Positions 1-64,000 of a stretch of 64,000 bases of DNA are shown here, in pieces. The stretch comes from Raillietiella orientalis (taxonomy: Eukaryota): positions 186,001-250,000 of the forward strand of contig JAYWIR010000034.1 in NCBI GenBank assembly GCA_036172245.1, given 5' to 3'. The notes under the pieces were generated by a model. The model was not told the origin of the DNA, made no database searches, and was given only the letters and a program-made list of their open reading frames with translations. The position numbers and the translations under genes are program-made. Position 1 is the first letter of the stretch, and each line of letters begins with the position of its first letter.

Positions 1-2060
1 CCTGCTACTGGTCTTCACAGACATGGAGAAGGCAGTTGACATCATGGACTACGGATGCTGAGGAGAATCCAAGAGAAAATGGGCTTCCCACAGTACTTTT
101 CCGAATACGTACGGATGACCCTGAACAGAGCCCATTTTCGGATCAAGATCAATGGGTACAAGATAGCAGAAGTCAGAACAGAAAGGGGAGTCCGTCAAGG
201 AGATATCCTTAGTCCACTGCTGCTTGCCATCTATGTGGAGGCTGTGTCGTCACTGGTCGACAGGGGTCACCGCCTCCAAGGAATCCGGATCGACGACGGC
301 AGACTGACCTACCTGATGTATGAGAGCGGTCTTCTCTTCTTCCTGAAGGGCGAGACGAATCAGCATGCCTTTCTGGACGTAGCGCAGTTCATAGAGTAAG
401 GACTAGGGCTAAAGATCAATGGCCAGAAATCCCAACTGTTGCCTGTCAGAATCCTGAACCCCTCCACACTAACGGAGAAAGGAATCCGAGTGATGGATCG
501 GATCAAGTACCTCGGAATCAGCGTCAGCGACGCGTCAGCGTCACAGACGTGGTGCAAGGAAATCCTGGAGAAGACCAGAGAGGAAGTAGCAACGTACAGC
601 CGGGTTGACTTCAACATGAAGCAAAGGACCAATTTTTGGAATGGCGTTCTCCTTCCCAAGGTGCTCTACGGAACGGTCTTCTGCCGAATAGATAAGACTC
701 GGATAGAAGTGGAAAAAAGAAAATTACCTTCAAGAATTTAAATCGCAGGTGAGGCTAAAGCTTTAATGCCTCCCGAGAGAAGGAGGGACCCAGATGAAGC
801 CACTGGAACATTTCGTGGAAACCATGGACCCGGGCAACTCCTGGAGCTTACCAATGATTATGACAAGAGGTCATTTGTGCACACCGAGCCTACTCGAAGC
901 TATTGATTAACTGGAGTGGCTTGATGACAGCCGTTGAAGGTCAAACAGGAGAATAGGTGAACAGAGATCCCACCTGAAAACAAAAACAGCACTGGTGAGA
1001 GTTCACCAATTCAAAATAATGCATAGGAGTAAAGAACTGCATGAGGAAGAACTGATCTTGGTGACTTCTTGCTTACTCCCGTTCCCCGGGGGACGGCTCA
1101 ATAGATAAACTAGTGGACCAGACTGAAAACTAGAGATTGCAAACAGTTCGCTACCAATGGCAACCAACATCAAATGAGAGTGTTCCAATACAACGGAAAA
1201 GTAAGTGGATAATTTACGCACAGAACACAAAATGTGGAAAAACCAAAAACAACTACGCGTGGTCGAAAACAATGCAGAAGGACTTTCGAAAACTCCCGCA
1301 AAAGACTGGAACCACGACGCTCTTTCCAAGGCTTCCAAGCCTTGGAAAAGGGATCCTCAACGTGCACCTGCGCGCGGTTGGAGGGACAGTCTGGAGGAGC
1401 GACCTACCACAGGACACTCAGGATGACCTCCTCACGTTTTATCACGTACGAACTCTGAGTGGTTCCACGATCAAATACTGGATGGGCAACATCTAGGATA
1501 AGTTCTGCACGGTATGTGGAGTCCCGGGGAGCGCGGCTCCACGTGCTCACCTGCCCAATGCTGCGCCAGGACGGGACAGCGCTGAAGACGGTGGCAGACC
1601 TGTAGACGAGTTCAAGGATGTCACTGGTGACATTATTGTTTGAAAAGCGTGGCAACGTTCTCCGTTACATTCCCATTGGACGTGCAGCGATTTCCCTCTT
1701 CATCACAAGCATTGTGATGAGAAGGGCCAAGCTACGGAAAATAAGAACAACGTCGGCCACATAAATTTTCAAAGGACATATTCAGAAGGAGATTGGCATT
1801 AGGAACTGTGGCCGAATCCCAGCCTGGATGTATTCCTACATAGACTGAAGACATCTCAGGGTGAACGGAATGTCCCCCAACCCACTAGTGACCAGAATCC
1901 GCTGACCCCATGATCTACACCCGGACTAGACTTGGAACAGTGACACTCAGTGCAATGGAAAGCTAAGTTTGCATGACATAGACGGCAGTGCCTATTGTAA
2001 CTGAGTAACTGCTGTTGTGAGTAACTGCTGTTGCTATATATGCCAGTTGCTTCCAATAAA
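1..2060 (+). mobile_element. Decayed L1/Tx1-clade LINE, 3' half of ORF2 (RT to C-terminal zinc knuckle) plus 3' UTR; cut by window start
   Basis: Frame gives DMEKAVD...RGVRQGDILSPLLLAIYVE (RT motifs). The YADD position reads YESG; in-frame stop at 397-399, then GLKINGQKS...IKYLGI. Frameshifted C-terminal CTVCG...HVLTCP near 1505-1557. AATAAA at 2055-2060 taken as the likely 3' end. Confidence 0.85.
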
Positions 2061-4280
2061 TTCACCCTATGGCTTGTCGGTCCTGGAAACAACCGTGAAA
2101 TCTCCCTCCACAAATTGGCAGCATAACCACTCATGAGTTGTTGCTCGAAAACTCCAAATACTTATAATCTTAGCAATGATTAGTAGACTCTTATCATATG
2201 GATCTGTGGATATGTCACTCATCATGAATATCAAAGATAATAATTTACGATTTATACGTATTCTAAAACTAATTATTAGGATCTTCAAACTTGGGAATAA
2301 TTTAAGACATTTGGAAACAGATTAATGGGATTCCAGAGATCAACAGACTCCGCTCAGAAAGAACCCATTAATCTCTGCAAGGAGTGATGGTCTGGAAGAG
2401 GTGTGATCTCAACAAGAGATGTACGAAAGCCATGCTCACAGGATGCCTTGCGAGCCCCTGCTGAGAAAACCAACGAACTCATGGAATACTTTTTTAGACA
2501 TCATCAGAGAGTATACCACAAATTTACATAAAAACACTCATGTGTCTGTTCATATTAACAGTTTAGAATATAAGTGATTTCACTATCATTTGGTAGTGGT
2601 AAATAATTCTGAAACAAAGAGTGAGATACAGTCCCAAAATACTAAAGTATTGAAATTAAAACATTCTGAAATGTGAAATGAAATCAAATAGATTCATACT
2701 AGAGGAAGACCTAAGCATTGGAAGAATTTGTGAATACATTTGAGCGAACTCAAATTCAATTTTTTTTTTTTTTTTTGTTTCAAAATCTGCTTTGAGATTC
2801 AACGTCGTTCACCATTACCTGAAAAATTATTTTTTTTTTCCAGAATTTTTAAGGAAAATAGATGATGAATCCTCTTTGATTATGGACAAGTTGTAAAATA
2901 GCACAGTGTCAAAAGAAATAAGACGTAACACAATAGCATTCAGAAAGAACTTTGAATAGAATTATAACAACTCAATCAATCCCTTTTTGAGGAAGTATTT
3001 ATATATATTTAAAGTATTTATAATATTTAAGGAAGGTAATATATAAAGTGAGAAGATGTAATGGAAGAGGAGATTCTGTAAAGGAATGGAAATAAGTTAT
3101 ATCACAATGTAATTTTAATTCACTACTAAGTTTCTGGACAATTAAATCATCTGTTGTAAACTTAGGGAATTTCCAAACAGAAGTATTCCTTCCAGAAGTA
3201 CCAGGTCATTTTTGCAAGGCGCATGTCCACTGTAAGGTATTTATTTATGATGACCAATAGGAGTATAAATAACTCTTTGCACACTTTAACCTCTGTGGCA
3301 GGTTTTCGATATCAGTGGTAGTTTTGTTTCATCCATCCATTTTTGTATATGATCTCTCAAATAGGAGCTTGTTTTAAATTACTTGAATCTTGTAGTGAAT
3401 TCTCTATTATTCGTTCAGTACATCAGGGCGAAGGAATTTTAGGATTATCTGGAAATTCCGTACATACATTTCCGAAGTTTTTGTTTCGACCAGCTTGCAG
3501 ATGACTGAAACAAAATCCGCAGGATGTTCGTTTCTAATTAAATTTCTCTGTACCTTTTTGTTTAGAAATTATTCAAGAGTCTTTAATTTATTTTAGTTAA
3601 TCGACTTGCTTCATATTTTATGTTTAATAGGTATCCATTATATTACAAATTCATAGGGTTTTCGAAAAATTCTGGCGTATTCGCCCCTTCGTACCACAAG
3701 CAACATATGAAGCTTCTGAAAGTAATTGGATCTTAGTTCTGGGATAATCCTATCTTTTCAAAATGGAGAGATCTTGCTTCAGGAGGATGCTTCTTGTAAA
3801 AGGAATCGAAGTTAATCCTTTTGAATCGATACGATTTACACATATTCGACAATTTCATCGACAAATTTTTTTTTCTGAGTGAGTCATTGCAGCCTTTGCG
3901 AAGTATCCATTCCTATATCTATCTTAAGTAACAAAACACTTCTTTTTCTAAAAGAAAAAAAATAATCTAGAAAGACATACCTGGTTCTACGACAAGATAA
4001 AGAAATATATATATATATATATGTGATCATCGTTATCTTAGCTTATTGAATCAAACTTTTAATTTCGATATGTTCACACTCCCTCAATCCAGTTTTTCGT
4101 GTGCTGGAAAGGCTGCAACGACAGTCAATCACCAAATGAGAAATTCAGATTTGTAAATCCATTCTGTTCCTTGTATTACTTCACATTCTTTACTGAACGG
4201 CTCGCCAGAACTAAAAGGAATTCATTTTTATTCGATAATGTCTAATAAGAAGAGCGTACAGAAACGATGTACTCAGTGAC

Positions 4281-5253
4281 GCCCGCGTCGGAGGCCTTGT
4301 GGTTAAGGCTTCCGCGTGTGGCACCATGCGTGGCGGGTTCGAATACTTCGGCAGATAACTGACGCCACTCCGTCGTTTGGGTTCCGAGTTTCTCCTGCAA
4401 GATGGCGCTGGTTGACCGAGACATTCGGGCGTGGCACCGGCGGTGGATAAAGCCGGCGGCCTCCCGATGAAGGCCGGAACAATGGGAGTCGACCTTAGGA
4501 TCCTCCCAGGAATAAAGGAGTGGGGAGTTCCCCCTCCGGTCGTGCAACGGAGAGCGGACCCCCGTCACCGGGGGACCGCCTCCGGTTTCAAGATGGAGCA
4601 GGAGCCCTCACGGGCACCTCTCCAGTTGTTCAAAGGGGCTGCCCCCCCTGTTGGGGGGTCCCTCCGAGTCGTCGCCTCTCCAGAAGAGTGCAAGGAAGCA
4701 AGCGAGAGCGATCCCCCTGCGGGAAGCTGCAGCGCCCCTTCTGAGTTTCGGAAGCATCCCTTCGGGGGTTGTCTTCAGAGGAGTGAATAAAGGAGCGGTT
4801 CCCTTGCGGGTTCCCTCCGGAGAAGAAATTCCTACAAGCGGATCCTTTCCGGGTTCCCTTCGGAGAAGTTGAAATGGAGAGGACACCACCCCATTAGGGG
4901 GGGGGTGTCCTCCGAAGAGAATGAGGAAGGAAATTCCCTTCGGGGTTTCCCCCTTCGGAGACAACCAGGGTTGGAGGTGCGATCCCCCCCGTCCGGAGGG
5001 ATCCCTCCCCAAGCGTGAGAGGAACGGACTCCGAGCCCTTCCTGGATTCATAGGGCGGACCCCCATCCCGGGATGCCCCCTATCCTGAAGAATTACACTG
5101 AAGAATTACACGCCCCCCTGCGGGTTGCCGTGGGTGGAGGGGCGTGGAAACAAAGAACCCAAGGATTTCCATCGTCCTAGGCTAATAGTAACGATCTCCT
5201 CGTGGGGTCGCTACTGGCCTTTTAAAAATTTTTCAATAAAAAAAAAAAAATAA
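4281..5253 (+). mobile_element. SINE-like element copy A (tRNA-like head, hairpin-array body, poly(A) tail), apparently full length
   Basis: Head has A-box-like AGGCCTTGTGGTTAAGGC and B-box GGTTCGAAT. Homologous to 61585-62509 from first base to tail. Ends in GGTCGCTACTGGCC-TTTT then an A-run. Direct repeat AGTGACGC at 4275-4282 and 5254-5261 resembles a target-site duplication. Confidence 0.75.
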
Positions 5254-6189
5254 AGTGACGCGAGGGCAAGAAATTCAGCTTCATGGGAATCCAGTTTATT
5301 ATTTCTGGACACCTTTAAATACTCGCTCTAACTGAAGAAGATTCCTTTCTCTCTCTCCCTGGGATGCCCATGTTTTCCAAGGATTTCTCTAGGACCAAAG
5401 TCAGCAGTCTTCCTTCCTATACAGACGGACTGGAGTGCGGTTTCCGGCTCAAGTGACCCACAAACACCCTTCTTCCAGGAAGAAATCTGCTTGACTATCA
5501 TAGCACTTTTTTAGACAGATTTATCACTTTTGTTACTTTTGCTGATGATGACTCGTCAGATGATCAATCTTCATTGACACTTTCCACAGTCAAAGCTTTT
5601 CCACGGTCTGAGGTCTGAATTTTCACCAACTTTATGCCCAGGTTCAGATCTTTCAGAGCATGATGCGCTTCCTCAGTGAAGGGATAACTTTTTCTGCTAG
5701 CCGTCCCGCTCAGATAGGATTAAGTTTACGAAATTCAGTCTCAGAATCCATTCTACTCATCAAGAATTCTGAGAAAATTGGATTCGGTGGTGTCTTCGTG
5801 TTCTTAAACAATCTCTAGAAAATTCGAAACTCGATCACATAGGACCTCTTAGGATATTCAACTATGTGAATGTCCTACGAGGTTTTCTGCGCAGAAGGCT
5901 TTTCAACATTTCCTCTGGAATCCATAGTTTCTTCAAAGGAGAAGATTCTGGAAACAAGCAATTATCGGAAGATCCAGCTGCTCTTGGCACATGAAAACCT
6001 TCGTATAATCCCAAACGGTGGTACCCTGAAAAATCTTCATTTTGCCCTGGCATCCTGGCAACTTAGGGTTCTCAGCCTCAACGTAGTCGTAATCTTGGAA
6101 ATGGGCATTCACTGAATCTATGTCCCACGGAAACCACAGTGGATGAAGACAACTGTCTCTAGCTTACTTCTGTACCACTGAGAATTTTC

Positions 6190-6236
6190 AACTCGATACA
6201 GCTCACTGCTTATAAGGCAGTGAGCTGTATCGAGTT
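6190..6236. repeat. Perfect inverted repeat, 20-bp arms, 7-nt spacer
   Basis: AACTCGATACAGCTCACTGC-ttataag-GCAGTGAGCTGTATCGAGTT read directly from the sequence. Confidence 0.95.
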
Positions 6237-8799
6237 AATTATATTAATAATTGTGCTTACAAGGCATAATTATGTATCATTTGTAGCCGAGTATTTCCGA
6301 TTCTCAATCAAACGTTTCATCGTTATGAGATGCTTACTCAACACGTCTGGTCAGAGGACCCTTCCAACAAGACACTGTTGTGATCAGAACTGTCCAGGAC
6401 CGGATTTTGATTATTGCTGATATCATTTTCGGATCACAAAACCAGAATCTACATTCAGAAATTGAGAGTGAATTAAAAGTTCAGAAAATGCAGCACAATT
6501 ATTACATATTTCATGAAAGTGAATTCAATTATATAGGCAGCATTAGATTCATTCATATTTTCAAGGAATTACTGGATGGTTGGTGGCGGAAATAGTCAAC
6601 TGATGACAGTTGAGTATGTTTGCCAACTGATCAATACATCATTACTTGATAGACATGCCTACAGTGTTGCTGTTTAACATTAAATGATTCAAAAATACTA
6701 TTGGTAGACAAAAGAGTAGCTGAATGAGAAACAGCGGTGTAATCATTATATAATCTCATCAGAAATATTGCTAGTTACAAAATCTCTGCATAGAATCCAC
6801 ACAAAAAATCTAAAATCTTGAAATTGTGATAAGCAACTGCATCGAGTTTGGCTCAACATGTTTAAAACTTGTGTGGTAGACAGATATCGCATTCATCTGT
6901 GCTCGGTTAAGCCGAACTTCAAGTTCCACTTGAACTCGAGAGCTAGAACACGGTGACTTTCATAACCTATACACAATTCTATTCTCTAACTAGGAATAGG
7001 TGCTGATTGGAAATCTTTTTGTGAAGAACCCGTCAATTGCGTTCAGGCTTAACACAGTTGGCATACCTGAGATCCACGCCTGTGACCACCACGTACTGCG
7101 AGATTCTGGATAAGTTAGCTTACTGAAAGCTCCAGTCTCCAACCATTACAATTACCTAAAAACACCCCCAAATTTATGAAACTATTGTAAGGAAAATGTT
7201 CCTGAAACTGTATGGCTTCCTCGAAATGAGAAATGATTTTTTGTTTTTTCAGGGGTACCAAAGGTTGCAGGACGAAAATTGCAAATCGTAAACAAGTCCA
7301 ATAGCAAAAAGGTATATACATAGCAATAAACGTACCTAACATTTGTGAAAAGTTGTATAATTCGAGTGTTTGCTTCAGTTTAGGCTTGGTTTTACATTCG
7401 TGACAGATTTATCCTGCGTTATAACAAGTTGAAGTAATAACAAGGTCAAGATTGATCTAAAAGAATGAAATAAAAACTTGAATTGTAACTGCTGTAATCT
7501 CATATTATTTTCCAAGCGACGTCATCCCTGGTATTTTCTGTGGAGTTTAGATCCACAATTATTAATAGCTGATGCTCTGCGAGATGCGAAAGGTAGGATT
7601 CTTTCGTTTATTGATGTCCTTAAGGATCGTTTCTCGAAATGTCTGTGCATAAATACAAAGCTATGCGAGTGTTTTGCAGTGATTTTATACCAGAAAGATT
7701 TGTTTCCACGTTTGGCACGTTCAAAACGCATGCAGGTTTAAAATGCAAACTCTTGTGTGAAGAAAAAAAAAAAAAAAAACACTCATAGTTGGTTTCCGAA
7801 ACATTTTTCTGACAGAGAATCTTAATCCACAGTTCTAATCATTAACGTATTGTCCAGGAAATTCTTCAAAAAACTGCAACTGAAGCAAACATATTATGGT
7901 GCGATAGTCATGGAAAATCTACGCACTGACGAAGACATCCATCTCTGTGTAAGTGAGAAAGAAAAAAAGAGAATATGAGGTCACTTTGTGACCATGAAAC
8001 GACTCATTATTTGGCTTTCAGTGCTTTCGATACATGATATATACAATTTAGTATTTGCTATGAATGCCATTTATGAATACAAGATAATCTCATATTTTCT
8101 GTGTACCATTAGTCTCTGGAGCCATATTAGTATTCAAGTAGACAAACATATAAAGAATACAATTGATAATTAGCATTTAGATCGTTTTCTTCTTCCGATT
8201 ATCTCATGTAAGCATTTTTAAGAGTAACTTTAAGCACATAGTTCCAAATGCTGAGGAAAATGTTATACTTCGCCACATTTTGATTATAAATGCAATGTAA
8301 GTTATGAAGTCAATTTGTACATTACCGCAGTGAACTGCAGTGGAGTGATCCCATGGAATCAAGAGACCAGTGGTCATGTCTGTGCTTTAAATGCTGCTCT
8401 GGAAATATTACTTACATTAGAATAATATGTCCAAAAGGTGAAATATACGCACTTTGTTTGAACTCTTGTTTCTGACATCACTCCAAAATACCCAAAACAT
8501 TTTACACAGTAAGCCAAGGATACATAAAAAATGATTAGAAGTAATGCTGCAACTTATTTTTAATCTGCCATTCAGTTTCCTACAAGAACAGCGATGAGAA
8601 AAATTGGTATAATTTGTTGAAATGTCTTCAGGTGAACACGCATGGACATCTTGCTCTTGCAATGCCATATCGGCTCTTCTGGGTCACACCGTATGAACCA
8701 AAAACAATTGCATGATTGCTCTAATCTACGTGAACAAAAAATTGGAGTTTTTTATTAGATACCTGCATCCTCATCAAAATACATTTTTAAGCAGCTGCA

Positions 8800-9110
8800 A
8801 TGCGGCGAATCGTTTATCTTTTAGCCGGATTTGCCAAACTGTGTGAACTTTGTGGTTTTCGGTTGTTTTCGAACAAGCTTAATCTTACATGTTTAATTGA
8901 CATGAAGGAAGACCAGCACACTTGCAGATAAGGAAGTGGACCTGTGACCGATGCAGTCTATTACATTTCTGGAGAGAACCAAATTTTTTTGTTTGGGTTG
9001 CCACTTTGGAAACTGGAAACACGCTGGATAGACACAAGGCCCTCAAAGACGTGAATGAAAGCCATGCGGAAAATCTAGACGAAGAGCAGCATAGCATTTA
9101 CAGGATGAAA
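8800..9110 (+). mobile_element. Possible highly decayed Tc1/mariner transposase C-terminal fragment
   Basis: Translations 'PDLPNCVNFVVFG' and 'NFFVWVATLE...ENLDEE' loosely resemble the SPDLNPLDFFVWGxLE motif and the helix after it. Weak. Confidence 0.25.
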
Positions 9111-12000
9111 ATCTGTATCTCTCAATAGAGTTGGAATTCTGAATGGTATTTGTTCGATTTCCCACAATGTCAAAAAAATTTTTCTTGGACATTTATTGCT
9201 CAGCGTCCGTTCAGGCTTTTTCTTGTGGGAAGAATGGAAATGAAAAAAACGTTTTCGAAGATATACCCATTCTTAAAAAACTATGTTTGTATGCTGGATG
9301 GTTATTTTCCTCTGTAAAATTAAGATTTAAATTCTTCTAAAAGTGGTTCAAAGACTTGTTTCCATTCCAAAGTGATTTCAGAATGGTAGGAAATAATTGT
9401 TTGAATCAAAATGGCTATCTTTTCAGTTTACAATATCTTAATTTCTTGTCGCAAATTACCAACCAGTTACAAATGTCAATATAACCAGCCACGTTAGCCT
9501 TCTTGATAAAGTGGATCCATAATTCTATATATTCATGATCATTAAGCAAACTCATTTTTATATATATATACATATGCATTTCTAAAGTCATCCCGTTTTT
9601 TCTTTTTTCAAATTAAGTATTAATTATGTGACTCATATTCACTAGTTAATTTTACCGCGATCTCTTAGAGTTATCGCATATTTGCTGATGTGTATTTGAT
9701 CTCAGTTTCTGGAGATCTAATCCGGTTTAAGGAAGGAGCCATAAATAAAAGATTTGAACCATTTTTTCTTCAGAAAAATCAGAACGCCAATCGACTTATT
9801 CGAGAGAAAAGACTGCAAAGATTGAAAACCCTTCTGATTTATGCATACTTCAATGTAAAACTCTAGGAAAAGCAAGGAGAATATCAGTGGCAATAATCAG
9901 TAGTCTAACAGAAGCCACCATCAATAATTCAACTTTGATCATTAAAAAGCGATAGCTTTGATTACTATATCTTAATTAGAAAACGAACCTATTAAGCCTT
10001 CATCAGTAGGCAGTTATGAAAAAATGCTTTATTTGCAGCCTATGCAATCCACAAGCACGGATCGTAACAGTTTTCAAAAGGTAACATCGGTGAAACCGCG
10101 TCTTTTCTGCATAAAAAAAAAAAAAACCGGGATTTTTGCATTGCTTTACATAGGAAGCCACGGAAAAGAAAGTCTTCTTTCATGAAATGATGGAAAAAGA
10201 AAAGCTGTGCAAAACCCATGAAGTCAGTTATTCGATCAGTGAGAAGAAAAATGCTTCAATCCAACCGCAAATTAACAGGGGTATTTCTGCCAAGGTAGGT
10301 TATTGACAAATAGAAGGTAATTTTGTAGATAGAGTCTTCAGACAGATCTGCTAATCAAAAAGAGGGTAACGAGCTCGATTTTCTTTCTGACTCAAGTAAG
10401 GCATACAAGCAGCCCGAAAAAGACAAGAAAATGGAACCGAAAAGGATTTTCGATGAAGATCATGCATTCATGTTGTAATGAAGGAAACAGTTGTAAGTGC
10501 TCGCCTACTATCAAGAAATGCACCCTATTTCTGTGAAAGTTTTCAGAACTACATGCACCGATCCCTAGCTCAGAACAGAGGTCTGATCGCCATAGTTACA
10601 AGCTGACAACTGGATTCGTCCAACTTAGAGAATACTTGCTCTTGCTTATCCTGGGGCAAGCAGTACAGACATGCAGAGAGCTTGCACCCATATCGAGCTG
10701 ACCATAAGAACCCACAAGCTCCAACTAAGGCAGTCCTCTCAATGAACGGCAATTTAGAATATTCTAATACGGTGAATTCTTGTTCAAACAAAAGGCTAAT
10801 CTTTGGTCCAGACAGCTGATCTTATTTGGAAACAAAACCGTAGCAATAAACCAGAAACAGAATTATTTGACTCCAATAAATGAAGTCCAGTTAGGATGTG
10901 ATCCAAAGGTAAATAATTGCTCATCAAAGTGATCATACGGGAGCAAGTAAAAAAGATGAAGCCAGAATACTTTCCACGGAGACGAAACTCAAGAGGTATT
11001 TTATGAACATTCAGAGTGCCTCTAAGAGAAGCAAACTTCGAAAATGTTTTGTGCCTACGAGATGTTGAAGAGAAGCAAAGCAGATTTATCATTTGGAAGA
11101 AACCATTACACTCAATGAACACAAGGAAAATGTTCCACTAACTTTGCTTCAGTGAGTGCATTAGATGAGTCGAGAAAATAAGTATGAAGGTTTTGTGATT
11201 TTCATGCTTTCTTTTGGTAAGCCCGTTTTCGTGCGTAGATTTCATGGTTTTCTGGCAATAGCATAGGTATCAACTGTTGTGCAATGATCATGAAGAAGCG
11301 AAAGCTCAAGTTCTGAGAAAAAATAGATTCTGTCGTCTGGCTGAAGACACAAATATTCATCAAACAGTTATCCACGAAGAGTTCATATATACAGCCGCAT
11401 TGCTGATCCTAATCTGTAGGAGTTCGTACAGAATGCCATCTCAGAGTGCAAAAAGTAGGAAAGAAAGAAGGGAACTGTAATGCAGCTGACCACCTAACAT
11501 CGAAATACATGGAAGACATGAAAAAATATGTACTTGGAAGATACATGCTAATGGAAGGTGTGGGCTGCACAACAGTGAGAAAGCAGAGAGCAGCAAGGCG
11601 AGTCGCAAACGGTCAGCGTTGTCTTCAATGTTGATGACTTGCTAGGAAGGTTTCAGCCTAGGTAAAAGTTAGCAACTGCACTTTTACGATTCTTGCCCAT
11701 AAGAAAGGGAAGATGACTGATGGGCATGTTCCCGTGTTTGCCATCTGATGCTTTGCCTGTAAAAACATTTATCATTATTTTTTTCTTCTTCTCATTTGTG
11801 AATACGGTTTCGGGAGTATGCGGATTGAGAGGGTGAAAATGAAAGCATGGAGGGTGCTTTGATTAAACAGTTATAAAAAGTTTCATTGAAATTAGATATA
11901 CTTATTGAAAGTTTGATTCAGAGGTTCGTACAAATTCTTGGGAAGAAACGCTCAACCAGGTATCTGTTTCATGACTTTCCCATGGAATGGATCTGCAAAT

Positions 12001-12042
12001 GATTCTACATAACTGCCCACAGGTGGGCAGTTATGTAGAATC
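12001..12042. repeat. Perfect inverted repeat, 20-bp arms, 2-nt spacer
   Basis: GATTCTACATAACTGCCCAC-ag-GTGGGCAGTTATGTAGAATC. Confidence 0.95.
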
Positions 12043-15000
12043 TCATCCAGCTGATCCTGAGGAGCCTGAATGTGGAAGGGTGGTTGCATTCGAGTGAGTA
12101 GCCGTGATCTAATGAGATGAGTACCAAGAGCCGATTTTTAATATTTGCATCAACCTTTTGAGTGCTATGGACGCATAGATGCGTCTGCTTTTACCTTTGC
12201 CTTAAGTTAACACTATCGATGGACACATACACTAACACTTTTACGATTCCCTTATCAGCGACAGTAAACGACATTCTACGTATATCGGCTCGCTATTCTC
12301 GGTGTCGTATCGAATTGATTATACTGTTTTCCATCTTTGAGATTTCTTAAAAATGCGAGTCATTGATTTGTTCGAATTAGAATTGCGATTTTTCAACGAA
12401 TAATGCACGTTCGGGAAAAATGAAAACATTTTATCTGATGTGGTGTAAATAAACAATTACAATAGTAACGTTAATCAGCACTTTGTGTAGTCTATCGGTA
12501 CCTCGGTAGAGCCCGCGGCACTGCGGCGCTCACCCCATCAACACGGAACGTTTCAATCTGATGAGCTCCGCACCCAAAGGGGTTAAATTCTTCAGGAGTT
12601 TCCAGCTTGCAGCTTGCATGCTTACTAGGTATATTGATTAGATGATAGTGGTAAGTCGCTCTATTCATTGTATCGATATAATATACACAGTCCATGAGCA
12701 GATTTAATGGTACATGTATTTTGGTGAAACTATGTGTAATGAAAGTTTTTTAGCACCAGAGTTCCAGACAGAAATTTTATTCATCCGGTGACTTTTGCAG
12801 AGCGAGAAACTGGTCCACTCACAAGAAGACTTCTGATAAGTAGAAAATCGCTTTTTTTCTTTCGTGTTTTTTAAAAATGCATCTTCCGCTTCCTGCATTT
12901 TGACAATGTTGCAAGCTTGCTACCGCCTTGGCATTCTAACACCAGCAACCTCATCTAAAGACCGATGAATAGTGAAACAACAAGAAAGGACGATTTTCAG
13001 AATTTAGGAAACGGATTCCACACTCGATTCCACCTACTCAAACGCTTTTTGGTTATTTCAGAAAAATGCAGTGATGTGTATTTCATGGATTCATCAGTGA
13101 ACTTCCTGGTTATTGCTGAGATTTCACCTTCATCCTCTGTATATTTTCATTGTGAATTTAGACGTTTTCAAAATTGCCTTTTGATTCTTAAGCAGTACTG
13201 ATTTAGCAACTGGCTGACGGACAATGTTGTGTTGCTTTTCATTTCCACTGTATGGAATTACATGCTCCATTAACCAGCCAGCGCCTGTGCCCACGTTCTC
13301 TATGGCTTCATCATTTCTCTCTAGCATTCTCTATCATTTTTGGCCTTCAACCGAGGTGCTTCGAGCTAGGCGTTTCCAAAGTCAGCATTCTGAAATCGTT
13401 GCAACTGACTGTTCATTACAGCTTCAACAAGTTTTCCGCTGGCCGGATTTTATTTTCTGCGGCTTTATGATTCTTATGACCCCACCGTTGGTTTTGGAAC
13501 TTTGAGGTTTGGATCGGCAAACACCGACTCCCACGTCTAAGAAGAGTTTCGATCTGACGATTTTGTTTTCGGATTTTATTAATGTGCACGAAATTCATTT
13601 TGTTTTCCTGCTCATGAATTGTACTGCCTCCAGGAAGGCTGCCAGTACTACCACTCAGCTGAACAACATTTTTCATTGAAACACAAAAAATTGTCGGTCC
13701 TTCTATTTTTCTAGGTATTCCTTCAAATCATGTCGGATGGAAAAACCGGAGTATGAAATCCGAAAGATACAGTCTGATAATTTGTTCACAAGCCTTCCAG
13801 GCTAGGAATACAAAGAGACCTTTATGAACTTTTGTGATCTAACGCACAAAAAGATAAATGCTTCACACACACCGTACATTTCAAAGGGAGTTCGCTCGTC
13901 CATAGGGCATCGGGTAAGATGTGTGCTTTTAGAACATTGAACTCACGACAAAAGAGGAAAGTTGAATAAACAGGTAGTACGACTGGTAAAAACTGGCTCA
14001 TTTTAACGTAATGTCCATGCCAATAAATCATGAAAATGCTTTGGAGATAATGATTGAGACAGTATTCCAAGTGGTATTCTCTCCTTTCGAAGATTTTCTA
14101 ATGATTCACATTTTTCCTCAGGTTTTGATCGCTTGCTTTTTGGCAAGATTTTGATTTCTAAGATGATGCATAAATCTACTTCATAATGAGTGATACATGC
14201 CCTTGTTAAGTAGACAAAGATGTTTTCCGACTCGCAAAATCTTCCTTCGAGAGGATGGAAGGTTAATCTCCACAATCCAGGTCACATATGAGCGATATAA
14301 GGTCAAAAAAAAAAAAAAGTATCGAGGAAGCTTTTTTCTCCTCAATTTTATTAATGTGTACAGTCAGTCTTAAGGAGAAGATTCGGATTCTGGTTTTAAA
14401 CTATGTCGATCAAGGGTTGCTTACCATATGTATACAATCGAACATTGAGGAATAATTGAGAAAGAAGAAATTCTCCACTGGAAACTCTCCTATGAAGGTT
14501 TTCTCTGATAAAATAGTGGGCAAATAAGCAGATAAGTTGAACAAGAACAACATGACACGAGAATCCCTATTCTTAAGAGCATCTTACGATTCAGCAAAGA
14601 TTACATTATAAATATGGATTAAATATCGAGAGGTATTTTGACATTTGATAATAAATGGGAAAGAGGAATTGAGGACCAGTGTCAAAGACCGGAAGCAACG
14701 ACAGATCTCTCGCGATAATGTTTCAGTAAATAACTATTTCTATTTGAAATTATTTCAAATAGAAAGTTTTGGAAATAGCATGAAGTTACAAAAACAAAAT
14801 AAAACTGAAGTATTTCTGAGGATTTTTGAAAAACTTATTCATAATTTAGCCGAAGAGGGCTCAAAGCATTCATCATTGTATACGTATTGTCTGTCATAAA
14901 CATATTAGTTAATCCTGCTTATTTAATAAGTAACTGAAAAACAAATTTATAGCTTATTCTTCCTTTTTAAATGCAAATAATGTTTATAAGATATTTTTTC

Positions 15001-17894
15001 ACCTCTTTAAAACCTTACCACATTTAAAGTACTCTATAATCTTATTGTTTATGATCAAAAATCAATGCAATTTTCTTTAAAGGAAGGAAGCTGTGAAGGT
15101 TATAAAAAGACATTTCAGTATTCTATTACACAAGAAACAGTTCTATTGAACAAATAATCACTCTTCACTTGAACATTTTATTATACAACAATTTTAAGAG
15201 AAAACTTATATACATGAGAAAAATCACAGATTTTCAGCATTACTTCGAGCTAATTCATATTAAAACAAAATACACACAGCGGCTAAAAATCTGAGGAAGC
15301 CATTTTGAAAAATGTAGCATTATCGGATAAGAATATTGGTGCTTAAAAAATATGCATCAAAATATGGAGTACTAAGTAGTTGTTTATTTTTACAGAATCT
15401 GTATTTTATGTAAGAGTGTTAAGAGATTTCCCGAAGAAACAAATTCGGATTCAAAAGTTAAATGCTCTTCTAAAATTTATAATTCTCCAGAGCCATTCCA
15501 GCAACAGTGTTTGTAGCAATCTAAATGCTAAATAAAGCTTTCTATTTTCAAAAAAAAAAAAATCCATAACAAAAAAGCAACAAAAAGTCATGATTGAAAT
15601 TTTTTTACTTCACATTACTACTTTCAAAATGTATCTAGGATTTTCGATCCAAGGCGATTGCAACACAACGATAATGTTGCTCTAAAGGACACGAGATGGA
15701 AAATATACTGCTTATAAGTACATTTTTATGTACGGATCGTTATTATTTTAAATATTAAGTGCATCAATTTTACAAAATAAAAAGTTTGTGTATGCTTGCA
15801 AAACAATACTCAGACAGATCTGTATGTTTTTGTGTTCAGTTTCATCGATTTACTTGAATTCCGAACTGATCACAGAGTAGACATTAAAAAATTTCTGTAT
15901 TCCACTTGCGAAATCCTAAGAATACTTTAATATGATTTTCGTACAACTTCTATTGATTTAAGTCTTTCAATGAGTGGCCAAAACAAAATTTTGGGAACGC
16001 AACAAGCTTGTCCTTTCTGTTTGTTAAACTTGTCAAACTAATTGTGAATGACGAATGATAGCAAAAGTTTCGGAGAACCTTTGTGTTGGAATGAATGAAT
16101 TGAAACTTTTAGTGTTCAGATTTTTCGAAACGCTATTTCCAGAGATGTAAAGACCTTAAACTGCAGTTGCTTATTATGGCAAGTTCACCAATTGCGGTTT
16201 CGCCAAATTGGGATGATTAATTTTTTAAAATTACATCAGAAAACAAGCTGAATGTTTGTTCACCCGGTTTTCCATGCTTTGCTGTATGTTCTAACGTGCT
16301 TTTTAGATTAATCTCCAATGTGATCGTTGAGTCTTTGTAAAACTTATGTTAACTCCAATTAGAACTGGAAATATACGTGAACTTCTAAGCATGACTAACG
16401 TAAACATTCACGTTGAAACGGTTTAAGGAAAGCAATATTTTACTCACGATTATTACAGGTGAGATGGTATTTCATAAAAGTGTTTTTTAAATTTGGTATA
16501 ATTTAATATTTCAATATGAGTACTTTTTGATTTCTATATGATCCCGCTGTAGATTTGCGTATTTAAATGATGCATATATAATGTACATCTTATTGCGGTA
16601 TATATATTTTATATAAAATATGTGTGCATCGAATACAATATATGTCATGGGCACCATATCGTGGCCTAGGAATGAGTACTTTATGCAGATTATGATTGTC
16701 TGTAGGTTTTGTTGTGTTCTTCATGGTAACAATAGTGTCGGTAGAAGTTGCATGTTGAACTTCGTTGATTGCTTTTGAAGTGCATCATATTTGCAAATGT
16801 TCATCATTCACTTAATTCTGGAATTGACATAAGTCGTTGAAGTGTTGGTTTATGTGTTCTTAAGTTTATTGGAGTAAGAGTTTTTCCTGATATTGTGGCT
16901 GTTTTATGCATTTTCTGACAGAATTTTACCGATATGTGCTTAAGAAGACTCATTGTTTGATGTAATAATTTTGACTTTAGCAAGTAAGTTTTCCAAAATC
17001 CTCATGACTATTTGCGTTGTATGTTTTTTTCTGTGCACAAGGCTCAGAGAAACTCAACAGTGATTTAAGGAAAGAAAACAAACAAAAAAATAAATAAATT
17101 GGTAGCAGTTAATGTAATGGACTAGATAGCATATGTTGAAGTCGTATCATATATGGTGTTTTAAACTATACAAGGAGTTTCTTAAATGTATATTCTTAAT
17201 GTAAGGTATACAGTATTTAGACAAGGTTTGTTGTGTTTGTTGTAGTAGTTCCTTTTACATGTACTTCACATTAAAGAATGTGAGCAATAATGAAAATGTT
17301 CGAAAAGTTTTTGTGCATATCTGTTTTTTAAATTCTTGCAGTAGTGAATTCTAATACTTCAGGATTGATCATTCTCATTGATGATTTTTAGAGCTTGGTT
17401 GTATTTTACGGTTATTGTTGAGATATGTATGTTATATGGTATTTGAGTTGCGTAAATGGAATATGGAATGCTTAATTATTAGCAAGGACTTGCCATATTG
17501 AGTATTGGATATTAATGGATGTATACCCAGTATTTTCAAAAAGAAAATTTCGAGGATAATTTTTTGTGGGTTTATTTTTTATGGATTGCATTTCTCTAAT
17601 AAGAGCTGCCAAGTTACTTAAAAAAGATGTACAATATTATAAATAAGTAGACTAGTGAAAAAAGTACAATATCGTAAATAAGTAGGCTGGTCAGATGCTT
17701 CGAAGAAACCATTACTTTTGCCAGCATAAAAATCTGTAAAGATAGCCTTGTTTTTTATTTTAGTTTATCATATTAATTCAATTCATTGTCAAGGGAAGTT
17801 TCCATGTAAAGTGAACATATTGTTCATACTGTATTGCATTTTCTAAGAGTTATGTTTAATGTTTAATTTTAGTTTTTTTTCTGGAAGAATCAGC

Positions 17895-20767
17895 ATGAGT
17901 TACCAGCCTTCAATGCGAACTAGTATGTATTCTCACATTCAGTATATGGAATTAATGTGGATTGGTTATTAGCTTATCAGTCTCCCGGAGACTTGGCAAA
18001 GGAACAAACATTATTATGGCAGCAGAATTCTTATCTAGTGGATTCTGGAATCCATTCATCAACCACTACCCGTGCTCCTTCTTTATCAGGGAAGGAAGAA
18101 GATCTTGATGCTAATGATCTCAATCTGTTTGATTTGAATCAAGGCTTTGATCAAGGATTTACTCAAGAGCAAGTCGATGGTAAATAATTCTAATGACTGT
18201 ATGTGTTTTTTCATGTTTCTTTGCAGAAATGAATCAACAGTTGAATCAGACTCGTTCCCAGAGAGTGCGAGCAGCAATGTTTCCTGAGACATTGGAAGAA
18301 GGCCTGGAAATTCCTTCCACTCAATTTGATCCTACGCAGCCTACGGCTGTGCAGCGTTTGGCTGAACCTTCTCAGATGTTGAAACATGCAGTAGTGAACC
18401 TAATTAATTATCAGGTAAGACAGAATGTTAAAAAGTATTGCTATTACAGGACATGCTTTAGGATGATGCTGAGCTTGCTACTCGAGCTATTCCTGAGCTC
18501 ATAAAGCTTTTGAATGATGAGGATCAAGTTGTGGCATCTAAAGCTGGAATGATGGTATTTCAGTTATCAAAAAAAGAAGCATCTCGTCATGCTTTGATGA
18601 ATAGTCGTCAGGTTGGTGCTTGGTTGATGGAGGATTATTCTTATCTTGATGTAGATGATTTCCACCTTGGTCAAAACACTGTCCAATAGTAATGATGTTG
18701 AGACTACCAGAGTGACTGTGGGAGCTCTGCACTACTTGTCCCAGCATCGTCAAGGATTATTAGCTATCTTTAAGTCAGGAGGCATTCCTGCACTTGTCAA
18801 ATTATTGAGGTAAGTATGAATTATGTGTAACTTGGTCTCCTTTATGCTATCATAGTTCACCAGTGGAGTCAGTCCTTTTTTATGCCATCACAACTCTCCA
18901 TAATTTACTGTTGCACCAAGATGGTTCCAAATTGGCTGTTCATGCTGAAGGGGGCCTTCAAAAGTTGATGGCGCTCCTTCAGCGTAACAACAACAAATTT
19001 CTTACTATTGTCGCAGATTGCTTGCAAATTTTATCTTATGGGAATCAAGAAGCCAAACTTATCATTTTTGCCTTGGAAGGTACTCCCCAGTTGGTCCGGA
19101 TTATGCGCACATTCACATATGAAAAACTGCTTTGGGCCACATCACGTGTTCTTAAAGGTAGACCTTATGGTTTCATGGATAGATGATATTGGTTCTTGTA
19201 GTGTTGTCAGTGTGCCAAAGTAACAAACCTGCTATTGTGCAGGCTGGTGGCATGCAAGTACTTGGGATGCATCTGGGACATCAGAGTCAGAGATTAGTGC
19301 AGAATTGTTTGTGGACATTGCGGAATCTGTCAGATGCAGCAACAGAAGTAGTGAGTATTCACAGTGATTTTGTTAGGTTGATGCTAATAACAACTGTTAG
19401 GATGGATTGGATTCCTTGTTGCAAAGTCTTGTGCATTTGCTTGATTCAGCTGATATCAATGTAGTGACTTGTGCAGCTGGAATATTGTCCAATGTCACAT
19501 GCAATAATCAGCACAATAAAGTGATAGTATGTCAAGTAGGTGGCATAGAAGGATTAGTTCACACTATCAAAAGTGCAGGAGATAGAGAAGAGATAACAGA
19601 ACCAGCAGTATGCTACAAATTTCGTAATTTATTGCTTCATAGTTTTTTCTAGGTATGTTGTTTGCGCCATCTTACATCACGCCATCCAGAATCCGAATTG
19701 GCCCAAAACACAATTCGGCTAAGTTTTGGTATCCCTTTGATTGTGCGTTTGCTTCATCCTCCTAGCCGTTGGCCACTCGTCAAAGCTGTTATCGGGCTTA
19801 TTCGTAATTTAGCCCTCTGTCCTGCTAATCATGCTCCTTTACGTGAGCATGGTGCAATTCCAAAATTGGTGCAGTTGTTGGGTCGTTCATTTCAGGATTC
19901 TGTAAGTTTGTATCACAAAATATTTAGTTCATCACTATTAATTTAGCAACGAATGTCATTGAGTGGTACTGATGGTATCTATACTGATGGAGTTCGAATG
20001 GAGGAGATAGTTGAGTGTGCTGTTGGTGCTTTGCACATTTTAGCAAGGGATCCTCATAATCGAGCTGTGATTCTTGGACTTTCTGTTATTCCGATTTTTG
20101 TGCAGGTATCAATAGCTTAATTAATTTGTCTGCAGTTGCTTTCTAGTTGCTATACAGTGAAGTGCAGAATATCCAGAGAGTAGCTGCAGGAGTTTTATGT
20201 GAATTGGCTGTGGATAAGGAAGCTGCAGTTCAGATTGAACAGCAAGGAGCTACCCCATGTCTCACTGAACTATTGCATTCCCAGAATGAATTTGTTGGTA
20301 TGTATTGACAGCAAAATCCACATTCGACCCTAGAATCATTTCCAGCCACTTATGCTGCAGCAGTGCTGTACCGTTTGTTTGAAGACAAACCCCCAGATTT
20401 CCGTAAACGACTTTCAGCAGAAGTAACCAATTCCTTGCTTCGTCCAACAGACGATCTGATGTGGTCTGATCAAGATATGGGCTTAAGTCATGGTCACCAG
20501 GAGCTTATGACTGCTGATCCCACTTATAATCCTACATTGTACTCTCAAGGACCAGCTAACATGCATAGACTTTATGGACAAAGCACTTATGATGGAATTC
20601 CTGTTGAATCCATGCAAGATTTGGATATCAATCCGCATCCTGGATCTGGTTATTCAGTAGATCCAATGGATGTAGGAAGACATGATTTTACTTATGATGT
20701 CAACACAGTACCATTACCTCCTAGGGATAACAACCAGGAAGCTGCGTGGTTTGATACTGATGTATAG
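17895..20767 (+). CDS. arm: Beta-catenin / armadillo, 12 coding exons, 788 aa
   Basis: Exons 17895-17922, 17973-18179, 18227-18414, 18462-18611, 18655-18809, 18856-19157, 19202-19350, 19401-19607, 19653-19901, 19947-20105, 20147-20297, 20346-20767. All introns GT-AG; total 2367 nt in frame. N-terminus MSYQPSMRT...[33 protein letters not shown] (GSK3/CK1 degron), then [17 protein letters not shown], armadillo repeats and C-terminal AWFDTDV. Confidence 0.97.
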
Positions 20768-20792
20768 TGGGCGTTTTTAAATTGTTTAAAGC

Positions 20793-20798
20793 AATAAA
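20793..20798 (+). promoter_or_regulatory. Candidate polyadenylation signal of beta-catenin
   Basis: AATAAA about 25 nt after the stop codon; further AATAAA copies near 20826 followed by T-rich sequence. Confidence 0.45.
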
Positions 20799-23700
20799 GT
20801 AGTTTGTATAATACTACATTATAAGAATAAATAAATAATGTATTTATTCAGCGAATCTGCTGCAGTTTCTTTTTGTTTTTGATTTTTTTTTCTAATTTTC
20901 CATTATCTGATGCGGGAGCAAAGATCCATGGTGCTAGTACATGTTTCCAAAGCATGTATATTGCAGTAAATGGTACCTGAAAGCACAATGTTGTGATGTT
21001 ATTGTTATACAAACCAAAAGCCAGAGGAAAAAAAAGTATTTATGAATGGTGGATAGTACTTGGCAGGCACAGGTCAAAATTATCAAATCCTTAGCATATC
21101 TGAAAACATATCAATTCTGGCTTAATAACTCCCAAAGATCTCACTCTACTATTCCTGAATGCATGTTCAAATCCATTCCAGGAAATATTAATGCAGTTCC
21201 TTCAAATATTGGTTTTGCTGCAGAGCACAAGAATTGATCACTCGCAAAAAGTACCACCAGACAAAGAACAAAAATGATCTGTAGTATTTGTCCAATGTTT
21301 TTATCATTGTAAGGTATATCTTACAATATCAGCGAACGTACTCTGCTTCAAGTATAAAGAAAGCAAATGTATTGTGGTAGATATAAGAACCATTTTTCTA
21401 TAGAAATTTACGGTACTTGCATTGTCATCAAGAATCTGTTTTGGACTTTTTGTAGCTTGTTTTTTTTTCTGCATCTGAAAGAACACATTTTCTATATTTA
21501 TGCGCTCGATCGGGTATGTCACATCACAGCAACAAAGTTAGAAACACAATATTGAAAGTTCAACTATTCTAGTTTTAAGTTTATAGTTAAGAGTTCATGA
21601 TGATTTGTACATAGCACACAGAAACAATAACTGTGTTTCTGTAACCTGTACTTTTACAAGCAACATATTTGGTTACTTTTAACATTTACCAACTAAGTGA
21701 TTCGCTCTGCAAATTGCTAACAGGTCGTCACACTTTATACTCTTTCAAACAGAAAGTATAATCATATCAAACGATGCAAACCTAGATGCTTTTAAATGCT
21801 CCAGAGATTAGAAAAACATGATTGAAATTCCACAAGAACTTCCACATACCTTTGATTATTTTGGACTTACTAATGGTACCATTCATTTGCATTCGCACCT
21901 GCCGTGAAAAGATTCAGCTTCCATCAGAGATAATAAAAAAATAGGTAAAAACTAGATCGAACAAAGCAAAAGCATCAATAAGGTTACAGAATCATACAGA
22001 TATCAAAGACAATGTGTGTAATATACATCATACAATAATATGTATTGCTTTGAATTATTTAATACAGGTTTTCGGAATTAACTTAATGATTTCGTTGTAT
22101 TCAACTCTAAAATAATCAAGCTGATTCCAAACGCTTACTGATTTTTTCTCTGTACACATTCAATAGACATATTTCATTACGAAACTCTGCATGCTTTTAC
22201 GAAGTTTGGACTACAGAAATGGCTTTTCCGGTAATTCGTACGTGAACGTATATCACGTTCACTTTTAACAGTACTGCCTATGTTCTCAAAATTAAAGTAT
22301 TCTTTCATGATCCATCACTTAAAATTAAAGGATGGAAACAATCACATATATTAAAAACTAACAATACTCTATAATTACATTAAAATTTTACACACTATTA
22401 ATTAATACAAATTTAGGTAACAGTTATTTAAATGTACATCAATGATTATAATAATTCATGCATTATCAGTTCGTATCTTAAGTAGTTCCGTAAAGTCCTA
22501 TGTATGTTTTATCACATTTTTGTGCTTCCAGGTACAATTTACCACAATATACATGCTTTAGAGACACGCAATAGAACCATAGATCAGTTCTAAACAAAAA
22601 AATATCATTCAAAAAATTCGAGATTATCATAATGGTTACTCGGTTAATGTAACGATATTTTCATCATTCATAGTTTGTTTTTTAGCGTAAAAAGCGCTTA
22701 AGACACGAACTGATTGTTGTGAAAAAGTACGCAAACACTTATTGATACCATCAACTTGAGAACTACTCGTATCCATGGGATTTTAATCAATTTTCAATTT
22801 TTTTTGCATTACAAAAAATTGCGCTATTCCATTCTCATTTGCTATTTCAAATCAGTAACTCACAGTTTGCTTGAGTATTGAACTAGAAGTTCACGATAAA
22901 AGCTGCCATTTTGCTTTTCAATATGAATTTTTAATTTTCCTGTTTATTCCTGTTCAGTCCATGAAGATCAAGAGTAATCATGGATGTTAAAACTCTTGGT
23001 TCATTTATAATACTAGTATTCGTCAGATGTGCTTATTTTCCGCAAATCTGATATCAGAATGAAAGCATTTTTTCATAAAAGGACTTTCTCATGAAACATT
23101 TTTGCAAAAATGTTTTATAAGTTTGAGAAAGCTTTTTCATGCACAAGGTGCTACCTTCGAAACAAACTTTTCAAGATGTGGATATTGCCCATACACAATA
23201 TATTCCCTGAAACGATTTCCAAAATTTATGACAGCTGACAATAGAAAAACTTGTAAGAAATCATTGCAATGAAGTCTGAAATCTTGAAGTGGATGGATTT
23301 CCTCTGTTAATTCTAAATGGAGAAAGTCAAGTTTCCCAAGACTCTCAGTATCCAAGGAGAAAAAAAAAATGCATCGAAGATATTTTTCATGAATTCTTGA
23401 CAGACATCTCCATGTTTCTGATCATTTCCGTTATCCTATAGCGTATGGGAAATTTAGTCGCAGTTATTTCGTCCGAAATTTCTAAACAGCAAAACAGACG
23501 CCTGAGTTGGATTTTAAAGAATTTAATTTTCCTACCCTAGTGTACAGTACCTCTTGGTGTAATTTGAATCTCCTGAAATATATTATCCATTAAAGATGCA
23601 TTCCTTTAATGAAGCAATATTCGTATCTAAAATTGCTAGTATAGAATTTCAATTTAAGTTCGAGCAAGAAATTTCTGCTTATTTAGACTTGATTTTCTTA

Positions 23701-25879
23701 ATGTTTTTTACTTTTGCAGCCATTATTGGAATCTTAGAAATCTTGGGAAGAGAGAATTAATCAATACTGTCTCCAAGGAGGATGCAATTTTTGCTATAGG
23801 GTAGTTTTGATTGCAATGGTTCCAGTCTATTACTCGTGTAGTATGCTTAACAATTCGTTTCCGGGGTACATTTTCCATCTAAACAAGGTGCTATAACCAC
23901 AAAAAACACGGATAATCAGGCATGATGAAAAGGGAGTCATTAGAATGTTGTCATCTAAACTTAGATGATTTGTTTTTTTTAATAAATAAGTAAAATTTCT
24001 TCTGTAGATGTATTTCTTTAGCATCTTTTAGGGAAGATCACAAAAGGGAAAGGCTACATGGAGTTCTGGAATCTCATTTTTAAGACTGTTGCTACATTTG
24101 CCTCTCCAGATTTGTTTTTATTGAATGTCTTCGGGTACATAAAACTTCGACCTTTGAATGGCAGATGTTGGAATAAAATAAAGGAGATAAAGTGAAAGTT
24201 TGAAAAGATGGAAGTGTTAATTTCAATGGAATGTAATAAATATGTGAAAAATAAACCTTGATAACATATGAAATTAAGTATGGAAAAGGTATAGATAACT
24301 CCGTTAAGAAAGACGTATAAGAAAAAAGGATCAAAAGATTATTTAATTTTTTTCAGCACTTCATGAAGTACAAAATAGCAAAAATTTCTTGACGGAATGA
24401 CAAGCGATTGTAATACAATAGTATTACATTTATTACGGCTTATTTTATATATTTTATGAAGTACTTAAGACAGATTTGATTTTCATCTTTTGTCGTATCA
24501 ACTATCTAGTTACATTTTGTCAAGAATTTATGCCTGGGTACGTATATTAAGTGCAAAGATTAACGAAGAGTTCTCGTTTATTTACACTTCCCTTTTATTA
24601 GTTACACATGCTTTACTTCAAATCCATTTTCATTTAGATTAAAATATTGTTTGAAGAATCCAAAAATTCAAAATAGGAAAGGAATAAGTTAGACTTTAAT
24701 TAAGGAAACAAAAAATTACACTAAGAAAACAATAAATGAAATTTATTAAATGAAAGGACAATTGAAGAAACAAACTTTTACTTTGGTGAACCTTATGCTT
24801 TTTTTATAATCGAAAACAGATATTAAATTACTTTTTAGATCACATTAATAGAATTAGTCAGTCCACAAACCGTTTTCATGGCCAACTTTTTACTATTGCT
24901 TTAAATTCCGGTCATTCAGTGCAGAAGAAGCAATTCATTTTCTGGTTCATCGTAAAATTCTTTCAATGCTGATAATGATGATAAGCACAGGAACAAGGTT
25001 GCAGATTTACAAACGTTATCTTTCAAATGGTAGACCCAATTACAAAAGAGCTTCAAATTGATCTAAAGTGATAATGGACCTCTGAGCAGCGTGAGCAGAA
25101 AAAGAGCAACGAGCAGTGAAAATAGACCTTAAAGACTTGAAATAAGCCACCCTCAAATCCCGACCTTTCTTCAAGTCATCAGTCACTACGATAACTTGAA
25201 GACATTCTCACACACAAGTCATCTGTCACGATTCTTAAATGAATTTAACATGGGAATACTTCTGCTTATGGGGAAAGAAAGAAAGAAAGAAGAAGAAGAA
25301 GAAGCTTCTCGGGGAAATTTTCTCCGAGTTTGAAGTCGAAGTCTTTTTATAATCCAAAGTGCATCGACATTTCTGTGATAGAAGTGTAACTGCCAAACTA
25401 GAAGTTCCCTCACGTTACTTATAGTAATGGAGGGAGACAAGATCATTCCCAAGAATGAGCAGTATCGGCTCAACAAAAAGACGCTTGTAGTGATGCCTTT
25501 AAAAAAAAATAAAAAACTTAAATAAAATAAAAAATAAAAAAATCTTAAATAAAAAACCTCGAGATGCAAATAGAAATGCTATTAAATTGCTATGCATGCT
25601 ATGCATTTAAATTGTAACTTACGGGGCTACTTCGATTTGGCATGGCTTAACCACGGTCTCCACGAATTCACTAACTTTATTCTTTCTATCACGAGTCAGT
25701 AGTTCTACGGATGGCTTAGTGACAACGGTGTGATTCTGATCACGGAAAACATCAAGCAAGCATCTAGGGTTCTGGAATCGTCCCGTGGCTTCCAGTCACC
25801 ACCCAGTATTATAAGAAACGAACAGGGGATTTTGAAGACCGATAGGGGCTACGACACAAAACGTATATTTGGTCATAGA

Positions 25880-26200
25880 GGCCAGTCGAGTGGCGAATGG
25901 ACTGAACTGTGCTTCTGCTGATTTGGGAGACTGGAGACTCAGAACAAGGCTTTGAGGTCGGGTTCAGTGTTGCGAAAAGAAAGATGGTGGCGTTGGATAT
26001 TGCCTGTCCTTCCGAAAATGGAGAGGAGGCCTTCGACACCGCCAGAAGACATGAGGGGGCGAAATATGAGAACGTGGTCCAGAAGCTGTCCCGGAAAGAC
26101 GTGGAAGTCAAGGTACATGCTTTCATTGTGGGACTATTAGGACATGGGACCCGTTTCCAGGAGTCCCATGAAATGAAACGCAACAGTCTCGAAAACCTTG
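25880..26200 (+). mobile_element. Fragment of RLE-type non-LTR retrotransposon (NeSL/Utopia/R2-like restriction-like endonuclease domain)
   Basis: VALDIACPSENGEEAFDTARRHEGAKYENVVQKLSRKDVEVKVHAFIVGLLG matches the (I/L)DVTxPFENxxxAFxxARxxKxxKY...xxVGxLG signature of RLE domains. Confidence 0.8.
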
Positions 26201-26299
26201 ACTATATTCTTCACTTTAGATGCGAATCCCCGGCTGCGACTCTGCCGGATGCGCTGCGAAAGAGCTTCCACTAAGGTCTAAGCATAGCTGGGCAAATCA

Positions 26300-28750
26300 T
26301 GAAAAATTTCCCTTACCCCGACACCTCTGAATACCCTATCGGTATTGCCACCTGTGCTGGTGACGAGCCGTATAGAGCCTTGCTCTTCTTTCCTTGAGTT
26401 GGCTGAAGAGCTTCTCGCTTTCCCGGTCGCGGAGATCGTCGAGTGGGAGAACTTCTAGAGCGTGCCAGCTACATGACCGTGGAGCTGCTATCGTGCGTGT
26501 TGTCTGGTGGATGAAAATCCGGGACTTCTGTGTAAGGTTTCTCTGGTCTTCCTCGCGTATAAGGAAATGCACGAACGTCCATGCAGCCTACGAAGAGTGT
26601 GTCCACGCTATTCTTAGGGTAGCCAGTCTTTTTGATGGGCATCCGGGATCCTCAAGGAGTCCACTGACTATATTAAACAGAGATGGATGCAAATTATGGA
26701 CCTATTCAGAGCAACGTGGACATTGAATGGGGTTCCTGGCTGTGGGGGAAGGAAGAAAAGAAACGCAGGGAAGGAATGATAATCAAGTTAGGAACTTTCG
26801 TTACAGTGAAAAATCAGACCTCTGTATCTAACGCTCCCGCATGCTTGCGCTGGGAGTTCAGGCACACGGTTGGTACTGCAGCGTCGATGTGTTCCATGGA
26901 CGTTTCGCAATGCTTCTAACATCTTGCTGTATGCTGTACCCCTTCAAGACCACGTTCCTATCCTTTGCAGCATGAAGATGTTAGGGGACTCCCTCTTCAG
27001 ATTATCGCTATGCTGCCTGAGAGAAGCAGTCTTAGTGGGGTGAGTACTGTGGCGGACGACAGGGTCTCCATTGTAAATGAAGGCTGCATCAGGTCTTGGA
27101 AGCTAAGTGGCCCAGTTCTCTTGAGATGCGTTGTCAACCGACTTGCGATCGGAGCCCTCTCTCACCTCCTCTGAACTACTTGGACTGGAATGATGGAAAT
27201 CCTTTGGGTTCTTCTTTTTCTTTTGTCTTCGCTGTTTTTTCCTTCCAACTTTTTTTTTGGGGGGGAGGGGGTTCTTTTTTTGTTTTTGCTGATGTACTTT
27301 CCTTTTGGTACGGTGTCTCGTTCATCCAGACTGTAGTCTTAAATACAAAAACAAAACCACCGTTTGTTGGTGTCGGATGCATAGGCAGGAACTGTCTGGA
27401 AAGCGTCAAAGGATTCTCACGAGCTCATGGGAGAATATACAATAGTCATGGACGATTTCCATCCTTGTAGCCGCATTCCCAGAGTCCATGGACTTTACTG
27501 GGATCTGAACTCAATCTGCTCAGGATCAGTCCAGTCGCAATGGTTGGAGACTGCTGAAGGTTCGGTTGTACTAGAGATGTAGAGGAAGAGCGGTTTTTGA
27601 ATTTCATCCATAGATGCCTTTGCTCTTCCAAGATTCTGAACAGACCTGCTATTCTTCTGTTGGGAATCTGCGATGAACGTCCCTTCGTTCACAGCTTCCT
27701 GCTGCCATGCTTATAGTTCACCGGATGGATATCGATAGATGTCGCTGCTGCTGCTATGCTGGATCCACAAGTTGCATAGCAACTCAATGCAAGGAATTTC
27801 AACCTGCTTTGACTATGAGGTGGCAGGGATGTGGATGCTTTGATGCCCGCAACCTTCTTCAAAATGGACCTTCCGAGGCGGTATCAACGTTTATTCTAGA
27901 GGCTAAACATCAGACGTAGTCTTTGGCATTGTAACCACAATTCTACGCCCTCCAGCGTCCGGGATACTCCTTAGTGAATATTGAACAGCTTCTGCGATGC
28001 AAAGGGAACCTGCGGGCGTTCTCAAATATTCAGAGGAAACGCCATAAGATGGATCCTGTGAGCCTGTTTTTCCCATGACTTTCCAGCTGAGGCGACCATA
28101 GACTCTTCTTGCCTGTTTGTCCTCACGGCTGTGAACCTCTGGGTCAACGGAAAGAAATCATCGAGGGAGAGTGACAGGGTCAACGTGGGTAGCATTAAGA
28201 GGAAAACCTTCCGCGTGGGTCTCCATCTCCTGTTTGAAAGGGAAAGATGTAGGAGAGACCAGAGTGTGTGTTCAAACCAAACTCGTGTATAAAACACTGA
28301 ATCCAGACTGCCTCTCTTCTGGGTCCCTTGCCTCACTTGACCACCGTGCGTAAGATGGATCCCTGAAACAAATACCAGTTGGTCATTCGTTTCTCACCGA
28401 GTGCAAATAACTCCAGTAGACCTAAGCGTTCCAGAAGCTCTCTATTTAAGAAGTTCCAAAGCTACTCATCAGACCGACTGCAACCATTCCCAGGATCTTC
28501 TCTGTCTCGACTGTGTTCTGGTTGTCTTTTTTCTTTTTATCTGCTCCTAAGATCAGGGCATCCTCCTGATGAAAGTCAAGCCAACTCCGAAAGTTGTCCT
28601 GCCTGCTAGGGCTCATGGTCCAATTCATTGGCTCCTCGAAACACTTTCCACTCGGTGGCGCTGATGCTGCATGAAATTCTTCATCGGGAGCATTCACGAG
28701 ATCCATGCATCAGTGTGCTCAAAGTTCTCTGAGCAGAGGACTTATGAAAC
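26300..28750 (-). mobile_element. Heavily decayed non-LTR retrotransposon (RT, possibly followed by RLE)
   Basis: Degenerate RT motifs appear in the expected order on the minus strand: GKCFEE...SWLDF (~28650-28580), QVRQG (~28336), SLDDFF at the YADD position (~28165). An RLE-like stretch lies near 26400-26550. Many stops and frameshifts. Confidence 0.4.
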
Positions 28751-28849
28751 GTGTTCTGGTCTCCGCAGTGCGTAGCATCATCGTCTTCTCTAAGCCGTAA
28801 TCCCCGTCCAACCACCGGGGGAACGCAGTTCCTCAGAGGGGAACAGAAA

Positions 28850-29350
28850 GAAGCCACTGCCCCCGCCCAATCCGGTCATTCGATGCCACCTGCATACTTC
28901 GTCCGGGTCATGGAGCTCAAAATGAAGGATCTCTACTTTTTTCCTGCAGGATCTCTTCGGGGAACCTCCGATCATCGGAGAACCCGTTCCATTCAGTCGT
29001 TCCCTACTCAAAGTGCTTGGGGGGAGTAGGTGGAGGACGAGTTTCACACCAGGAGGACGGAGATTGCGCACTAGAATGGCGCGCAGGAGATCGTGCATGG
29101 AATCAACGAGAGACGCATCTCTCATCTTCAGCACTTCCGGCAACCGATATTCAAAGCTGTCTATGGGATTAGAAAACGGTCCATTGAAAGCCCGGGATTA
29201 ACCGAATGTGACAAGAGAAGAGGTTTATGGACCGCAGAGGTGTCTCTTGATCGCAGGAACAGATCTTTTCTGACGATTGTTCAGGAGAAGATGAAGGAGA
29301 CGAAACCCAAGAGGGTGTCCAAGGACCACACGGACCGATCTTGGCCGGCG
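28850..29350 (+). mobile_element. Possible decayed NeSL/R2-group RT thumb/linker fragment
   Basis: 'DLYFFPAG' then 'VEDEFH...QEIVHGI...RGLW' loosely resemble the post-RT region of RLE elements. Confidence 0.3.
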
Positions 29351-29882
29351 GTCTCCAATTCCATCCCTCTTTTAGGAGTTCCTCCTCCTCCAAGGCGGCG
29401 GTCGAAGCCCTCCGGCAGCTTACGAGGAGGCAGAGAGGAGCCTGCAAAAGTCGTCTTCTTCCGGTATTCTCAGTGCCCTCCGTGCAAAGGGGAGAAGGGG
29501 GTGCAGGGAAGGCGGTGCACGTGACCTGAGAACCCTCACGCAAGCACGCCAAGGGAATAAGGAGGGGAGACTGTTTCCGAAAGCATTTCCGGACTCGGCT
29601 TCTTTCTGCCTTTCCCGTTTTGCTCCCGAGGACCGGAGGAGGAGGGATCATGGTAATGGATGGAGGGATTCTTGCCCTCCCTCCATCTCAACCGATCGTC
29701 CTCGCTCACGCGATTAACGCATACCGGGCTTCTCTGAGCGGGACGTAACGCATCCGCCCGCGAGATAGCAGGCGCGTCGAAACGCGCGGAGGTGGGGGGA
29801 GGCTAGGAAGCCGCGCGCGCGCGCCGCCGCAGGGAAGGCAGTGAAGCGTCGGCTTGCGTTCCGTGCGGCTGCGTGTGCGGCC

Positions 29883-32800
29883 ATGGAGGAGGAGCTGCGG
29901 TGCGCCGCGTGCAAGCAGCGCTTCAGCTGCCCGGTGCTGTTGCCGTGCCACCACGCGGTTTGCCTGGGGTGCCTGCCGCAGGGAGGCGCCCCGGCCCCCT
30001 GCCTCCCCCCGTCGGAGCCTGCGGCTCGCTCGGACGCCTCTGACTCGGACCTCGCTTCCCTGTGCAGCGAGGCCGACAGTGGGGTCGCGTGCTCCCCCAG
30101 CAGGCCCAGCAGCTACGCGGGCAGCCCGCGCGCCGGGGCCCCGACCGGTTTCCCCGCGGGCGGGGAGGGCCTCCTCGCGTGCCCCACGTGCTCCCTGCCG
30201 GTTCTCGTCCCCGACCCGAGCACTCTGCCCCGGTACCGCCTCCTGCAGAACGTGGTCGACCGGCTCGACGACCGCTGCGGGCTTAGAGTCGCCTGCCAGC
30301 TTTGCGAGGAGGGCGGGTCCGCACGGCCCGCGGCTGTCTTCTGCGAGCAGTGCGAGATCTTCTACTGCGAAGAGTGCCGGATAGAGCTGCACCCGGCCCG
30401 AGGTCCGCTGGCCAGGCACGTGCTGTCCACCCCGGCGGAGGGCAGGGCCCGCCTCCGAGAGCAGCCTGCCCACTGCCCCGACCACAGGCAGCAGCCCCTC
30501 GCCGCCTTCTGCGTGGCGCCCTGCCAGGTGCCCGTCTGCCGGCTGTGCGTCCGCGGGGGGGCCCATGCGGCCCATGACGTCCGCGAGCTCGCAGCCGCCT
30601 GCAAGCTGCTCAAGGTAAGCCACTCCCTCCGGAGAGTGTGTCCCCGCGAGTGGTCCAGGGAGGGAAGGGGGATCTTCCCTAGCCCTCCGCCATTTCTCCC
30701 CATAGGGGGGCGGGGGCGCAGCATTGTTGCGGGGAAAACTCGCTCCGCGCCTACCCCCCGTGCCCACCCACCGCGTCTCCTTGGAAACGCGCGCCGCGTT
30801 CAGGCTGGCACGTGCGTCCCTTCCCCCCCTGTCCACGTCTTTGAAGATATCTCGGTCGTGCGTGGTGCGACCTACTCCTTTCCTTCTCCCCGTCCCCACT
30901 CCACGCGATCGCCTCCTTGCAGCACGCGGCTGCTAGGTCGGGTCAGGTGAACGCGAGTCCCCCTCCCCCCCTTTCGCACCCCGAGGGGGAGGGAGGCTGC
31001 TCTTCTGCGTGTGCTCCTTTCGGAGGCGGCCGTTAGGAGACATGCGCGAAGGCGGGCGAGCGCGGGGTGGACCTCGTTCCGACACACACCCTCGGGTGTC
31101 CTAGGGGAGAGCTCGGCGACGGGCGAGCGTCCCGGGTATACCTCGGGGAGGAAAGGGGAGTCCTCTCGACGGAGGTCATGGTTTCTTCTGCGCACCGCCG
31201 TCGCCAGGGAGCCCGGATGCGCCGTGCTCTCTTCTTCCCACTTTCTCGCTCGGCGGGATCCAGAATTCCCAGCGACGCGAAGGAGGATTCTGCGTTTCCC
31301 AGCCCTTTCCGTGATGAGGAGGGGAGGAGGGAGTCTCGCTTGCCCTCCCCACTCCAGAAAGTGGGCGGCTCGTCTCCCCTCCTCTTTCCAACCCTCCCTT
31401 CTTCCTCCCCTGATTTGGATCGGCCCCGCTGGCGCCTGCGAGCCGTGGTGGGAGCGGAAGGGTGGAGGTGCTCTTCGTCTTTCCCAGCTTCCCCATCTCG
31501 TCGATGATGTGGCGTTCCCTCGGGAGGGGGAAGCTGCTAGCCTGCGGTTCCTCGGCGCATCCCAAGGGTGCTGTGCCCCCCCCCCCTCCCCATCTTCCCC
31601 TTCCTCTCGCGAGACGCAGTGCTGCCAGGCGCATTCCCTCCTCCCTCCCTGCCTGTTTTTTGCTTTTGTGTATTTCCTCTCTTTCGCCCAATCCCGTCGT
31701 TCCTCCGACAGCAGGGGGCAGGACGGGCCCTTCTCGTTCCTGGGTCTCCCCCACCTCATCTTTTCTTGTCCCACCACCTACCGCCTTTCCTTCCTTCCTG
31801 TGTTGCAGGCGGAGCTGTCGAAAAGCCTTCAGCAGCTGTCCGAGAGGGCCAAGTCGACCACCGAGCGCGTGCAGAGCCTGAAGGCCGCCTCCGGGAAGAT
31901 CAGGGTGAGCTTCCTTCCCCCTCCTGCAGCCGGAGACCGCCCCCCTCTCCCGGGAAGCGAGCGCGGAGGAGGAGGGCTGCTGCTCCTTTTCCCGCCCGCC
32001 CCCGCGGCGCCAGTCGCAAGCCCGGAGGGAGGAGGAGGAAGTCGGGATGCCTTCCCAGGAGACCCTCAGCTTGGGAGGGGGGGGAGACGGAGGCCAAAGG
32101 GAACGGAAGAACGGATCCCGGCCGCGGGCTTCCCGGGGTGAGGCAGGATTGCGGCCGTTGCCTCGGTTACGCCACCGGACCGGAAGGTTCCTCGGGGTTC
32201 CGGAAGGATACTGCGATCAGGGTTAAGCTCGGACTCTCCCCCCTCATCCCGGAGGAGGGAGGAGAGGGGAGGGTCACGCCGAGATCTCCCCTCCCTCCTT
32301 CCCCTGGTGGAGTCTCCTCCCTAGTGGGAGATCCCCCCCCCCCAAGTCCCCGGACAGTTGTCGCCCCGGGGATGGAAGGGCCACGCCTCTCACTCACAAG
32401 CAGCCGAATGCCTCTTTCTGACCCCGACGCGTTGTCTCCAGACGGTGCGGAGGTAGCGAGGTTGCCTTTCGGTTGCCATCACGACGGGACGGAAAAGAGT
32501 GGAGGGGCGATGGCACTGCCTGCTCTCCCCCTTGGAGGACGGGAGCGCCGCCCGGTCGTTCCGCCTCAACGGGAAGCGCGCGGCCGAGCTTCCTTTCCCT
32601 CCTCCCCCCTTCCCTCAGGCACCCCTGGAGGAAGGAGGAAGGGAAGAGTTCCGTAAGGGCGCGAAATTTCCCCTCGGGGGAGGGGACTCTGGGGGCGCGC
32701 GCACCCCAGAGAGGCTCCTGCGGAGGGAGCTCGCGGTCCTCTCTTTACGGCGAGGACGCCCCTTGGTCACGAGCGAAGTCGGCGTGGGGGGAGGAAGAGG

Positions 32801-35800
32801 GAGGGTAAAGGTGGCGTTGGCCCGCCCCCTTTCCCCGCCGATCCCTTGACGCCTCCTCTCCCTCACTCCACGGGACGTCCTCGGACTCCTCTTTCCCGTC
32901 CCCCAGGCAACGGGGAGGAAGCAGCAGCAGCCAGGGGTGCCGCTGCCAGCTCCTTCCTTTCATCCTCCCTCCGTCTGCCCCCACCTGCGACCCTTCCGTT
33001 CGTGCAGTAGTCCCTCCTCCCGCACCTCCGGAAGACCGACGGTGCCTTCCTTGGGGCGGGGCATCCCCCGCATGACCGGTGGTGCTTCGTGACGACCGCC
33101 CTCCCTCCTTCCCTCACAGGAGAGCTGCAGCGCCGCGGAAGCTGCCACCGTCCGGGAGTGCGACCGGCTGATCGGCCTCCTGCAGAGCAAGAAGGCGGAA
33201 TTGGTCGAACAGATACTCCAGGCGAGGGACGGGAGGCTGCAGCGCCTCAGGGAGCTGCAGGTCAACCACTCCAGTCGGTTCCAGCGGATCACCGGCCTCC
33301 TCCATTTCTGCATCGAAGCCCTGAAGGAGCCAGACGCGCTGGCCTTCCTGCAGGTCCAGAGTCCCGGGATCCTCCCCTTCCGCCTTCTTTGACCCCGCGC
33401 CCCCCTCAGGCAGCAGACGCGCTCATCCAGAGGGTGGCATCCGCCAAGGAGTTTTGGTCCCAGGAGGAGGAGATGGTCCGCAAAGAGTCGGCCTGCGTTA
33501 ACCTGACCTTGGACGATAAGCCTCTGCAGAGAGCCATTCGCGAGCTGACTTTCGCCCAGACGAAAGGTAAGCGGGGGGCAGGAGCGAGGTGGGGCCTTCC
33601 CAGTGCTGCGTCGCGTGGAGGGAGCTGCGCACATTAGGAGGCTTCCGTTGGGATGCGCGGGCAGGAAAGGAAGCCGGGGGCGAGGGGTTGAGCCGGACGT
33701 GACCTCATAGCAAAACGGTCTGCCTGCGAATCCTCGGTTTCGGGAGGGGAGCGCTCGTCACACGCGCCCACTTCGCGTGGGGAGAGGGAGAGGGAGGGTC
33801 GCGAGCTCCGGGGGCGGGGGAGGAAAGGAGGGAGAGGGACGCTTTCTCCCGTGAGAACGGTAGTTCTCGCTGGACACCCTGTGGGGCAGGATCGAACAAG
33901 AGGCGCGCAGGGGGTCATCCCCTCTCTGCTGGCACGTGGACCCCCACAAGGAAGCCGCGGAGAACGTCCGTCCGGTGGGACCTTCCCCGGCGGTGGGACG
34001 TCTGGCAGGAGGGAGAGGGGTTCTCGCGACGGGTGAGCAGGAAAGCGGGGAAGGGGGAGGGGTTCTTCCTAGGGGGAGGGGGGATGAGCGCGGGAGGCCA
34101 GCATTTCGGGTGCCCGGCACGCAGACATAGGCGGTCCCCTGGGCCTGGGACTCTCGCAGCCTGTTCATTGCGGGAGTACTTGCCCCTCCTGGAAGGGTGC
34201 GCGTGGGGCATCCCTTCCTCCTCTCCCCCTTCCGTTCGCACCCTCGACTTTCCCATGCATCCCGGAACCACGAGCGCCCCCTCCCCTCCCCCCCTCGTCG
34301 CCGGGTCTCCCTTTCTTTCTCTTCCCTTTCTGACCCCTTTTCTTCTTTTTTTTTCTTTTTCAAGCATCGCAGGACGGGAGCAGCAGCATCCACGTATCAG
34401 GTAACTTGGTGCGTCCGGGAGGGGCAGGGAGGGGCGGTGCCTTGATCTTTCACAAAAATTCCGTTCGTTGCCTCCCCCGCGTCTCCAGGAGACGGCGACC
34501 TCCTCTCCCCTTCCCTTTTTTGGTAGGGTCCCGTCGCCACTCCCCCCTAACGGTGGGCTTTTTCTTGCCCCTCCCCCCTGCAGGCCCACCTGCCCATTGA
34601 TGGAGCTCCTGGAAGGCGATAGAGGGTGGGGTGGGGCTGGTCGTGGGTACCTGACAGAAAAAACCTACCCGCGGTCACCGCACTCCACCAGCTCCTCCCG
34701 GAGTAGGAGGACGGGATGAGGGCCTCCTCCCCGCTGTCCGGATCCCCTCGGCGCCTGCCGAAGCGATCACCCGGGATTTCTTCGCGGTCATCCATCCTTC
34801 TTCTCCATCCGGTCGCGAGGGAGGAGAGAGCTCCTGGCGGCGCCAGCAGCCCTCCGGAGTGGGCGCGAGGGGAACTCGGGACGACTTCCAGCCGCGCGTT
34901 CTGGCGCTTTGTTATCCGCCGACCCCCAGTAGGGTCGTTGCTTGTGAGGGTGTGCCTCCCGGGAGAAGGGGTGGGGAGGGTTGGGGTGGGGTGGGGTGGA
35001 GAAGACGGCAGCGGTGCGAGCGCTCTCGGCTCGACGTGTGCGAACACGATTCGTTCGCCGGCAGCGCCAGAGCTCATACGTTTCTATATTTGGTCGAGGA
35101 GGAGCGGGAAGGGAAGGTGAAGGGAGGAAGGAGGGGGGGGGGGGAAGGGGAGCGCGCGCGCGCGCCCGCCCAGCAGCCAGCAGCCCGGTGCAACGATCTC
35201 GAGGAGCGCGCGATTCAGCCGAGGATGGGCACGCGATAGCGCCGTCTCGCGCCCGCCCGTGCAGCGGCGGAGGCGCATACGCGCTCGCGAGCGTTCCCGA
35301 AGCCGCGGGCTCTGGCTGACGGTTCCTCCCCTTCCCTCTCCTCTCCGCCGTCGCGATTTCCCCGGACGACGACGGCATTGTCTTCGGCGGTGGCGGCGGC
35401 GGCGGCGGGCACCGTTTCTTGCAGCCGGGGTCCCAGATCCGGCTTCTCTCGGCGGAACCTGCTCTGGCTTCAGGGAAACAAAGCAGGAGGAGGAGGAGGA
35501 GGAAAAAAAAAAGACACGGGAGAAGCAGAAAACCCAGAAGAAGACGCAGCTTCCGCCAATCGGTTGCCGGGGCGTGCGGTGAATTTGGCCGTGACTCTCC
35601 GGCTGCTCACCCAGTGGCTGCCGCCGGGGACGGAGACGCCGGGTCACGCGTCCCGATGCTACGGCGGCCGAACGCGCTTTCCGGGCGGGGAGGTGGAGGG
35701 GTCATCGTCAGGGAGGAAGACCCCGACGAGTGCGCAGACCCGGGGAAAGTCAGCCGCGCGTCCGCCCGCAGGGAGGTCGCGGGCACGGTTACAGGGAGCA

Positions 35801-38800
35801 TCGAGAGTGCTCCTTCCCTGTTCCGTCTCCTCCTCGCTCCGGGTCCGCGAAAATCTCCCCTGCTGGTGCGCGCACGCCACCTGGCGCTCGGTCAGTGTTC
35901 CAGCGGCACCTCGCGGCGCCTCTGGAGATTAGGAAGGAAGGCTAGCAGAGCGCTGTCTGCGTGAAAGGCGACCCACGCGCCTGTTCCATTGATTCGTCGC
36001 CGAGGCCAGCCGGGAGGGACGCGCTTCGTCGCTCGGGGGCTTCCCGCACGCTGCAGACGGGCGGATCCCGTCCAGGAAGCAGCTGCTGGAGGGTTGTCTT
36101 TCGTCGTGGGGATCACCGAAATGCGGGCAATTAGGTAGTTCTCCGGACACGCACGGAACGCTCCTCCGATCGCGCGCGAGGATCTTCCAAGGGCGGTCTC
36201 CATGATTCCAGAAGGGAGAAGGAGGCGAGGGGCAGTTGGTGGTGTGCGTCCGCGCCTTTCGGCGGCTCTCCCGACGTTCTCCTCAGCTGCGGTGGCCCAA
36301 GCCCGCACCCACCCCCGCGTTGACGGACGCAGAATGGCAGCATGGTGGTCGCCCGACCTACTCGTCCCGCGCTCGAGTGGGACGTGGTGATGCCTACGAG
36401 AAAAAACCCCAACGGGAGGCGCGTGGGAAGTCCCTTCGCGCACGCGTTCGCTTTCTCTCAGAAGAGAGCGTGGGGCTTCGCTTCGCCTGCTGCGGCGTGC
36501 GTGCGGAGAGAAGGCTTTTGTTTCCTTGGTCCTCGCCGTCGGACGCGTGCGGAACGGTCCCATTCTCCAGCCTCCGCAATTCCCGCCGCTTTTGTCTCCG
36601 CCATATTTGCGCCCCGGCGCGCAGCGGGGCCGAATGGGAACGCACGGCGGCAGCGGCATCCTGCCGTCGCGCGAACAAGAAGCGGCCCACCGCTGCTGGT
36701 CCGCGTACCAGCGGTGTCCCTGCGAGTCCCGGGAGTTCCACGCCAGCATCCCCGGGCACAGCTCTGCATCTCGGGTGCGGAAACTTGTGCTGGCGACCGG
36801 TGTGCACCAAAGGTGCAATCGGCACTCGACAGGCATCGAGTGGGCGTTCCCAGCGAGCGGAGCAAGAATCGCTTCTGCCCCTCGAGCGAGTGGGTCCGTT
36901 AGTGGATCACATCCCTCTGCAGTTTTCCCCTGATCCAGGGAACGCAGAATTCCTCGTTTCATCCTTGCGAACCAGGCGCGAACAGAAGTCACGTCGTCGG
37001 AGGCGCGTCGGGCACGCGCGGAGGGTTTCGAGCGCCGCGTGCGTCGATGGACGCGACTCGCTCGAGCTGGTGGCGCCTACGCTTCGCCCGACCCCCTGGT
37101 GCTGCTCCGCGCCATTGGAGCAGCGGCGGCATGTCTCTCTTCGGGTACTTGCATGCTTCAAGATCACGTGATGCGTGTCCCGAGCGCAGCCCGGTGATGA
37201 CGGGCGCCGCAGTTCGAGCGCCTCGGCCAGCGCCTTTAATTCTCTTCCTGTCTTTTGCTGCGACGGAAACCGTGCCGGGAGCGAGCAGCTCGCTGCTGAT
37301 CCCAAACTGCGTGTTGCAGTCGCTGCGCGGCCTTTTCTTGCTCTTCAAAACGCAGCAGCTTTGATTTCCCAGGAAATGCGTTCCAGGGCGCACGAAACTC
37401 AAAAGCCGGTTGCCGTGGTGCTCGCTCAAGAGCCGGTCGCCGTGTCTCACGTCCCAGTCGCGGATTCCTCCGATGTCGGACGAGCAGGCGCCCTCCCTCA
37501 TTAATGTTGCATCAGAGAACGTAACGTTTAGATACATCGGCAAGCAGGTTGCTGAGTCCCTCGGGGAAATCGACCCTTATCATGCAACGCGCGCCGCCCG
37601 TGCCACCCTCTTATGGATTCCGGATACGGGGATGCCTTTAGCTCTGGTCTGCTCTTGGTGCAAGTGATTAGCCGTCGGATCCTGAGGCAACCAGACGCCA
37701 GCCAGCGGAATGGGTCTTTTTGCTTGCATTTGCCCCCGTGTCCTCTCGCTGACCATTTCTGCCCGTTTCTCTTCCTTCAGTTCCTGCACCGCCGACCATA
37801 CTCCTCGAAGGATGCAGCTCTGAAAACAACAACCTAACCATAGCGTGGTCTCCTCACGCGGAATCCATCGCGGAGGGCTTTATACTGGAGCTGGATGACG
37901 GCAGTGGTGGATCGTTCAAGGTATGTCGTTCGCAAGGCTCGAGGGTCGCCTGGAGACGCCTCCTTCCCCGCTCCGGTGCGAGGATTCGCTGCAGATGGCG
38001 CGCGCGTCGCAACCGATGTTTGCGCAGCTGAGGTGTAGGCGCACGTGCGTGGCAAAACCCTGTGCTCCCATGTGCCGGTCGGTCAGAGCATCCCTTTTGG
38101 AGATCTCACGCTGGATCCGGAACTTCGAATGATACTTTGCTGCGGGCATGCCTGCCTGCTGGTTGCGAGTCGAACTGGAAAGAAAGATCACATTCGTAAG
38201 CCCTGCTGCTGGGTGCAGCTGCTCGCTTCTTGCTAATCCCTCAGTGCGCGTAGCTGCAAACCGGGGAAGAAGAAGAAAAGATCCATAGCAGGGAGAAGGG
38301 GAAGGCAGGATCGACAGGCACATGTGTTTACGCGTAGTCCTGGTACTTGCCTCCTTGCGCCTGTTCTTTTACATTGACATTCCTTTACGCGATCCACGAT
38401 GGGCTCGGCAAAGCTTCACTCCGAAAATGGATGAACAAATACACAGAGATAAAAAAAGAAAAAAAGTGGGAGGGGGCCTGATAAGACCCCCTCCCTTTCC
38501 ATGGTTTGTTCCACGAGTCTGTGTCATTCGCAGCGTGGATCCAAGTCGGAAAGCTGCGCCTCACATTTCGGAGGTTCGGTCCCAGGTCGCTGCCGTGCGA
38601 TCGGATGAAAGGTCCGCGCTCTTCTGGTGGTCGCCTTGGGGACTCGTAGTCGAGTGGAGTAGGGAGCTGCCGTGCCGACGTGCATGCTGCCTTCGTCCGA
38701 TGAGTCAGACTTCGGAGCGGATGCATTAGTGCCGTCCATGGCAACGGGTTCCTCGCAACTCCTGACGCCCCACCAAATCGAGAAACGCAAGTAGCCGCCT

Positions 38801-41800
38801 CGCTGGGTGTTTATTTATCCAAGCGGGAAAAGAGTAGGACGCCCGAAGGCATTCTGATGGCAGCGCCGGGATTTCCGAGCTCCAGGGCAAGGCAAGCAAA
38901 CGAAGGGGGGGGGGGGGTACGCCGCCGATGGGGCATCCTTTCCGCTGTGCTCAGTCGTAGGGGGGGGGAGGAAAGGGGTCGCGGCGCGGTCCGGACATCA
39001 GGATGGAGACAACGCAGGACTCTGGAAGAGCATGCTGGTGTTTCTTGTGGATGTGAATCGTCAGCATGAATGGAGGGAAGGAAACCTTTGGGTAAATCTT
39101 CACGTCCGGATGCGGGCTGCTCCGCTCTTTGTCGGAGGCAGTCCCTCAAGATTTCCGTGCGGATGACGGATGCGCCTCGGAGAGGGTCGAAGGAGCGGTT
39201 CCGGTAGGAATGAGCCCGTCAGGTTCCCTTCGTTGGGGAAGGGGGAGCTCGACGCTTACCTGTTCCCTGCGAAGTTTCCGTCAGGTTCCAGGAGGCATCC
39301 TTCGCGATGTTTGACGCTGGGAGAAACTCCTCCTCCTGCCAGCCACACTGTGCACCAAGTTTCGCGCCCTCCGATGCGAGCGCGCGAGTCGGGACGAAGT
39401 GCACGGCTCTCGCATTCGCGCTGTTCGCGTGCGACCTTTGCACCCGTGTGCTCACGACTTTCCTGTCGGAGCGGTGGTTCGGCGGATCCATTTGGGTCAG
39501 GTCAGGCGATTTCGAGCGAGTTCGTTCCCGAGAGGAGGGGAGGAAAGTTGCTTTCGGAGTGCGCTACGGGGGAACGACTCGGTGACCTCGGGAACCGAAA
39601 GCAGCGGTCAGCTCCCCCCCCCCCGTCTCTTTCTCCTGTCTTTTTCCGGAAGCTGCGTGATGCCACCACCGGTGCTCCCGCAGATTTTCTTCCCCCCCCC
39701 ACCGGAACCGACCCTGCCTTCCGCGCTCCGTGTCCTCACTCGGAGTGACGTTGTGATGAACTGCGGATCCCTCTTCGTGAGATGCGCTTGCCGCAACTTC
39801 CTGCAAAAACGATTCGACTTGCTTGCGATGCGAAGCACGGTCTCCCTCTCCACTTCCGGATGTTCCCTTCCCGTGATCTGTCTGGATCACGACCCTGCAA
39901 AGGATGGAACAGGAGGGATCACGTCCAACCCCTTGTGGATGGAGCTGGTTCCGCGCCGCAAATCCCACGGTGACTTTGTCTTGCGCCAAACTCCACCTAA
40001 GAGCCGCATGGTTTCCTTGGTGCTCTCCGATGAGATCGAAGAGGCCGCGTGTTTCCTTGGCGCCTGCTTGCATTCCACGTCGAAGGACCCGCGCTGGGAG
40101 CCGCTGCAGAACGTCTTGGACTGCGGTTTTCTTCCCTTGAGGTTCCACCGATGCGTGCGCGTCCGTCCGCCGTCGAGCGCGCTACTTCTCCCCCGTCAGT
40201 CCGATCGGAGGCAGGCGAACGACGCGCTCAGATGCGAGCGCTCGTTCGTCAGCCTTCGGCTCGTTCGTCTCGTCACGAACGAATTGGGGAAGGTGGGGGC
40301 GGCTGCGCATTTGTTGAACATCCCTTCCTTGTCTTCTTCGCCCTCGTTTCCAAGATGGGTTGCGTTTCGCCTTCTGCCTGGGAAGGATGGCGTCGATCTC
40401 CGCGTTTCGTTCTCCACGTTTTCGTTCCGCATTCGTCCGCTTCCCCATCCTGTCGCATCTCCTGCGACTGGATGCTGATGCTTACGTTTTTTTTTTTTTT
40501 CTTTCCCCTTCTCTCTTCCTTTCTTCATTTGAGTCTCATCAAAAAGATTCAGCCGATTCGCCCTTCGTGTCTCCAAAGCGCTCAGATCTTTGGAAGGCTG
40601 AATCGCGCTTCTGTTGTGAACTTCTTTCAGAGTGCCACTTAGCAACCGAATCAGCATCTCACCCTAAATCTCCTGCACGTCGCCTTGCTGTTGAGGGTGG
40701 AGTGGTGGTCGCAGGAAGCGCTGACTGGGAGTGCTGACTCTTGTGCAGCTGTAAGCCCCTTTTTTCTGGACTGCGGATCACAGAGAGCTGCAACCCGTTG
40801 CCACGGTTTCCAAGTGCGGAAGCTGCACGCAAACGCATCGGCCAGCTCGTGATAGAGAAGTGGATCCTGGTAGGAGAACAAGAGGCTCGTCTTCGGAGCT
40901 CTAAAAGTGGCCACGAGAGATGAGATTTTTACACGGGGATGCTGGGCGCTTCCATGTCTCACGTTACACCTTCGTTGCTGAGAGTCACGTGCTCTTTCTT
41001 TCCTTCGGCCGACCTCGAGCGGGCACTACCTCAGATCCACGTGGACGAGGTCTCCCTTCCGTGATTTGACTGCCTTTCTTCCAGCTCCCTTCCCCCTTTC
41101 TTCATCCCCACGAATCACATGGTTCCGCTTTCCGGAGAGTGGTCAGGTCGAATTAGGGAGCTTCCATCTTCGATGAGGCTTCCCGGAGCCAAACATCTCA
41201 CGAATCCGTCAATGTCACAGTTCCCGGTGACCGATCTGACACAAACACGTTGCTGCTCAACTTGTTGGTGAAAATCTCTTCATCCAATCTTCTGTACCTC
41301 TAGGAAATGTACCGCGGCATCAACACTGCGTGTACTGTCGGAGGCCTCCATTTCAACAGTGTATACAGAGCGCGCGTGAAATCTTTCAACAGCATTGGGA
41401 CCAGTTTGTACAGCGACACAGTTGCCATGGAGACCTCTGAAGGTGAGTTTGGAAGAAGGCGTCTTGTTTTACGAAACCTACCTTCCTGCCGCGGTGCTTC
41501 CGGATCATCCCGAACCACATTCTCTGTGGGCGCGCTCGAAGAAGTGACCCTTTTATCCCTCCTCCCTCCGTCGCAGGCTGCTGCTGCTGGCTTCTTGTTG
41601 TGTCATGAAAACGCACCAAGATGCTAGCAAACAGCGAGGACAGGGCGAAGAGATGGGCACCATTCCTTCGTGCAGGGACGCGAACCCCCCTTCGGAAGCG
41701 CTTTTGGTTTTTTCGCAGCTCCCTCTCACAGAGGTCGCCCGGTGACACCCTCGTCTCCGAGGGAACGAGAGGGTGCTGAAGACCGCGGCGAGGATGCCGG

Positions 41801-44800
41801 AGCCCCCGGAGGATGACTTGAGGCACTTTTCCCTCAGGATGGACGAGCGCTCCTCGGGAGAGCTGAATACCTCTGATCCAACGAGGTGAATTCCTCCAAG
41901 AAGACTTACGCGTTGCAATATCCGCCCTCAGAGAGCGTTCCGTCCGCCCCTGCACCAGAAGTCGTAGGTATCAGGTGTCTACAAAGGTGGCGAAAGGTGT
42001 GGTGGGCGCCTCGTAGGGGGGGGGGGAAGGTATGAGGAGAGGGAGAAAGGGGTGGGTGCTCCGGATCCCAGACTCTGTGCATCACGGATGCTTCCGATTT
42101 CTTTCTAACGATGACCTTCTCTTCTCGAAGAAGAGGATGCTTCCGCAGATTTGCAGTAGTGTAACCGATGGAAGACGCCGAGGCATCAGAGCAATAGGGA
42201 GATGCTAAAGAAGCAGCTGACGGCGGCCCTGGCTGGGATGGCCAAGTTGGTTCCAAAAGAGCCGGAGGTCTTCGGGTGGATGCTCAGAGCCTCTCACGTC
42301 CAGAGGAGAAGGATTGATCCAGAGAGGCGAAGAGTGCAGCAGCCTCCCAGATACAACCGGAAGCCATTTCACCGAATTTGAGGGTTTCTCGCCCCAGGGA
42401 CATTTGGAATGCTCGAAATGGGCTCTCTCCCCTCCGTAGTCTCGAAGTCTTCTGCCGGGAAGTGCAGCTGAGGGAAGGGGAGGAAGGCGGGGGAGCCGCT
42501 GCCGTACCAGGGATGAACCAAGGATGCGAGAGACAGCGTTCGTTTCCTATGGAGCCCATTCGGGATTCGGGGCGGGGTGCATGCAGCCGCCGCTGCCTGA
42601 AGGCTGAAGTTACGGAAGTGCGCGCTTCGGACGGGATGACGTAACTGGTGGACGGACGCGAGCCTACGCTCTCCCCGTTCCTCCTGAAGGGTGTCCTCCT
42701 TCCCAAGTCACGCCTCTCCCCCTCTCCCTTCCTCTCTTCCTTCCATCCCCCTTCCTTCCTATCTGGCACTCTGCCGTTCCGGGAGATCTAAAAGGAACAG
42801 TGTGGTCCCTCCGCCCTTGGCATCCAGGATGTACATGCCCGCCTGCCTTTCCAGTGTTGGCTCATGTCTTGGACGCTCGCGCGTCTCATTGGTAATCCCC
42901 ATGACTCTTGAAAACAGAGTGGGGCTGTCTGAATCTCGTTGAAGATACGCGTGGTCGCCTTCAGGTGCTTCCGAAGCTCTTAGGAAAGTCCTTGCATCTA
43001 CTATTCCTCTTCCTCCTCATTCTTCCCTATCCGATTCGATCGATCGCTCCCGTCCGTCCGTGCGCTGCAAAAGTCCAGGGCAGCGCGTTGCTGCTGCCTG
43101 TTGATTGTCTCTTTCGGCGGCCTCCCTCCCTCCTATCCCCCACTCGTTGTCGCAGCGGCGGCGCACCAACTTGCATCTTCCGAGATGTTCGCTTCCCCAT
43201 TTAACTCCATCTGTTTCTGTTTATCAGTAGCCTGGTTCACATTTGATCCTCTCAGGACCCACAGAGAGATCTCAGTCGTCAATGACGGCTATACCGTCGT
43301 CACCCAGAGCTTCGACCAGAGGGTGTCTCTGGGCACCGTCGGATTCTCCCGCGGAGTCCACTACTGGGAGTTTACGATCGACCGGTACGACGGCACCGCG
43401 GATCCCGCTTTCGGCGTCGCCAAGACCGGGGTGTTGAAGGAGCACCTTCTAGGTGAGTCTGAAGTTCCATGATCGCGCGCGCGAGCGGAGCTGGCTCGGT
43501 AGGAGGATTCTCGGTGAAAAATTCCCTGACGCACGCCACCCTGCGCCTGTCTCTCGAACGCAGGGCGGGAAGGAGGTTGTGGGAACAAAATGAAGCCGAT
43601 CTATGCGTCCGCAGCGAGGAATTCATTGCTCCTCCGCTGGACGTGGACCGAAGGAAAGGTCTCCCGGGAGTGCGGCTTACCCCAAGCTTTCTCCCCGTCC
43701 CCCTTCCGTATCGTGACTGACACCCATCGAGGCGTGCAGGAACCCCAGCCGACGATTCCACTCGAAACATCTGCAGGGCAACTTCGCCTCTGCTGCGTGG
43801 ACGGGAGACGCGATCGTGTCCTGGGAGGCCCTGTGCATCCATCCGGGTCAGGAAGGATAGCTGGAAAGGGGAGTGACGTCCGAGGTGGAGATCAGATGAA
43901 GGAAGTGGAAAGTTGTTTGAGAGGTGGGCTGCTCGATGCTGCTGCCTCTGCGCGTGGTACTGAGCGTTGCGGGTTTTAATCCCCACGTGAATCCCCAAGA
44001 AATGGTTGCGTCGTGGGTTTCGAGTCCCCACAGGATGGTGCTGGCCGGCCTGTGGGCTTCAGGTGCGGCACTGGTGGAAGCCGGAAACCGGATGTCCCCG
44101 TTAATTGGCCGGGATTGGAAGTTGACCGTCTAGGATACTTCCAGGAATCAAGAAGCTTTGGGCGAAAATGAAGCCTTCCCCCCCCCCCCCCTCTCTCTCT
44201 CTCTCTCAGGACTCACCATCACATTTTCCATGGAGCCAGTTGATACCTCCCTCAGGGAGTTGCCTCTCCAGAGTGTAAAAAGCGCGCTGCATACATTGGG
44301 GAGCGCCCTTCAGGGAAATTCGGAAGCGCCTTTTCGAAGTTCTCTTCAGAGGAAGAAACAGGGAGAGAATCCTTTCCGGGTTCCCTTCGGAGAAGAAATG
44401 AGGGTTATCCCTTTCCTGAGGTTCCTTTCAAAGCGAATAAGCAAGAGATTCCCTTAGGTGACAACCAGGGTGGAGGGTCCCCTCCGGGATTCCCCTACCA
44501 AGCGTAAGAGAAATGGACTCCTTCCTCCGGAGCCTTCTTAGGTTCATATAGTGGCCTCCACGTGGCGACCCTTCAACTTGAAGGTTATTGCACGCATCAT
44601 CAGGTGGCATTTACAGCTAAAGAACTTCCCCCAAGCACTTGGCCAGCCAAAGAAAAAGATGCCCCCCCCCCCCTCCAGGAAAAAAGCTGGAAGGAAAGGC
44701 TGGAAGGTTCGGAGAGGAAAGGCGTGGAAATTCAAGCGACTGGAAACTCTGGCATTTAAAGAGGCAGGCGGAGCGCAGTCTCGCTGCAGATGCAGGGATG

Positions 44801-45863
44801 GATGCACGCCGGTCTTGGGGGCCGTCTCGAGTCTCAACTCTCATCCGATCCCCGGAACCGTTCCTTTGTGCGTCCTTTGCTTTCATTTCCGTGTGATGCT
44901 CCTTTTTCCGCTTCCTTCTTTCCTCTTCAGCGCGGGGCTGGTAGCTCCATGCCGAGGGAGCGCTTGGAAATAGCACCGTCTTCCCAGGGCTGAAGTCCAG
45001 AAAGCTGCGGGGTCTTCCGCACTTTGTGAAGCACAGCAGAAAGGAGGGATTGATGTCCCGAGTTGTCGGTCGGTTCCAAGGGTTCGTTCCAGCTCCCGAT
45101 TTTCAATTCGGAGAAGGAATGAACACTTAGACAGACGCGGACGCGTCTTCGGTTCGTCTCCCTGCGCGCACGAGTGATCGATGGGTCCCAGCTGCCCAGG
45201 GGAGGAGGTGCATCTTCGCGTCAGGCATAGATCGGAGTTGAGACTAAAGTAAGCTGCGCACGCATGTGGTGCTGCTGCACCACGAGCATCTCCACTCTTT
45301 TTTTTTTGAGCTGTTTGTCAGCGCGCCCTGCTCGAACAGCTGTGTCCTGCAAGCGTGTACCGATTCTTCTGGTGCACAGCGGATTGGGAGAGCCACCGTG
45401 TGCAGGGGAGCTTTTTGCCGGACATGAGTATCACCCCAACCGTGACCCTAACTCCGGTCAGTGAGCGGCTCTGACGTCACATTTCTTGTTGTTACGTTGG
45501 CAGGTGACATGCCCTACATTCTAGGTAAAGATGACCTTGGATGGGCCATGTACATAGATTCCACGAGGTCATGGTTTGTTCATGGTGACTGTCACGACAA
45601 CCGCGTAGACGGTGGCATCAGTGTGGGAACAACCATTGGTGTCTTGCTGGACTTGGATCGGAAGTGCATTCGATTTTATGTGGATGAAGAACCACAGGTG
45701 CGGTTCAGCATTGTGACTGGTAACTCATTCTTCGTTCCAGGGCCCTATCGCTTTTACTGGATTAGAAGGCATCTTTTATCCAGCAGTCAGTATTAACCGA
45801 AATGTTAGTGTAACTCTGCATACGTCCATCGGTCCCCCTGACAATTATGAAAACCACTTTTAA
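29883..45863 (+). CDS. Trim9: TRIM9/TRIM67-like E3 ubiquitin ligase (RING-Bbox1-Bbox2-coiled coil-COS-FN3-SPRY), about 672 aa (684 with microexon)
   Basis: Exons 29883-30614, 31809-31904, 33120-33353, 33410-33566, [34365-34400 optional], 37781-37920, 41304-41442, 43228-43452, 45525-45697 (alternative start 45504), 45741-45863. All GT-AG; 2019 nt in frame. Motifs: MEEELRCAAC...SEADSG RING; CQLCE...CEQCEIFYC...HPARGPLARH B-box; LELDDGSGGSFK/EMYRG...GLHFNSVYRARVKSFN FN3; GFSRGVHYWEFTIDRYD...GKDDLGWAMYIDSTRSWF SPRY. Confidence 0.95.
34365..34400 (+). CDS. Putative 36-nt frame-preserving cassette microexon of Trim9 (ASQDGSSSIHVS)
   Basis: Long pyrimidine tract ending CAAG at 34364, 36-nt exon, CAG|GTAACT donor. 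Phase 1-1 matches the flanking exons; no stop codon. Confidence 0.6.
43920..44762 (+). mobile_element. SINE-like element copy B (diverged), inside a Trim9 intron
   Basis: Shares TGCGTCGTGGGTTTCGAG, TGGCCGGGATTGGAAGTTGA, TTCCAGGAAT, GGTTCCCTTCGGAGAAGAAATGAG, GACAACCAGGGTGGAGGG and AAAAGCTGGAAGGAAA blocks, in order, with copies A and D. Boundaries approximate. Confidence 0.75.
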
Positions 45864-45927
45864 GTGTGCCTGAAGCCATACTCTTGTATATTGTATTATC
45901 TGTAGATCTCTAATTAGACAGATATTT

Positions 45928-45933
45928 ATTAAA
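45928..45933 (+). promoter_or_regulatory. Candidate polyadenylation signal (ATTAAA) of Trim9
   Basis: ATTAAA about 65 nt after the stop codon, followed by a T/GT-rich downstream stretch near 45950-45965. Confidence 0.4.
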
Positions 45934-48900
45934 CGATTTTGCAAGTGCGTAGTTTTTTTTGTGTGCAGGTGCTGTTACAGATCACCATTTCCATGATCAG
46001 CCTTTTTTCGACTTCTTCGTTCCACCATGCCTTCGAGACTTTGATTTCGTTTTTTTTTTTTTTTTTTTTTGCAGTCCTCTCTTACATCCTTCTTCAGCCT
46101 TGAATACAACAGCATTCGTAAAAGGCTCGCCCAGATTCATTGTCTCAGAACGACGTATTCCCTCATTCATCTATTCTTTGCATACGTGTGCAGAAACTGC
46201 AATGGGGTTTTGAAACATCATCGTGCATGGAAGTAACGTCCGTAGATGTGATTATTCACATGGAACAGTGCACTTGTTGTTACGATACCGGATGCTGCTC
46301 CTGGTTCACTGAAGAGCTGCGCCCATAATTCCGTGTGCCAGTCACTGTAAACATGTACAAATTCCGAGGATTAATTTTCACCTTTTGCTCGATATCTGTT
46401 ACTCCAGGAACGCAACCGAAGCTTGCGCTCGGGAGCTTCTTCTCCAGATGGTTGTCATGGGTAAATAAAAGCTTTCTTTCATGTAACAAAAGAGCTTGCA
46501 GAGGCCGCCGGATGCGAAAAGTCGACAGACTGAAAATTTCGCCGAGATTTTTTAGCTTTCACAGAGCCCTCCGTGTAACTTGTCAGCAGTACCGAAGCTT
46601 GAAAGAGGTCTGGGGCTTTCGGGAAAAAACTCGGGGACGATTTGCAGCAAGCTTCTGCCGTGCACACTTCCAAGAGGGATGATTTATAATAGGTAATCGT
46701 TTACGGATCCGTTGTGCCGTTAAAGTGAACTCCTGTTACAACTTCCTGTGGAGGCGCTTTCAACCCTCGGGTTTAAATTAGTAAGAAGAGGAAAAGGAGG
46801 AAACACAACGCATGACAAAGGCTTTAATGCGGAAACGCTTGTGGCGTTATCTCTTTGCCATGGAACTGCTGCCGAGTTCCTGAAAGTTCTGAGATAACGT
46901 GCTTTTGCCCTACAGGATCGGTACTGCAGCAACGATTAGAAATTTTACAAAGATCTCAAAGCTGGTAGCATTTTTCTTCGTTGTTGCAGCTTTGCTGCAA
47001 TGTAGTCATGGTAACGCGTGAAGACGCACGGGCACCTTGGCCATCACTCTCCAAGCTGCACTTGCCACCATCGTTTCAATACTGCCATGTATTCGGATGA
47101 TCCCGCTCCTGCTTTGAAGCAAGTGGGCTAGAGAAGCAAAGATCTGATCGAAAACATTTTAAGTGGGATCGCATGTCGCCAAAATGGAGGATCACCGTTG
47201 AGCAAACATCATTTCGCTCGCTTATTGACGCTCCGAACGATTTGTCGTGATGTACCGCTTCGGCTACTTGCGTTGCACGTTCTCCATGTGATCAGCACGT
47301 GATAGCTAGGGTTTGTTCTTCAACCTTTCTTGTTTATGCAGAAGGACCAGGAGATGATGAATTCGATCACTCGGCTCCATGAAGTCTCGGTGCAGTTTTC
47401 GGATGGCTCGAAAGAGGTCCGTTTGTGAAGGCGAACCTCTTCAGCAAATCGTCTGTGGCAGAGTCCACTGAATATCCAAAATCATTTGTCCTTGAATCCT
47501 CGTCGACGAAGACGATGCTTGGGAAATAGTTGGGAGTATCGCACCTAATGAGCCTTGTAGACTCTCCCGTTTCCCATCATGTTGGAATTTACTTATTTCC
47601 GAGGTCCCATTTTATTTTTTTTTGTTTGTGTGTGTGTATGTGCACGTGTGGGTGCGTCGAGTCATGGAAAGCGGATACGATTGCCAAGAATCCCAAGAAA
47701 GCGCCGCTGGATTTCATGGTCATCTTACTTTCGTAGCATCGGAATCTGGGCGTATTCATGGTTCATTCGAGGAGAGGTAACTCCTCATCCATCAGTGGCT
47801 CATTCTGGGTGTTTTCACAGAATGCAGGAATTTCAGAAACGATCGCTTGATGTACGAATGGAGACGGTACGGGTCTCGAGCTGATGTCGAACTGCAAGTG
47901 CGGTTTGAGTGAAGAGTTCACGACGAGAGATGCAGATAATCAAAGGATCGAGTGCCAGATGAAAATATTTTCCTTCAGAATTCTCCTTCGAAGTAAATTC
48001 TTCTCTCGGAGAGAATATCTAAGTATCAAGAGGAAAAAGTACCAGGAAATATCATCATCTTCCCGAACGGGATGGTGGCGTTCTCCTTGCTGCCTCGGGT
48101 GCTGACGGCTGCTCCACGGTTTCTCACAGCCGGCGCCTCAGAGACTTCTGTGGGCGGCATGCCTCCAGGCGACCACAAATTCAGACAAGAGCCGAATTTG
48201 TGGCCTACATCCTACATGTCTTCGAGGACGCCACTGGCCTCTTCCTAGGAAATGCTCGACTACGAGGCACAGGCGGGCAAGGATCATTTTCCTGGGAGCA
48301 TCTTTGTTTTCAGGTGAAGTTCATCACCTCACGTCAAAAGAGTCTGGATTTTGAAGACGCTGATCTGATGCGATTCTCATCAGCTCTCAGGAAAGGTGCT
48401 TGAAGGTACTTCGTGCAACCGAGTTCTGCATCCGTAGTGAAAACCAGACGTACAGATTTCACAACAAACAGATCTGGGGGCAGGAAGACTTCGTCGTTTG
48501 TTTCCATCCAGGTATGGAGAAAGGAACGGTAACGAGATCCGCAGGTTTGCGGATCTCGAGTGTTACAGAGGCCATGGAGTAATTCGAAACGTTCCCACAG
48601 AAACGAGACTGTACCGAATCTGCTTCCACAAAGCTGCTTTTGCAACAGCCTCCTGGTTACGAATGACAGTGCCTTCCCCAAACACAAGGGTTTGGAAGAA
48701 TGTGGTATTATCTGAGAGCAAAAACGATATGCTCGACTGGTGGGAAGAGGGCAGGATTGTCATCATCTTTCGTGTTGAGGTGCTGCTGCATTCCCAAGGT
48801 GAGCGCAGGAGCACATTTCGTGTAGGGACACGAAGCAGAATCCTTCGAGGACTCGGACGTACAATGCCTTTTCCAGCTGCAGGTTAGGAGGAATTTGGTC

Positions 48901-50653
48901 CGAAATTCCTCTTCAGCTGATTGGGAATTGTGAAGTGCACAGGAAACGTATGCCTCACCGATCTCCACGTTCTGCTCTTTCTCAGGAGGAGTTGCAGGTA
49001 GCGTTGCTGCGGATGGGGAGAGGGGCTGCAGGGGAAGGGATGACCTGCGAAGTGCCAGGATACTGAAACTTCGCCAACGTTCCCTCTCCCCGATTCAGGG
49101 TCAGCCAGAGCATGCTGGTTTGGGCACCAAGGAATCTGGAGTTTCAGGAGCGAGGACTCGAGGGGATACGAACGAGCGTCGTCGGGGAAATCCGACTTCG
49201 TGGAGAGTCCCAGACTTCCAACTTTTTGTGTCATAAGCCGGTGAGCCGACGTGTTTCATGCCTCCGAGATCGGAAGACCCATCAAGCCGTTTGGAAAAAT
49301 TCGAGTCCTAACTGCACAAAGTCCTTGAACACTTGATTTTCTTGCCTGCGTTCCTCTTCCTGCGTGCTTTCTCGAATCTTTTCCCGCAGTTTTCTGGAAT
49401 TTTTTCTTTCTTTAGGGACTGTCAGTAGAAGAACCGGTGGACCGCAGTGTGTCTTCGAGGGACTACGATGGTGCTTTCGAAAAAAGCGTGATTTTCTGGA
49501 ATTCACTCTGGTTCAAACAGGCATCCTCTCACCTTGATTTTCTTTTTTCCCTCGCACCCTGACGTGAGTTGTAGCTCCTTAGCAACGCTTCATTTATCCA
49601 TATTTTACGAGTCACTGCATTGCTGCTTCTGCTGAACTGCAGTTCGAGGATCTCGTGGAACATTTGTGGTGAGAACATCTTTGGGGTCACGGGAACCTCC
49701 CAAGGCATTCACGTGCCCAGAAAATCCTCATTTTCAATGAAGCGGGGATTCGGATCCCGAAAAACGCCTTGGTAAGCATTGCAAGTTCTCCCTAACTCCG
49801 AGTGCGCCCCCGAGTTTCCTATTAAGCCGTGAGGTGGGACAACTTTTTGATGTTGTTCCTGTCCTCTGGCTAGATGCTTCCCACATAAGTCTCCAATGTC
49901 AAATCGAGACCTTTTTGGTCAACTGGATTTCGTGTCGGGGTCACAGGCAGTGCTTCTGTGAACCCACAGATCACAGTAGGGGGATTCAGCATTGCAGCTA
50001 TGAAACGTGCCTGCAACTGGCGACCAATCTGGAAACATTGCATGCCCAAAATGTCTTCAGAAGCTGATGACCACCGTTTTGACGTCAGGCCATTGTTAGA
50101 TGGAGTCAACGTTGATACTCATGTAGTTCTAGGAAGAGTTGCAGCCTAGACTGTAGCGTTTTCCTCGCAGAGAGTCGGCCTGCAAAGATTAACAGTTTTT
50201 TTTTTTTTGCTGGTTCAGATCCATAGGGTAAGAAAACGATGCAAGAAGCCGTCTCCTTAGGGGTAACAGAAACGAAAAGCACATTCGAAAAGTAACGTAT
50301 CATTAAAAGTTTCACGCGCGCAGGCAGTTACTTCAGTCATATGTAAGAAGTAATAGAGCTCAATAGATGGGATTTTTACTTCTTTCTTGGATAGGAACCA
50401 GAAATACGCTGGGCTCCTCGACTTTACGAGCGCGTCGTATTTCAAGGCACAGCGCTTAATTTGGGCCCTCGTAAGTAGAAACAAACAGATTCCCCCATTG
50501 GAAATGATGCAGTCGCCTGAGGTCGTGCACGAAGCTCCTTCAATCTGTGTAATCGTACAGGTTAAATACACCAGGCGATATAAAATAAACAAATATCATG
50601 AAACGAGTCCATGTTTGTATGCGTGCAATGTGTTACACGGATACATGCAAATA

Positions 50654-51502
50654 CAGTGCACGCTCGATATAGTTACCTTTGATAAAAGAGACTTTTGACA
50701 TAAGCAACCCTTGATATAGTCAACATTTCGATTTTTGTGTCATTCGATAAAAGAAAGTTTTTTTGCATTACACTGAAAGATGTGGCTTATATGTGGCAGT
50801 AGAGTCGTGGAATGAAATTCCAAAGAGCTTGTAATTGCTATTGTAATTGCTTTTAGGCATTTGTATTCATCAGCTGAAGAAATTGAGCTGAATTTACCGA
50901 TCATCTATTTTTCTGATGAAGATGACACACCCATTGCAACACTATACAATTCCATAATAAGGGAAAATGTAGCAAGTGACTCTGAGGCTATGGAACCGGC
51001 GGAAGGAGTAACTAAATGAAATCATGCTCATGATCTGGATACCCTTATGAACGCTCCTATGGAGCATGCAGAAGAGGATTTAGGTGAGAGCAGGAGTGTT
51101 CCAAAGCTTGATATTGACGAAGTTATTGACCACTCATTCAGATTAGCTGTCGAGTGGTCAGACAGTGTCAGCCCCTTCCCGTTCGTGATGTTCGTCTCCT
51201 GAGATGAATACAGAAAAAAGCAATCGTGAAGAACCTTGAATAAAATTTTATATCGTGCCGTCATCATCATTTACCATACACAGTATCATTATTTTTACTT
51301 CTGTCATGTTGCTAAATTTGTTCATTTGATTATAAAAATTCATATTACTGTTCAACACTTTGGTTTCTTTTATTTAATTATCTAAAATTATTATTATTTT
51401 TTTATTTCGACTACTTAACTCGATACAATCAACAACATTCTATAAAGGCCGCATTTTTAACGTTTGGATTCCAGCAGAGGTGACTGTATCGAATGTGCAC
51501 TG
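50654..51502 (+). mobile_element. Tigger/pogo-type (Tc1/mariner) non-autonomous deletion derivative, 849 bp
   Basis: 25-bp TIRs CAGTGCACGCTCGATATAGTTACCT / reverse complement CAGTGCACATTCGATACAGTCACCT (21/25 identical), TA on both sides. Internal remnant TLKDVAYM...ESWNEIP resembles the pogo DDE C-terminus. Confidence 0.85.
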
Positions 51503-52098
51503 TAAATGCAAGAAACTACTTAAAATAGAGCAAACCTAGATGACCATTCGTCTCTGTTGTCGACATGTAGATCGGTAGAATTCATTTTGATGGAATATAT
51601 GGAATATTCACAGTTTCATTCAGAGAGGACGAGAAACGAATAGGGACCCTCCCCTCCACTTCGAAGTCGGCATATTGCATACTGCGCCCCATGGCCTGAA
51701 GATACCAAAGGTATAGAGATCGAGCAGTTTTTCGTTGACATTCGGAGCCAGGGAGACCTTTTCCCGCGTTCTTGTCTCCCGGTGTGGGTCGTTTGTTTGT
51801 TTGTTTACGCAGAGAGGTCCGAGAGCGCTTCCATTGCTGTTAGGGATGCTGATGAGCATAGATCATCCCAAGAAGTGCCATTCTGAAACACTGAACGACG
51901 AAGTTCCCGGAAGTTGTCTTTCCAAAGGAAACAGGAAGAGCGTCCTGAACTGCAGCTGCTGAAAACACGTGATCGTCGCTTATCAGTTTGACCCATCCGA
52001 GCTCCAAACGAAATGATTTGACCGAAGGGAGTCGCGCAGAGCTCCTCTCAGCCTTTTGAAGACGACAGGAGCGGCTGGGATCAGCAGATGACCTGTAC

Positions 52099-54458
52099 CC
52101 CTGTTCTTCAGCCTGCGGTCCGAAAACCGGTGCAGGTCCGTGGACATTTCCTGGAGGTCCGCCAAGAATTTGCCACCAATCAGGTAGCGGCTACGTGGTT
52201 CTCCGCCGAATGCCCGTCAGCTCTCCCGCCGATGACACGTCGCAATAGTTCTTACTTCATCGCGCTCGCCCGTGTTGTTTTCTTGCCTTGTGTTGTGGCA
52301 CCTCGGAAAAACAGTCATTTCTTTCGTGAAGTTTCAAACCCTACAAAATGGAGACAAAAAAGCCAAACAGCAAAACCCTGTAAGCTTCTTTGGCAGAGGC
52401 AGCGACAACGTTCAGGAGAAAAGCAGTCATGGCACCGAAAGCATGCCAAGTACTGGTGCTTCATGTTCTGAAGAAACAAGGAAAAAGAAATATGTTGACA
52501 CTTTGGAATGTGCAACACAAACCAAAAAGAGAAAAGGAAACTTTGTTAGGCATTTCGACAAGAGCTTGGTTTCATCGTAGCCCCTGGCGGTGAACTATCG
52601 CCACGGCCTTTGTGTGTGGTATCTTCCGAAATTCTTTCAAGTGACTCTATGAAACCTTCCAAACTTCGTTTGCATTCGAAGCGTAGAGATTTTACGGATG
52701 AGCCACTGAACTTCTTTCGGAGATTACGTGACCGGATGAAAAATCGGAAAAAAGTCAAATGGAAATGATGAGGACTAGTGACAAGTCGTTGCTTGGAGCG
52801 TCTTATTTAGTTGCTCTTCTAATAGCTGAACGAAAAACCCGTTTGCTATTGGCGAGGAGTTGGTAAAGCCTTGCACCTTAGATGTCGTACGAGAAATTTC
52901 GGGTCCACAAGTTACTGGAAAACTGGAGGCTATATCGCTTCCGGACACCACCATTCAGAGGAGAATGGTTGATATGGCCACCGATATTGAAAAGCAAGCT
53001 GTAGAGGGGATAAAGAAATCGAGATGTTTTGCGATTCAACTTGATGAGTCAACTTGATGCTATCCTACATGCACGAAGCAAGCTTCATGAGGTGTGGTGA
53101 AGATGAAGACTCAAGGGAAGAACTTCTTGGTTGCCTTGACTTACCTAGGCGGGCCACTCGTTCAGAGATATTTAATGCTCTTGATGGGTATTTACAAGAG
53201 CAAGGCTTAGGATGGAGCAAATGCGTCGGAGTGTGTACGGATGGCGCTGCGAGCACGACTGGACGTCGCTCAGGAGTGGTTGCGAAAATCAAGGGAATCG
53301 CGCATTCAGAAGCTTTGTACACTCACTGTATGATCCACCCGGGGCACCTAGCTGCAAAGAAGCTTTCTTCCGAACTGGGGTTGAAGACGCGTTGAAGATC
53401 ATTAATGAAATTCGTAGTCGAGCTATGAACTCCAGACTGTTCACGACACTGTCTGAGAGTACGGACGCATACCACCACCATCTTCTCCATGCAAAAGTGA
53501 GGTGGTTACCGAGAGGAAGGGTTCTTGCACGCCTTTTCAAACTGAGGGAAGAAGTAAAGCAGTTTCTGCGAGGACGAAAATCTGTAGAGCCTAGTAGAGC
53601 CTTCGCTGAATGAGGAATGGACGGCTAAGCTTGCGTATATGGCGGACATATTTAGACTTCTTAACGAACTTAATATTTCTCTTCAGGGATCTTGTATAAA
53701 TATTTTTACACTGAGAAATAAAGTGGATGCGTTCAAAAAGAAGCTGACTCTTTGGGATAGTCGCGTACAAGAGAAAGATATAGAAATGCTCCATTTGGGG
53801 AGAATTTTTGATTGCTGCTGATGTCAACCAGGAAGTCATGTTCAACATTATAAGTCACCATTTAAGGGTGTTAGCTGAAAATTTTAATAATTATTTCCCT
53901 GAACATGAGGATCCTCGTAAAGGTAATTAATTACGGATTAATTACACAAGGTAGGATTATGGATTAATAATTCCTTCTTGGAAGATATAAAATCATGAGC
54001 ACTTGATCCTCGTGAAAAAGAAAAGCTGATCGAGTTGCCTTCTGATGTCACTCTGGTGTCCAGACATAAAATGCAATCATTGCCTAAATTTTGGATATCA
54101 CTCGAAAAAGAATATCCATCTCTGAGTTATAAAGATATCGAATTGTTGGTGACTTCCTATTTGTGTGAATAGACTTTTTCAGCCACGTCAGTAGTAAAAA
54201 CCAAACAGAGAAATCGAATGGATGTTATTGCAGCGCTTCGTCTCAGAAACAACGCTCCAGCCGCGTACATCAAATTTTCTAACCTCTAAGCAGCAGCAGA
54301 TGTCACACTAGCTAAAAATTGTAATTTTATAACATTGGATTCAATAAATGAAATACGGTCTACATTGGTTTTTGTTTCTGTCTTAGCCTTCAGCCGGTCC
54401 GCGAAATATTTCTCTTATTTTCCCCGGTCCACAGGTGTAAGAAGGTTGAAGAACGCTG
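52099..54458 (+). mobile_element. hAT DNA transposon of the Buster/Charlie group, near full length but inactive
   Basis: Imperfect TIRs CCCTGTTCTTCAGCCT / reverse complement CAGCGTTCTTCAACCT (12/16). Repeated GGTCC subterminal motifs at both ends. Encloses a transposase pseudogene. No clear 8-bp TSD. Confidence 0.85.
52430..54311 (+). pseudogene. hAT transposase pseudogene (ZBED5/ZBED8/SCAND3-like)
   Basis: PRPLCVV...SMKPSKLRLH (BED finger), ISLPDTTIQRR, FAIQLDEST, CVGVCTDGAAS, THCMIH, HAKVRWLPRGRVLARLF, LAYMADIF..LNELNISLQG, KTKQRNRMD, terminal QMSH*. Multiple frameshifts and stops. Confidence 0.92.
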
Positions 54459-56129
54459 ATTTCTGCTATGCGGTTCGCCTCTTGCAGTTTTGCACGTCTC
54501 ACCTCTCTTGTTGTCATCAGGTTCCATTGAAGTGAAGAAACTCATTTTCGCTTGAGAGTTTGGTGATGCCACATATCGATCATTTGTTCGCAGCATCTGG
54601 GAAACGCCTGAAGAGCTGGAGAAAAAAAGAAAAGAAAGGAAAGAAACAAACGCCAGCAACTGATTAAGGGGCAGACGGCATCCTACAATCTGGTGCTGTG
54701 AAATTCATAAGCAAAAGTAGGATCGTCTGCTGTTGAAAGAACAACCTCAAGTTCACTTAAACTCACGCCTCCGATTGCCTGGGCAAAGATCTTCTGTCGC
54801 AGAAGAACGCAAAACAACCGAAGTAGCGGAACAAGCTGAACTGAATCTGTGTAAACCTGAACAGAAGGCTGATGGAGCAAAGCATCTTAGAATTTCAGGA
54901 TACCTGGGAGGTACTCTAACTTTCCAGTATTTTAAAGAAAACCCTGGAGTTAAAAATGAGATGACAGCGAAAGAAGATTCCAAAGAGGCATAGAGAAGAA
55001 GTCGGAAGAAACATCATATCGAAATGAAACGAATCCAGAGAACTTCCAGTGAAATTCCGAGGAATCCCTGCACAGAAAAGACCAGAAGGTGAGGATCATG
55101 GAAAGCAATGGAAGGAAGGATAGAAAGAGATTAGGAAGGAATGGAAGTTGGAGCGGATGCCAACTACCGCCACAGTCTGAGGATTTCAAAGTTCGATGCA
55201 ACAACGAAGAAAAAATAATGATTGAGGTGGTTCGAAGGCAAGAAGTTCAAGAAAGAGGGTAGATCTCGAAAAGGAATACGAACAGTGGTCTGTGGGTGTG
55301 GCCATATGGTTTGCCGATGAGTATCTAATTTTTGTGTTAATCCAGGAACGCAAAGATCATGGTCCACATTCGATCTGTAATGTAAATGATAAAGACTACC
55401 ACTTGAAAATTCGGTCCCAGCATCTGTAAAAGCGAAATGCCACAACGTCACATCCACAAGTCCCCGGAACAAACAGAAACATCATGCAAAAGAGATTTAA
55501 TTGACCTTCTTACTGGACAGAAAATCTTCCCTCCTTCGAACCTACGGATTTGGGATGAGTCGACCTCTCTTTGGATCTTTTCTTTGTAGAATGAATTGGT
55601 ATCTGAGTGAGGGCTGCATGGAGCGCGAAATTCTGGCGCATTGGGGCGGTCCTTGCAGACGGAGCGGGTGCAGGAAGGAAAAACGTGGAAGGAAAGAAAA
55701 AAAAAAAAAGATGGTCGTGGTACCGCTGGAACCCGCCTTGCGAAATAATGGGGAGGGGGAGAAGGGGGGGAATGACCTTAAAGAGCAGCTGCAAAAGTCG
55801 TGCCTTTTGCAGAAGTTTTCATGTCAAAATCGCAAGGCCGTGCGTCCTGACTCTCTGGTTGTTGCATCCAGCATCCGGAATAACTCTAGTCAGGGCGGGG
55901 CAGAAAGAGATGCATGTTCGAGAATGTCTTTCCGAAACCAAACTTCATCATCATCTTCGCCTTAATTCGACGAATTCGCATCCTGTCGAATGAAGCACGA
56001 CCATACTTACTGTGAGTGGCGCTCTAAGACTCAGATCTATTATTTCGTGGGTTGATATCAAAAACCTTGAGAAAAAGAAAAACACACACACACACATAGG
56101 GCACGTTAACCTCTGTCAGTGCTTTTAGT

Positions 56130-56215
56130 TATCGAGACCGTTTGGCTGCAGCTGCCGCGCCCGGCACCTGGAGTCGCAGGTTCGAGTGCCAGTAAAAGAT
56201 AGACGCTGGGAGCCA
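56130..56215 (+). mobile_element. Isolated tRNA-like head of the same SINE family (copy E)
   Basis: GCTGCCGCGCCCGGCACCTGGAGTCGCAGGTTCGAGT...AGATAGACGC aligns with GCTTCCGCGTGTGGCACCATGCGTGGCGGGTTCGAAT...AGATAACTGACGC of copy A. Confidence 0.5.
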
Positions 56216-56648
56216 CTTCAGATCCTCTGGAGGAATCTCGAGCAGCTCGCCCCAGCGTATGAGTCTTTGGGGGTGGGACACTCAGAGTCGCAGCGTCCGT
56301 GAGTTTCCGTGTTGTCCATGCAGCCAGAAGTCTCTTTTTTGCTGCAGTGCAGCAGGTAACTTCTCACCTTGCCGGATTGAGATTGCTCCTTGCTTCTTTA
56401 AGGAAAAGCAGCACTCGGTTAAGGGAGGTAAACCATGTCCACAGGGTTTTTCGTGGTTTCCTGGGATCTCCTGCAGCGATTGACGAGCGTAAGCGACGCG
56501 TTGCAGCCAAGCGAATTTCGTCTCCCTCATGGATCTTTGTCCATAAGCTGGACACCATGAGACAAAGTGGAAATGACGATGCTCCCGCAAGATGGGAGGT
56601 ATCCGAAACTTTGCGTTCCGCTTTTCAGTCCTTCCGTGTTGGGGGGTA

Positions 56649-56799
56649 GTGGGCCGATCCCGGAGGTACTGCAATACCGGGTCAACCCCCTACAGGAGAG
56701 GAGCAAGCTCCAAGCATCCCGTCCACTTCCAAAAAGTAGTTTAATATACTGGCCACCAGATCGGTGGCGTATCAGATATTAAGCTGATAAGAACAGATA
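56649..56799 (-). ncRNA. U2: U2 spliceosomal snRNA, lacking the first ~36-38 nt (disrupted copy)
   Basis: Minus strand reads TATCTGTTCTTATCAGCTTAATATCTGATACG (stem IIa), GCCACC-GATCT-GGTGGC (IIb), TTTTTGG Sm-site region, GGAGCTTGCTCC (III) and CCGGTATTGCAGTACCTCCGGGATCGGCCCAC (IV with U2B'' loop). The canonical 5' part ATCGCTTCTC...GTGTAG is replaced by foreign sequence ending AATAAAA. Confidence 0.95.
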
Positions 56800-57301
56800 T
56801 TTTATTCAGAAAGTAACATGACAAAGTACAAATATACTGGAGGGCTTTGACTTCTCTCCATCTCTTTCTATTCGGGCTCATGGATAAGGATAACTTATAG
56901 GAGTTCCTCATTATCTGGCACTTTGTGTGGATGCCCTAAACAGTTAAGATGCTGGACGGCGCGTCAACTAGCTGACGCACGCACCACCGCCGCCCTCCCA
57001 AAAGGGATTCTTTGCTTGGCAGAGCTTGCCATTCCCCTAGAGGCGATCGAAATTTCCCCAGTGTGTGTGGACAGCTTTACGTCTCCCCTGACGTGACAGA
57101 ACCCCTCATTTCAGTTGCTGCGCTGGGAGATCCCATGCAACGAACGAGTCCTCATTAGTCAAGAGGGAGTGTAGCCCCAGACTGTTCCAGGTGTGGGGAA
57201 ACGAGAAACCTACCCGCTCCCGTTGTTAATTTACGTTGCCCTTCTGAGTGTCCGGGAACGCTTTGCTGCGGCCCTCCCACTCCCGATGGACAACAGCAGA
57301 A

Positions 57302-57364
57302 AGGTCTTGCGGTGCCTCTCCATGAGCGACTCGATGTCGCTCATGGAGAGGCACCGCAAGACCT
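57302..57364. repeat. Perfect inverted repeat, 29-bp arms, 5-nt spacer
   Basis: AGGTCTTGCGGTGCCTCTCCATGAGCGAC-tcgat-GTCGCTCATGGAGAGGCACCGCAAGACCT. Confidence 0.95.
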
Positions 57365-57819
57365 GCAGCTTCCCTTGTAGCCCTGTTCTGCCTTCGTAAG
57401 ATCGTGGAGACGAGAAGACGCGCCGAAAGAGGCCACTCGAATGATGAGGTCATGCAAAAGTCTACTCCTTCATGACGAGGACGACAAGATAGCCACATGT
57501 CTGCCATCAAAAGCAGGGAGTTGCCAACATTCTCCAGAAGATGCTGAGCACGCCAGGATGCGATCTCTTCCTTTCTCCCCCAAACATTTCAAACTGAACT
57601 TTTGAGTTTTTGTTTTTGTTCACCCCTTCCCCCCCCCCTTCTGTGCGGATCTCATCGGGAAACTGCTCACGAGAAGCAGCGTCTCCGACGCGCTTCCCTC
57701 CGTAGTGGTCATGTGAAGCCACTACAAAGGAAGACATTTTTTTATCTTGTATATGGCTACTTGTATGTATTTTTTTCTCTATAATAAACACCCCTGAGCG
57801 ACCGGATGAAAATGAAAGA

Positions 57820-58130
57820 TGGACGCCGATAATAATTGCGTCGTGGGTTTTCGAGTCCCCTCCCTCAGGTTGGCTCACAGACTTCGGGTGTGATGCCTAA
57901 ACGCGATGGAGATCAGATGCTTCCGTTGACTAACCGGAAATGGAAGTCGACACTCCGGGGTCTTTCCAGAATCACAGAACTTCGGAGTTTCCCTTCAGCT
58001 TGCGTTATGGAGTTGACCCCCCTTTATGGGGAGAGTCCCTCTCCAGTTTGTTAAAAGTGTGCTTCCCTTGGAGAAGCCCTTCAGAGGTGCGAGTAAGGAG
58101 CGGTTCCCTTCGGGATTCCCTTTTTGGTAG
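57820..58130 (+). mobile_element. SINE-like element copy C (partial), nested in the Keno-like element
   Basis: GACGCC...TGCGTCGTGGGTTTTCGAGTCCCC, GGAAGTCGAC, TTTCCAGAAT, CTCCAGTT and GGAGCGGTTCCCTTCGGGATTCCC blocks are colinear with the other copies. Confidence 0.7.
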
Positions 58131-61100
58131 CTGAGGGAAGCTTTCGTGTCCGACAGCTTCAGATGATATTTGCTGTCCCCCTGACTCAGGAGCACATCAA
58201 TCAGATGAATCCTGATTCTCGCATCACACTCGTTCGTGACACTGGTCTCCCGGCCCATGCGAAAATCTTCTGACGTATGGAGGCGTCTCCAAGCTGAGGG
58301 TCCTTTAGAGTAAACGTGCATCCTCATGCAGTCGGTTTGAGATGAATCATTGCCACTGCAATGGTGCCATGTCAAATGAGCGGATGTACCAAACACTACG
58401 GAACACGGAAGAAATTCATCAGATGGCTGCCTGGGCAACCTCACTTGGACATTCGCAGACACCACGGGCAACCACAAAGATCCGGGAGGCTTGGAAAACC
58501 ATCGACTCCCTCCTTTATCGAGCATGTCTGGCTGTTCGCCGCTCCCAGGGTGCAAACAAACGATGTCGGGCAGCATTCCTCCATTATCTCCACCATCCAG
58601 TTGCCCTCTCCGTCATGTTCTTACGGCCAGGCTGCGGGCGTCGGGAGCTCGCTCACTGGGGCTGCCCATCCGACGGATGCCTCCGGCATGCGTCCCGGCA
58701 GTGGTGGTGCATGCCCGAGCACGCCGGTTTCCTCCTGTTGCGCGCTCCATCCGTCTCCCGGGAAGCTCAACATCTCGCACTCGGTCCTCGTTCTCCGGAT
58801 CCCAGGAACCCTGCCACGGTCATGCGCTTCGACGCAGGCACTCTTTTCGACACGAAATGCAGAGCCGGTCCTCGGTCCCTGTCCCCTTTGCCTTGCGCCA
58901 TGTTGTTTCCTTTCCGAGGACTGCCGAGACTGACGATTCGTTGGAGCAAGGCGGACACCCAGTGTGGTCACTCTTACCTTGCCCTGGAGCATCATATCTG
59001 GTCGCAGCCTGGAATCCCTGCTCCTGGAAACGGCACTTCGTCGCGTCGCTTGGTAACCCTGCATGCGTCGTTGACTCGGTGGCCGAACCAGCAACTGCCC
59101 TCGGCCGCATGCGTGGTACACTTTCGCATAGTCAGCGTCCTTAGCTGCTCCAGGAGGGTAAATCCGTGGTCGTCGAATCTTGAGAGTTGCATTGAGCAGG
59201 AGATGCCCTAACACGAGGTGCTGTTCAGCAGAGGACGTGACCCTGTCTTGGTTCGGGCGTGTCGTGATGGGAGAGAACCATGCTCGCGTTGGATCGTGCG
59301 CAGGCTCGAGGTGATTTTCATTCCCGAAGGATCTATCAAAAGCTGCGTCTCAAACGATCATCTTCGTTTCATTTTCTTCAAAAGTCTACGCCACCTCTTC
59401 CAAGCCGGATGCTTGCCTGCCTACTTTTCAGATGTGAGGCCAACACTTGATCTGTTAAATTTTCTTTCGATGGATTCTGACGAATTGGGAGTTGAGAGTT
59501 TGCATTAAACAGATGTCCAGCAGAGGACAAAGAAAACCATGTCCTCTGGAAAGCGGCATCTTGTCTTCAGAGATCATTGATATCGGTGCAGTTTCTTGGA
59601 GATGTTTCACTCTGAGAAGATACAAAGGTTTACCCCCATTGTTAAAATAACTGAGGAGGAGAATCCGGAATTAGAGAGGGAGAAGTAAGATTTACAGTGA
59701 AGCAAGGGTTCGATAACTGGGATGGTGAATTGTGAACAGACAGCACTGACGAGACAAGTAACTCAAAAATTTGTGAATTCTTCATTTGCAATAGAGGGAA
59801 ACTTCAGTGTCTAACAGTTCAAAATGATTTTTGCGGTCCAATTGACTCAGAAATACATCATTCCATCAACCAAATGAATTTCAGTTCTCGCATCCGCTGG
59901 TCTCTCCACCCAAAAGAAAATGGCCGCAGGCTCTTTCCTGTTGTCTGACACTTATTTCTGAAAGTGTTTTCATAGCTGGGAGCGTGCTTTGCCTCTGTTT
60001 TCCTGGACATCGGCAGATTAGATTAAAAGAGTGGCAGAATACTGGAAGCAAACGAACAAAGTTAAGACTTTGAAACACTGGAACCTGCAAGAAGCATAAT
60101 GTAGCATCTTGGGACTTTTCTGTCGAAGAGATCGCTGAGGTTTGCCGATTCCCCTTGACAGCTGGTGACAGGGAATGCAGTGAGAACAGGAAGGTACAAG
60201 AATAGTGAAGCATAGAGTGCCTTAAGAATTATATGAGGTGTGGAAAACACAAGCAACAACAAGCCTAATTCCATACGCCGATGAAATTCTCCTACAAGAA
60301 GTGGTGTTGGTGACGCAACGACTGACTTTTATGCTTTCAGGGAAGAGAAGAAACGAAATCACGATCCGGAGCACTTAAATGAAAGAGATCAACAGAGAAA
60401 GGAACTTGCTTTGAAACTGTGAGCGTGAAGGAGTGCAAGGACATCAGCTGAACTTCTGATCCCGATAAACACGGTCTATATCGCGTCTGCAGCGCCAATG
60501 AAGACTGCCACGAAAGCTCGCGACTCTTCCGCTTCAATTCTATTCAACTTTCTTCTCATAAGAGTCCCGTTGTTCACAGAAGCTCTTGGAAGTCCTGGGT
60601 ACAGTGTAGGCTTTCCGTTTCCAGTGAACACTCGAGGTTACCGTGAACCCAGGAAGGCTGAAAACGAGACGGGGTTTCCTCTTCTCTTTCGTTTAACCCA
60701 GGACGTACTGCAGTTCACAGTGATCTTACTGAAGAGATACAAATCCCGCTCGTAACCTGATTAGCCATACTGAAATCAGGAGAGAGGAATCTTTTGATCC
60801 CAGGACCTAGAATGCTTGATCATGTGGCAGGGAGAGATCAGAGCACATGTGCGGCAGGTGTACGGTGCTCCCTAAGGTGAGCGGCCGTGAAGACTCGTCT
60901 GCAAGAAACACGCGTACGCACCAACTCATCCTATGAACACAAATCTTGCATATATATACCCGTTTGGCACACCTAAACATGGCTGAATTCCGGAGACTAA
61001 TTTTGTAGTTGTGTTTTCTTACTCTTTGACTGAATCGTTCAAATTCTCATCCAATCCCTCCCCTAGGCTGAAGTTTAAGGATGGAGTTTCATGTGTCAAC

Positions 61101-61584
61101 GGCAGGAATCAACCTCGTCTTTCATTAATTACCGAGGTCATATGGGTTTTTGTGTGATGCTCAGGAAGCGGCCTGATGAGTAGAACGAAGTTGAAAGCGC
61201 AACGAAGGGGATTCAGGTGATGATTTTACCGGAGGAAGAGAAGAGACAGCAATGGCGAGAATGTCCAGATAACAGTAATGCATTTCGTGCTAACGATTCT
61301 CGCAATCGTAAGGATACAGCAGCCAACTGCACTGACAACGAGACCAATAGAATAACAACAATCGTTAGAGCCGCAATCGTGGAGAGGTAACATGCGTTTC
61401 TATCGCTGTTCCTGTTTTGCCATCGTTGTGCCATCATGAAATGGATGATAGCAATAAGGGATCAAACATTTCAGGTTACTGTTCCACCCCTCTGCTGCCT
61501 GTCGCTCAGATGATGGGATGAGGACAGACCGCCATTAATCGTGGCACCTGGAGAATCACTAAAAACTTCCTTTTTAAACTTTCA

Positions 61585-62509
61585 GCTCGCGTTGGCGGCC
61601 GTGTGGCTGCGCTGTCCGCGCGGGTGGCGAATCCCCACGTGGAGAATCGACGCCAGAGAAATGGGTGCGTCGTGGGTTCGAGTTTCCTCCTCAGCATGAC
61701 GCTGGTTTGCCTACAGGCTTTGGGTGCCGCGGTACTGTTGGAAGCTGGAAACCTCCGGATGCCTATGTTGACTGGCCGGGACTGAAAGTTGATCCACAAA
61801 GGTCCTTCCAGGAATAAAGGAGTCGGTTCCCTTCGGGGTTCTTCTCCAGTTGTGAAAATGGAGCCATCTCCCACATCTCGTAGGAGACTCTCCCTCTCAT
61901 ATCATGGAGCTGGAGGATTGATACTTCTCCAGACTGTGAAGAAGTGTGCTGCTGCCTCCGGGAGCAACAGACTCTTCAGAGAAAATTTGGAAGCTTCCCT
62001 TCGGGGTTCTCTTCAGAGAAGGAAATGAGGAACGGTTCCCTTGTGGGTTTCCTCCGGAGAAGAAATGAGAGTTATCCCCTCCTGGGGTTCCTTCCAAAGT
62101 GAATAAGGGAAGAGGTTCCCTTCGGGGTTCCCTTCGGAGACAGCCAGAGTGGAGGGTCCTCTCCGAGGTTCCCCTACAAAGAGTGAGAGGAACGGATTCG
62201 TTTCTCCAAGGCCTTCCTGAATTCATAGGTGGTCCCTTCCCGGTATGCCCCCTTAGCTGAAGAGTCACTACACTCACCCTCGAGTGTGGACCCGTGTCAA
62301 AGAGCTTCGTGAGCCCCTAGGCGGAACGGTTCTTGAGTACTTGACCAAAAAGAAAAAGGGAGAACCAAAAAAGAGGGGAAAAAGCTGGAAGGAAAACAGC
62401 AAAACCAGAAAACAACTAGAAAGGTAGGAACTCATCATTAGTAACGATAGTAACGATGTTTTCGTGAGTGGGTCGCTACTGGCCCTTTTTTCTTTAAAAA
62501 AAAAAAAAA
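61585..62509 (+). mobile_element. SINE-like element copy D, apparently full length
   Basis: Starts GCTCGCGTTGGCGGCCGTGTGG (copy A: GCCCGCGTCGGAGGCCTTGTGG). Repeated TTCCCTTCGGGGTT hairpins. Ends TAGTAACGAT...GGTCGCTACTGGCCC-TTTTTT then an A-run. AAACTTT at 61576-61582 and 62507-62513 may be a TSD. Confidence 0.78.
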
Positions 62510-64000
62510 CTTTTTTTTTTCTGTGATGACAGAGAAAAGAAGGCAACCAATTGGATACTCACTAAGATGAGTTGGCCAACTATGGTCACTGACTGCAATG
62601 GAAGAATTTATATACGGATGAGAAATGTGGATGAGGAACTTGAGTACAGCACACAAGCAGGGATTTTTATCACTGACCCGAGAGAAATTTCTGGTTGCTC
62701 TTGTGGAAGAGGAAAAAAACTCCACACAAATCCAGAGCTGAGATGGTTCGTGACACTGCTTTTAATCTTAGTGACAGACTTGACAGATTCATCCTTTTCG
62801 ATGGTCGTCTCCAGTTGCAGTGGTGATCTCGTGTCTGCGAGCTCGTAGAAACATTCAATACGAGTTAAACGTCTCGCAGAAGCTGCAAAAAAAAAAAAAA
62901 CAGATAGCTCTCTCACAAGAACATCGTTCCCCTTTTCACAACATCTTTTCGAAGATGCTGTTCTCGTACTCAGGAATTCCAAGTATCTCATGAAAGGATC
63001 GGTCCAGAGTCCTGGAGACTTCTGATCTGCCAGCTGCGCTTACGGTTTCCTTCAAGGCTTCTGGCGAGGAGCTGGTTTGAAACGGTGTTCGAACAAAAAA
63101 GAAACCAAACAAGAAATCAAGAAATCACGAGTGCGTGTTAATCGATATGGACCGGATGACATGCTGAATTTTTTGTTAGGTGCATTAGGAAATTACCCGC
63201 AGGCAATGAAGAGATCCACTCAAGGAAGATGAGTTGAACTCTTCCAGAGCGCTTTCTATTTGTATGGCAGAAGTGACTGCCAACTGCAACTATTAAGAAA
63301 CAGCTGCAGACACCAACGGCTTCTGTGTGTGGTCTCTCTGGTGCCTCCCCCATGCTCACGGAGAAGCATTCACGGTCTCCGTCTACTCTGTGGGTTTTCG
63401 ATCGATTCGAGCATTCGATCCTGAAAACCTTAAAGTTTTCATTCCTCGTTTCATTCCTCATTCACTCTTTTCCCATCTTCTGAACGAATTCCATCAAATG
63501 AGTCTGACATGATGCTCAAAATTTCTGAATAAGACCTCAGAAAGTGCGTCCAGGCATTCTTTTAATTTCTTTCGGTGTCTTTCACCACGGAAATGTGAAC
63601 TCAGAAGCTGAGACCTGCATTTCTCCTGTTGCTACGATGAAAGGTCTCGTAATGATACTGCACATTGCATCCGAGGATTCTGTCTTTATGGGGATCCAGA
63701 GCTCGAGATTCACGTTTGCTTTTCGTTTTGTGCTGAGGACCACAATCTGAGCCGTCCGTTTTTTTTTTCCTTTTTTCTTTTCTGACAACAACCCAACTTC
63801 CTATTCCCCCTTTCCGATCCTGTGTTTCTGATAGCTTCTAATGGCAGAGATCTTCGTGATGTTTAGTCTTCAGATCTCTCTTCGCAATCGATTTTTCACG
63901 TTCTTCTTTGGTTGCGAGCACATGGAAAGCGGGTGGACCTTGCAGATGGTTCCAGATAATCATCCAAATGCTTTTCGTCAGCACTAGCGATCGCCGTCAG

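Follow-up and report, generated by a model that had tools for sequence, protein, structure and literature searches.

The DNA at 4283-5253 of the window (i.e., the whole 64-kb stretch that was analyzed) is probably a copy of a LINE-dependent, SINE-like composite retroposon, non-coding, approx. 0.9-0.97 kb in length and built around a VNTR-like core. It looks unusual but is essentially an ordinary mobile element. The reading as a SINE-like retroposon rests on the target-site duplication, the A-rich tail, the dispersed and diverged copies, the related copies in two public sequencing runs (X1 and X2) and the lack of a coding signal. The window holds four copies of one family, and the copy considered here (copy 1) carries the hallmarks of insertion and an array of repeated units. 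A partner LINE would mobilize the family, and the 3' stem-loop may have a role in this. By the mechanism that we propose, a LINE reverse transcriptase would copy the non-autonomous element into the genome by target-primed reverse transcription, and the element would consist of three parts, i.e., (i) a head of approx. 230 nt with tRNA-type T-arm/B-box-like motifs, which would represent a probable internal Pol III promoter, (ii) an old, diverged array with a period of approx. 41 nt, in which a unit of the form GGAG-GG-UU-CCC / loop / GGG-UU-CC-CUUC would be joined to a purine-rich linker and in which the number and identity of units would vary between copies in a VNTR-like manner, and (iii) a conserved terminal stem-loop, followed by a T-run and then by the A-tail. 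An earlier note on this DNA had described much the same anatomy, largely correctly, but had over-read the "design" of the hairpins. The features of copy 1 and the other copies are as follows.

4275-4282, plus strand: 5' target-site duplication AGTGACGC, longest string common to the two flanks
4283-5253, plus strand: copy 1, whole element, a retroposed copy with body and tail
4283-4508, plus strand: head of copy 1, approx. 230 nt
4509-5146, plus strand: G+C-rich, hairpin-rich body of copy 1, from local folding
4750-4953, plus strand: core tandem array of copy 1, 27-nt units, from the covariance model
5085-5111, plus strand: 13-nt tandem duplication CTGAAGAATTACA, 2.1 times, in copy 1 only
5179-5220, plus strand: 3' terminal stem-loop of copy 1, ending in GGGTCGCTACTGGCC, z = -3.2
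5220-5253, plus strand: tail of copy 1, i.e., T4 (5220-5223), A5, T5 (5229-5233), CAAT, A13, TAA
5254-5261, plus strand: 3' target-site duplication AGTGACGC, longest string common to the two flanks
61585-62509, plus strand: copy 2, full length, of a different subfamily; an additional A-rich segment precedes its 3' stem-loop
43920-44762, plus strand: copy 3, degraded at both ends, without 3' stem-loop and tail
57820-58130, plus strand: copy 4, a 311-nt fragment that retains the latter half of the head and, from the body, the first hairpins

Copy 1 shows both hallmarks of retroposition, as a perfect 8-bp direct repeat (AGTGACGC) lies on either side of it and its end carries an A-rich tail (with A13); the last two bases (GC) of the 5' duplication may also represent the first two bases of the element. 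Together, the perfect 8-bp duplication, the 3' stem-loop, the T-run and the A-tail indicate that copy 1 arose by target-primed retroposition. The 15-mer GGGTCGCTACTGGCC in the stem-loop (5205-5219) is identical in copy 2 (62470-62484), and copies 1 and 2 are 63-78% identical outside it; the stem-loop with this 15-mer is a candidate recognition site for the reverse transcriptase of the partner. A T-run is located immediately 5' of the A-tail in copies 1 and 2, the only two with tails. In copy 2, T6 at 62486 is followed by A14 (62496-62509), and the target duplication (AAACTTT) is ambiguous. The hexamer AATAAA sits inside the tail of copy 1. No T4 run was found in the 939 nt before this tail (4281-5219), an absence that is marginal (P = 0.045 with dinucleotide shuffles and P = 0.35 with mononucleotide shuffles).

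A blastn comparison of the element with the window found homologous segments at 43944-44559, 58061-58121 and 61585-62509 only, each with 63-78% identity (best E = 4e-34), and the alignment of the four copies has a mean column identity of 53%. The stretches at 61585-62509, 43920-44762 and 57820-58130, for which the earlier note had claimed the same layout, are thus homologous copies by both blastn and alignment. All four copies are on the plus strand. When a profile of the four copies was run over both strands of the 64-kb window, no other copy was credible, the sole extra match having an E-value of 4.4. Contigs of runs X1 and X2 were also aligned to the element at a likeness of at least 80%. 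For X1, one contig of 955 nt spans 4297-5154, from which it differs by 40 letters and 36 gap positions. For X2, 336 pieces were located on the element (6 at 99% likeness or more, 65 at 95-99%, 198 at 90-95% and 67 below 90%). As the unique flanks of copy 1 were essentially uncovered by the X1 and X2 contigs, these pieces indicate that the family has multiple copies in at least one further data set, probably that of a different genome. In several X2 contigs, a stretch of 78-209 nt, from 4828, 4829 or 4929 to 4909, 4952, 5008 or 5039, is skipped and replaced by 23-29 other letters, which indicates that copies differ by whole modules. Many dispersed copies were found overall, i.e., four in the window plus those in the X1 and X2 contigs. 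No loci for the element were found in a collection of prokaryote genomes, both of the loci from a metagenome collection were chance matches in unrelated contigs, and none of five loci from viral contigs matched the family profile. In both runs of this profile, its only match among the collection loci was a 22-mer in one of the metagenome loci.

The core of the body consists of repeated units. Fifteen segments from the four copies align to the 27-nt consensus GGAGCGGTTCCCTTCGGGGTTCCCTTC with 63% mean column identity, and this unit occurs 4 to 6 times per full copy, with an array period of approx. 41 nt. Copy 1 has units at 4750-4776, 4792-4818, 4835-4861 and 4927-4953, interrupted by a non-unit hairpin at 4881-4910. 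Units start at 61820, 61988, 62029, 62068, 62109 and 62150 in copy 2 (the last five being spaced by 41, 39, 41 and 41 nt) and at 44321, 44362, 44401 and 44471 in copy 3, where C14 and (TC)8 at 44178-44207 take the place of an early hairpin; copy 4 has a single unit (58097-58123). A covariance model with 9 base pairs was built from the 15 units and used to scan both strands of the window with filters off. At E < 0.001, this model yielded 16 matches, all on the plus strand, 15 of which were its own seeds and match by construction; the sole new match was located at 39192-39231 (plus strand). Hairpins of copy 1 outside the unit model reached E-values of 0.33 (4635), 2.5 (5021) and 8.9 (5052). The two hairpins that the earlier note had quoted are present (4594-4624 and 4792-4818), and its claim of a shared hairpin design holds in part, in that a repeated 27-nt unit exists but fits only four hairpins of copy 1 at E < 0.001 (4750, 4792, 4835 and 4927).

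Units also match across copies at differing places. The unit at 4835 in copy 1 matches the unit at 44362 in copy 3 over ATCCTTTCCGGGTTCCCTTC, and the unit at 4792 matches the unit at 62029 in copy 2, which indicates loss or gain of units in a VNTR-like manner. The array was not detected by TRF in 4000-5500, because the units are too diverged, and a self-blast of copy 1 gave only one significant internal pair (70% identity, E = 4e-4). Given the occurrence of 27-nt units at a spacing of approx. 41 nt, the core represents one unit, composed of a hairpin and a purine-rich linker, that was repeated in tandem long ago. The competing explanation that the earlier note had named, i.e., simple minisatellite expansion, largely holds in that the core is an array of one ancestral unit with a period of approx. 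41 nt, but this array is old and diverged and not a simple minisatellite.

The body of copy 1 (4509-5146) was compared to 60 dinucleotide shuffles for the number of its hairpins, with the pairing span limited to 50 nt. Local hairpins of -10 kcal/mol or lower number 11 in this body, as compared to 10.0 +/- 1.5 in the shuffles (21 of 60 reach 11), and 8 hairpins at or below -15 kcal/mol, as compared to 5.2 +/- 1.7 (4 of 60 reach 8). The dozen or so hairpins that had been reported (11 by this count) are close in number to the expectation from composition (10.0). The local-fold energies of the same body sum to -263.2 kcal/mol, the shuffles averaging -221.9 kcal/mol (z = -3.8, beating 40 of 40 shuffles); for copies 2, 3 and 4, the corresponding z values (-1.3, -1.8 and -0.6) were not beyond shuffles. 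Individual hairpins of copy 1 reached z values of -4.0 and -6.0, with weaker orthologues (-2.0, +0.4, -2.5 and -0.9). In one set of orthologous hairpins ("AUGGAG...CUCUCCAG"), the inner stem differs in each copy, and the hairpin folds in three of the four copies (z = -4.0, -2.0 and -2.5), the fourth being the exception (+0.4). Overall, we lean towards the view that descent from one ancestral hairpin unit, helped by high G+C content, chiefly accounts for the hairpins.

Folding of the two strands showed that, for copy 1, the minus strand had a z value of -6.0 as compared to -3.8 for the plus strand with local folding, and of -4.96 as compared to -3.22 with global folding. Each strand of copy 1 has 16 G-U pairs, and the unit alignment holds 23 G-U and 15 A-C combinations, i.e., no clear excess of G-U. 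Among 16 units, 82.5% of cells were paired (76.9% when shuffled), 12 both-side changes were observed (5.3 when shuffled) and the covariation score was 0.384 (0.286 when shuffled), with none of 500 shuffles reaching the observed value for any of the three measures; these figures for pairing and covariation are liable to inflation by the kinship of the rows and by the fitting of the unit alignment to the structure, and related rows can outdo every shuffle even without structure. When partners were slid by -1, 78.7% of the cells in these units were still paired (score 0.275). RNAalifold on the four copies yielded long-range pairs with no net covariation, as the covariation term was unfavorable (+3.36) and a double change was found in 15 of 112 pairs. 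Some changes look like kept structure, i.e., CCC/GGG turned into CUU/AAG in unit 44321, and CCUC/GAGG in unit 62150. The same holds for the adjacent hairpins at 4548-4584 and 4594-4624, which have the same symmetric A-opposite-A mismatch and UCAC loop with different stems, and for hairpin 4881-4910, in which all four changes listed for the X1 contig are in the loop. The claim in the earlier note that stem changes are often compensated thus finds modest support (12 both-side changes vs. 5.3); covariation is weak among the units, and the RNAalifold result across the four copies is unfavorable.

Any retention of the stems is explained equally well by a process acting on the DNA and by selection on the RNA. 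The stems may have been made or re-perfected in the DNA by short template switches, quasi-palindrome correction and unequal exchange, with no selection on the RNA, which we regard as possible, if somewhat doubtful. Template switching at the DNA level can create and maintain stems, as documented in the available excerpt of PMC8794818. Equal folding of both strands and complementarity that is essentially Watson-Crick are in keeping with such a process, and so are the coordinated multi-base differences that the lineage of copy 1 shows on both arms of a stem (4881-4910 as compared to 62068-62094). On the other hand, symmetric A/A and UU/UU mismatches (4558/4575, 4604/4617 and 4799-4800/4812-4813) are unlike the outcome of reverse-complement copying, and the copies are too few for single switch events to be detected.

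Alternatively, the hairpins of the source RNA could have been kept by selection at the RNA level, either as a multivalent binding platform (with, e.g., proteins of the partner LINE or a host RNA-binding protein as possible ligands) or as a stabilizer of a long Pol III transcript, in what would still be a SINE-like parasite. We consider this unlikely. The excess of folding in copy 1 over all 40 shuffles and the z values of its single hairpins would fit such selection, as would the three measures on the 16 units that exceed all 500 shuffles, the folding of the "AUGGAG...CUCUCCAG" hairpin in three of four copies despite differing inner stems, and the confinement of the listed X1 changes to a loop. 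However, the minus strand folds equally well or better, both locally and globally, G-U pairs are equal in number on the two strands of copy 1 and show no clear excess over A-C among the units, the number of hairpins equals the shuffle expectation, copies 2 to 4 fold no better than shuffles, the unit figures are subject to the effects of kinship and structure-fitted alignment (with 78.7% pairing even after the slide), and the RNAalifold covariation term is unfavorable. Overall, the evidence for RNA-level structure is weak, as is that for retention or "perfecting" of stems in source genes; the folding excess of copy 1 and the double-sided changes among units suggest that some stem constraint may be possible.

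None of the seven ORFs of the element copies contains a Pfam family, and the open frames are explained by composition. A coding element was rejected on these grounds, and the element is non-coding and non-autonomous, as SINEs are. MicroRNA precursors were rejected because the stems are too short. At gathering thresholds, Rfam found only a U2 snRNA (56644-56827) in the window. Two further features of the surroundings are listed here.

40-396: decayed reverse-transcriptase fragment, the only one in the window
29883-30614, plus strand: TRIM9-like first exon (RING and two B-boxes), within a block of 55-68% G+C

A partner LINE with the same 3' end is absent from the window, as the reverse-transcriptase fragment lacks the common tail; a word-based search found no relative of this fragment. 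The best matches of the TRIM9-like exon are chelicerate TRIM9 proteins (42-44% identity). Observed/expected CpG ratios across the window range from 0.52 to 1.06, unlike those of vertebrate genomes; they speak against genome methylation of the vertebrate type, and the source is probably an invertebrate animal.

At the start of copy 1, 42 nt form a single long, near-perfect hairpin (4281-4322; -29 kcal/mol, z = -6.0) and not a tRNA cloverleaf. Downstream, the head holds a B-box-like sequence (GGTTCGAATAC, 4336-4346) and a second T-arm-like motif (4379-4392 in copy 1), which occupies one and the same place in the alignment of the four copies (and reads GTGGGTTCGAGTTTCC in copy 2); the two T-arm-like motifs of the head are approx. 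45 nt apart. The head also contains a D-arm-like sequence (GGCCTTGTGGTTAAGGC), which we take to resemble those of class-II tRNAs. Matches to the B-box with at most one mismatch are located at 4336 and 44017, but B-box-like matches at this threshold are not enriched in the window (9 found as compared to 13.6 expected), and an A-box with at most one mismatch is absent from every head. ARAGORN found no tRNAs in the window and gave mutually inconsistent calls with relaxed settings. Each of the four copies was also scanned against Rfam, which the earlier note had recommended searching; none of the 4, 8 and 6 matches that a permissive threshold (E <= 10) let through was a tRNA, 7SL, 5S or ribozyme, all of them being weak and unrelated. 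We thus found no cloverleaf of a tRNA gene or pseudogene. A 7SL, 5S or snRNA head was rejected for want of a match in the Rfam scans of the copies, as were hammerhead and other ribozymes. The A/B-box head that had been described is weak, as a tRNA model match, an A-box and B-box enrichment are all lacking, although the four copies share the T-arm-like motif. A tRNA-related origin of the head is plausible from its sequence, and Pol III transcription from a promoter within the head is likewise plausible, the indirect evidence for such transcription being the marginal avoidance of T4 and the terminal T-run.

Among known elements, tRNA-derived SINEs, as described in the available part of PMC3531059, are similar in being non-coding and dispersed, with target duplication and an A-rich tail, and in the order of a B-box/T-arm-like head, a body and a tail. 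SINEBase comprises 175 families of 75-662 nt with a mean of 253 nt (PMC3531059, same part), and SINEs are defined as no longer than 600 bp in the excerpt of PMC9599045. Without their tails, copy 1 (approx. 940 nt) and copy 2 (approx. 900 nt) exceed both limits. Unlike the tRNA-derived SINEs described there, the element also has a head that is missed by tRNA models, a poor A box and two T-arm-like motifs. CHRS of cetartiodactyls, termed a "quasi-oligomer" SINE in the same part of PMC3531059, has a motif of approx. 20 nt repeated more than 10 times; it resembles the element in that a degenerate short motif is tandemly repeated in the body and that variants differ in repeat number, and differs from it in that the unit of the element has approx. 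41 nt and an inverted repeat, a comparison made by description (PMC3531059). The CpG content of the window also speaks against a mammalian source.

SVA and LAVA of hominoids, according to the excerpt of PMC4432496, are non-autonomous composites on the kilobase scale that have a variable tandem array, rich in G+C, at their center and an A-tail at their end. A central variable array was found here as well, with a period of approx. 41 nt and a set of units that varies by copy and contig. SVA and LAVA differ in their Alu-like and SINE-R/L1 modules, their Pol II transcripts and their restriction to primates (PMC4432496, excerpt). The Rfam scans of the copies gave no Alu-like/7SL match, and the 5' and 3' modules of SVA were not found; the relation is one of analogy, not membership. 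In another reading, which is decidedly unlikely, the element would not be a Pol III SINE; Pol II would transcribe it as a non-autonomous composite, either a LINE derivative with an internal deletion or an element akin to SVA/LAVA, with normal polyadenylation and mobilization in trans. A length of approx. 0.95 kb, the central VNTR-like array shared with SVA/LAVA (PMC4432496, excerpt), the lack of a model-supported tRNA head and the AATAAA in the tail of copy 1 would fit such a composite, but the T-arm/B-box-like motif, whose place in the head is the same in each of the four copies, argues against it, as do the T-run before the A-tail in both tails, which, with no T4 upstream, fits Pol III termination, and the absence of a LINE-like coding remnant.

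In the T+ SINEs (B2, Dip, Ves and Can), AATAAA and a terminator precede the A-tail, and the available part of PMC9599045 places these SINEs in placental mammals only. The element resembles them in having a terminator of T4 or longer directly before the A-tail in both tailed copies, and differs in that AATAAA is absent upstream of the T-run in either copy (PMC9599045, excerpt), a comparison based on two tails. It is improbable, in our estimate, that the family represents an undescribed invertebrate class of Pol III retroposons of approx. 0.95 kb, whose source genes would keep a multivalent array of short GC hairpins (with conserved, symmetric internal loops of the A/A or UU/UU type, and capped by UUCG or UCAC) that binds proteins of the partner LINE or the host, and whose transcripts would end at their own T-run and then be A-tailed.

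Retro-pseudogenes of a cellular, functional Pol III non-coding RNA of approx. 950 nt, serving as a scaffold or decoy, are highly improbable, because the length atypical for a SINE, the lack of T4 before the 3' T-run and the structure of copy 1 modestly above shuffles are outweighed by the lack of an Rfam family match, the weak covariation without strand asymmetry, the lack of a tail-less master locus in the window, and the hundreds of X2 pieces and the subfamilies differing by whole modules, which point to an amplifying element and not to a gene. The earlier note had left the choice between a SINE and a scaffold RNA open; the target duplication, A-tail, copies, non-coding nature and a length beyond that of the SINEs in the available part of SINEBase speak for a SINE-like retroposon, and the functional scaffold RNA of approx. 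950 nt gained nothing from the hairpin count, the strand comparison, the G-U pairs or the RNAalifold term (+3.36).

With regard to the preferred composite retroposon, the observations that stand against it are the lack of a tRNA, 7SL or 5S match and of an A-box, the marginal avoidance of T4, a length greater than that of every SINE in the 2012 SINEBase (PMC3531059, available part), the lack of a partner LINE in the window and the folding of copy 1 beyond shuffles. A literature search for exact strings of 7 element motifs found nothing relevant, as only a generic 15-mer of the tRNA T-arm matched tRNA papers. A keyword search of the literature found no description of a family with such a layout; as Repbase and Dfam entries lie outside that search, novelty is unproven.

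As matters stand, the family is chiefly an item for repeat annotation, and the tests leave little to support a functional scaffold RNA. If the family is truly undescribed, it would widen the range of lengths and architectures of SINE-like elements, as it would combine a body on the kilobase scale with hairpin units arrayed inside it and, outside mammals, with a terminator ahead of the A-tail. If the reading as a long Pol III retroposon were true, the family would use a T+-like mode that, in the available part of PMC9599045, is so far reported only in placental mammals. The family would also provide a handy system in which to ask whether structured repeats help a parasite RNA to compete for the LINE machinery.

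Both copies of the SINE-like, non-coding element that keep their tails, i.e., copy 1 (4283-5253, +) and copy 2 (61585-62509, +), carry a run of T residues immediately 5' of the A-tail (T4 in 5220-5253 and T6 in 62486-62509, respectively). The same order of T-run and A-tail is known from mammalian T+ SINEs, as described in PMC9599045; the tails of the element, however, have no upstream AATAAA. In copy 3 (43920-44762, +), the region that holds early body hairpins in the other copies is replaced by C14 and then (TC)8 (44178-44207).

The following features were found outside the copies:

40-738 (+): LINE reverse-transcriptase fragment, decayed (RVT_1, E 1.2e-4)
29883-30614 (+): TRIM9-like first exon, encoding a RING and two B-boxes, with a GT donor at its end
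39192-39231 (+): single match to the hairpin-unit model (a covariance model of 27-nt body units; 21.4 bits, E 3.5e-4), the loop of which is larger than in the model
56644-56827 (-): U2 spliceosomal snRNA, full-length match (model positions 1-192, 114.8 bits)

The LINE fragment is interrupted by an in-frame stop (397-399), shares no common 3' end with the element, and had no relatives by protein search. The lone match to the hairpin-unit model may be what is left of a fragmented copy (a relic), or else it arose by chance, the DNA there being rich in G+C.

CpG observed/expected ratios ranged from 0.52 to 1.06 in 4-kb bins across the whole window (minimum at 16-24 kb), and CpG depletion is therefore weak or mosaic, a pattern from which vertebrate genomes differ.

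The TRIM9-like exon, whose best database matches were chelicerate TRIM9 (only 42-44% identical), lies inside an approx. 18-kb block (28000-46000) with 55-68% G+C, as compared to 30-50% in the rest of the window. The U2 match, which may represent a gene or a retro-pseudogene, is located upstream of copy 4 (57820-58130, +), at a distance of approx. 1 kb. Copies 2-4 are all downstream of the TRIM9-like exon, share its orientation and possibly lie within introns.
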